Part shown: piece by piece, positions 1 through 17,964 of the stretch
Position numbering within the stretch: position 1 is the stretch's first letter
Layout of the letters: every line of letters starts with the position of its first letter
Virus record (IMG/VR): IMGVR_UViG_2563366946_000008
Source of the DNA: a virus
Lineage: Duplodnaviria > Heunggongvirae > Uroviricota > Caudoviricetes
Direction: 5' to 3' (one strand)
DNA length: 17,964 nt
The notes under the pieces: model-generated
Databases searched by the model: none
Told to the model about the DNA's origin: nothing
The model's input: the letters and a program-made list of their open reading frames with translations, nothing else
Made by a program: the position numbers and the translations under genes

Positions 1-1143
1 CTATGCTGTTTTGATATCTACGATAATCCAGTCTTTACCACGATCATCATTGTATCGGTCGGTCATTTTTCTGGATTTATGGCCTAACAACTTTTGCGTA
101 TCCAGACCCTGTTCCCGATATAACCGTTCTGACAGAGATCGCTGCTCATGAAATGTGGGCGCAGTTCCTTGCTCCCATTTTATGCCACATTTTTCCCGGG
201 CCTTTTTAAAAGCCGTTGTCAGAGTATTCGCAGAAACCTGGTCTCCTCTGTTTGCTTGAGAGGTAGTGTGACGGTAATGGACCAGATATTTACTAACAAC
301 AGCATCCCTGCACTGAGATATAACTTCACGAAGGGTAATATTCAGAGCATCGCATTTCAGGTTAAGCGGAATAGCAAGTTTTGAACCGGTTTTTTCCTGA
401 GTAATGTGCAACATGTCGTCCCATATATCAGAGAATTTCAAATTGCAGATATCGCCTAAACGTTGTCCAGTAACAAGAGCAAGTAGCATGCCGCATTTTA
501 AATAGGGCTGCCGTCTGCTTACGCTGTCAAATATTGCCTGCCATTCGGGCAGTGACAATCTTTGGCGGTTTACTCGATTTCGCGGTTGTTTTGTTGCCTG
601 CGCTGGGTTAAATCCTGGCGGAACATGTCCTGCGTGTTGTGCTTCTTTGAAGACGTCGATCAACACCATTCTCACGACTTGCGCCATCCTGTTATGACCT
701 TCAGCCTTTACAGCATCAATTATTTCGGCAATATCAAGTGCGGTAATATCCTTGAGGTGTTGCATTCCACAATGCTCACGGAAAAGACGAATGGGTTTGC
801 CTTTTTGCCGATAGGAGTTGGGTCTTAGTTCATTATGTTGCAGCCTGTCCTCTTGGATAGAAATATATTTATCAAGCCATTCTGTCACCGTAATGTCTGA
901 GCGCCTGCCTTTCATTCTTTCCAGACGCTCATTGACGCTTAATATTTGTCTGGTACGTTGTTCAGCAATAATGGTATTTGCTTCAGTAGCAACTTGTTTT
1001 GCTTCATTCTCATCAGTTCCTAAGCTATGAAAACGACCGGATAGTGGATGTTTGTATTGCCAATATACCTTTCCGGTTCGCTTATCTAATTTGCAATATA
1101 AATTGGGTATAGAGATTTTGTGAGATCGGGGTCTAGCAGCCAT
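1..1143 (-). CDS. int: Phage tyrosine integrase (site-specific recombinase), 380 aa
   Basis: Full-length ORF; C-terminal catalytic signature visible in translation (R in ...TGQRLGD..., H-x-x-R in ...FHEQRSL..., H and Y in ...LLGHKSRKMTDRYNDD...); overlaps the excisionase-like ORF by 11 nt as in lambdoid int-xis pairs. Stop codon is at window position 1-3, so the att site lies outside the window. Confidence 0.9.
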   Translation of the reverse strand: MAARPRSHKISIPNLYCKLDKRTGKVYWQYKHPLSGRFHSLGTDENEAKQVATEANTIIAEQRTRQILSVNERLERMKGRRSDITVTEWLDKYISIQEDRLQHNELRPNSYRQKGKPIRLFREHCGMQHLKDITALDIAEIIDAVKAEGHNRMAQVVRMVLIDVFKEAQHAGHVPPGFNPAQATKQPRNRVNRQRLSLPEWQAIFDSVSRRQPYLKCGMLLALVTGQRLGDICNLKFSDIWDDMLHITQEKTGSKLAIPLNLKCDALNITLREVISQCRDAVVSKYLVHYRHTTSQANRGDQVSANTLTTAFKKAREKCGIKWEQGTAPTFHEQRSLSERLYREQGLDTQKLLGHKSRKMTDRYNDDRGKDWIIVDIKTA

Positions 1144-1369
1144 CAGCGATTATCCTTTGGAGTTTTGGGTTTGCGTTTATTGGGAGTTGCGGTTCTGCAA
1201 GCGTTCCTACAAAACGGGAATTTCGGTCAATCATCCAGTAGCGACCAACTTTTATAGCGGGTGGGGCCATCATTTTCCCTTGCGCGTATTTTTTCAGAAC
1301 TCGCTCACTTGGTGCTAAGTCCCCAAATTCTTCTTTAGCCCAGTCCTGTAAAGTGATTAGTCGAGACAT
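1133..1369 (-). CDS. xis: Excisionase-like small DNA-binding protein, 78 aa
   Basis: Small ORF immediately upstream of and overlapping int on the same strand; strong RBS (GAGGAGG) 4 nt before the ATG; position and size typical of prophage excisionases. Confidence 0.65.
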   Translation of the reverse strand: MSRLITLQDWAKEEFGDLAPSERVLKKYAQGKMMAPPAIKVGRYWMIDRNSRFVGTLAEPQLPINANPKLQRIIADGC

Positions 1370-1508
1370 TTGTCCTCCTCTTAGCTGCTGAGGGAGTTTG
1401 TGACCGATATATCTGACATGATATTAAGCTCATGGCAGGTACATCTCTTGACTGGTCATAGAGATAAATTTAATGCTGAGAAATGCAGTATTGAATTTAT
1501 CAATTTTT

Positions 1509-1748
1509 CTATTTCCTGCGCATGTCACGTAACTTCTTAATGTGTTCTGCCGTTTCGATCTCTTCTGCTATCCGATCTGCATCAGCTTTATTCACAGGTT
1601 CAAAGTCATGATTAAAGCGGAACATGCTGGCGATACATGTTCTGCCTTTTCGGATGTAGTGAACTTTGTTGTGGGTAGAACGCAGGATTTTGCAGGGAGT
1701 GCCGTGGTGGTCGACGTACCAGGTGTTAGGGTCAATCACTCTGAACAT
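1509..1748 (-). CDS. Hypothetical prophage protein (DUF4222-like), 79 aa
   Basis: ORF in the same transcriptional direction as the early-left operon, overlapping the next gene upstream; family assignment from memory of prophage small proteins, not verified. Confidence 0.5.
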   Translation of the reverse strand: MFRVIDPNTWYVDHHGTPCKILRSTHNKVHYIRKGRTCIASMFRFNHDFEPVNKADADRIAEEIETAEHIKKLRDMRRK

Positions 1749-2061
1749 TCTTGACCTTGTGTTGTGCGGATTGATATTCAGTGCTGATATTCACCTTTAT
1801 AGCGAACACCTTTACCGGTTTATCGCCAAAGTGCGGATGTGTGATTGTCTTCACTTCATATCCGTCATACGGAACATCAATTCTGCGACTGGAATCGTCG
1901 CGCTTCGGATATCCCTTTGTGATAATCAGGCGGTCATATTCCCGGAACATAATTCGCTTATTCCAGTAGTCATTACACAAGCGATACTCTTCCGTTTTCT
2001 CTCCGCGAATCATGGCATCGAAGTATTCACTTTTAACAGCAAGTTGCAGGTTAGCCATCAC
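1732..2061 (-). CDS. Hypothetical protein, possible ASCH/PUA-like fold, 109 aa
   Basis: ORF translationally coupled with its neighbours on both sides (overlapping stop/start); size and composition resemble the small ASCH-domain proteins common in enterobacterial prophages; unverified. Confidence 0.5.
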   Translation of the reverse strand: MMANLQLAVKSEYFDAMIRGEKTEEYRLCNDYWNKRIMFREYDRLIITKGYPKRDDSSRRIDVPYDGYEVKTITHPHFGDKPVKVFAIKVNISTEYQSAQHKVKNVQSD

Positions 2062-2279
2062 TTAATCCCCCTTTGTTTGCGGATAAGCTCCAGATCTTGC
2101 TGGCAACTGGCGCAAGTCCGACAACCCTGAACGGCCAGGCGTCTTCGTTCATCTATCGGATCGCCACACTCACAACAATGAGTGGCAGATACAGCCAGGT
2201 AGTTCAGGCGGCGCATTTTTATTGCTGTGTTGCGCTGTAATTCTTCTATTTCTGATGCTGAATCAATGATGTCTGCCAT
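2058..2279 (-). CDS. TraR/DksA-family C4 zinc-finger protein, 73 aa
   Basis: Translation contains a four-cysteine motif (C-x-C ... C-x2-C: ...HCCECGD...GCRTCASCQ...) in a ~70 aa protein, characteristic of phage TraR/DksA-like regulators. Confidence 0.75.
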   Translation of the reverse strand: MADIIDSASEIEELQRNTAIKMRRLNYLAVSATHCCECGDPIDERRRLAVQGCRTCASCQQDLELIRKQRGIK

Positions 2280-2286
2280 CTTTCAT

Positions 2287-2381
2287 TAATCCCTGAACTG
2301 TTGGTTAATACGCTTGAGGGTGAATGCGAACAATAAAAAAGGAGCCTGTAGCTCCCTGATAATTTTGCTTTTCATGTTCAT
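2287..2381 (-). CDS. Possible small ORF, 31 aa (MNMKSKIIRELQAPFLLFAFTLKRINQQFRD)
   Basis: Not in the supplied ORF track (below its length cutoff); has an AAGGAA Shine-Dalgarno 5 nt upstream of its ATG and lies in the same operon direction. Confidence 0.3.
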
Positions 2382-2472
2382 CGTTCCTTAAAGACGCCGT
2401 TTAACATGCCGATTGCCAGGCTTAAATGAGTCGGTGTGAATCCCTTCAGCGTTACCGTTTCGCGGTGCTTCT

Positions 2473-2655
2473 TCAGTACGCTACGGCAAATGTCATTGAC
2501 GTTTTTGGAAACTGCTGTCTGACTTTTTTGATTTCAGAATTAGCCTGACGGGCAATGCTGCGAAGGGCGTTTTCTTGCTGAGGTGTCACTGAACAAGCCC
2601 CATGTCGGCAAGCATAAGCACACAGAATATGAAGCCCGCTGCCAGAAAAATGCAT
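2473..2655 (-). CDS. Lambda orf61-like small protein, 60 aa
   Basis: Position (third small ORF leftward of exo) and size match the lambda orf60a-orf63-orf61 series; the sequence itself was not recognised with certainty. Confidence 0.45.
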   Translation of the reverse strand: MHFSGSGLHILCAYACRHGACSVTPQQENALRSIARQANSEIKKVRQQFPKTSMTFAVAY

Positions 2656-2665
2656 TCAGTGGTTG

Positions 2666-2857
2666 TCATACCTGGTCTCTCTCATCTGCTTCTGCTTTCG
2701 CCACCATCATTTCCAGCTTTTGTGAAAGGGATGTGGCTAACGTATGAAATTCTTCGTCTGTTTCTGCTGGTATTGGCACAAACCTGACTCCAATTTGAGC
2801 AAGGCTATGTGCCAAATCAATACTCGTTCTTAACTCAACAGGAGATGCTTTGTGCAT
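2666..2857 (-). CDS. Lambda orf63-like small protein, 63 aa
   Basis: Second small ORF leftward of exo, 63 aa, matching lambda gene order and size. Confidence 0.55.
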   Translation of the reverse strand: MHKASPVELRTSIDLAHSLAQIGVRFVPIPAETDEEFHTLATSLSQKLEMMVAKAEADERDQV

Positions 2858-3018
2858 ACCGCCCCCCGTTTATTATTTATCTCCTCAGCCAGCCGCTGGG
2901 CTTTCAGCGGATTTCGGATAACAGAAAGACCGTGAAATACCCAGCCTCGCTTTGTAACGGAGTAGACGAAAGTGATCGCGCCTACCCGGATATTATCGTG
3001 AGGATGGGTCATCGCCAT
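2830..3018 (-). CDS. Lambda orf60a-like small protein, 62 aa
   Basis: Immediately downstream of exo on the same strand and overlapping it, as in lambda. Confidence 0.55.
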
Positions 3019-3689
3019 TGCTCTCCAAATACAAAACCAATTTCAGCCAGTGCTTCGTCCATTTTTTCGATGAACTCCGGCACCATCTCGTCAAAACTCG
3101 CCATGTACTTTTCATCCCGCTCAACCACGACATAATGCAGGCCTTCACGCTTCATTCGTGGGTCATAGTTGGCAAAGTACCAGGCATCTTTTCGTGTCAC
3201 CCACATGCTGTACTGCACCTGGGCCATGTAAGCCGACTTTATGGCCTCGAAACCACCGAGCCGGAACTTCATGAAATCCCGGGAGGTAAACGGGCATTTC
3301 AGCTCAAGGCCATTGCCGTCACTGCATAAACCATCGGGAGAGCAGGCGGTGCGCATACTTTCGTCGCGATAGATGATCGGGGATTCAGTAACATTCACGC
3401 CGGAAGTGAATTCAAACAGGGTTCTGGCGTCGTTCTCGTACTGTTTTCCCCACGCCAGCGCCTTAGCATTAACTTCCGGAGCCACACCGGTGCAAACCTC
3501 AGCCAGCAGGGTGTGGAAGTAGGACATTTTCATGTCAGGCCACTTCTTTCCTGAGCGGGGCTTTGCTATCACGTTGTGAACTTCTGAAGCGGTGATGACG
3601 CCGAGCCGTAATTTGTGCCATGCATCATCCCCCTGTTCGACAGCTCTCACGTCGATCCCGGTACGCTGCAGGATAATGTCCGGTGTCAT
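3009..3689 (-). CDS. exo: Lambda exonuclease (Red alpha), 226 aa
   Basis: Translation ([40 protein letters not shown]...GFVFGEQWR) is near-identical to lambda Exo as I recall it; 226 aa; overlaps bet stop. Confidence 0.95.
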
Positions 3690-4471
3690 GCTGCCACCTT
3701 CTGCTCAGTGGCTTTCTGTTTCAGGAATCCAAGAGCTTTCACTGCTTCGGCCTGTGTCAGTTCTGACGATGCGCGAATGTCGCGGCGAAATATCTGGGAA
3801 CAGAGCGGCAATAAGTCGTCATCCCATGTTTTGTCCAGGGCAATCAGCAGAGTGTTAATCTCCTGCATGGTTTCATCGTTAACCGGAGTGATGTCGCGTT
3901 CCGGCTGACGTTCTGCAGTGTATGCGGTATTTTCGACAATGCGCTCGGCTTCATCCTTGTCATAGATACCAGCAAATCCGAAGGCCAGACGGGCACACTG
4001 AATCATGGCTTTATGCCGTAACATCCGTTTGGGATGCGACTGCCACGGCCCCGTGATTTCTCTGCCTTCGCGGGTTTTGAATGGTTCGCGGCGGCATTCA
4101 TCCATCCACTCGGTAACGCAGATCGGATGATTGCGGTCTTTGCGGTAAATCCGGCATGTACATGATTCATTGTCCTGCTCAAAGTCCATACCATCAAACT
4201 GCTGGTTTTCATTGATGATGCGGGACCAGCCATCAACGCCCACCACCGGAACAATGCCGTTCTGCTTATCAGGGAAGGCGTAAATTTCTTTCGTCCACGG
4301 ATTAAGGCCGTACTGGTTGGCGACGATCAACAATGCGATGAACTGCGCATCGCTGGCATCACCTTTAAATGCCGTCTGGCGAAGAGTGGTGATCAGTTCC
4401 TGTGGGTCGACAGAATCCATGCCGACACGTTCAGCCAGCTTCCCTGCCAGCGTTGCGAGTGCTGTACTCAT
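3686..4471 (-). CDS. bet: Lambda Bet (Red beta) single-strand annealing protein, 261 aa
   Basis: Translation ([100 protein letters not shown]...) matches lambda Bet; 261 aa. Confidence 0.95.
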
Positions 4472-4476
4472 CCGTT

Positions 4477-4773
4477 TTATACCTCTGAATCAATATCAGC
4501 CTGATGGTGAGCAATGGTTTCAACTATGTACCGGATGTGTTCTGCCATGCGCTCCTGAAACTCAACATCGTCATCAAACGCACGGGTAATGGCTTTTTTG
4601 CTGGCCCCGTGGCGTTGTAAATGATCGATGCATAGCGATTCAAACAGGTGCTGGGGCAGGCCTTTTTCCATGTCGTCTGCCAGTTCTGCCTCTTTCTCTT
4701 CACGGGCGATCTGCTGGTAGTGACGCGCCCAGCTCTGAGCCTCAAGACGATCCTGAATGTAATAAGCGTTCAT
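4477..4773 (-). CDS. gam: Lambda Gam (RecBCD inhibitor), 98-aa GamS form
   Basis: Translation [98 protein letters not shown] matches lambda GamS. Confidence 0.92.
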
Positions 4774-4848
4774 GGCTGAACTCCTGAAAATGGCTGTGAA
4801 AATATCGCCCGCGAAATGCCAGGCTGATTAGGAAAACAGGAAAGGGGG

Positions 4849-4992
4849 TTAGTGAATGCTTTTGCTTGATCTCAGTTTCAGTATTAATATCCATTTTTTA
4901 TAAGCGTCGACGGCCTCACGAAACATCTTTTCATCGCCAATAAAAGTGGCGATAGTGAATTTAGTCTGGATAGCCATAATTGTTTGATCCAT
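4849..4992 (-). CDS. kil: Kil (host cell-division inhibitor), 47 aa
   Basis: Internal Met of the 89-aa track ORF gives [47 protein letters not shown], matching lambda Kil; overlaps cIII 3' end by 32 nt as in lambda. Confidence 0.8.
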
Positions 4993-5125
4993 TTTTTGGG
5001 ACTCCTGGCTGATTAAGTATGTCGATAAGGCGTTTCCATCCGTCACGTAATTTACGGGTGATTCGTTCAAGTAAAGATTCGGAAGGGCAGCCAGCAACAG
5101 GCCACCCTGCAATGGCATATTGCAT
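4961..5125 (-). CDS. cIII: cIII (FtsH/HflB inhibitor), 54 aa
   Basis: Not in the ORF track (under 60 aa). Manual translation of the minus strand from the ATG at 5125 gives [54 protein letters not shown], matching lambda CIII. Confidence 0.85.
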   Translation of the reverse strand: MQYAIAGWPVAGCPSESLLERITRKLRDGWKRLIDILNQPGVPKNGSNNYGYPD

Positions 5126-5197
5126 GGTGTGCTCCTTATTTATACATAACGAAAAACGCCTCGAGTGAAGCGTAATTGGTATGCGGTAACGCCGCGC

Positions 5198-5566
5198 TCA
5201 GGCGGCCTTGATAGTCATATCATCTGAATCAAATATTCCTGATGTATCGATATCGGTAATTCTTATTCCTTCACTACCATCCATTGGAGGCCATCCTTCC
5301 TGACCATTTCCATCATTCCAGTCGAACTCACACACAACACCATATGCATTTAAGTCGCTTGAAATTGCTATAAGCAGAGCATGTTGCGCCAGCATGATTA
5401 ATACAGCATTTAATACAGAGCCGTGTTTATTGAGTCGGTATTCAGAGTCTGACCAGAAATTATTAATCTGGTGAAGTTTTTCCTCTGTCATTACGTCATG
5501 GTCAATTTCAATTTCTATTGATGCTTTCCAGTCGTAATCAATGATGTATTTTTTGATGTTTGACAT
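5198..5566 (-). CDS. ea10: Lambda Ea10-like early protein, 122 aa
   Basis: 122-aa ORF in the lambda ea10 position between cIII and ral; sequence consistent with my memory of lambda Ea10. Confidence 0.75.
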   Translation of the reverse strand: MSNIKKYIIDYDWKASIEIEIDHDVMTEEKLHQINNFWSDSEYRLNKHGSVLNAVLIMLAQHALLIAISSDLNAYGVVCEFDWNDGNGQEGWPPMDGSEGIRITDIDTSGIFDSDDMTIKAA

Positions 5567-5582
5567 CTATTCATATCCTCAT

Positions 5583-5612
5583 AGATAAAAAATCGCCCTC
5601 ACACTGGAGGGC
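5583..5612 (-). terminator. Candidate intrinsic terminator in the early-left operon (between ral and ea10)
   Basis: GC stem GCCCTC/GAGGGC with a 6-nt loop at 5595-5612; on the minus-strand transcript it is followed by a U-run (plus-strand A-run 5585-5592). Confidence 0.45.
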
Positions 5613-5748
5613 AAAGAAGATTTCCAATAATCAGAACAAGTCGGCTCCTGTTTAGTTACGAGCGACATTGCTCCGTGTATTCACTCGTTGGAATGAATAC
5701 ACAGTGCAGTGTTTATTCTGTTATTTATGCCAAAAATAAAGGCCACTA

Positions 5749-5949
5749 TCAGGCAGCTTTGTTGTTCTGTTTACCAAGTTCTCTGGCAATCATTGCCGTC
5801 GTTCGTATTGCCCATTTATCGACATATTTCCCATCTTCCATTACAGGAAACATTTCTTCAGGCTTAACCATGCATTCCGATTGCAGCTTGCATCCATTGC
5901 ATCGTTTGAATTGTCCACACCATTGATTTGTATCAATAGTCGTAGTCAT
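5749..5949 (-). CDS. ral: Ral (restriction alleviation protein), 66 aa
   Basis: Translation MTTTIDTNQWCGQFKRCNGCKLQSECMVKPEEMFPVMEDGKYVDKWAIRTTAMIARELGKQNNKAA matches lambda Ral. Confidence 0.85.
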   Translation of the reverse strand: MTTTIDTNQWCGQFKRCNGCKLQSECMVKPEEMFPVMEDGKYVDKWAIRTTAMIARELGKQNNKAA

Positions 5950-6019
5950 ACGGATAGTCCTGGTATTGTTCCATCACATCTTGAGGATGCTCTTCGAACT
6001 CTTCAAATTCTTCTTCCAT
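5933..6019 (-). CDS. Lambda orf28-like acidic micro-protein, 28 aa
   Basis: Manual translation MEEEFEEFEEHPQDVMEQYQDYPYDYDY with an AAGGTGA RBS; its stop overlaps the ral start as in lambda. Confidence 0.55.
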   Translation of the reverse strand: MEEEFEEFEEHPQDVMEQYQDYPYDYDY

Positions 6020-6162
6020 ATATCACCTTAAATAGTGGATTGCGGTAGTAAAGATTGTGCCTGTCTTTTAACCACATCAGGCTCGGTGGTTCTCGTGTAC
6101 CCCTACAACGAGAAATCGGATAAACTCTATTCACCCCTACAGAGAGCAAAAGAGAAACGCCG

Positions 6163-6744
6163 ATGAACAACTCATGGTGGCAGGAACTAATGCATTTTTT
6201 CCTGCAAGGAATGACACTTAAACAGTTGATTCATATGCTAATCATCCTGATCATATTGATTATTGTTATGCCGGTAAGCGTAAAAGAATGGATAAACCTG
6301 CATAATCCAGAAATCCTTCCTCATTACTGGATGTATTACATCCTGTTGTTTTGCGTTAGCTATGTGCTTAACGGCGTTGTTAATTCCGCTTATCACGCTG
6401 TGACTGAAAGAATTGAGGTATTCGCTGCTCAGAAGCGCAAATCTAAAGAAGAAAAATATGTGCAAGATTTGTTTGATTCGTTAACTCTTGGAGAAAGAGC
6501 GTATTTGGCATTCGCTGTAGCCGCTAATAACCAGCTACAAACGGAAAAGGGCGCTCATGAATCAATTTCATTGCTCAAAAAAGGACTCCTCGTTCGAAGG
6601 CCTCCTGCTGTTGGATATCCTGATACCGACCGTTTCGTTATCCCTGAAAGCTATAGACATGAGTGCTACATTAGGTTTGCCAGGAAGGCAGACAGCCTTA
6701 TGGATGAACTTATCGCTCAGGATAAGCATGGCAAAAACAAGTAA
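6163..6744 (+). CDS. sieB: SieB superinfection-exclusion protein, 193 aa, membrane protein
   Basis: Opposite strand to the pL operon, in the lambda sieB position between ral and N; hydrophobic N-terminal segments (LIHMLIILIILIIVMPV, YYILLFCVSYVLNGVV); length matches lambda SieB. Confidence 0.8.
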   Translation: MNNSWWQELMHFFLQGMTLKQLIHMLIILIILIIVMPVSVKEWINLHNPEILPHYWMYYILLFCVSYVLNGVVNSAYHAVTERIEVFAAQKRKSKEEKYVQDLFDSLTLGERAYLAFAVAANNQLQTEKGAHESISLLKKGLLVRRPPAVGYPDTDRFVIPESYRHECYIRFARKADSLMDELIAQDKHGKNK

Positions 6745-6760
6745 TTAGCAAATGAATTTA

Positions 6761-7033
6761 TCATCTCGCCGTCAGTTGTTTTGATTTCCGGTAGCCTGCC
6801 GCGTAAAGAGCTACGTTCGGAAGACAAGTTGAACCTTCATATTTTCTGGTCAACGTTGTCAGAGTTATCACTTCTGCTCTCATTGCTGGTTTGAGCTTGC
6901 ATTGCAAGACCACTCGTGAAGGGGTTGGCCTGTGTAGCTTGTCGGAGCTGATCGCCTCCTGACTTTGCAGATTTGCGCGACGAGCTCTACGGCGAGAAGC
7001 TGCGGTGCCTTTAAATTCTGTTTTTCTGGACAT
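6761..7033 (-). CDS. N: N-like transcription antiterminator with N-terminal arginine-rich motif, 90 aa
   Basis: N-terminus MSRKTEFKGTAASRRRARRANLQ carries an arginine-rich motif resembling the boxB-binding ARMs of phage 21/P22 N proteins; strong GGGAGG RBS 5 nt upstream; located where N sits in lambdoid genomes. Not lambda N itself. Confidence 0.6.
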   Translation of the reverse strand: MSRKTEFKGTAASRRRARRANLQSQEAISSDKLHRPTPSRVVLQCKLKPAMRAEVITLTTLTRKYEGSTCLPNVALYAAGYRKSKQLTAR

Positions 7034-7144
7034 GGATTCCTCCCGAATAAACTTTGGCGATGCAATCTCGAAGCTCCTCCTGAGACGGTTGCTTCGGCAT
7101 TGTGAACCGCCCCGGGTTTCCTGGAGAGTGTTTTATCTGTGAAC

Positions 7145-8035
7145 TCAGGCTGCCAGATCATCGTTTCCGATGGAAGCATAATAAGCTTTTTCTGCTTCTG
7201 CCGGAGGAGTATGGCCCAGCCTTTCCAGCAATCGTCGATTGTTATACCAGTCCACCCACGTGAGTGTGGCCAGTTCCACTTCTGCACGGTTTTTCCAGCT
7301 CTTACGGTGTATTACCTCCGCTTTGTAAAGACCATTGATGCTCTCCGCCATCGCGTTGTCATACGAGTCGCCTGTACTTCCTGTTGATGCCAGTAATCCG
7401 GCTTCCTTAAGCCGCTGTGTGTAGGCCAGCGATACATACTGAGAACCTTTATCACTGTGATGGACCGTGCCGGACGGTCGACGGGCCCATAACGCCTGCT
7501 CCAGTGCATCCAGCACGAATGTCGTTTCCATGGACGATGAGACCCGCCACCCCACGATGTATCCGGCAAACACATCAATGATGAACGCCACATAGACGAA
7601 GCCCCGCCATGTGCTGACGTAAGTAAAATCAGCCACCCACAGCTGGTCAGGTCGTTCTGCCACGAACTGACGGTTTACGCGGTCGCCTGCGGCAACGGCT
7701 TTCCGGCTGATGGTCGTACGGACCTTTTTACCCCGGAGAACACCGGCAAGTCCCATAACCGCCATGAGACGTGCCACAGTGCATCTGGCCACTCTGATAC
7801 CTTCCCGTAACAACTGACGCCAGACTTTACGCACACCGTATACCTTGTGATTTTCATCGTATACGCGCTGTATCTCTTTCTTCAGCCAGTCATCGCGCTG
7901 CGCACGGGCACTGCGTTTATCCGGATGATGTCGCTGTTGCTGACAGTGGTAATACGTTGACGGGGCAATATGCAGTTCGCTGCATAGCGGTCCGACCCCG
8001 TACTGCTCACGCAGCTTATCCAGCAGTGGCATCAT
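7145..8035 (-). CDS. IS3-family transposase OrfB (DDE catalytic part), 296 aa
   Basis: 296-aa ORF overlapping OrfA by 4 nt; size and position typical of IS3-family OrfB integrase-like catalytic domain. Confidence 0.9.
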
Positions 8036-8358
8036 TTTTTCCAGAGGCGGTCGAACTCCGCCTTCGCAAAATAAGCGGAAGCCTGGCGAAGGATATCGTT
8101 ACTGCGGCGCAGTTCACGATTTTCACGTTCCAGCTCTTTCAGACGCTGACGTTCAGCGGTGGTGAGCCCTCCATCACCGCCCCCGGTATCCCGCTCATGC
8201 TGGCGAACCCAGACACGCAGAGTCTCCGGCGTACAGCCAATCTTTGGAGCAATGGAACAAATTGTCGCCCATTGTGAGTCATATTCGCTCTGACTTTCCA
8301 GAACCATACGAATCGCCCTCTGACGGACTTCGGGGGAAAAACGAGTATTTTTAGTCAT
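8032..8358 (-). CDS. IS3-family transposase OrfA (HTH DNA-binding part), 108 aa
   Basis: Translation [30 protein letters not shown]... matches IS629/IS1203 OrfA as I recall it; ends in an A6 run (TGG AAA AAA TGA) overlapping the OrfB start, the classic IS3-family -1 frameshift window. Confidence 0.9.
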
Positions 8359-8412
8359 CCTGTTTACCTCTTTCTCAGGAAGTTTAGTCTCCAGGATTCC
8401 CGGGGCGGTTCA

Positions 8413-8679
8413 CAGCGTGACGTTGATCGCGCAGAAACAGATTTACTTATCAATCTGTCAGCTATTACCCAGCGCGGTCTGGCAAAGATGATTGGCTGTC
8501 ATGAATCGAAGATAAGCAGAACGGACTGGAGATTTATTGCTTCGGTCTTGTGTGCTTTCGGAATGGCATCAGACATCAGTCCGATTAGCAGGGCTTTTAA
8601 GTATGCGCTTGATGGACTCACCAATAAAAAACGCCCGGCGGCAACCGAGCGTTCTGAACAAATCCAGATGGAATTCTGA
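8413..8679 (+). pseudogene. cII: cII transcriptional activator, 5'-truncated by the IS element (about 8-10 N-terminal codons and all upstream signals missing)
   Basis: The reading frame is open from the first base after the IS (8413) and ends ...LTNKKRPAATERSEQIQMEF, identical to the lambda CII C-terminus as I recall it; the upstream part (…ISRTDWRFIASVLCAFG…) is CII-like but divergent. No start codon or RBS at the true N-terminus. Confidence 0.75.
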
Positions 8680-8711
8680 GGTCATTACTGGATCAATCCA
8701 CAGGAGTCATT

Positions 8712-9611
8712 ATGACAAATACAGCAAAAATACTCAACTTCTGCAGAGGTAACTTTGCCAAACAGGAGCGTAATGTGGCAGATCTCGATGATGGTTACGC
8801 CAGACTATCAAATATGCTGCTTGAGGCTTATTCAGGCGCAGATCTGACCAAGCGACAGTTTAAAGTGCTGCTTGCCATTCTGCGTAAAACCTATGGATGG
8901 AATAAACCAATGGACAGAATCACCGATTCTCAACTTAGCGAGATTACAAAGTTACCCGTCAAACGGTGCAATGAAGCCAAGTTAGAACTCGTCAGAATGA
9001 ATATTATCAAGCAGCAAGGCGGCATGTTTGGACCAAATAAAAACATCTCAGAATGGTGTATCCCTCAAAACGAGGGAAAATCCCCTAAAACGAGGGATAA
9101 AACATCCCTCAAATTGGGGGATTGCTATCCCTCAAAACAGGGGGACACAAAAGACACTATTACAAAAGAAAAAAGAAAAGATTATTCGTCAGAGAATTCT
9201 GGCGAATCCTCTGACCAGCCAGAAAACGACCTTTCTGTGGTGAAACCGGATGCTGCAATTCAGAGCGGCAGCAAGTGGGGGACAGCAGAAGACCTGACCG
9301 CCGCAGAATGGATGTTTGACATGGTGAAGACCATCGCGCCATCAGCCAGAAAACCGAATTTTGCAGGGTGGGCTAACGATATCCGCCTGATGCGTGAACG
9401 TGACGGACGTAACCATCGCGACATGTGTGTACTGTTCCGCTGGGCATGCCAGGACAACTTCTGGTCCGGTAACGTGCTGAGCCCGGCCAAACTCCGCGAC
9501 AAGTGGACCCAGCTCGAAATCAACCGTAACAAGCAACAGGCAGGTGTGACAGCCTGCAAACCAAAACTCGACCTGACAAACACTGACTGGATTTACGGGG
9601 TGGATTTATGA
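8712..9611 (+). CDS. O: Replication initiator O, 299 aa
   Basis: Translation MTNTAKILNFCRGNFAKQERNVADLDDGYARLSNMLLEAYSGADLTKRQFKVLLAILRKTYGWNKPMDRITDSQLSEITKLP... matches lambda O with a few substitutions; AGGAG RBS; contains the ori iterons. Confidence 0.95.
   Translation: MTNTAKILNFCRGNFAKQERNVADLDDGYARLSNMLLEAYSGADLTKRQFKVLLAILRKTYGWNKPMDRITDSQLSEITKLPVKRCNEAKLELVRMNIIKQQGGMFGPNKNISEWCIPQNEGKSPKTRDKTSLKLGDCYPSKQGDTKDTITKEKRKDYSSENSGESSDQPENDLSVVKPDAAIQSGSKWGTAEDLTAAEWMFDMVKTIAPSARKPNFAGWANDIRLMRERDGRNHRDMCVLFRWACQDNFWSGNVLSPAKLRDKWTQLEINRNKQQAGVTACKPKLDLTNTDWIYGVDL
9060..9190 (+). repeat. Lambda-type replication origin inside O: four ~19-bp iterons plus AT-rich unwinding region
   Basis: Four tandem imperfect palindromic iterons (ATCCCTCAAAACGAGGGA, ATCCCCTAAAACGAGGGA, ATCCCTCAAATTGGGGGA, ATCCCTCAAAACAGGGGGA) at about 9060-9145, followed by an A-rich tract ACAAAAGACACTATTACAAAAGAAAAAAGAAAAGATTATT. 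Confidence 0.85.
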
Positions 9612-10309
9612 AAAACATCGCCGCACAGATGGTTAATTTTGACCGTGAGCAGATGCGTCGGATCGCCAACAACATGCCGGAACAGTACGACGAAAAGCCG
9701 CAGGTACAGCAGGTAGCGCAGATCATCAACGGTGTGTTCAGCCAGTTACTGGCAACTTTCCCGGCGAGTCTGGCTAACCGTGACCAGAACGAACTGAACG
9801 AAATCCGCCGCCAGTGGGTTCTGGCTTTCCGGGAAAACGGGATCACCACAATGGAACAGGTTAACGCAGGAATGCGCGTAGCCCGTCGGCAGAATCGACC
9901 ATTTCTGCCATCACCCGGGCAGTTTGTTGCATGGTGCCGGGAAGAAGCATCCGTTATCGCCGGACTGCCAAACGTCAGCGAGCTGGTTGATATGGTTTAC
10001 GAGTATTGCCGGAAGCGAGGCCTGTATCCGGATGCAGAGTCTTATCCGTGGAAATCGAACGCGCACTACTGGCTGGTTACCAACCTGTACCAGAACATGC
10101 GGGCCAATGCGCTGACTGACGCGGAATTACGACGCAAGGCTGCCGATGAACTGACCTGTATGACAGCGCGAATTAACCGTGGTGAGACGATACCTGAACC
10201 AGTAAAACAACTTCCTGTCATGGGCGGCAGACCTCTAAATCGTGTTCAGGCGCTGGCGAAGATCGCAGAAATTAAAGCTAAGTTAGGACTGAAAGGAGCA
10301 AGTGTATGA
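9608..10309 (+). CDS. P: Replication protein P (DnaB helicase loader), 233 aa
   Basis: Translation MKNIAAQMVNFDREQMRRIANNMPEQYDEKPQVQQVAQIINGVFSQLLATFPASLANRDQNELNEIRRQWVLAFRENGITTMEQVNAGMRVARRQNRPFLPSPGQFVAWCREE... matches lambda P; start overlaps O stop (ATGA). Confidence 0.95.
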   Translation: MKNIAAQMVNFDREQMRRIANNMPEQYDEKPQVQQVAQIINGVFSQLLATFPASLANRDQNELNEIRRQWVLAFRENGITTMEQVNAGMRVARRQNRPFLPSPGQFVAWCREEASVIAGLPNVSELVDMVYEYCRKRGLYPDAESYPWKSNAHYWLVTNLYQNMRANALTDAELRRKAADELTCMTARINRGETIPEPVKQLPVMGGRPLNRVQALAKIAEIKAKLGLKGASV

Positions 10310-10596
10310 CGGGCAAAGAGGCAATTATTCATTACCTGGGGACGCATAATAGCTTCTGTGCGCCGGACGTTGCCGCGCTAACAGGCGCAACAGTAACCAG
10401 CATAAATCAGGCTGCGGCTAAAATGGCACGGGCAGGTCTTCTGGTTATCGAAGGTAAGGTCTGGCGAACGGTGTATTACCGGTTTGCTACCAAGGAAGAA
10501 CGGGAAGGAAAGATGAGCACGAACCTGATTTTTAAGGAGTGTCGCCAGAGTGCCACGATGAAACGGATATTGGCGGTATATGGAGTTAAAAGATGA
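10306..10596 (+). CDS. ren: Ren (Rex exclusion escape protein), 96 aa
   Basis: 96-aa ORF directly after P with overlapping ATGA junction; sequence consistent with lambda Ren. Confidence 0.85.
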   Translation: MTGKEAIIHYLGTHNSFCAPDVAALTGATVTSINQAAAKMARAGLLVIEGKVWRTVYYRFATKEEREGKMSTNLIFKECRQSATMKRILAVYGVKR

Positions 10597-10669
10597 CCAT
10601 CTACATCACTGAGCTAATAACAGGCCTGCAGGTAATCGCAGGCCTTTTTATTTGGGGGAGAGGGAAGTC

Positions 10670-11110
10670 ATGAAAAAACTAACCTTTGAAATTCGATCTC
10701 CGGCACATCAGCAAAACGCTATTCACGCAGTACAGCAAATCCTTCCAGACCCAACCAAACCAATCGTAGTAACCATTCAGGAACGCAACCGCAGCTTAGA
10801 CCAAAACAGGAAGCTATGGGCCTGCTTAGGTGACGTCTCTCGTCAGGTTGAATGGCATGGTCGCTGGCTGGATGCAGAAAGCTGGAAGTGTGTGTTTACC
10901 GCAGCATTAAAGCAGCAGGATGTTGTTCCTAACCTTGCCGGGAATGGCTTTGTGGTAATAGGCCAGTCAACCAGCAGGATGCGTGTAAGCGAATTTGCGG
11001 AGCTATTAGAGCTTATACAGGCATTCGGTACAGAGCGTGGCGTTAAGTGGTCAGACGAAGCGCGACTGGCTCTCGAATGGAAAGCGCGATGGGGAGATCG
11101 GGCTGCATGA
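10670..11110 (+). CDS. ninB: NinB (Orf) recombination mediator, 146 aa
   Basis: Translation from the internal Met (MKKLTFEIRSPAHQQNAIHAVQQILPDPTKPIVVTIQERNRSLDQNRKLWACLGDVSRQVEWHGRWLDAESWKCVFTAALKQQDVVPNLAG...) matches lambda NinB; first gene of the nin region after ren. Confidence 0.85.
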   Translation: MKKLTFEIRSPAHQQNAIHAVQQILPDPTKPIVVTIQERNRSLDQNRKLWACLGDVSRQVEWHGRWLDAESWKCVFTAALKQQDVVPNLAGNGFVVIGQSTSRMRVSEFAELLELIQAFGTERGVKWSDEARLALEWKARWGDRAA

Positions 11111-11634
11111 CTATCAAATCAAATACGCCAGCACACGACAAGGACTGCTGGCAAACGCCGCTTTGGCTTTTTGATGCACTGGATATTGAGTTTGGATTCT
11201 GGCTGGATTCGGCAGCGAGCGACAAAAATGCTCTGTGCGCTCACTGGCTAACTGAGGACGACGACGCGCTCAATTCTGAGTGGGTAAGCCACGGTGCAAT
11301 CTGGAATAACCCACCGTACAGCAATATCAGGCCGTGGGTGGAAAAAGCCGCTGAGCAGTGTATACAACAGCGACAGACGGTAGTGATGCTTGTGCCAGAG
11401 GATATGTCTGTCGGATGGTTCAGCAAGGCTCTGGAGAGTGTTGACGAAGTTCGTATTATCACTGATGGACGGATTAATTTTATCGAACCATCGACAGGGC
11501 TGGAGAAGAAGGGAAACAGCAAAGGCTCCATGCTGCTGATTTGGCGACCGTTCATCAGTCCTCGACGGATGTTTACTACCGTATCCAAAGCGGCATTGAT
11601 GGCGATCGGGCAGGGCGTCAGGAGGGCTGCATGA
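11107..11634 (+). CDS. Phage Dam-like DNA N6-adenine methyltransferase (orphan, no cognate endonuclease nearby), 175 aa
   Basis: Contains the amino-methyltransferase catalytic motif NPPY (…[10 protein letters not shown]…); start overlaps ninB stop (ATGA); occupies the ninC/ninD slot of the nin region. Confidence 0.7.
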
Positions 11635-11807
11635 GACGACAGCGACGAAGCATCACCGACATAATCTGCGAAAACTGCAAATACCTTCCAACGAAACGCT
11701 CCAGAAATAAACGCAAGCTAATCCCAAAAGAATCTGACGTAAAAACCTTCAATTACACAGCCCACCTGTGGGATATCCGGTGGCTAAGATATCGTGCGAG
11801 GAAATGA
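11631..11807 (+). CDS. ninE: NinE-like protein, 58 aa
   Basis: Translation [58 protein letters not shown] resembles lambda/DLP12 NinE; ATGA overlap with the upstream gene. Confidence 0.7.
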
Positions 11808-12151
11808 CAATGGATTATTCACAGTTAAGTGATTTTGAAATTAACAGAATGGTAGGAGACATAATTTTTAAAGGCCTTTGGGCAAGTAAACCGGAAACAT
11901 CAGGGAATAACACCAACAAATGGTATTACGGAAATGCTGATACAACTTTTGAGCCATTAAATCATTTGCCTGACTACTGCAATGATCCGAGCGCTTCATG
12001 GCCGATTATTGAGAAATACAGGATTTCTATCTTAGACCAGTTAACTGAATGGTGTGTGGATGCAAAAGGCGTAAGCCCAATATTTGATACCAGACCTCTC
12101 CGCGCCGCCATGATTGTCTTTCTCCTGATGCAGGAGGCCAATAATGCTTAG
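11804..12151 (+). CDS. Hypothetical nin-region protein, 115 aa
   Basis: ORF translationally coupled to ninE (ATGA overlap, GAGGA RBS); no family recognised from sequence. Confidence 0.5.
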
Positions 12152-12338
12152 CCCATCTCAATCCCTTCAATACCTGAAAGAAAGCATAGAGCGGGCTTCA
12201 ATGTGCACAGAGTGGATTCTATCTAGGTTTAGCGCATACAGAAGATTGCCGGTAAAGGGCATGCCAAGCAAGTCGATGCTGCATATGCAAAAGAATGCGC
12301 GCTGGAAGGTATGGCGAGAACACAGGTTATGTGGCTGA
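12144..12338 (+). CDS. NinF-like small ORF (N-terminus [14 protein letters not shown]…), 64 aa; possibly frameshifted or mosaic
   Basis: Start overlaps the upstream stop; N-terminal residues resemble lambda NinF as I recall it, but the downstream part does not. A different frame (to 12361) carries a C-terminal-looking segment ending …[26 protein letters not shown] whose stop overlaps the rusA GTG start. Confidence 0.3.
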
Positions 12339-12357
12339 AAGAGGGGGTTATTAAGGC

Positions 12358-12720
12358 GTGAATACCTACAGCATCACATTACCCTGGCCTCCGAGCAATA
12401 ATCGCTATTACCGCCATAATCGCGGGCGCACGCACGTCAGCGCAGAGGGGCAGGCATACCGCGATAACGTCGCCCGAATCATTAAAAACGCAATGCTGGA
12501 TATCGGCCTGGCTATGCCTGTGAAAATCCGCATTGAGTGCCACATGCCGGATCGCCGTCGCCGTGACCTGGATAATCTGCAAAAAGCCGCTTTTGACGCA
12601 CTCACTAAAGCAGGTTTCTGGCTGGATGATGCTCAGGTCGTTGATTACCGCGTTGTGAAGATGCCTGTTACCAAAGGTGGGAGGCTGGAACTGACCATCA
12701 CCGAAATGGGGAATGAATGA
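12358..12720 (+). CDS. rusA: RusA Holliday-junction resolvase, 120 aa (GTG start)
   Basis: Translation [108 protein letters not shown]… matches the RusA family (acidic catalytic residues, DDAQ motif). Confidence 0.85.
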
Positions 12721-12857
12721 TGTTTGAGTTTAATATGGCAGAACTTCTTCGCCACCGCTGGGGGCGTCTGCGCTTATATCGTTTCCTCGGTTCTGTTTTG
12801 ACCGATTACCGAATACTGAAGAATTACGCCAAAACCCTGACAGGAACAGGAGTATGA
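12717..12857 (+). CDS. ylcG: YlcG-like small protein, 46 aa
   Basis: Not in the ORF track; manual translation [46 protein letters not shown]; start overlaps rusA stop; same position as ylcG in DLP12-type prophages. Confidence 0.5.
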
Positions 12858-12942
12858 AGTCAGAGATAACAATCAACTAATACTGTTTTGTTGATTTTTG
12901 CTTGTAATTGGCGTTCTGGTCTGATTTTTGTGGAGTAAGTTG

Positions 12943-13326
12943 ATGCGTGATATTCAGATGGTTCTTGAGCGTTGGGGTGCGTGGGCGGCTAATAATCATG
13001 AAGATGTGACCTGGTCGTCCATTGCCGCCGGTTTTAAGGGATTAATTCCTTCAAAAGTAAAATCTCGCCCGCAATGTTGTGACGATGACGCGATGATCAT
13101 TTGCGGGTGCATGGCCCGTCTGAAAAAGAACAACAGCGATTTACACGATTTATTAGTAGATTATTATGTATGTGGTATGACATTCATGTCACTGGCAAGT
13201 AAGCATTGCTGCTCGGATGGTTATATCGGGAAAAGGTTACAGAAGGCTGAGGGCATAATTGAAGGGATGTTAATGGCATTAGATATCCGGTTAGATATGG
13301 ATATCGTTGCTAATAATTCTAATTGA
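12943..13326 (+). CDS. quuD: Q-like late-gene antiterminator (DLP12 QuuD type), 127 aa
   Basis: Translation from the internal Met ([62 protein letters not shown]…) with a cysteine cluster; GGAG RBS 7 nt upstream; last gene before the late region. Confidence 0.8.
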
Positions 13327-13463
13327 TATGCAATTGTTTACTAAAAGTTATTAAAAATGGGGCGTGGAAACGCCCCCAAAATAAAGGGTAATATATAACA
13401 GAAGGTTTATATAGTAAGAAGCAAGGTAGTGCTTCTAAAGGAAGTGGCTTGAGGGCTCCACTT

Positions 13464-13505
13464 ATATGTTGCGGAGGCAAAGCCTCCCGCAACATATCTT
13501 TTTCG
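13464..13505 (+). terminator. Intrinsic terminator (tR'-like) about 140 bp downstream of the Q-like gene; may also end the convergent porin transcript
   Basis: Near-perfect 14-bp inverted repeat ATATGTTGCGGAGG-CAAAG-CCTCCCGCAACATAT followed by CTTTTTCG on the plus strand; sits 10 bp beyond the porin stop codon on the other strand. Confidence 0.6.
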
Positions 13506-13514
13506 TAAGTCAGA

Positions 13515-14597
13515 TTAGAACTGATAAACCAGACCTACAGCGACGATGTCGTCGGTATCAATACCAGCTGTTTTGGTAAACTTACTATCGTCAATTAAGT
13601 TGATTTTGTAATCAACAAAAGTGGACATGTTTTTATTAAAGTAGTAAGTAGCACCGACATCGACATACTTGACTAAGTCTCGGTCACCATGAACACCAAG
13701 GTCTTTACCTTTTGACTGAAGGTAAGCAACAGATGGACGCAGACCGAAGTCAAACTGATATTGTGCTACTGCTTCAAAGTTTTGTGCTTTGTTTGCAATA
13801 TGGTTATTACCAAAAACGGTCATATTCTGAGTTTCAGAATATGTGGTAGCCAGATAGATATTGTTCGCATCATATTTCAGGCCTGCAGCCCATACTTCCG
13901 CATTTTTGCCGGAGGCATTGAATTTGCTCTTACCATAGGCGACCTGACCGTCAGTGCGATCTGATTTAGCATAGGTTGCACCCACGCCGAATCCTTCATA
14001 CTCATAAGTAGTGGAGAAACCGAAACCATCACCATTGGCTTCAGTTACGTCAGTGCGGTCATTTTTACCCTGATACTGAGCAGCAAAGTTCAGGCCATCG
14101 ACCAGACCAAAGAAGTCGTTGTTACGATAAGTTGCAACACCAGTAGTGCGACCAGTCATGAACACATCTGTTTGGGTCCAGGTATCACCACCGAATTCTG
14201 GCAGAACGTCAGTCCACGCACCGATGTCGTATGCTACACCGTAGTTACGGCCGTAATCGATTGAGCCGTAATCACCAAATTTCAGGCCTGCAAATGCAAG
14301 ACGGGTTTTGTCTTTGGAAGAACCTTGAGATTCAGCACGGTTGCCTTTGAATTCATATTCCCACTGACCGAAACCAGTCAGTTGATCGTTGATTTGGGTT
14401 TCACCTTTGAAGCCAAGACGGGCATAAGTAGTATCACCATCATCTGCATCATTAGAGGAGAAGTAGTGCTTGGCATTAACTTTCCCGTATAGATCCAGCT
14501 TGTTACTGTCTTTATTATAAATTTCAGCTGCCTGAGCAGACATCGCCATCAGTACTGATGCAGCTACAGCAGAAATTGCCACTGTTAATTTTTTCAT
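13515..14597 (-). CDS. nmpC: Outer-membrane general porin of the OmpC/NmpC/Lc family (lysogenic-conversion moron), 360 aa with signal peptide
   Basis: Signal peptide [23 protein letters not shown] followed by [17 protein letters not shown]…, porin hallmarks (…PEFGGDT…, …[29 protein letters not shown]…, C-terminal …VAVGLVYQF). Start taken at the internal Met, not the track's upstream ATG. Confidence 0.92.
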
Positions 14598-15023
14598 TGT
14601 ACGCCCTTTTTTTGAACTATTATTAAAAAATGATATCACTGCGCGATAAATATTCATCTAATCAATGTGATTATTTCAAGATGTAAGTTTTAGTTTCTCA
14701 TTTAATTTGTGAAGTAGATCTCTATTTTTATCTGAACCTTTTCTATCTAATCCTATTCATGGCTCTTGTCTGAACAAAAATAAATCTATTAGCTAATTTA
14801 TATTAATGGCACTTATTTATAAGTGCTCTATAATTCTTTAGCTTAATTTAAACAAACTAAAAATAACATCGGAAATTATTAACTGGTTATTTGTTGAAGT
14901 TTTCTTATGCATTTGTGGTGGTGTTTTGAACACTCGGTGGCATTCTCACAAATATCATTTAGTAGTTTACGTACGTAAAAAATTGGTTATGCTGTTAAGA
15001 GTGGTTACTTCGTCACACAGCTT

Positions 15024-15056
15024 AAACCCGCCGTCGAGCGGGTTTTTCCATTTTTT
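15024..15056 (+). terminator. Candidate intrinsic terminator or pause hairpin about 130 bp upstream of the holin gene
   Basis: Stem AAACCCGC / GCGGGTTT with 6-nt loop, followed by TTTTTCCATTTTTT on the plus strand. Confidence 0.5.
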
Positions 15057-15185
15057 GAGTCTCGATATTAGCTGATAACCCAATACCTGAGTTATTCACT
15101 GACTCCGAATCTGTTACGTTTCTGCCTTTATTGCGATACGTAGTATCCCCTTAATTTACACCCGCTTTGTCTGCGAGGTGGGGTT

Positions 15186-15401
15186 ATGAAATCCATGGAT
15201 AAGTTAACAACGGGTGTCGCCTATGGTACCTCAGCAGGTAGTGCCGGGTACTGGTTTTTACAGTTGCTCGATAAAGTCACGCCCTCACAGTGGGCGGCAA
15301 TAGGTGTGCTGGGTAGCCTGGTATTTGGCCTGCTGACGTACCTGACAAACCTTTATTTCAAGATTAAAGAAGATAAGCGCAAGGCTGCGAGAGGTGAATA
15401 A
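15186..15401 (+). CDS. S: Phage-21-type class II pinholin with dual-start motif (MKSM…), 71 aa
   Basis: Translation [71 protein letters not shown]: two transmembrane segments, Met1/Met4 dual start with Lys2, charged C-terminus; GAGGTGG RBS. Confidence 0.9.
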
Positions 15402-15898
15402 TGCCTCCATCATTACGAAAAGCCGTTGCTGCTGCTATTGGTGGCGGAGCAATTGCTATAGCATCAGTGTTAATCACTGGCCCAAGTGGTAACGATGGTC
15501 TGGAAGGTGTCAGCTACATACCATACAAAGATATTGTTGGTGTATGGACTGTATGTCACGGGCATACAGGAAAAGACATCATGCTCGGTAAAACGTATAC
15601 CAAAGCAGAATGCAAAGCCCTCCTGAATAAAGACCTTGCCACGGTCGCCAGACAAATTAACCCGTACATCAAAGTCGATATACCGGAAACAATGCGCGGC
15701 GCTCTTTACTCATTCGTTTACAACGTGGGTGCTGGCAATTTCAGAACATCGACGCTTCTTCGCAAAATAAACCAGGGCGATATCAAAGGCGCATGTGATC
15801 AGCTACGTCGCTGGACATATGCTGGCGGTAAGCAATGGAAAGGTCTCATGACTCGTCGTGAGATTGAGCGTGAAATCTGTTTGTGGGGTCAGCAATGA
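15401..15898 (+). CDS. R: SAR endolysin (T4-lysozyme-like muramidase with N-terminal signal-anchor-release domain), 165 aa
   Basis: N-terminal weakly hydrophobic Gly/Ala-rich segment [20 protein letters not shown] followed by a lysozyme-like catalytic region (E…D…T in …[24 protein letters not shown]…); start overlaps the holin stop. Confidence 0.9.
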
Positions 15899-16356
15899 AC
15901 AGAGTAACCGCGATTATCTCCGCTCTGGTTATCTGCATCATCGTCTGCCTGTCATGGGCTGTTAATCATTACCGTGATAACGCCATTACCTACAAAGCCC
16001 AGCGCGACAAAAATGCCAGAGAACTGACGCTGGCGAACGCGGTAATTACTGACATACAGATGCGTCAGCGTGATGTTGCTGCGCTCGATGCAAAATACAC
16101 GAAGGAGTTAGCTGATGCGAAAGCTGAAAATGATGCTCTGCGTGATGATGTTGCCGCTGGTCGTCGTCGGTTGCACATCAAAGCAGTCTGTCAGTCAGTG
16201 CGTGAAGCCACCACCGCCTCCGGCGTGGATAATGCAGCCTCCCCCCGACTGGCAGACACCGCTGAACGGGATTATTTCACCCTCAGAGAGAGGCTGATCA
16301 CTATGCAAAAACAACTGGAAGGAACCCAGAAGTATATTAATGAGCAGTGCAGATAG
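15895..16356 (+). CDS. Rz: Rz i-spanin (inner-membrane spanin subunit), 153 aa
   Basis: N-terminal transmembrane segment ([18 protein letters not shown]) followed by a charged, coiled-coil-like periplasmic domain; start overlaps the endolysin stop (ATGA). Confidence 0.8.
16115..16297 (+). CDS. Rz1: Rz1 o-spanin lipoprotein, embedded in the +1 frame of Rz, 60 aa
   Basis: Lipoprotein signal peptide with lipobox ([15 protein letters not shown]) followed by a proline-rich mature region ([18 protein letters not shown]); lies entirely inside Rz in another frame. Confidence 0.75.
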
Positions 16357-16387
16357 AGCTGCCCATATCGATGGGCAACTCATGCAA

Positions 16388-16681
16388 TTATTGTGAGCAA
16401 TACACACGCGCTTCCAGCGGAGTATAAATGCCTAAAGTAATAAAACCGAGCAATCCATTTACGAATGTTTGCTGGGTTTCTGTTTTAACAACATTTTCTG
16501 CACCACCACAAATTTTTGCTGCATCGACAGTTTTCTTCTGCCCAATTCCCGAAACGAAGAAATGATGGGTGATGGTTTCCTTTGGTGTTACTGCTGTAGG
16601 TTTGTTTCCAACAGTAAACGTCTGTTGAGCACATCCTGTAATAAGCATTGCCAGAGCGGCAGAAAACAACATTTTTTTCAT
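16388..16681 (-). CDS. bor: Bor lipoprotein (serum-resistance moron), 97 aa
   Basis: Translation from the internal Met, MKKMLFSAALAMLITGCAQQTFTVGNKPTAVTPKETITHHFFVSGIGQKKTVDAAKICGGAENVVKTETQQTFVNGLLGFITLGIYTPLEARVYCSQ, matches lambda Bor; lipobox LITGC; opposite strand to the lysis genes as in lambda. Confidence 0.9.
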   Translation of the reverse strand: MKKMLFSAALAMLITGCAQQTFTVGNKPTAVTPKETITHHFFVSGIGQKKTVDAAKICGGAENVVKTETQQTFVNGLLGFITLGIYTPLEARVYCSQ

Positions 16682-17161
16682 CTTATTATCCTGCATTGTT
16701 AAAAACGGCAGAATCCTATGTGACAACAATTAAACGATAGTTAAATGGATTGATGAAAATTAAAACTACACAGGTGGGCTCAGACTATTGGAGGAAGTTG
16801 GGGACACTCAGAATCCTGTGGAATGAAATAAACCGGTCTATCCGTCCATTACCCTTTTAGCTGCGCTGTATCGTCGCCGTATTCCCGCATTAACCATGAC
16901 CGTAGCCCGACGGGGAATTCCTTCTGCGTGAGTGTGCGGGAATAATTAAAAACGATGCACACCGGGTTTTTACCGCGTTAATGATTCGCGGGTTTATCCC
17001 GGTGCGATGGTGGAAGAAACAGGAAGCTGTATTACAGAAAGTGCTACTACTGTATCCCGATGCGATGTATGTAATGTGAGTCAGATAATGGCACAGGATG
17101 TGGTGATGTGGCAGTCTGGAACACAGGATATATTGTCAGAATAAGACCCGTAGGAATAAAA

Positions 17162-17488
17162 ATGAAAAGACGCCTTTTACTACTTTTTCTGTTATCTGTC
17201 CTGGCAGTGGGATGCTCGCAGCAAAAAGCTGATGAGCCCCGGCAATTAGTGACGGTGTATCCACGATATCCGGAATATGCTGCAGCAAATTATATCAAGG
17301 GGCTGGTTGAGGTTAAGTTCGATATTGGTGCTGATGGGACTGTGACACGGATCGTTTTTCTCCGCTCAGAGCCTCATAATTTGTTTCGTGATGAAGTGGT
17401 GAAGGCCATGGCGAAATGGCGATTTGAAAAGAATCGCCCCTGTCAGGGAGTGAAGAGACAATTTATCTTTACGCCGTCACGTCCTTGA
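17162..17488 (+). CDS. Lipoprotein with a TonB C-terminal-domain-like fold, 108 aa
   Basis: Lipoprotein signal peptide with lipobox (MKRRLLLLFLLSVLAVGC); the mature part (…VYPRYPEYAAANYIKGLVEVKFDIGADGTVTRIVFLRSEPHNLFRDEVVKAMAKWRFEKN…) aligns by eye with the TonB C-terminal domain (…[56 protein letters not shown]…); AGGAA RBS. Confidence 0.6.
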   Translation: MKRRLLLLFLLSVLAVGCSQQKADEPRQLVTVYPRYPEYAAANYIKGLVEVKFDIGADGTVTRIVFLRSEPHNLFRDEVVKAMAKWRFEKNRPCQGVKRQFIFTPSRP

Positions 17489-17580
17489 TGCTTCCAGGTA
17501 GAGAGGGGCTGGAAGCAGGAGAAAAATGAAAGAGCCAGCGGTTATATTTTTGTCATGGCTGACGAGGAATGATGGAAGAA

Positions 17581-17603
17581 GGCGTTGTATGCCACACAAC
17601 GCC
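17581..17603. terminator. Candidate bidirectional terminator hairpin between convergent ORFs
   Basis: 8-bp stem GGCGTTGT / ACAACGCC with 7-nt loop, followed on the plus strand by a T-rich run (TCACTGTTCATTTCTTCTTTTTCTC). Confidence 0.35.
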
Positions 17604-17610
17604 TCACTGT

Positions 17611-17964
17611 TCATTTCTTCTTTTTCTCTGGTGGAACCCGATGAATAAGAGTTGCACTGGTTTCCGATGAGATGGCGATATACTCGGGCAAAGTATGCTG
17701 GCAGTTTTCCAACTGGTCAAAAATACCTGCTCTCGTCTGTTGCAATGCCTGCAGCATGCGGCGGCAATGCGCCTTGCTTTTACTAACCATCTTTCCTTCC
17801 TCTATCAGTCGCTGCGTGAACTCATCATGGAATACCAGGTAAATGCGGATGTTATCGGTTTTGGCTACGCAGCATAGTACAAAACGGACAGGTGCATCCC
17901 GGGACGGGGGAGGCGTCACATGTCCCTGTGATGGTTGTTCCGGGTAATGTACTGTGTGGGGCAT
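17611..17964 (-). CDS. Hypothetical ORF running to the window edge (possibly partial), 117 aa as seen
   Basis: ORF from the track; no family recognised; its C-terminal KKKK is encoded by the T-rich tail of the adjacent hairpin, which lowers confidence that it is a real gene. Confidence 0.25.
   Translation of the reverse strand: MPHTVHYPEQPSQGHVTPPPSRDAPVRFVLCCVAKTDNIRIYLVFHDEFTQRLIEEGKMVSKSKAHCRRMLQALQQTRAGIFDQLENCQHTLPEYIAISSETSATLIHRVPPEKKKK

Follow-up and report, generated by a model that had tools for sequence, protein, structure and literature searches.

The DNA between xis and exo in the window (the whole 17,964-nucleotide stretch of virus record IMGVR_UViG_2563366946_000008 analysed here) is, on what we consider a well-supported reading, the distal, N-antiterminated part of the pL operon (the "exo-xis region") of a phage-21-like (Jouyvirus) icd prophage. 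It is built of a lambda block extending to the orf73 stop codon at position 2058, two mutually unrelated cassettes that code for an ASCH-like and a DUF4222 protein, and a phage-21-type xis-int module, and its genes probably function as proposed for each of them below. This corrects the map of the region: the lambda-like block reaches through orf73, and the variable slot begins exactly at the orf73 stop codon.

Gene order and genomic setting

Throughout the left 5 kb of the window the genes lie on the minus strand. Starting from the left end these are int (1-1143), xis of the Exc family (1133-1369), a spacer (1370..1508) that carries a 16-bp AT-rich inverted repeat at 1463-1501 and is nearly invariant in alignments with phage 21 and Lambda_2E9, the DUF4222 gene (1509-1748, 79 aa), the ASCH-like gene (1732-2061, 109 aa from a GTG or 108 aa from an ATG at 2058), orf73 for a TraR/DksA-family C4 zinc finger protein (2058-2279, 73 aa), a 31-aa ORF (2286-2381), and homologs of orf61 (2390..2655), orf63 (2666-2857) and orf60a (2830-3018), with exo, bet, gam and kil/cIII following from 3009. 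The four ORFs picked out by an earlier sequence-only reading are thus all present. The remainder of the window encodes ral, sieB, a cI-type repressor, cro, cII, O, P, ren, nin genes, Q, lysis genes and iss, a complete lambdoid early region which places the cluster at the promoter-distal end of the pL operon. The prophage is of a type typical of ExPEC.

The genes of the cluster are closely packed: the 31-aa ORF ends 6 nt before the ATG of orf73, the orf73 stop and the ASCH-like start overlap in the sequence GTGATG, and the ASCH-like ORF overlaps the start of the DUF4222 gene by 17 nt, an arrangement that fits the translational coupling suggested for these ORFs. They would be translated from a single transcript on which successive stops and starts overlap or abut.

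Positions 1300-2700 are 100% identical in DNA to phage ev207, PhiR63_2, the prophage at icd in UTI89, S88, APEC O1 and IHE3034 and many others, and 97.4% identical to phage 21. The cluster itself is already known: its sequence, gene calls and domain names stand in the RefSeq/GenBank entries of phages 21 and ev207 and of hundreds of E. coli genomes, with existing records labeling the trio as DUF4222, ASCH (or hypothetical) and TraR-DksA zinc finger. A scan of 1100-3100 against Rfam recovered only a meaningless match of a miRNA model to an AT-rich hairpin (E=0.53), antisense ORFs on the plus strand matched no significant family and include no credible gene, and PDB sequence searches with single proteins and profiles gave no meaningful matches. 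The composition is unremarkable except for a lower GC content, as is typical of accessory DNA.

The mosaic junction with the lambda block

The order exo-orf60a-orf63-orf61-(31-aa ORF)-orf73 is preserved in the window, with DUF1317, DUF1382, the orf61 homolog, the 31-aa ORF and orf73 arranged in this order downstream of exo. The lambda record NC_001416 annotates no gene between ea22 and orf61; the gap nevertheless holds an unannotated 73-aa ORF (30392-30613) and an unannotated 31-aa ORF (30620-30715), both in the corresponding position. A DNA alignment of the window, lambda and phage 21 shows near-identity from orf63 through the orf73 stop and divergence immediately after AAGTGA, which sets the end of the window/lambda homology at the GTGATG of 2056..2061 (minus strand). 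Past this junction lambda runs on into ea22, beginning with its GTG start codon; the window and phage 21 run on into the ATGGCTAAC of the ASCH-like gene, which occupies the place directly downstream of orf73, where ea22 is absent from the window.

The non-lambda accessory DNA is thereby confined to 1509-2057; the adjoining xis-int module on the left, of the phage-21 type, is not lambda-like either. The proposal that the whole cluster replaces ea8.5 and ea22 therefore holds in part: since orf73 and the 31-aa ORF belong to lambda's own block, the positional counterparts of ea22/ea8.5/orf55 are the ASCH-like and DUF4222 genes alone. This agrees with the published description of the exo-xis region as a conserved orf60a-orf63-orf61-orf73-ea22 block followed by variable genes (PMC8614690). 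The int-proximal slot is indeed variable among lambdoid phages, as had been supposed: apart from the lambda contents, 933W carries an Ea22-like gene, several hypothetical genes, a DUF551 gene and an ASCH gene, and Lambda_2E9 only the DUF4222 gene.

Orf73 is the counterpart of a characterized RNA polymerase-binding protein

Judged by its sequence, the TraR-like ORF is the ortholog of lambda Orf73, with 66 of 73 residues (90%) identical to the product of NC_001416 30392-30613. Its assignment to the TraR/DksA zinc fingers is sound: it matches Pfam zf-dskA_traR (PF01258, E=6.7e-9, 36.0 bits against a cutoff of 24.9) and phrog_54, "DksA-like zinc-finger protein" (E=2.5e-25). Its full-length alignment to NCBIfam TIGR02419 (C4_traR_proteo, positions 3-64 of 64), on the other hand, scores 55.1 bits and falls short of the curated cutoff of 59.7. 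The features retained are: 1) an N-terminal M-A-D3-I-I-D6-S-A8, that is, the DxxDxA motif which reaches the RNAP active-site region (PMC9239242, PMC8614690). 2) A zinc finger of the form C35xxC38-17-C56xxC59, with additional cysteines at C36 and C53. 3) E44-R-R-R47-L48, the same ExxRL as in lambda Orf73; the basic residues of ExxRK/ExxRL are equivalent to R48/R49 of TraR and make rim-helix and beta'-Si3 contacts (PMC9239242, PMC8614690).

The lambda protein binds RNAP, complements a dksA null mutant and, both in vitro and in vivo, inhibits rRNA and r-protein promoters without ppGpp; it slows host growth, raises burst size and increases the phage yield after induction about 4-fold (PMC9239242). 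In one other study, as cited in PMC9239242, orf73 reportedly influenced phage yield in the opposite direction. The expectation that a TraR-like factor here would act on host RNAP thus has experimental backing from a 90%-identical protein, and the statement that none of the cluster's functions is established is outdated for this gene. Given this identity and the intact motifs, we infer that the window protein would occupy the RNAP secondary channel without ppGpp and shut down rRNA and r-protein promoters, which would in turn lead to slower host growth and a higher phage yield.

The 31-residue ORF and a terminator-like hairpin

The 31-aa ORF is present in lambda with an identical translation and probably corresponds to the lambda "orf2313". 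In phage 21 and Lambda_2E9 it is annotated with 29 aa, in phage 21 as a "putative secreted protein", and in both the sequence ATGA joins its start to the stop of the unbroken orf61 frame. Searches of Pfam, NCBIfam and PHROG returned no family match. A consensus scan recognized a terminator-like element inside this ORF (2329..2357, minus strand), namely a hairpin at 2339-2357 with an 8-bp stem and a 3-nt loop followed by T6ATT; folding of the 56 nt around it gives -12 kcal/mol (z=-2.1), and neither the stem nor the T-run varies between the window, lambda and phage 21. The tL3 terminator of lambda is, we assume, located around this region.

These observations give some weight to the alternative that the 31-aa ORF is not a functional gene and that its conservation is that of an intrinsic terminator of the pL operon, read through under N antitermination, a reading we regard as possible, though on balance the less probable one. 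The hairpin with its T6ATT (2357-2339), the fold z-score and the want of a family match are in its favor, as is the DNA conservation itself: the spacer DNA with the ORF is 95-99% identical across about 180 phages, which leaves a codon-level test without power and hence yields no codon-level signal for the ORF. Against this, ribosome profiling in lambda reportedly revealed an additional 31-aa peptide gene in the exo-xis block (PMC8614690), and an overlap such as the ATGA shared with the stop of the intact orf61 is what coupled genes typically show. Moreover, the two roles are compatible with each other, and it is possible that the ORF has both a coding and a terminator function.

The DUF4222 protein

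Membership of the leftmost ORF of the cluster in the DUF4222 family is borne out by matches to Pfam PF13973 (E=3.6e-19, 68.5 bits against a cutoff of 27) and phrog_285 (E=6e-37); NCBIfam returned nothing for it. AlphaFold2 (AF2) predicts with confidence a small beta-barrel with a C-terminal helix. A diverged DUF4222 gene in a Citrobacter prophage is also located next to xis, and comparison with this copy gives a pN/pS of about 0.27.

The functional data for this family concern RgdR (ECs1581) of an EHEC prophage-like element, which itself scores 82 bits on PF13973. RgdR activates LEE1, represses motility, including that of UPEC, and binds DNA weakly and non-specifically; these properties are known only for RgdR and C1493, and the RGD tripeptide and K35 are important residues in RgdR (PMC3378721). 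By analogy the DUF4222 protein of the window, with an SH3/Tudor-like barrel and helix, might act as a cofactor without sequence specificity that alters host transcription.

A stronger version of this analogy would have it act, like RgdR, as a regulator in lysogenic conversion: made from the prophage, it would tune virulence, motility or surface genes of ExPEC. The activities of RgdR on LEE1 and on motility, UPEC included (PMC3378721), would suit such a role, as would a prophage that is typical of ExPEC and carries iss. Nevertheless, we hold it to be unlikely on several counts. The gene belongs to the pL operon, whose transcription is repressed in a lysogen, and no promoter-like site precedes it on its strand. 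The protein is only 24% identical to RgdR, and a BLAST alignment that pairs RgdR residue 24 with residue 11 of the window protein places P7-N8-T9 opposite RGD (20-22) and L22 opposite K35, so that it lacks the RgdR functional residues and is to be seen as a family member rather than an RgdR ortholog. The supplement of PMC3378721 lists for IHE3034 only a 99-aa RgdR ortholog, and the window DUF4222 protein is not among the copies given there.

The ASCH-like protein

The second cassette encodes a member of phrog_625 (E=2.5e-51), a phage family for which an exhaustive profile search recovered 1,266 representative clusters at 50% identity. The earlier assignment to the ASCH/PUA-like fold receives mixed support. 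At the sequence level the protein misses the Pfam cutoff (PF04266, E=0.068, 14.3 against 21.2 bits, residues 7-29 only), a mere 6 of 60 diverged relatives match this model weakly (best E=0.003), NCBIfam returned nothing, and profiles of the family do not reach the solved ASCH structures in the PDB. In contrast, the modeled fold and the GxKxxExR motif speak for it. The AF2 model (pLDDT 83) shows an ASCH-type beta-barrel with a helix between strands 1 and 2 and has ASCH structures as its best Foldseek matches, with weak E-values. The octapeptide GxKxxExR, which lines the cavity of ASCH domains and is defined in PMC6803910, appears as G19-E-K21-T-E-E24-Y-R26, and among 60 members at 36-54% identity K21 is invariant while G19, E24 and R26 are each at least 90% conserved. 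The pN/pS of the gene is 0.15-0.25, so that it is, like the DUF4222 gene, under purifying selection. The core of the protein comprises residues 1-93; its final 15 aa are a read-through tail that arose where the stop codon TAA became TAT, in the window as in phage 21, and that extends into the DUF4222 start.

With a PUA-like barrel and an intact GKER octapeptide the protein most likely binds RNA or a nucleoside, and our best guess is a protein that acts on RNA or on a nucleoside through a pocket of catalytic type; of the earlier suggestion that it could bind RNA or DNA, an RNA-directed role is plausible from the modeled fold and the motif. All 19 of the ASCH proteins assayed in a recent study, a set consisting of cellular proteins with no phage member, deacetylate ac4C on tRNA, with the K and E of the motif being essential (bioRxiv 10.64898/2026.02.27.708502), and the window protein may similarly hydrolyze N4-acyl-cytidine, for example ac4C on tRNA. 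A literature search found no functional work on phage ASCH proteins; the conserved catalytic-type motif offers a concrete assay.

A different role, proposed for genes of this slot in the sequence-only reading, is anti-defence: the ASCH-like or DUF4222 protein, or both, might be, for instance, a PUA-like decoy or inhibitor directed against modification-dependent restriction or other host immunity. We think there is little prospect of this. Neither has homology to a known system component in PADLOC, which, however, covers defence and not anti-defence proteins; we found no literature support for such a role; and the conserved GKER motif is of a catalytic type that suits an enzyme or a ligand pocket better than a decoy.

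The elongator tRNA-Met of E. coli carries ac4C34. It is conceivable, though improbable, that the ASCH-like protein is a phage eraser of tRNA ac4C or another N4-acyl-cytidine acting alongside Orf73, with the parallel option that DUF4222 is a Tudor-like RNAP-binding cofactor. If the former were true, the distal pL operon would hit the host's translation capacity twice, in ribosome synthesis and in tRNA decoding; if the latter, it would encode a two-protein RNAP-reprogramming pair.

Two cassettes with independent distributions

By their distribution across sequenced genomes the ASCH-like and DUF4222 genes are separate single-gene cassettes. A DNA search with positions 1500-2065 recovered 367 matching phage records, and both genes are found together in only 8 of these. 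The ASCH-like gene occurs without DUF4222 in 933W, VT2-Sakai, HK022, Salmonella phage Emek and many siphoviruses of Salmonella and Klebsiella; DUF4222 occurs without the ASCH-like gene in many "Lambda_ev" Jouyviruses. Alignments place the junctions of both cassettes at gene boundaries. Lambda_2E9 passes from orf73 straight into DUF4222, and in 933W and HK022 the shared segment opens at the start codon of the ASCH-like gene and ends just beyond its stop, where both continue with a terminator hairpin, annotated as tL4 in X51962. In the virulent Jerseyvirus AG11 the ASCH-like gene lies in the early region, adjoining a DUF551/Eaa gene. Both families are very widespread: of 5,426 complete E. coli genomes, 684 carry the two genes side by side, and 2,799, about half, have one or both of them.

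It follows that the cluster is very unlikely to be one co-inherited, co-functional module of three or four ORFs that replaced ea8.5/ea22 as a unit. The tight packing with overlapping stops and starts might suggest one, as might the joint annotation of the trio in 591-684 E. coli genomes, but orf73 and the 31-aa ORF are part of the conserved block and stand beside ea22 in lambda itself, and the other two genes each occur alone and with other neighbors. The distribution already largely refutes a single accessory unit. A reading of the ORFs as random open frames or artefacts of annotation, at which their shortness and the family-less 31-aa ORF might hint, can be dismissed in view of the strong PHROG and Pfam matches, the size of the ASCH-like family (1,266 representative clusters), pN/pS values of 0.15-0.27, confident AF2 folds and antisense ORFs without significant matches; for the three larger ORFs this reading is refuted. 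What remains is a real but ordinary and very common lambdoid mosaic, in which orf73, characterized in lambda, is the one gene with a clear mechanism.

Comparison with known systems

The Orf73 protein of the window keeps the DxxDxA motif, the C4 finger and the ExxRL hallmark known from lambda Orf73 and F-plasmid TraR, together with the two additional cysteines that set lambda Orf73 apart. It differs from the latter (73 aa) in seven substitutions, H27Y, Q28L, I30V, V49A, E61Q, S67R and S72I, that leave the hallmark motifs untouched. The two genes occupy the same place downstream of orf61 and the 31-aa ORF, but the downstream neighbor is the ASCH-like gene in the window and ea22 in lambda. Correspondingly, ea22/ea8.5/orf55 of lambda share with the two cassettes the position between orf73 and xis and early expression from pL, whereas their families, Ead_Ea22 and Lambda_ea8_5, are unrelated to ASCH-like and DUF4222 proteins in sequence or family.

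The ASCH superfamily, typified by E. coli YqfB, T. thermophilus ASCH, human EOLA1 and TRIP4 and Z. mobilis ZmASCH, displays a PUA-like beta-barrel with a helix after strand 1, as modeled here, and EOLA1 has the "GKER"-type octapeptide at the same numbering, G19/K21/E24/R26. In contrast to these proteins, the core of the window protein is much shorter (about 93 aa), it lies below the Pfam threshold in a family of its own, phrog_625, and the 15-aa read-through tail is a feature of this copy. RgdR of the element Sp7/CP-933C belongs to the same family, PF13973, as the DUF4222 protein, and both are small, basic and encoded by mobile elements; however, RgdR has 99 aa against 79 and is encoded upstream of the primase in a P4-like element rather than next to xis in a pL operon.

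At the level of the whole region, the same genes in the same order are found in phage ev207 (gp34-gp36, NC_049949), in UTI89 (UTI89_RS06115-06125) and in phage 21 (CPT_21_36 to CPT_21_39, OL657228). In the window orf61 is shortened by a 4-bp deletion to an ORF at 2473-2655 with an out-of-frame C-terminal remnant at about 2390-2470, and RefSeq marks the UTI89 copy as "frameshifted". In phage 21 orf61 is intact; apart from this and a few substitutions, the two regions are essentially alike.

Results and Discussion

The sequence-only reading had taken the TraR-like gene next to the ASCH-like gene as foreign to lambda, probably because orf73 carries no annotation in the lambda RefSeq record. This view does not hold, as lambda itself possesses orf73 at NC_001416 30392-30613 (2893-3114 of the lambda comparison stretch), as well as the 31-aa ORF at 30620-30715 (3121-3216), which is likewise unannotated in that record. 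Both ORFs of lambda have been treated in the literature despite the missing annotation.

The neighboring orf61 (window 2390-2655; lambda stretch 3213-3525) appears to be a truncated allele in the window, by a 4-bp deletion, and the reference lambda copy also appears truncated, by an extra A in an A-run. An intact ORF of 71-93 aa is found in phage 21 (4079-4294 of its stretch) and Lambda_2E9 (1114-1395 of its stretch). The window and lambda have kept the sequence of its C-terminal portion (KHRETVTL.GFTPTHLSLAIGMLNGVFKER), although there it is no longer in frame. For the intact form RefSeq gives the name "cell division protein ZapA", but all Pfam ZapA matches are sub-threshold (E 0.0025-0.08).

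At the 3' end of the ASCH-like gene (window 1732-1790), 933W and HK022 have a TAA stop codon, whereas the window and phage 21 have TAT and therefore a 15-aa tail that extends over the DUF4222 start; this tail is of low confidence in the predicted structure (pLDDT below 50). In HK022 and 933W the ASCH-like gene has on its 3' side a hairpin rich in GC, for which the annotation is terminator tL4; the window lacks this hairpin. The HK022 copy of this gene, unannotated in RefSeq (NC_002166; about 2001-2290 of the HK022 stretch), shows G19R in a GxKxxExR octapeptide that is otherwise conserved. The 140-bp xis-DUF4222 spacer, which hardly differs in phage 21 and Lambda_2E9, contains an AT-rich inverted repeat of 16 bp, GATAAATTTAAT...ATTGAATTTATC (window 1463-1501), followed on the plus strand by a T-rich run; the sole Rfam match of this repeat was a meaningless miRNA model.

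Unlike the window, 933W (2133-3033 of its stretch), Salmonella phage Emek and the virulent Jerseyvirus AG11 (2313-2779 of its stretch) have a DUF551/EaA-like gene directly adjoining the ASCH-like gene. A variant arrangement of the ASCH-like and DUF4222 pair, at 94% identity, occurs in E. coli M16807 (NZ_CP031256), with a dATP/dGTP pyrophosphohydrolase-domain gene beside it in place of the TraR-like gene.

For window positions of about 5700-17964 the comparison was made through the matching UTI89 prophage, the alignment of the window reaching only about 5600. Beyond that point the UTI89 prophage encodes sieB, a Dam-type methyltransferase and iss/bor, and a gene for an OmpC-like porin separates Q from the lysis genes; where lambda carries rexAB, beside the repressor, it has a DUF1828 gene and a hypothetical gene.

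Follow-up and report, generated by a model that had tools for sequence, protein, structure and literature searches.

IS elements disable lambdoid prophages and help delete parts of them, and the non-inducible remnants keep their cargo, as in Escherichia coli O157 Sakai and in the DLP12, Rac and Qin prophages of E. coli K-12; these defective Sakai prophages and cryptic K-12 remnants are old and carry many lesions. In O157 strains, IS629 drives gene inactivation and deletions (PMC9943667; PMC7430833). Elements of the IS3 family are transposed by the copy-out-paste-in route, in which the donor is regenerated (bioRxiv 10.1101/2023.06.07.543989). Among the ev207/Perceval-type phages, Perceval of strain LF82 yields virions and carries sitABCD (PMC9928086), and Escherichia phage ev207 (NC_049949) is a relative that was isolated as a phage.

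The whole stretch of DNA analysed here (17,964 bp; hereafter the window) is, judged from its sequence, part of an ev207/Perceval-type lambdoid prophage inserted beside icd, and the alignments identify its present state as an IS-associated deletion, with one IS629-type element in place of a 2,871-bp immunity region. The (pro)phages of this type (SCU-123, UPEC129 and others) share gene order and sequence with the window from int to the lysis cassette; in them the 2,871-bp immunity segment is present and the IS absent, whereas the window shows the reverse. Both the left flank (5000-7102; 2,103 bp) and the right flank (8413-10400; 1,988 bp) were 100% identical to ev207, with 34764 as the last ev207 position matched on the left and 37636 as the first one matched on the right. 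The prophage locus next to icd of strain SCU-123 (L005) was used as the intact reference; window 1-7102 corresponded to L005 3001-10102 and window 8410-17964 to L005 12971-22525, and the two prophages were colinear except for the IS and the deletion, with three SNPs in 16.6 kb. An intact icd prophage present in about 190 complete E. coli genomes was 99.98% identical in these flanks. Coverage of the window was 80% or more in 191 complete E. coli genomes, and among the matches listed about 93% of the window, namely all but the IS, was matched at 100.0% identity. The nearest prophage relatives reside in human extraintestinal and commensal strains. Since the window differs from the intact prophage by just three SNPs, the disabling is recent, and the prophage is not a decayed one. 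The idea that this prophage never had an immunity region was rejected, because active phages that possess such a region are identical to it in the flanks.

Table 1. Features at the deletion in the window (plain positions) and in the missing segment (positions marked L005, the intact reference locus)
Feature	Position	Strand	Description
Antiterminator gene N, intact	6761..7033	minus	90 aa; Pfam PF25694 N_peptide, E=1.5e-32; phrog_271, N-like
Residual N leader	7034..7102	minus	69 bp; N ribosome-binding site and leader hairpin; from alignment to ev207 and SCU-123
IS3-family element, IS629/IS1203 type	7103-8412	minus (transposase)	1,310 bp, complete
IS orfB, DDE catalytic part	7145..8035	minus	296 aa; NF033516, E=1e-93, profile positions 93-369
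ALIL pseudoknot, programmed -1 frameshift signal of orfA/orfB	7961..8077	minus	Rfam RF01497, 120.2 bits, full length
IS orfA	8032..8358	minus	108 aa; NF033516 IS3 family transposase, profile positions 1-86
cII remnant	8413..8679	plus	Pfam Phage_CII, positions 7-91 of 91; aligned to intact cII
Promoter-like site and intrinsic terminator	8628..8737	minus	TTGAGT-17-CATAAT, TG upstream
Replication gene O, intact	8712..9611	plus	TIGR01610 phage_O_Nterm, E=5.8e-39; no pR upstream
nutL boxB, GGCTGAAAAGCC	L005 10133-10144	minus	boxA-like GCTCTTTAAACAA just past boxB
Left operator/promoter region	L005 10221-10261		lost segment
rex-position gene pair	L005 10470-11776		DUF1828 (250 aa) and DUF6978-like (185 aa); preceded by a terminator
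cI-type repressor			231 aa; HTH and S24 peptidase domains; lost segment
Right operators	L005 12541-12561		within a 75-bp divergent control region
Cro			71 aa; HTH domain; lost segment
nutR boxB, CGCTGAAAAGCG	L005 12846-12857	plus	boxA CGCTCTTTGTAACAA

The element at the junction is of the size expected for the IS629/IS1203 type (about 1.3 kb). Its terminal inverted repeats start with TGAACCGCCCCGGG, have arms of 27 nt that are 93% complementary, and match the ends of seven other copies of this IS type exactly; its IRR end lies toward N and its IRL end toward cII. The two overlapping transposase genes jointly span the NCBIfam model of the IS3-family transposase. By the ISfinder rule, isoforms share at least 95% nucleotide identity with reference copies. 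Gap-free alignment of the window IS to the O157:H7 copies that RefSeq names "IS3-like element IS1203 family" gave 96.3-96.4% identity, which places it above that value; with copies from other E. coli the identity was 99.5-99.6%. In the comparison with 5,426 genomes, its sole differences from the closest relatives were five substitutions within 10 bp (8311-8320), which change one OrfA amino acid. Four of the five are in the state of O157 IS629 and the neighbouring diagnostic sites are not; the patch resembles a small stretch of conversion between variants of the IS.

On the left side of the IS, the N gene was 100% identical to its ev207 counterpart, and the N-terminus of the encoded protein is arginine-rich. 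The left junction cuts into the N-leader hairpin and removes its outer 4 bp, and nutL lies beyond this breakpoint and is hence missing from the window. The hairpin is a strong structure between nutL and the N ribosome-binding site (window 7059-7102; intact at L005 10059-10106, z=-4.46) and, by analogy, may be the counterpart of the RNase III site of lambda. A conserved 60-aa RefSeq ORF, a putative gene (phrog_3137), runs in a different frame across the start and leader of N (L005 10011-10193; window 7014-7100), and the deletion takes its first 31 codons. Further along the minus strand, the thermoregulator upstream of cIII is intact (window 5080-5138; Rfam Lambda_thermo, 88.5 bits), and cIII is without pL transcription despite it.

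On the right side, cII is without its ribosome-binding site and codons 1 to 10, exactly 30 nt being missing in the alignment to ev207, where the intact gene starts at 37606, and to SCU-123. The IS end and the phage sequence overlap here by three nucleotides, TCA (8410-8412); if these are assigned to the phage, nine cII codons are missing instead of 10, and the spacing of the flanks in intact relatives is 2,868 bp instead of 2,871 bp. The first in-frame start in the remnant is the ATG at 8488, which leaves a C-terminal fragment of 63 aa. Matches to this 63-aa truncated ORF came either from intact immunity regions in which cII has other lesions or from draft contigs, and none contained the IS junction. 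The draft contigs L011, L012, L013 and L015, from unrelated assemblies, all begin 2 nt before this internal ATG; their common start is a repeat boundary of the assemblies and marks the edge of sequence common to co-resident lambdoid prophages, not an IS junction. The cII remnant is followed by O, which was 100% identical to its ev207 counterpart, and then by P.

The missing segment is L005 10103-12973. In the direction from N toward cII, it comprises the outer 4 bp of the N-leader hairpin, nutL, oL/pL, a terminator, the gene pair at the rex position, cI, oR/pR/pRM, cro, nutR and, as its last part, the cII start. The boxB sequences of nutL and nutR form an inverted repeat in which one stem pair has changed in compensatory fashion from G-C to C-G (GGCUGAAAAGCC versus CGCUGAAAAGCG), and the boxB hairpins of the ev207-type family are 14 nt long, compared with 15 nt in lambda. 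The operators are an inverted repeat around AGTAC-N5-GTAC. A simple consensus promoter scan of the intact relative did not flag pL or pR; the putative promoters were placed by the operators, the nut sites, the gene order and a shared motif, TTGTAT-17-TAT(C/T)(G/T)T, that overlaps the operators. The rex-position pair matched a candidate defence pair of PADLOC, PDC-M24B (E=4.7e-10) and PDC-M24A (E=4.8e-4), and thus a candidate anti-phage system that the lysogen expresses was lost with the deletion as well.

No cI, cro, operator or nut site was found in the whole 17,964-bp window by blastn, tblastn and motif search, the sole match to the lost segment being the retained C-terminal half of the small ORF that overlaps the N start. 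A preliminary description of this DNA had proposed that a complete IS629-type element lies 69 bp from the N start (7033 to 7103), that about 8-10 cII codons are absent, and that repressor, operators, early promoters and both nut sites are lost. The intact inverted repeats, orfA, orfB and ALIL pseudoknot, the window search and the intact relatives agree with it throughout, and mapping of the endpoints by alignment to relatives, which it had suggested, placed them 69 bp upstream of N and after cII codon 10 (9 with the TCA ambiguity). An intact cI/cro/operator segment elsewhere in this interval, named there as contrary evidence, was not found in the window.

The triplets beside the window IS are TTG on the left and CAG on the right, and thus there is no 3-bp target-site duplication. 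Perfect 3-bp duplications were found around five other copies in the comparison set of this IS type: two in the HM670 prophage of the same type (CTT and GAC), and one each in 14EC007 (ATA), O157 M1300706002 (GAA) and plasmid p120899 (TAT). In addition, each flank of the window IS matched a separate, distant site of the intact phage. The differing triplets together with flanks from different phage sites indicate an IS-associated deletion and no simple insertion. The preliminary description had read the triplets in the same way, and neither a 3-4 bp duplication nor an intact cII start, which it had named as evidence to the contrary, was present. The missing duplication does not count against the identity of the element as IS629/IS1203-type. 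The same IS variant also occurs in a phage DNA-ejection gene on the chromosome of E. coli 504239 (L019 201-1510), with flanks ATG versus ATC; the imperfect duplication and the annotation of both flanking gene fragments as partial suggest a further IS-associated rearrangement there.

The junctions were searched for in other genomes by megablast with 240-bp probes. Among 5,426 complete E. coli genomes, the left junction had no match and the right junction matched only non-identical O157 cases, and no single-insertion precursor at either site was found in the same genomes. The exact 31-mers of both junctions were absent from the GTDB representatives (one genome per species) and from the JGI metagenome contigs. 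With no matching junction in the searched collections, the event appears to be strain-specific or rare.

We favour, at somewhat better than even probability, homologous recombination between two direct IS copies as the most likely route to this deletion. Of two copies in direct orientation, one would have entered the N leader, with duplication of TTG, and the other cII, with duplication of CAG; both insertions would be silent or harmless in a lysogen, and homologous recombination between the 1.3-kb direct repeats would then drop one copy and all DNA between them. The hypothetical precursor junctions would be the IS end followed by TTGCATCCCACAGC on one side and CAAACTATCACAG followed by the IS end on the other. 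A single IS, with flanks from distant reference sites and no duplication, is the end state expected of such recombination. The two-copy route is favoured because in HM670-type strains this very prophage has acquired two copies of the IS, inversely oriented there, and because insertions in the N leader and cII would be silent in the lysogen. It is also favoured since the donor is regenerated when elements move by copy-out-paste-in, so that adjacent deletions made by the transposase need an extra step. The two-copy precursor with the intervening DNA intact was not found in the 5,426 genomes or the two other collections. No crossover point between distinguishable parent copies was seen in the window IS, just the 10-bp patch of five substitutions, which we read as having no bearing on the crossover; the sequence of the IS gives no proof of two parents.

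The identical end state (one IS, no duplication, one original flank) would also be reached if one IS had inserted at one of the two sites and a transposase-dependent adjacent deletion, or "sloppy" strand transfer, had then extended to the other site with the IS kept. We consider this route unlikely, although a serious candidate: "sloppy" strand transfer has been proposed for IS629 in the literature, IS629 has been tied to genomic deletions in O157 (PMC9943667), and O157:H7 strain OK1 shows an equivalent gam-IS-cII structure without a duplication. The TCA overlap at the right junction could be a joining microhomology, but an overlap of 3 nt arises by chance at a rate of 1/64. Such a deletion is unexpected from copy-out-paste-in transposition without the further step, and the lack of a single-insertion precursor among the complete E. 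coli genomes also argues against it. The preliminary description had named both an IS-mediated deletion and recombination between two copies; an IS-associated deletion is what the junctions show, and either mechanism would lead to it.

An assembly artefact, in which two direct IS copies around an intact immunity region were collapsed into one, is highly improbable. The IS is a multicopy repeat, where assemblies fail, and the junctions are unique among the public genomes searched; however, a contig that passes through a 1.3-kb repeat normally comes from long reads, which would span the 5.5-kb IS-immunity-IS arrangement as well, and the artefact would still require two unprecedented insertions. 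An origin of the deletion in microhomology-mediated end joining driven by the IS-excision enhancer (IEE) has the least probability and is hardly credible, for although deletions beside IS629 made in this way span from a few nucleotides to >40 kb, they accompany excision of the IS (PMC9943667), whereas the window IS is complete and retained, and iee is typical of EHEC and some ETEC, whereas human extraintestinal and commensal strains harbour the prophages closest to this one.

The endpoints, which bracket the repressor and both early promoter regions and spare the other flanking genes, bear on the viability of the lysogen. Loss of the repressor with pL or pR kept would be expected to derepress kil, in situ replication and lysis. 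As loss of the repressor only would be harmful, survivors should lose both promoters along with cI, and the present deletion would be survivable because pL and pR go together with the repressor. From lambda biology, the absence of cI would mean no homoimmunity and no SOS-inducible switch; N, Red, int/xis, O/P and Q would be silent for want of pL, pR and the nut sites; and with cII truncated, pI could not be activated. By analogy with lambda, the prophage is probably "locked-in", in the sense that excision, replication and lysis would all fail without outside help, and it would no longer confer immunity against homoimmune phages. Expression would stay possible only where a gene has a promoter to itself, as for sieB, oop, the porin gene, iss/bor and cargo outside the window, and the remaining genes should be rescuable through recombination with an incoming lambdoid phage.

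Transcription out of the IS had been considered in the preliminary description, with the IS as the only candidate source and with read-out directed into O/P. Both points need to be revised. The transposase genes are on the minus strand, and read-through exits the IS at 7103 into N, on the side of the pL operon. Moreover, a promoter-like site (8737..8709, minus strand) followed by a strong terminator (8655..8628) is kept to the right of the IS; it is the only promoter-like site within 6700-8800, and we take it, with its terminator, to be that of the pO/oop antisense RNA, naming it after lambda from its expected position and size. At the thresholds of the promoter scan, no sigma-70-like outward promoter was detected at either IS end, and the TTCACA hexamers that arise at the two junctions, where each IS end meets its flank, had, by eye, no usable -10 at 16-18 nt. 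No terminator-like site was found between the orfB stop (7145) and N. N made by read-through is without a nut site to act on in cis, and downstream minus-strand terminator-like sites, for example 5614..5593, would limit leftward read-through further.

It is possible to picture the lesion as an adaptive "grounding" of the prophage, by which cargo is fixed in the chromosome through removal of the lysis risk and the leftward transposase promoter of the IS gives low constitutive expression of N and perhaps of the pL-operon genes (ral, cIII, kil, gam, bet and exo), but we regard this as quite improbable. If it were true, the host may gain constitutive restriction alleviation or Red recombination, and the repeated IS629-type sites at the cro-cII interval and 5' cII may reflect selection or a target hotspot.

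For annotation, the prophage in the window is to be scored as non-inducible and non-immune though nearly all of its genes look intact and prophage-prediction tools would probably label it "intact"; relatives within this common prophage family carry sitABCD and iss. The locus is a clean natural example in which one event removes the lambdoid genetic switch, and it illustrates the constraint that a viable repressor deletion must include both early promoters. It reveals no new mechanism.

Two O157:H7 prophages provide the closest comparisons. Strain OK1 (NZ_CP038313, L017) carries an IS629/IS1203 element oriented like that of the window, with the IRL just upstream of cII and the opposite end joined to gam, a distant early-left gene, and there is no 3-bp duplication (TCC and TCA); as in the window, neither the repressor nor cro nor either early promoter region remains. 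It differs in being another prophage, with the left endpoint at gam and the right endpoint about 115 bp upstream of cII; its deletion is larger, extending from kil to cro with loss of N and cIII as well, and its IS copy is about 96% identical to that of the window. Strain M1300706002 (NZ_CP089270, L016) has a simple insertion of this IS type, likewise oriented, within the 5' portion of cII at a site 21 nt downstream from the window's right junction, but with a perfect GAA duplication and with the repressor and cro intact. A precursor of this sort is what the two-copy model requires, although the example belongs to a different prophage. IS629-type elements are seen in the cro-cII interval or the first approximately 17 cII codons of three unrelated prophages (L016 3811-5120, L017 3811-5120 and window 7103-8412), with the transposase reading against pR in all three; the shared position could reflect a target hotspot or the survivorship of insertions that are harmless to lysogens.

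With DLP12 of K-12, the window shares the late-region gene names QuuD, porin, EssD, RrrD and RzpD. Its DLP12-like late region (12943-16729) consists of a QuuD-type Q, an OmpC/NmpC-like porin gene (13515-14657) on the opposite strand, the EssD-RrrD-RzpD lysis genes and, after these, iss/bor (16388-16681, minus strand). In summary, the event is of a well-known kind, here in a different prophage family and with an IS variant; compared with the Sakai and K-12 remnants, the window shows a single clean lesion in a near-identical copy of an active phage.

Follow-up and report, generated by a model that had tools for sequence, protein, structure and literature searches.

A probable GATC-specific orphan Dam gene in the nin region of an apparently defective lambdoid prophage

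What does a lone adenine methyltransferase gene do among the nin genes of a lambda-like phage, which sequence does its product modify, and is it still expressed where it now resides? We addressed these questions for an open reading frame in a 17,964-nucleotide stretch of caudoviricete DNA (IMG/VR record IMGVR_UViG_2563366946_000008), hereafter the window. Both the list of open reading frames and a reading of the sequence showed the frame to be intact, with a product of 175 amino acids:

11107..11634, plus strand: coding sequence of a dam-type phage N6-adenine DNA methyltransferase, apparent orthologue of M.EcoVT2Dam (PF05869, TIGR01712, phrog_111)

The initial annotation had proposed a Dam-like N6-adenine methyltransferase, with an HMM search as the check. 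This search matched two families far above their curated cut-offs: Pfam PF05869 ('Dam'; 219.1 bits against a cut-off of 28.1, E 3.7e-65, spanning 1-167 of the 169 model positions) and NCBIfam TIGR01712 (an equivalog-level model named 'phage N-6-adenine-methyltransferase'; 265.6 bits against 97.05, E 1.2e-79, positions 1-165 of 165). PHROG 111 ('DNA methyltransferase') also matched, and the top PADLOC models were those of an 'orphan methyltransferase', with weaker matches to type II methyltransferases. Profile support for the methyltransferase family is far beyond chance. Full-length profile matches and the (D/N)PPY motif IV place the protein in the phage PF05869/TIGR01712 family but not in that of E. 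coli Dam, T4 Dam and DpnM (alpha class, PF02086), so that 'Dam-like' holds in the phage sense and fails as membership in the E. coli Dam family. The alpha-class enzymes carry a DNA-recognition domain inserted in the Rossmann fold. The product is, as judged from sequence, the orthologue of M.EcoVT2Dam and a small single-domain SAM-dependent enzyme of the phage 'HP1/T1/VT2 Dam' family. A 115-aa antisense frame (11241-11588) was considered as a gene and set aside, the sense frame having overwhelming profile support. Rfam and tRNA scans returned nothing within or beside dam.

The immediate setting of the gene is as follows:

10670..11110, plus strand: ninB (orf recombination mediator; PF05772, E 1.1e-54; phrog_72)
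11093..11096, plus strand: GGAG Shine-Dalgarno sequence inside the 3' end of ninB, 10 nt ahead of the dam ATG (read from the sequence)
11631..11807, plus strand: ninE (PF05322, E 1.8e-41)

At each end the frames overlap in an ATGA. The dam ATG (11107-11109) overlaps the ninB stop TGA (11108-11110) at 11107-11110, and the dam stop TGA (11632-11634) overlaps the ninE ATG (11631-11633) at 11631-11634. These overlaps, with the confirmed NinB and NinE profiles, bear out the earlier description of dam as translationally coupled between the two genes. One GATC (11096-11099) overlaps the Shine-Dalgarno region. The gene order ren, ninB, dam, ninE, ninX, rusA, Q is collinear with lambda, and dam has the location of a lambdoid delayed-early gene, between tR2 and Q and co-oriented with overlapping nin genes. 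Homology to lambda DNA (97.3%) runs from cII through O, P, ren and ninB, ends at 11110 with the ninB stop and is back at 11638, within ninE; the lambda interval between these points holds NinC and NinD. Since homology breaks off at the ninB stop and returns in ninE, dam is an alternative cassette swapped precisely at gene boundaries, and the proposal that it replaces lambda ninC/ninD stands. The lambda cassette fills the identical slot of the delayed-early nin operon, also with 4-nt overlapping junctions, but its genes are unrelated to dam (NinC is PAPS-reductase-like, with 290 aa; NinD has 57 aa).

No restriction endonuclease gene was found next to dam, in agreement with the initial annotation: profiles identified the neighbours as Ren-like, NinB, NinE, NinX and RusA, and PADLOC matched none of them, leaving the methyltransferase alone. 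Likewise, the annotated near-identical phages show no such nuclease. The locus thus lacks the adjacent cognate nuclease that marks a type II restriction-modification system.

This gene has been described before and is very common; a near-identical form has been cloned and characterised, and standard annotation pipelines name it. It was found in 1566 of the 5426 complete E. coli genomes (~29%), including Nissle 1917 and the type strain, and among the matches listed all carried the PGAP name 'phage N-6-adenine-methyltransferase' and had ninB and ninE as neighbours. At the protein level, a search found that 1906 phage records contain relatives, and 244 of these reach at least 95% identity. Over the 1.6 kb of ninB-dam-ninE-ninX the window is 100% identical to the lambdoid E. 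coli phages ev207, ev017 and PhiR57_1. Elsewhere these relatives vary: ev017 is ~2.5 kb longer between xis and exo (2058-4576, against 2058-2067 in the window), where it carries Ea22/EaA-like genes, a length difference that reflects mosaicism of the non-essential b2/ea region. The window also has, on the opposite strand between Q and the genes for lysis, a 380-aa frame (13515-14657, minus), annotated in near-identical phages as an OmpD/NmpC-type outer-membrane porin and resembling a moron insertion. The surrounding layout, rusA-ylcG-Q-porin-S-R-Rz-bor, is similar to that of the K-12 prophage DLP12.

Two short motifs of the predicted protein bear on catalysis:

11203..11220, plus strand: L33-D34-S-A-A-S38, where predicted strand 1 ends (AF2 model, strand at residues 31-36)
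11308..11319, plus strand: catalytic motif IV, N68-P-P-Y71 (read from the sequence)

The NPPY motif had been named in the initial annotation and was confirmed at residues 68-71. It is invariant in 36 of 36 aligned homologues, is present in the HP1, T1 and VT2 enzymes, and comes after a predicted strand at residues 64-68 (AF2 model). L33, D34 and A36 are likewise invariant in all 36 homologues, and by analogy with the class I methyltransferase fold we infer that L33-D34-S-A-A-S38 is the equivalent of SAM-binding motif I. The AF2 model consists of one Rossmann (class I) methyltransferase domain without a separate target-recognition domain. Its top structural neighbour was PCIF1, an RNA cap adenosine methyltransferase (15-17% identity), with DNA adenine methyltransferases close behind; the similarity to PCIF1 is one of fold only. 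A sequence search of the PDB gave no relative, the sole matches being at chance level (E 0.3-0.7), and no member of PF05869 is known to have a solved structure. In the enzyme thus modelled, SAM would be seated where strands 1 and 2 have their carboxyl ends, by the LDSAAS motif and an acidic TE-DD loop, and the flipped adenine would be gripped by NPPY after strand 4.

The protein is identical to VT2-Sakai orf32 (M.EcoVT2Dam, NP_050531) at 174 of 175 positions (99.4%). The sole difference, Asp51 in the window and Ala51 in VT2-Sakai, lies in a loop and falls in an alignment column that is highly variable among the 36 homologues (Q, A, E, R, S), with Ala occurring 8 times. A passage in PMC6602927, citing Radlinska and Bujnicki 2001, states that M.EcoVT2Dam 'is known to target 5'-GATC-3''. 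Because of this near-identity and the position of the D51A difference in a variable column, specificity can be deduced here, contrary to the initial view that it cannot be read from the sequence: the window enzyme almost certainly methylates the adenine of GATC. M.EcoVT2Dam resembles the window gene product further in its 175 aa, its position between ninB and ninE, its overlapping start and stop codons and its orphan state, whereas the phage backbones differ (lambda-like O/P replication genes in the window; a DnaB-like P and a diverged ninB in VT2-Sakai). Identical copies of M.EcoVT2Dam occur in Phi24B, Stx2 phage II and Min27, and 99% copies in HK97 and CP-933V.

More distant members of the family are HP1 Dam (orf13 of a Haemophilus phage; 38% identical to the window protein and of about the same size) and T1 Dam (gp20 of a coliphage; 33% identical). 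These founding members of PF05869/TIGR01712 are, like the window enzyme, without a target-recognition domain, and all three share an N-terminal D-W-TP, LD-AA, NPPYS and a GR-F-G-NK region. Both the HP1 and the T1 enzyme are known from older literature to be specific for GATC. T1 Dam differs from the window protein by an N-terminal extension of ~45 aa and a 14-aa insertion ahead of the GR-F motif. The genomic settings differ as well, HP1 Dam lying in a P2-like early operon and T1 being a lytic phage. VT-2 and HP1 are among the phages with Dam-like genes in PMC7556043. E. coli Dam, T4 Dam and DpnM catalyse the same reaction, presumably at the same target, G-m6A-TC, and have in common with the window enzyme the class I methyltransferase fold and the (D/N)PPY catalytic motif. 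So small an enzyme may read GATC by an undescribed mode, for example as a dimer or through the conserved GR-F...G-N-KG hairpin (121-140) together with the N-terminal D-W-TP motif, a possibility that we consider doubtful.

Expression of dam depends on what lies upstream of ninB:

about 10622..10655, plus strand: tR2-like intrinsic terminator in the ren-ninB gap (8-bp stem with 6 GC pairs, then TTTTATTTGG)

This hairpin, which with its T-run covers 10622-10645, matches the lambda ren-ninB gap in position, and from established lambda biology we take it to be the equivalent of tR2. In PhiR63_2, the closest phage relative, the gap is interrupted by an IS200-family insertion (12214-12918) lying at the terminator's 3' edge; the insertion is absent from the window (~10652). 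A promoter scan of the region returned 6 sites, against 8.1 +/- 3.2 in shuffled sequence; none preceded dam, and no promoter of its own was credited to the gene. Because a tR2-like terminator lies upstream and no promoter-like site exceeds chance, dam reads as a pR-driven, N-dependent delayed-early gene. An intact phage would transcribe it from pR once N allows polymerase to pass tR2, and its translation would be coupled to that of ninB. In Phi24B, whose dam protein (CM2) is 100% identical to that of VT2-Sakai, expression of dam changed significantly on induction, and of five CMAT genes examined by qPCR only CM18 departed from a lytic-cycle pattern, which the other four, dam among them, followed (PMC3342100).

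An early enzyme of this kind would act on rapidly replicating phage DNA. Packaged DNA of lambda, which has no such methyltransferase gene, is ~46% GATC-methylated on a wild-type host, a figure that climbs to 77% when more Dam is supplied (bioRxiv 10.1101/2025.08.29.673000). During lytic replication, therefore, host Dam is in limiting supply. A GATC methyltransferase encoded by the phage and produced early would raise the methylation of phage DNA and close this gap. The progeny DNA would thereby withstand restriction enzymes specific for unmethylated GATC as well as MutH, which cuts at unmethylated GATC. The likely benefit, as we infer it, is higher GATC methylation of the phage DNA and hence protection of the progeny. 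MutH-dependent counter-selection of GATC in enterobacteriophages has been discussed (PMC5014478), added GATC methylation was without effect on mutation rate in lambda (bioRxiv 10.1101/2025.08.29.673000), and the function of phage Dam enzymes is regarded as still poorly understood (PMC7556043). GATC is under-represented in the whole window, with 43 sites against 73.2 +/- 7.6 in dinucleotide-preserving shuffles (Markov observed/expected 0.54), which leaves the phage fewer targets to protect and counts against the benefit. Despite the window's own GATC methyltransferase, GATC is its second most depleted 4-bp palindrome after CTAG.

On the pL arm the window carries a gene annotated in PhiR63_2 as a Ral-type restriction-alleviation gene (5749-5949, minus strand) and a SieB superinfection-exclusion gene (6163-6744, plus strand; PF14163). 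With Ral and the methyltransferase, the element has two separate restriction-related functions. Rfam further detected a lambda cIII thermoregulator RNA element (5080-5138, minus strand; 88.5 bits, gathering score 50).

Compared with PhiR63_2, to which it is otherwise nearly identical, the window differs in one interval, 7103 to ~8412, which coincides with an insertion sequence:

7103..8412, minus strand: IS629/IS1203-like element of the IS3 family, 1310 bp, in place of the immunity region (inverted repeats, orfA/orfB, ALIL)

Its 27-nt terminal inverted repeats lie at 7101-7127 and 8388-8414, orfA encodes HTH_Tnp_1 and orfB an rve integrase core, and the Rfam scan placed an ALIL frameshift pseudoknot at 7961-8077. 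Window positions 1-7102 match 1-7102 of PhiR63_2, and those from 8410 onward match 9971 onward. The PhiR63_2 counterpart interval of 2.87 kb contains two unnamed genes together with cI, cro and the opening ~10 codons of cII; by position it also takes in oR/pR and all sequence lying further than 69 nt upstream of N. The element is flanked by TTG on the left and CAG on the right, which is not a target-site duplication and thus indicates an IS-associated deletion. What is left of cII (8413-8679, plus strand) is 5'-truncated, begins at about codon 11 and abuts the end of the element; an oop-like antisense terminator lies at 8655-8628 on the minus strand. The prophage, judged from its sequence, is defective, without a repressor and with pR lost; pL is probably lost as well. 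The drive from pR under cI/Cro control that is typical of lambdoid phages is missing from the window, where the IS element stands in place of this interval. Deletion of the pR interval leaves the intact dam without its native promoter, and the defective prophage probably carries this copy as silent cargo.

In complete E. coli genomes the left junction of the element was absent, as was a 40-mer across it in species-representative genomes. At the right junction, all full-length matches in complete E. coli genomes fell short of a perfect match, at 87.7-93.4% identity and in one case split into two pieces. The exact arrangement of IS element and deletion was not found in these complete genomes or in the species-representative ones, with 81% as the best cover of the whole interval. 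An IS3-cII arrangement in strain 2013C-4830 was considered as the same event and rejected; it is a different insertion, after cII, with cI and cro intact.

Could read-through out of the IS element, or a cryptic promoter, nevertheless keep this copy of dam expressed and so give the host a second, constitutive GATC methyltransferase? Its coding sequence is intact and its DNA 100% identical to the copies in ev207, ev017 and PhiR57_1, and the IS element lies ~2.7 kb upstream. However, the transposase genes point leftward, away from dam, the tR2-like terminator stands between the element and the gene, and antitermination would fail with nutR in the deleted interval; the promoter-like sites do not exceed chance either. 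We consider such expression rather improbable. A different view was that the enzyme alters host gene expression during lysogeny, and this part of the initial annotation was not upheld. The corresponding explanation, that dam is made in lysogens, where it changes host methylation or expression or stabilises lysogeny, can draw on the speculation that Phi24B Dam might supplement host Dam in lysogens (PMC3342100) and on the reported requirement of stable 933W lysogeny for host Dam (cited as Murphy et al. 2008). The 933W result, however, concerns the host enzyme. In addition, dam lies downstream of pR and the tR2-like terminator, promoter-like sites that might serve it alone do not exceed chance, and the Phi24B data cited above, for a near-identical copy, show a lytic-cycle pattern and a change on induction. 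Since the target is GATC and ~99.9% of chromosomal GATC is already methylated (PMC6602927), the gene would add nothing in a dam+ host and a role in lysogeny would be redundant there. A role during lysogeny is unlikely, and an epigenetic regulator of that phase seems very improbable.

Another specificity would change the picture more deeply. A non-GATC motif, non-specific adenines, single-stranded DNA or RNA might be considered as targets for an enzyme without a separate target-recognition domain whose top structural neighbour modifies RNA caps, the more so as other E. coli prophage and plasmid methyltransferases (M.EcoGI/GII, M.EcoGIX) are non-specific or relaxed. Against this stand the 99.4% identity to an enzyme reported as GATC-specific, with a single change at a variable site, and the fold-level nature of the PCIF1 likeness, with DNA adenine methyltransferases ranking close to it. 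The non-specific E. coli enzymes are, moreover, tabulated apart from M.EcoVT2Dam in PMC6602927. We regard a relaxed or different specificity as extremely unlikely. M.EcoGIX, a plasmid-borne single-strand-specific methyltransferase, was also tried as a relative and rejected as unrelated to the window gene.

As a whole, the locus is best explained as a GATC-specific Dam gene of the phage family, carried as a delayed-early orphan cassette of the nin region and present here as silent cargo, a reading to which we assign a probability of about 0.88. It carries little weight as a discovery, the gene being an ordinary and well-known phage gene. If the mode of GATC recognition is indeed an undescribed one, the enzyme would represent a minimal solution distinct from those of E. 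coli Dam and T4 Dam. Beyond this, the window illustrates that a deletion associated with an IS element can cut a phage gene off from its promoter while leaving the gene itself intact, which calls for caution when function is deduced from the presence of a gene in a prophage.

Follow-up and report, generated by a model that had tools for sequence, protein, structure and literature searches.

The pR'-6S RNA-tR' unit of phage lambda, with its 194-nt 6S RNA, and the Q21 loading complex share one regulatory logic, namely a constitutive promoter, a promoter-proximal stop, and a Q protein loaded at the promoter. In lambda, 21, 82, and the Stx phages, pR' directly follows Q. The Stx phages are arranged as Q933W-pR'-tR'-stx and produce a short pR' RNA, StxS; their pR' overlaps the end of Q, they carry their cargo (tRNAs, stx) in the sense orientation, downstream of pR', and the distance from pR' to tR' was placed at 258 nt by dRNA-seq and Term-seq (PMC7547250). 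The late antiterminator family concerned, Q21/Q933W, is named in bioRxiv 10.1101/651190. A locus with the order and orientation quuD-ipeX-nmpC-essD-rrrD-rzpD is found in DLP12 of E. coli K-12 (the qsr' region, also in hybrid phage 434B). In reviews, IpeX of DLP12/PA-2 is described as an RNA of ~167 nt directly 3' of the phage porin stop and part of the porin transcript, and it is reported to repress OmpC/OmpF synthesis. A literature search found no publication joining DLP12, nmpC, and antitermination.

We analyzed a 17,964-nt stretch of a Caudoviricetes record (IMGVR_UViG_2563366946_000008), hereafter the window, in which a porin gene lies between a Q gene and the lysis genes in the same order and orientation as in DLP12. 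This block is the DLP12/PA-2/434B "quuD-nmpC-essD-rrrD" module, an element of a kind already known. Of 5426 complete E. coli genomes, 2395 carry at least 80% of it, as do 36 phage records, some of them 99.9% identical. Compared with DLP12, DNA identity is 96% for Q, 93.7% for the spacer between Q and the porin, 99% for the pR' module, and 97.7% for the holin, while the porin gene is the most divergent part (86%) and is intact here, whereas nmpC of DLP12 is split by IS5. Identity to the lc porin block of phage PA-2 (GenBank J02580) is 93%, and to ev017 and PhiR57_1 it is 99.9%. The isolated lambdoid phages ev017, PhiR57_1, 2G7b, and Perceval are inducible or plaque-forming, whereas cI, cro, pL, and pR are absent from the copy in the window, where an IS629-like element lies between N (6761-7033) and a truncated cII. 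Without its immunity region, this copy looks domesticated. The sequence features described in a first-pass annotation of the locus were all found at or near where it had placed them, including a porin accessory gene antisense between Q and the lysis genes, which is convergent with Q and intact. A third hairpin, at 13359-13376 with its T-run on the minus (porin) strand, had been missed. The features of the locus are as follows:

12943-13326, plus strand: late antiterminator Q (QuuD type, 127 aa, ATG start), PF06530 match
13349-13514, minus strand: porin-tail RNA at the IpeX position, from spacer identity and fold, with predicted ends
13359-13376, minus strand: porin/IpeX intrinsic terminator, GGGGCG-loop-CGCCCC then AUUUUUAAUA, from a terminator scan
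13464-13505, T4-T5 run on the plus strand: first hairpin, long and bulged, the 5' stem-loop of the porin 3' tail, from its fold
13515-14597, minus strand: general porin of NmpC/Lc/OmpD type, intact, 360 aa, full-length Porin_1 match
14598-14962, no strand assigned: AT-rich control region of the porin cassette (GC 0.245-0.33), from locus identity
14614-14646, plus strand: sigma-E-type promoter, GAACTA 14614-14619, 16 nt, TCACT 14636-14640, start at A14646, derived from the amplicon description in PMC7918800
14966-14993, plus strand: late promoter pR', -35 TTTACG 14966-14971 and -10 TATGCT 14988-14993, from homology to Stx-phage pR'
between the -35 and -10 of pR', plus strand: palindrome and A-tract TTTACGTACGTAAAAAA, candidate Q-binding element, which tracks Q class
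14996-15016, plus strand: conserved initial transcribed sequence TAAGAGTGGTTACTTCGTCAC, a 21-nt pattern, with a predicted start at ~14997-15000
15024-15056, plus strand: second hairpin, 8-bp GC stem, 6-nt loop, and TTTTTCCATTTTTT, from the terminator scan, as promoter-proximal late terminator
15186-16356, plus strand: phage-21-type lysis cassette, holin S 15186-15401, lysozyme R 15401-15898, Rz 15883-16356, from Pfam

The Q open reading frame as listed starts at TTG 12928, and the ATG at 12943 gives the 127-aa protein, which is annotated quuD in RefSeq genomes. In a profile search it matched Pfam PF06530 with an E-value of 7.7e-54, and it matched the solved Q21 structures at 4e-8. Its identity to the Q of Stx2 phage P13374 (Q933W type) is 83% over 120 aa. 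On PF06530, the Q21 structures, and the Q933W identity, the protein belongs to the Q21/Q933W family; lambda Q is unrelated to it in sequence. The similarity to Q933W-type genes stops at ~13302, within the last Q codons. The lysis genes matched Phage_holin_2_1, Phage_lysozyme, and Phage_lysis and are annotated essD, rrrD, and rzpD in E. coli. They have the phage 21 arrangement of a class II (S21) holin, lysozyme, and Rz in that order, and the 434B record annotates a holin/antiholin pair and a SAR endolysin.

The late promoter of this Q class was found on the far side of the porin. Positions 14963-15047 align with the DNA after Q in Stx phages, across the -35, the -10, the start region, and the first hairpin of that region. 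In Stx phages this promoter (TTTACG-16-TATCAT) comes directly after Q, with its start at ~1536-1538 of locus L002, and a hairpin with a T-run ends 258 nt past that start, in line with the published pR'-tR' distance. The two systems share the Q family, the promoter hexamers, the spacing, the start region, and the first hairpin. In the Stx phages, however, the cargo is sense and downstream of pR' and the mapped terminator is at +258, whereas here the cargo is antisense and upstream of pR' and the sole terminator is at ~+28 to +57. The Q933W-type late promoter occurs once in the window (14966-15056), beyond the porin and 130 bp short of the holin, and the start-region motif likewise has a single exact core. 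From the Q stop to this motif there are 1669 bp, versus 18 bp in the Q933W phages, and the canonical position of pR' immediately 3' of Q is thus replaced by one displaced by the porin cassette. What is retained is a cognate pR' with a promoter-proximal terminator ahead of the lysis genes. Each of the two pR' hexamers, TATGCT (-10) and TTTACG (-35), has 4 of 6 consensus matches. The candidate Q-binding element here is a short palindrome (14968-14979) plus A-tract, in contrast to the Q21 element, in which two 8-bp subsites form a direct repeat.

Just upstream of the holin, the second hairpin has its stem at 15024-15045, followed by TTTTTCCATTTTTT to 15056. It was terminator-like in the scan, and its energy alone is unremarkable (z -1.9). 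The scan listed no further terminator-like site between this hairpin and the holin. Across porin-carrying loci, the 14966-15056 module is 97-100% conserved. The first-pass annotation had pointed out this hairpin and its T-run, and had suggested that either a short 6S-like transcript or a separate late promoter module could account for it; the homology of 14963-15047 to the mapped Stx-phage pR' agrees with that suggestion. Because the pR' module tracks Q class whether it lies next to Q or behind cargo, we conclude that the hairpin is the promoter-proximal late terminator, with a predicted termination efficiency; both the terminator and the start site are assigned by homology and structure. The hairpin may leak or may serve Q loading in another way, since in Stx phages most transcripts pass the early hairpin and the mapped 3' end lies 258 nt downstream.

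The porin matched Porin_1 over 337 of 337 profile positions (E 2e-151), and its best solved relatives are OmpC/OmpK36 (E ~1e-137). A 380-aa porin open reading frame reaching 14657 is an in-frame upstream extension of the 360-aa coding sequence. The protein matches the lc gene product of phage PA-2 and nmpC of DLP12/434B. It has the features of the NmpC/Lc porin subgroup, with a full-length 16-strand porin domain, a signal peptide, and a C-terminal aromatic residue (Phe, ...VYQF), and its gene sits where this subgroup is found, in a lambdoid prophage, convergent with Q and between Q and the lysis genes. In LF82, the NmpC porin of prophage Perceval, which is 99.4% identical, is expressed 10-fold above prophage background in the lysogen. 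The cassette can be classed as a moron on the basis of its own terminator, an AT-rich flank with a GC of 0.25-0.33, and the expression of the near-identical LF82 porin, with a promoter location that is predicted.

Upstream of the porin, an AT-rich tract runs for 588 bp (14598-15185) with a GC of 0.245-0.33 across 14500-14999 and no open reading frame of at least 50 aa, in agreement with the 590-bp ORF-free tract of the first-pass annotation. The further statement that the tract holds the porin promoter follows simply from its position; the porin 5' leader is likewise placed in its 14598-14962 part. A porin promoter search gave only weak pattern matches and none that was reliable; one candidate on the minus strand, GAGAAA-18-TG-AATAAT at 14699-14670, is a pattern match only. 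The tract also contains an 8+8 palindrome at 14809-14826, and 14598-14962 is 84-99.7% identical among porin-carrying loci. The amplicon in PMC7918800 is stated to run from -121 to +650 relative to a start site taken from Rueggeberg 2015. The forward primer maps to 14525-14544, which puts +1 at 14646, just after GAACTA-16-TCACT; the reverse primer had no placement at ≤3 substitutions, and this sigma-E start is therefore read from the forward primer only. According to work cited in the same paper, the DLP12 S-R-Rz operon is under the control of a Q-type factor, RpoE, and Hha. With a sigma-E-type promoter reported for the DLP12 lysis genes 350 bp upstream of pR', pR' may not be the sole entry to these genes.

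On the other side of the porin, the whole spacer between Q and the porin was found only where the porin was present, and it is 93.7% identical to the quuD-nmpC spacer of K-12 (L005 841-1029). The first hairpin has its stem at 13464-13497, followed by CTTTTTCG on the plus strand. It folds at -21.9 kcal/mol on that strand (z -5.2, with 0 of 200 shuffles as stable) and at -23.5 kcal/mol on the minus strand (z -4.3), and it is missing from the terminator-scan list, probably because of the bulge in its stem. It was present solely with the porin, in 36 of 36 phage records and in every locus long enough. Read on the minus strand, the RNA of 13349-13514 folds at -53.6 kcal/mol (z -6.25), and the terminator at 13359-13376 would end it ~166 nt from the porin stop, directly 3' of the porin on the porin strand, which fits the position and length described for IpeX. 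Among 33 variants, the stem of this terminator is invariant and changes are confined to the loop. Rfam gave no family for IpeX or a late leader at gathering or relaxed thresholds, and weak matches to sau-19 and Trp_leader were dismissed as chance; ipeX is not annotated in the K-12 records ER3413 and MG1655. From position and linkage, the first hairpin is best assigned to the porin cassette, at a position that matches IpeX as the 3' tail of the porin mRNA, with predicted IpeX ends.

We consider it highly probable, judging from the sequence, that the porin cassette sits between Q and its site of action, and that the Q-dependent late transcript starts beyond the porin, on the holin side, and never runs across it. 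The cassette would be a self-contained insertion of ~1.66 kb (~13303-14962) carrying, on its minus strand, an AT-rich promoter region, the porin gene, a structured IpeX-like 3' tail, and the terminator at 13359-13376. In the lysogen, the porin would be expressed from its own promoter, and the tail RNA would lower the host porins OmpC and OmpF, a step taken from the literature. The antisense orientation and the flanking hairpins would insulate the cassette. On the other strand, transcription would start near 15000 from pR' at 14966-14993. Without Q, RNA polymerase would halt at 15024-15056; the product would be a ~50-nt RNA, and the lysis genes would stay off. Once Q occupies the palindrome within pR', where we infer that it binds, the terminator would be ignored and transcription would proceed into S, R, and Rz. 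The block is compatible with lytic growth, as isolated plaque-forming phages have it at 99-99.9% identity.

The first-pass annotation had proposed a different course, in which pR' directly follows Q, the first hairpin serves as tR' about 140 bp after Q, a distance likened to the pR'-to-tR' spacing of lambda, and a Q-modified transcript crosses the porin antisense and possibly silences it on induction. The canonical layout of the phages named above favors this, as do the strength of the hairpin and its T-run on the plus strand, yet we regard it as very improbable. No promoter-like site was found in 13327-13463, between Q and the hairpin, and the sole Q933W-type promoter and Q-site in the window is at 14966, downstream of the porin. 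The spacer travels with the porin rather than with Q and is better explained as the porin 3' tail/IpeX, and the plus-strand T-run of the hairpin, T5 or T4 across 33 variants, is down to T4 in about a third of them. The hairpin was accordingly rejected as tR', given the lack of an upstream promoter and its linkage to the porin, in whose transcript tail it lies. Silencing of the porin by antisense late transcription is probably wrong as well, because the late promoter and terminator adjoin the holin and not Q.

Two other routes into the region were weighed against a pR' beside the holin. The sigma-E-type promoter at 14646 could be the main driver of the lysis genes, as a domesticated envelope-stress response, with Q acting on a long transcript or as an ordinary activator and 14966-15056 left as a relic or a small-RNA gene. 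The start placed beside GAACTA-16-TCACT by the PMC7918800 fragment, the Q-type factor, RpoE, and Hha control cited there, and the lost immunity region and domesticated look of this copy are in line with it. Such a transcript must still pass the hairpin at 15024-15056, however, and 97-100% conservation of the module and a palindrome that tracks Q class over large evolutionary distances are unexpected for a relic; the same block is also carried by plaque-forming phages. We judge this reading improbable. Antisense transcription of the porin on induction could instead come from early pR, with N-modified polymerase running through Q, the hairpins, and the porin. N-modified transcription in lambda ignores intrinsic terminators, and N is encoded in the window, but pR is missing from this copy, and this route cannot apply here. 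In intact relatives, N-modified transcription from pR could cross the porin antisense, as a transcript different from the one first proposed; we hold this to be a possible but rather unlikely process, and one that would complement the Q-dependent late transcript rather than replace it.

To describe the diversity of the locus we used DNA-motif searches, as a Q-based locus search gave only near-identical Q genes. In 108 loci from other phages and Enterobacterales, the promoter element varies with Q class, and it either adjoins Q or sits 0.4-2.9 kb away behind mostly antisense cargo. Of 80 viral loci with the 21-nt start-region pattern, 66 have a PF06530-family Q upstream of it, and most of the other 14 have no upstream sequence. 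Across these 80 viral motif loci, Q lies ≤62 bp from the motif in 19, the order is Q-porin-motif in 20, and other cargo separates Q from the motif in 27. The pattern is likewise found in Yersinia, Enterobacter, Citrobacter, Trabulsiella, Serratia, and others. Between the -35 and -10, every Q cluster has a palindrome of its own, regardless of distance (present in 19/19 loci of the QuuD class and 11/11 of the Q933W class), and this pairing with Q class also holds in 28 loci of other Enterobacterales. In Trabulsiella, a palindrome of the type in the window lies 66-70 bp after a closely related Q. A hairpin (≤-8 kcal/mol) with a T-run occurs at ~+28 to +62 in 47 of 52 distinct module variants, which contain 26 different hairpin sequences.

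These comparisons lead us to favor, by a modest degree, the view that the short gap from the 3' end of Q to the -35 of pR' is a recurrent insertion hot spot in Q21/Q933W-family lambdoid prophages of Enterobacterales, distinct from the stx site downstream of pR', where cargo is insulated from the late transcript and the palindrome predicts Q-promoter pairing kilobases apart. For annotation, the late promoter and terminator of a common prophage type adjoin the holin and not Q, and the frequent placement of cargo between Q and pR', with a promoter palindrome that tracks Q class, could help in finding late promoters, and also accessory or defence genes, in prophages. The cargo in this gap is mostly antisense and of low GC, with examples including the porin with IpeX, a KAP NTPase, an NA37-like protein, a lipoprotein, and a hydrolase. 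It ends within a few bases of the -35 of pR', and because it ends just before that element, it would be insulated from the Q-dependent late transcript.

The window holds a lambda-like prophage with the gene order int, exo/bet/gam, kil, cIII with its Rfam thermoregulator, SieB, N, an IS629-like element, truncated cII, O, P, nin genes, RusA, Q, porin, S/R/Rz, Bor, and a TonB fragment. The sequence features described in the first-pass annotation (Q, the porin, two hairpins, the AT-rich ORF-free tract, and the holin) were confirmed, and a third hairpin that it had missed was found. The features of the Q-to-lysis region are as follows:

12943-13326: Q gene (PF06530 match, E 7.7e-54)
13359-13376: third hairpin, with its T-run on the porin strand
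13464-13497: first hairpin, then CTTTTTCG (-21.9 kcal/mol, z -5.2)
13515-14597, minus strand: porin CDS, full-length Porin_1 match; intact, 360 aa, with a signal peptide and C-terminal Phe
porin-holin spacer: 588 bp, GC down to 24.5%, no ORFs of at least 50 aa
14966-14971: -35 TTTACG, by homology to the Stx-phage promoter
14988-14993: -10 TATGCT, by homology to the Stx-phage promoter
14996-15016: conserved start region TAAGAGTGGTTACTTCGTCAC, by homology
~14997-15000: putative late start, by homology
15024-15056: late hairpin and T-run, by homology (second hairpin 15024-15045, then TTTTTCCATTTTTT; terminator-like in a terminator scan)
15186: holin start, followed by lysozyme and Rz

Q matches the solved Q21 structures (E 4e-8) and shares 83% identity with the Q of Stx2 phage P13374 (144 aa); the group has been named the Q21/Q933W family by Yin et al. 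(bioRxiv 10.1101/651190). When the porin-holin spacer was used as query in a sensitive DNA search, window positions 14963-15047 matched, at ~78% identity, a stretch beginning in the last Q codons of hundreds of Stx phages, and also one immediately before the holin of Shigella phage SfII. TTTACG-16-TATCAT is the sole promoter-like site in the Stx-phage stretch, and from the start ~7 nt past it (~1536-1538 in the Stx-phage locus L002) to the end of a hairpin and T-run at 1768-1795 the distance is 258 nt. The same pR'-tR' distance of 258 nt was obtained from dRNA-seq and Term-seq by Sy et al. (PMC7547250). By homology, the module at 14966-15056 is the probable late promoter (pR') of the window, and no second copy was found in the window.

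The main idea of the first-pass annotation, late transcription running antisense through the porin, is left unsupported, as the only promoter copy in the window lies past the porin, while its alternative of an independent late promoter module beside the holin, giving a short terminated transcript, is supported by the homologous promoter, start region, and hairpin. N-modified polymerase from pR could possibly cross the porin antisense in intact relatives, but pR is not present in this prophage copy. The first hairpin was also considered as tR' and rejected: no promoter-like site was found between Q and this hairpin, and the Q-porin spacer occurs only together with the porin (36/36 phage records and every porin locus long enough in our set). 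Because of this linkage, and because similarity to Q genes without a porin is lost at ~13302, the first hairpin belongs to the porin cassette. It may have a secondary role in stopping unmodified transcription out of Q; its plus-strand T-run varies between T5 and T4. Read on the porin strand, the stretch of ~166 nt running from the porin stop codon up to the terminator (13359-13376) folds at -53.6 kcal/mol (z -6.25), and in a comparison of 33 sequence variants the stems were preserved, with changes mainly in loops. The spacer is matched by the phage PA-2 lc record (J02580) and the DLP12-derived region of phage 434B, and shares 93.7% identity with the quuD-nmpC spacer of K-12.

To place the module in context, the nearest upstream PF06530-type Q was located in each of 80 viral contigs with the start-region motif. 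Q ended at most 62 bp from the motif in 19 of the 80, a porin lay between them in 20 (1.67-1.69 kb), and other cargo did so in 27 (0.63-2.5 kb); no upstream Q was found in 14, mostly short of upstream sequence. After clustering the Q proteins at 88% identity, we observed that every cluster has its own short palindrome and A-tract between -35 and -10, constant within the cluster. The QuuD cluster has TTTACGTACGTAAAAAA in 19/19 loci, 1669-1688 bp from the Q stop, and the Q933W cluster has TTTACGATCGTAAAAA in 11/11 loci, 18 bp from the Q stop. The other clusters have GCGGTCCGC, GCGTACGC, GTTATAAC, GGAATTCC, and TCGTTACGA; these five, together with ACGTACGT and ACGATCGT, are among the forms in the 34 nt upstream of the TAAGAGTGGTTAC motif (L087-L166 and L207-L234). 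The pairing was also seen in 28 loci from one-genome-per-species contigs (L207-L234) of Yersinia, Enterobacter, Citrobacter, Trabulsiella, Serratia, and Phytobacter. Trabulsiella odontotermitis has the window-type palindrome 66-70 bp past a Q sharing 82% identity with Q933W. Since the promoter element changes with the Q protein at any distance, we infer that the palindrome is a candidate Q-binding or specificity element for Q21/Q933W-family proteins. Homology between contexts begins within a few bases of the -35, which fits the report that pR'21 positions -40 to -1 with the downstream pause element suffice for Q21 loading (bioRxiv 10.1101/651190).

Cargo in the non-porin loci spans ~0.6-2.5 kb between Q and the late promoter. 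In 13 inspected loci (L090, L092, L094, L102, L105, L106, L118, L124, L126, L129, L133, L137, and L158), the intervening DNA has a GC of 31-44%, and the main ORFs are antisense to Q in 12. Pfam matches comprised a KAP NTPase, an NA37-like protein, and an alpha/beta hydrolase, with the rest having no match; a lipoprotein was also seen among the cargo. In SfII, this position (L086 3082-4696) holds two antisense ORFs. This recurrent site thus takes any of several alternative cargos, the porin cassette among them, and the Q-pR' gap is possibly a hot spot for accessory or defence genes.

Of 52 distinct module variants, 47 carry a hairpin of -8 kcal/mol or lower with an immediate T-run ~28-62 nt past the start; 26 hairpin sequences are represented, so this architecture is conserved beyond sequence alone. 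As the sole terminator-like site between the window's pR' and the holin, the second hairpin is the likely gate, keeping the lysis genes off without Q; a stop there would give an RNA of ~50 nt. The dominant 3' end in Stx phages lies farther downstream, at 258 nt (PMC7547250), and the early hairpin is therefore at least leaky there. In five loci (L024, L039-L041, and L166), similarity to the window ends right past this hairpin (15047 onward) and a different segment follows, which suggests that the end of the module may be a recombination boundary.

Of 5426 complete E. coli genomes, 2395 carry the 2.55-kb block from Q to the lysozyme start at 80% coverage or more, annotated as quuD, porin, essD, and rrrD, and the block occurs in 36 phage records, with plaque-forming ev017 and PhiR57_1 99.9% identical. 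Perceval (strain LF82) is 99.4% identical to the window over the block, and MG1655 has the same gene order, but its nmpC is split by IS5. The module is real but already well known. Across the porin-block loci (L006-L085), the late-promoter module and spacer are 92-100% identical. Variation is greatest in the porin gene (86-100% DNA identity in otherwise 97-100% identical blocks), a pattern consistent with diversifying exchange of a surface-exposed protein.

This prophage copy is probably defective and not inducible, so induction scenarios apply to intact relatives. None of cI, cro, pL, or pR is present in the window, and an IS3-family element occupies the place of the immunity region, between N and a cII lacking its N-terminus (first 31 profile positions):

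6761-7033: N
~7101-8426, minus strand: IS629-like IS3-family element
7145-8035, minus strand: its orfB
7961-8077, minus strand: its ALIL frameshift pseudoknot
8032-8358, minus strand: its orfA
8488-8679: truncated cII

The lambda cIII thermoregulator element, expected in a lambda-like pL operon, was matched at 5080-5138 on the minus strand (Rfam, 88.5 bits).

The AT-rich tract must contain the porin promoter and leader; the first-pass annotation had placed the promoter there, and position alone supports this, with a minus-strand search of the tract returning weak pattern matches only. In LF82 lysogens, expression of the near-identical Perceval porin exceeds the prophage background 10-fold. On the plus strand, a sigma-E-type motif (GAACTA-16-TCACT, 14614-14646) comes within 17 nt of the porin start codon, which is on the other strand. 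PMC7918800 reuses the coordinates of Rueggeberg 2015 (-121 to +650 of the DLP12 lysis-cassette start); its forward primer falls at window 14525, which would put the reported start at A14646, directly past the motif, with the porin ATG 49 nt away on the opposite strand. A porin leader longer than 49 nt would therefore overlap the sigma-E-type transcript head-to-head, and such an overlap, if it occurs, would fit down-regulation of porins under envelope stress. Hha acts together with H-NS. Hha is also among the regulators reported for the lysis operon in PMC7918800, a listing compatible with the first-pass suggestion that the tract is a likely H-NS target. A perfect 8+8 palindrome, GCACTTAT-TT-ATAAGTGC, at 14809-14826 in the tract overlaps a promoter-like site on the plus strand (14806-14834) whose TATAAT matches the consensus, and the palindrome could be an operator or a small hairpin.

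Follow-up and report, generated by a model that had tools for sequence, protein, structure and literature searches.

The window analyzed here, a stretch of DNA of 17,964 nucleotides, represents the left arm of a prophage of the phage 21 type with icd as its integration site; this site is seen in the copy carried by E. coli Nissle 1917. Toward its right end lies a 108-codon gene for a predicted lipoprotein with a TonB C-terminal (TonB_C) domain, which is the subject of this analysis. The genes and elements of the window up to and including this gene are as follows.

1-1143, minus strand: integrase
3009-4471, minus strand: YqaJ/RecT recombination genes
5080-5138, minus strand: cIII thermoregulator
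6163-6744, plus strand: SieB
7145-8358, minus strand: IS3-family insertion
8712-10309, plus strand: replication genes O and P
11047-12720, plus strand: Dam, NinX, and RusA
12928-13326, plus strand: Q
13515-14657, minus strand: OmpC/NmpC-type porin gene
15401-16356, plus strand: SAR-type endolysin and Rz/Rz1, with Rz (PF03245) at 15883-16356 and Rz1 (PF06085) at 16115-16297 forming a complete spanin pair
16388-16681, minus strand: bor/iss lipoprotein gene (Pfam Lambda_Bor, E = 2e-30; annotated as iss in Nissle)
16859-16969, plus strand: conserved lambdoid junction block at the left edge of the module, equivalent to lambda 46865-46974, between bor and lambdap78 (blastn)
16970-17161, plus strand: module-specific upstream region with two islands conserved across four E. 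coli alleles
17152-17155, plus strand: Shine-Dalgarno sequence AGGA, 6 nt 5' of the ATG, annotated as a ribosome-binding site in phage 21
17162-17488, plus strand: coding sequence of the TonB_C lipoprotein, 108 amino acids, stop codon counted in (ORF and sequence)

Besides the TonB_C lipoprotein gene, the window thus also holds a porin gene and bor. The latter lies 480 bp upstream of the TonB_C lipoprotein gene and is divergent from it. The initial annotation had described the two genes as adjacent; this is accurate for the window but not in general, as bor is found at only about half of the related loci. The bor/iss gene is a neighboring moron that was acquired separately.

The gene and its surroundings in related phages

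Both main alleles have the same fixed left boundary of the module, at 16862, as determined by blastn, and the junction block at 16859-16969 is present in 432 phage records. Searches against Rfam at both thresholds returned no family in or near the gene, and the junction block corresponds to no known RNA family. Across 80 viral contigs, the gene is always located 3' of Rz and 5' of the small terminase gene, on the strand of the late genes. The module occurs with two lysis cassettes, whose endolysins are about 32% identical, with varied terminases, and with bor either present or absent. The presence or absence of the gene varies independently of the genes that flank it, the behavior by which a moron is recognized. 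In more distant phage relatives, the gene is flanked by a DUF2514 spanin gene on one side and an HNH/terminase module on the other (phage contig P0037), lies between Rz1 and HNH/terminase (P0015), or directly precedes the small terminase gene, the start of which is overlapped by its stop codon (a Serratia prophage). A 45-amino-acid ORF at 17007-17144, which is annotated in phage 21, was not accepted as a conserved gene, since only 17 codons of it are left in the 72% allele described below.

Terminator prediction gave no plus-strand site between the late promoter region and the TonB_C lipoprotein gene. Together with the analogy to lambda, this suggests that the gene should be transcribed with the late operon. 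Given this position, lytic growth may be the main phase in which the protein is produced.

Over 601 bases around the gene, phage 21 is 100% identical to the window, its copy being annotated as CPT_21_73, "TonB C-terminal domain protein," and phages ev017, Perceval, PhiR47_2, PhiR57_1, and PhiR63_2 are 100% or 99.8% identical. The window allele was found in 1,225 of 5,426 complete E. coli genomes under the name "TonB family protein." Nissle 1917 is among these genomes, and its copy (WP_000830178.1) is an identical protein. A second allele, with about 72% protein identity, is present in a set of 417 E. coli genomes, which may overlap with the 1,225, and in Stx1 phages. The gene is carried by approximately one-quarter to one-third of sequenced E. 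coli. Other labels attached to it are "partial tonB-like membrane protein," "TonB fragment," and "Rz-like spanin" (PHROG 1267). Full-text literature searches found functional work neither on this protein nor on TonB-domain lipoproteins; the initial annotation had likewise known of no demonstration of the particular function it proposed for such a protein. The gene is known as an annotation and is apparently unstudied in function.

The sitABCD operon likewise occurs in phage 21 and in the Nissle prophage. It is present in all seven phage records with the 100% allele and in none of the seven with the 74% allele, and the TonB_C lipoprotein gene is absent from 20 of 27 sit-positive phages. The idea that sitABCD is an obligatory compensation for a block of TonB was therefore rejected as a rule, the linkage being restricted to the phage 21-type allele.

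Signal peptide, tether, and TonB C-terminal domain

The coding sequence starts with an ATG at 17162 and ends with a TGA at 17486-17488, with 108 intact codons before the stop. A mechanical listing of ORFs gave a longer version with a GTG start at 17108. This start was set aside; the phage 21 and RefSeq annotations use the ATG, which corresponds to the conserved M1 in an alignment of the family. The predicted protein is composed of three parts, all on the plus strand.

17162-17215: lipoprotein signal peptide, residues 1-18, MKRRLLLLFLLSVLAVGC (direct reading of the sequence)
17216-17236: tether SQQKADE, residues 19-25, about 8 residues, N-terminal to the TonB-aligned part
17237-17476: TonB C-terminal domain, residues 26-105, equivalent to E. 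coli TonB 153-232 (alignment to 1u07, 2gsk, and 2grx)

The signal peptide consists of an MKRR n-region, a hydrophobic core, and the lipobox L-A-V-G-C, in which Cys18 is encoded at 17213-17215. The lipobox cysteine is invariant in all 13 family members aligned. At the +2 position, the protein has a serine, and its relatives have S, T, A, or V but never aspartate. The protein thus combines the sequence features of an outer-membrane lipoprotein (LAVGC followed by S): a lipobox, an invariant cysteine, and a residue other than aspartate at +2. In E. coli, a non-Asp residue at +2 directs Lol-dependent sorting to the outer membrane. From this rule and Ser at +2, we infer that the protein is anchored in the outer membrane. 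In the AlphaFold model, the mean pLDDT is 52 for residues 11 to 20 and 84 for residues 21 to 30.

The initial annotation had recognized the mature part by eye as similar to the TonB C-terminal domain, and profile searches bear this out. The Pfam model TonB_C (PF03544) matches with an E value of 7.3e-13 and 49.2 bits (cut-off, 24.6), and TIGR01352 gives 47.4 bits (cut-off, 27.1). In a phmmer search against solved structures, E. coli TonB (1u07) matched with an E value of 1.4e-14, with residues 24 to 103 of the query aligned without gaps to TonB 151-230. The YP, KFD..DG, and F.EV..AM..WR.E patterns that had been picked out by eye are aligned columns with 1u07. The domain is 38 to 40% identical to that of E. 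coli TonB. Y36/P37, F53, F75, W86, F88, and F103 correspond to TonB Y163/P164, F180, F202, W213, Y215, and F230, respectively, so that the YP motif is retained and four of the five TonB aromatics (F180, F202, W213, and F230) are unchanged, the fifth, Y215, being replaced by phenylalanine. Other TonB positions have changed, namely Q160 (Tyr), R158 (Thr), R166 (Tyr), and the ANM loop (HNL). In TonB, these residues and this loop are implicated in contacts with the transporters. A disulfide role of Cys94 was considered and rejected because this residue is not conserved, being Arg at that position in other alleles.

The final AlphaFold (AF2) model was built from a 40-sequence alignment, six close homologues alone having given a poor model (pLDDT of 61). 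In the 40-sequence model, pLDDT is about 97 over residues 30 to 105, and the predicted fold is that of the TonB C-terminal domain: Foldseek comparison with 1u07, 2gsk_B, and 2grx_C gave TM scores of 0.90 to 0.92 with an rmsd of 0.9 to 1.6 Å. Superposed on the TonB chains of the BtuB:TonB (2gsk_B) and FhuA:TonB (2grx_C) complexes, the model reached a TM score of 0.92 and an rmsd of 0.9 to 1.0 Å. Every significant match of the model among solved structures is a TonB protein, and domain III of TolA is only a weak match. The beta3 strand, which in TonB pairs with TonB boxes, is present at residues 94 to 103 of the model.

The protein is nevertheless not a TonB. It has 108 amino acids and a lipoprotein signal at its N terminus, with neither membrane anchor nor proline-rich spacer, and the NCBIfam TonB equivalogs score 45 to 69 bits against cut-offs of 265 to 448, covering only their C-terminal approximately 80 positions. 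Scores so far under the cut-off and confined to the end of the models identify a TonB-domain protein. The architecture originally proposed, a lipoprotein signal peptide fused straight to TonB_C in place of the transmembrane and proline-rich regions of TonB, therefore stands.

Family members and upstream regulatory sequences

A word-based homologue search reached the E. coli alleles only; the wider family came from an exhaustive profile search, which returned short relatives with 31 to 44% identity that also have a lipobox at their start. Relatives from named genomes belong to Raoultella, Klebsiella, Serratia, Erwinia, Pantoea, and Pseudescherichia; all have the lipobox, and none has aspartate at +2. 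Neighbor-joining analysis of the domain places these lipoproteins together with the E. coli phage alleles in a clade apart from the canonical enterobacterial TonB domains. Several of the relatives are chromosomal or lie in chromosome-like surroundings: those of Klebsiella and Raoultella adjoin lacZ/lacI, that of Serratia grimesii is near dsbB/nhaB, and another lies near ahpCF in a chromosome-like neighborhood on a contig of Logan sequencing reads. The gene family is thus not phage specific but has chromosomal orthologues in other Enterobacterales, and the phage gene would descend from an older enterobacterial family of small lipoproteins.

Comparison of the window allele with the 72% allele gave a dN/dS of 0.12 at a dS of about 1.4, indicative of purifying selection, and a full-length copy was present in all 80 viral loci kept. 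These data point to a working gene of a distinct family of short lipoproteins rather than a decayed tonB fragment.

Alignment of four E. coli alleles revealed two conserved islands upstream of the gene. The first, GTC.GATAAT, is located at 17080-17089. The second, ATTGT.AGAATAAGAC, at 17131-17146, resembles an extended -10 element (TGnCAGAAT). No site in the upstream region passed a simple promoter scan, and this extended -10-like element is the only candidate promoter of the window allele. In the 72% and 67% E. coli alleles, the palindrome AGAATAAGACTTATTCT overlies a -10-like TAGAAT and scores 13/19 against the Fur consensus; in the window allele, a 13-nt gap takes away the right half of this palindrome. 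The phage contig P0037 has a perfect 7-1-7 Fur box, TGATAATTATTATCA, 15 nt 5' of the start codon.

The 19-mer Fur consensus was used to scan the 70 nt upstream of each family gene. Of the 19 family genes, 14 had a match of 14/19 or better, with a maximum of 17/19. Only 2 of 275 control ORFs from the same loci reached at least 14/19, and sitA, the positive control, scored 17/19. Canonical tonB promoters at the fetched loci scored 12/19 in 22 of 25 loci and 10/19 in the remaining three. On this basis, the family at large is predicted to be controlled by Fur and induced by iron starvation; the Fur boxes also imply that these relatives have separate promoters. The upstream scan found no Fur box for the window allele (best score, 9 to 10/19), which seems to have lost Fur control. 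The Fur boxes of most relatives suggest a part in iron-starvation physiology, so that the role of the protein is probably broader than phage exclusion alone.

Possible action at TonB-dependent transporters

The reading that we prefer, tentatively and with a confidence just short of even, is that the protein binds TonB boxes or the C-terminal domain of TonB, competes with TonB, and dampens TonB-dependent import. As a lipoprotein, it would sit in the inner leaflet of the outer membrane. Its only folded part, the TonB C-terminal domain, would be kept at the periplasmic face of TonB-dependent transporters. As the membrane anchor and the proline-rich arm of TonB are absent, it would not transmit energy. 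Binding could occur to TonB boxes by the beta-strand pairing typical of TonB, or by pairing with TonB's own C-terminal domain; either mode would lead to competition with TonB and to reduced TonB-dependent import. The host would become less sensitive to TonB-requiring agents, including phages such as T1 and phi80, group B colicins, several microcins, and albomycin. As a single-gene cargo that several types of phage have at the end of the lysis cassette, the gene would be transcribed along with the late operon, possibly with the addition of a weak promoter of its own.

In favor of such competition, the folded part corresponds to TonB 153-232, which is essentially the fragment that was crystallized on BtuB and FhuA. 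The retained YP motif and aromatic residues, the lipobox features, the low dN/dS, the moron-like distribution, and the Fur boxes upstream of 14 of 19 family genes also count in its favor. Periplasmic fragments of TonB made in vivo inhibit TonB-dependent transport, according to Howard et al. (2001; J Bacteriol 183:5885) as cited in PMC9841981, and Llp of phage T5 is a precedent for a small outer-membrane lipoprotein that can act on the periplasmic face of FhuA. The resemblance to the docking fragment, the inhibition by fragments, and the example of Llp together make competition with TonB the likeliest mode of action. Several observations weigh against it. TonB positions Q160, R158, and R166 and the ANM loop are altered, and the tether, at only about 8 residues, may be short for the domain to reach the TonB docking pose from the outer-membrane side. 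Blocking TonB constantly would come at a cost, and extraintestinal strains that depend on siderophores commonly carry the gene (1,225/5,426). The chromosomal relatives are predicted to be switched on at iron starvation, exactly when the cell needs TonB; by this token, a modulator or helper is no poorer a fit than an inhibitor. The window allele, moreover, has neither a Fur box (9 to 10/19) nor a promoter that passes the scan.

A further reading, which we consider unlikely, extends competition with TonB to the whole family. Widespread lipoproteins of the Enterobacterales would act as a Fur-controlled "TonB gate," covering exposed TonB boxes during iron starvation. Starvation would flood the outer membrane with TonB-dependent transporters, and the gate would limit their hijacking by phages, colicins, and microcins. 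The gate would later have been captured by temperate phages, and the phage 21 allele, with its Fur operator deleted, would be produced constitutively or late.

A doubtful but serious alternative is that the protein is a noninhibitory accessory of iron acquisition that helps or tunes TonB-dependent transporters under iron starvation, for example by keeping TonB or exposed TonB boxes at the outer membrane or by giving some transporters preference over others; in phages, the gene would then serve host fitness, as sitABCD does. The Fur boxes upstream of 14 of 19 relatives, the ordinary nonphage neighborhoods of the chromosomal orthologues, and the frequency of the gene in strains that need TonB are all consistent with this, as is the presence of sitABCD in phage 21, in the Nissle prophage, and in 7 of 7 phage records of the 100% allele. 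The sit linkage is not general, however (0/7 for the 74% allele; 20 of 27 sit-positive phages lack the gene), and the Fur box is lost in the window allele. We also know of no way in which an unenergized TonB domain would promote transport, and soluble TonB fragments are described in PMC9841981 as inhibiting transport, not helping it. Quite improbable is a role as an envelope tether, in which the domain would bind peptidoglycan or another periplasmic structure and stabilize the outer membrane with no specific action on transporters. Domains of the TonB/TolA type have been proposed to contact peptidoglycan, TolA domain III is among the weak fold matches, and the gene adjoins bor, which encodes another envelope lipoprotein. 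Yet the closest matches in both sequence and fold are all true TonB domains, the TonB-specific motifs are retained, the Fur link points to iron, and the Pfam and NCBIfam profiles gave no peptidoglycan-binding family.

The PHROG 1267 label "Rz-like spanin," which the protein matches at an E value of 5e-43, raises the question of a lysis or late function, as a spanin-like component or another helper of lysis or virion release. The gene is always directly 3' of the spanin genes on the late-operon strand, no intervening plus-strand terminator is predicted, and the Serratia prophage copy overlaps the small terminase start. We nonetheless regard this function as highly improbable. An o-spanin is a proline-rich lipoprotein of approximately 60 amino acids that is embedded in or adjacent to its i-spanin, and a u-spanin combines a lipoprotein with a C-terminal membrane segment. 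The protein studied here has a globular TonB fold, is not of the proline-rich Rz1 type, and has no C-terminal hydrophobic segment; a separate, complete Rz/Rz1 pair is already present in the window, and lysis genes are absent from the vicinity of the chromosomal orthologues that have Fur boxes. The spanin label was presumably transferred because of the gene's position. That the gene is a nonfunctional remnant of a captured tonB, as the "partial tonB-like" and "TonB fragment" annotations of several records imply, is barely credible in view of the dN/dS of 0.12 between alleles that are only about 70% identical, the full-length copies in 80 of 80 viral loci, the conserved signal peptide and lipobox of its own, and an identity to E. 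coli TonB of only 38 to 40% in a clade apart from the canonical domains.

Iron, vitamin B12, many phages, colicins, microcins, and siderophore-antibiotic conjugates all enter the cell through TonB-dependent transporters. The predicted TonB mimic could shift the sensitivity of the cell to all of them at once, and it has gone unnoticed under a generic name. Should it inhibit TonB coupling, it would represent a new type of phage-borne protection at the shared energy-coupling step. Should the proposed gate exist, the family would form a new class of exclusion or tolerance factors, directed at a whole transporter family rather than at a single receptor. Inhibition of TonB coupling would also bear on phage therapy, on bacteriocin ecology in the gut, and on drugs such as cefiderocol that enter by TonB-dependent transporters. 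With the predicted Fur control of the chromosomal relatives, the iron-starvation response of Klebsiella, Serratia, and related bacteria would gain a member that has yet to be studied.

Comparison with known systems

As a mechanism, an outer-membrane-tethered TonB mimic would be kin both to TonB domains and to the phage lipoproteins that target transporters. The C-terminal domain of E. coli TonB (approximately residues 150 to 239; 1u07, 2gsk, and 2grx) is homologous to the domain described here and has the same fold, the YP motif, the aromatic core, and beta3 being common to both. In contrast to TonB, the protein has neither the membrane anchor nor the proline-rich spacer and hence no coupling to ExbB/ExbD, and it has instead a predicted lipid anchor in the outer membrane. 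The last four residues of TonB are absent, and Q160, R158, and R166 are not conserved. The artificial periplasmic TonB fragments of Howard et al. (2001), which according to PMC9841981 inhibit transport by FhuA and FecA, likewise contain the C-terminal part of TonB and lack the energy-coupling part. As described there, they are soluble, overexpressed laboratory constructs, whereas the gene in the window is natural and conserved and its product is predicted to be lipid anchored.

The initial annotation had drawn an analogy in outcome to the Cor lipoproteins that block FhuA. Llp of T5 and Cor of phi80, N15, and HK022 are small phage-encoded lipoproteins of the outer membrane, as predicted for the protein described here, and are thought to act at the periplasmic side of a TonB-dependent transporter. 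They are unrelated to it in sequence and fold, and they block FhuA, the receptor of the very phage that carries them, whereas a TonB mimic is expected to act on many transporters. No viral structure in BFVD matched the model at E values of 1e-3 or lower; PADLOC returned no match to a defense system, and neither PADLOC nor Pfam returned a match of the Llp/Cor type. The J protein of phage 21 shares 83% identity with lambda J along the entire protein, and the C-terminal receptor-binding parts of the two are related. This suggests a porin-type receptor for phage 21 rather than FhuA, which makes self-exclusion unlikely. With a lambda-like J and no fold relation to viral proteins of the Llp/Cor type, the analogy to Cor is weak.

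A parallel in genetic organization is provided by the morons of the lambdoid late region, such as bor, lom, and the porin genes lc of PA-2 and nmpC of DLP12. These are likewise single-gene cargo for the cell envelope that varies in presence and absence. The TonB_C lipoprotein gene differs from bor, lom, and lc/nmpC in that it belongs to another protein family and is co-oriented with the late operon.

Fur boxes and architectures of the TonB-domain lipoproteins

The region up to 70 nt upstream of the 19 genes for short TonB-domain lipoproteins was scanned with a 19-mer Fur consensus. A strong match, covering 14 to 17 of the 19 consensus positions, lies 8 to 45 nt 5' of the gene in 14 cases, versus only 2 of 275 control ORFs. 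These matches are located as follows.

L134:320-345, fetched locus with a perfect Fur box, TGATAATTATTATCA, upstream of the family gene
L083-L090, L092, L095, L125, L136 and L139, further fetched loci with a Fur-box match 5' of the family gene

Judged from this sequence enrichment, we predict that Enterobacterales have a family of lipoproteins under Fur control that is so far undescribed. The same consensus scan showed no Fur box upstream of the window allele (17162-17488, +).

Other architectures were recovered as well. Many of the best profile matches (P0038, P0041, P0064, P0105 and others) are long proteins (~450 to 900 aa) that carry TonB_C domains in tandem, three to five per protein. In addition, the profile-search protein P0141 is a 152-aa lipoprotein whose TonB domain groups with canonical TonB domains, outside the short-lipoprotein clade, which suggests that a lipoprotein signal peptide was joined to a TonB domain in an independent fusion.

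Sequences flanking the lipoprotein gene

The following features surround the lipoprotein gene of the window.

16859-16969, conserved block of ~110 nt marking the left edge of the module
17611-17964 (-), ORF matching PHROG 4843, unknown function (E~3e-46)
17695-17877 (+), ORF matching PHROG 3744, unknown function (E~3e-46)

The conserved block is shared by 432 lambdoid phage records, including lambda, 933W and VT2-Sakai, and its lambda counterpart (46865-46974) is found between bor and lambdap78. No Rfam family matched the block. Together with the next ~80 nt (16862-17050), it is ~90% identical between alleles that share only ~70% identity in their coding regions. The phage 21 record lists a 45-aa ORF at 17007-17144 (+) as a hypothetical protein, but this ORF is truncated to 17 codons in the 72% allele and is unlikely to be a gene; its conservation is limited to the first ~8 codons, which fall within the conserved upstream block.

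On the other side, an 8-bp stem (GCTTCCAG...CTGGAAGC) enclosing a loop of 11 nt occupies 17490-17516, beginning 2 nt past the stop codon of the lipoprotein gene. It is not followed by a T-run, and no terminator was predicted there. Further 3', the two PHROG-matching ORFs overlap on opposite strands; the plus-strand 60-aa ORF is the one annotated in RefSeq and in the phage 21 record.

Prophage integrity and additional cargo

Elements elsewhere in the prophage type are listed below.

Window 5080-5138 (-), lambda cIII thermoregulator RNA element, full-length match (88.5 bits)
Window 7145-8358 (-), IS3-family element with HTH_Tnp_1 and rve ORFs and a frameshift pseudoknot
Window 7961-8077, the frameshift pseudoknot of this IS3-family element (ALIL, 120 bits)
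Window 13515-14657 (-), OmpC/NmpC-type porin gene (380 aa), between the Q antiterminator and lysis genes
L129:13968-17417 (phage 21) and L132:11461-14910 (Nissle prophage), sitABCD, outside the window

The IS3-family element is inserted between sieB and replication gene O, where the immunity region is expected, and the window prophage may therefore be defective.

The sitABCD genes encode a TonB-independent ABC importer for iron and manganese, and the Fur box 5' of them scores 17/19. They occur in all seven phage records with the 100% (window) allele and in none of the seven with the 74% allele; of the 27 phages that carry sit, 20 have no TonB-domain gene.

The porin gene, annotated as ompC in the Nissle prophage, is a second outer-membrane cargo gene of the window prophage and recalls the PA-2 lc and DLP12 nmpC porins.
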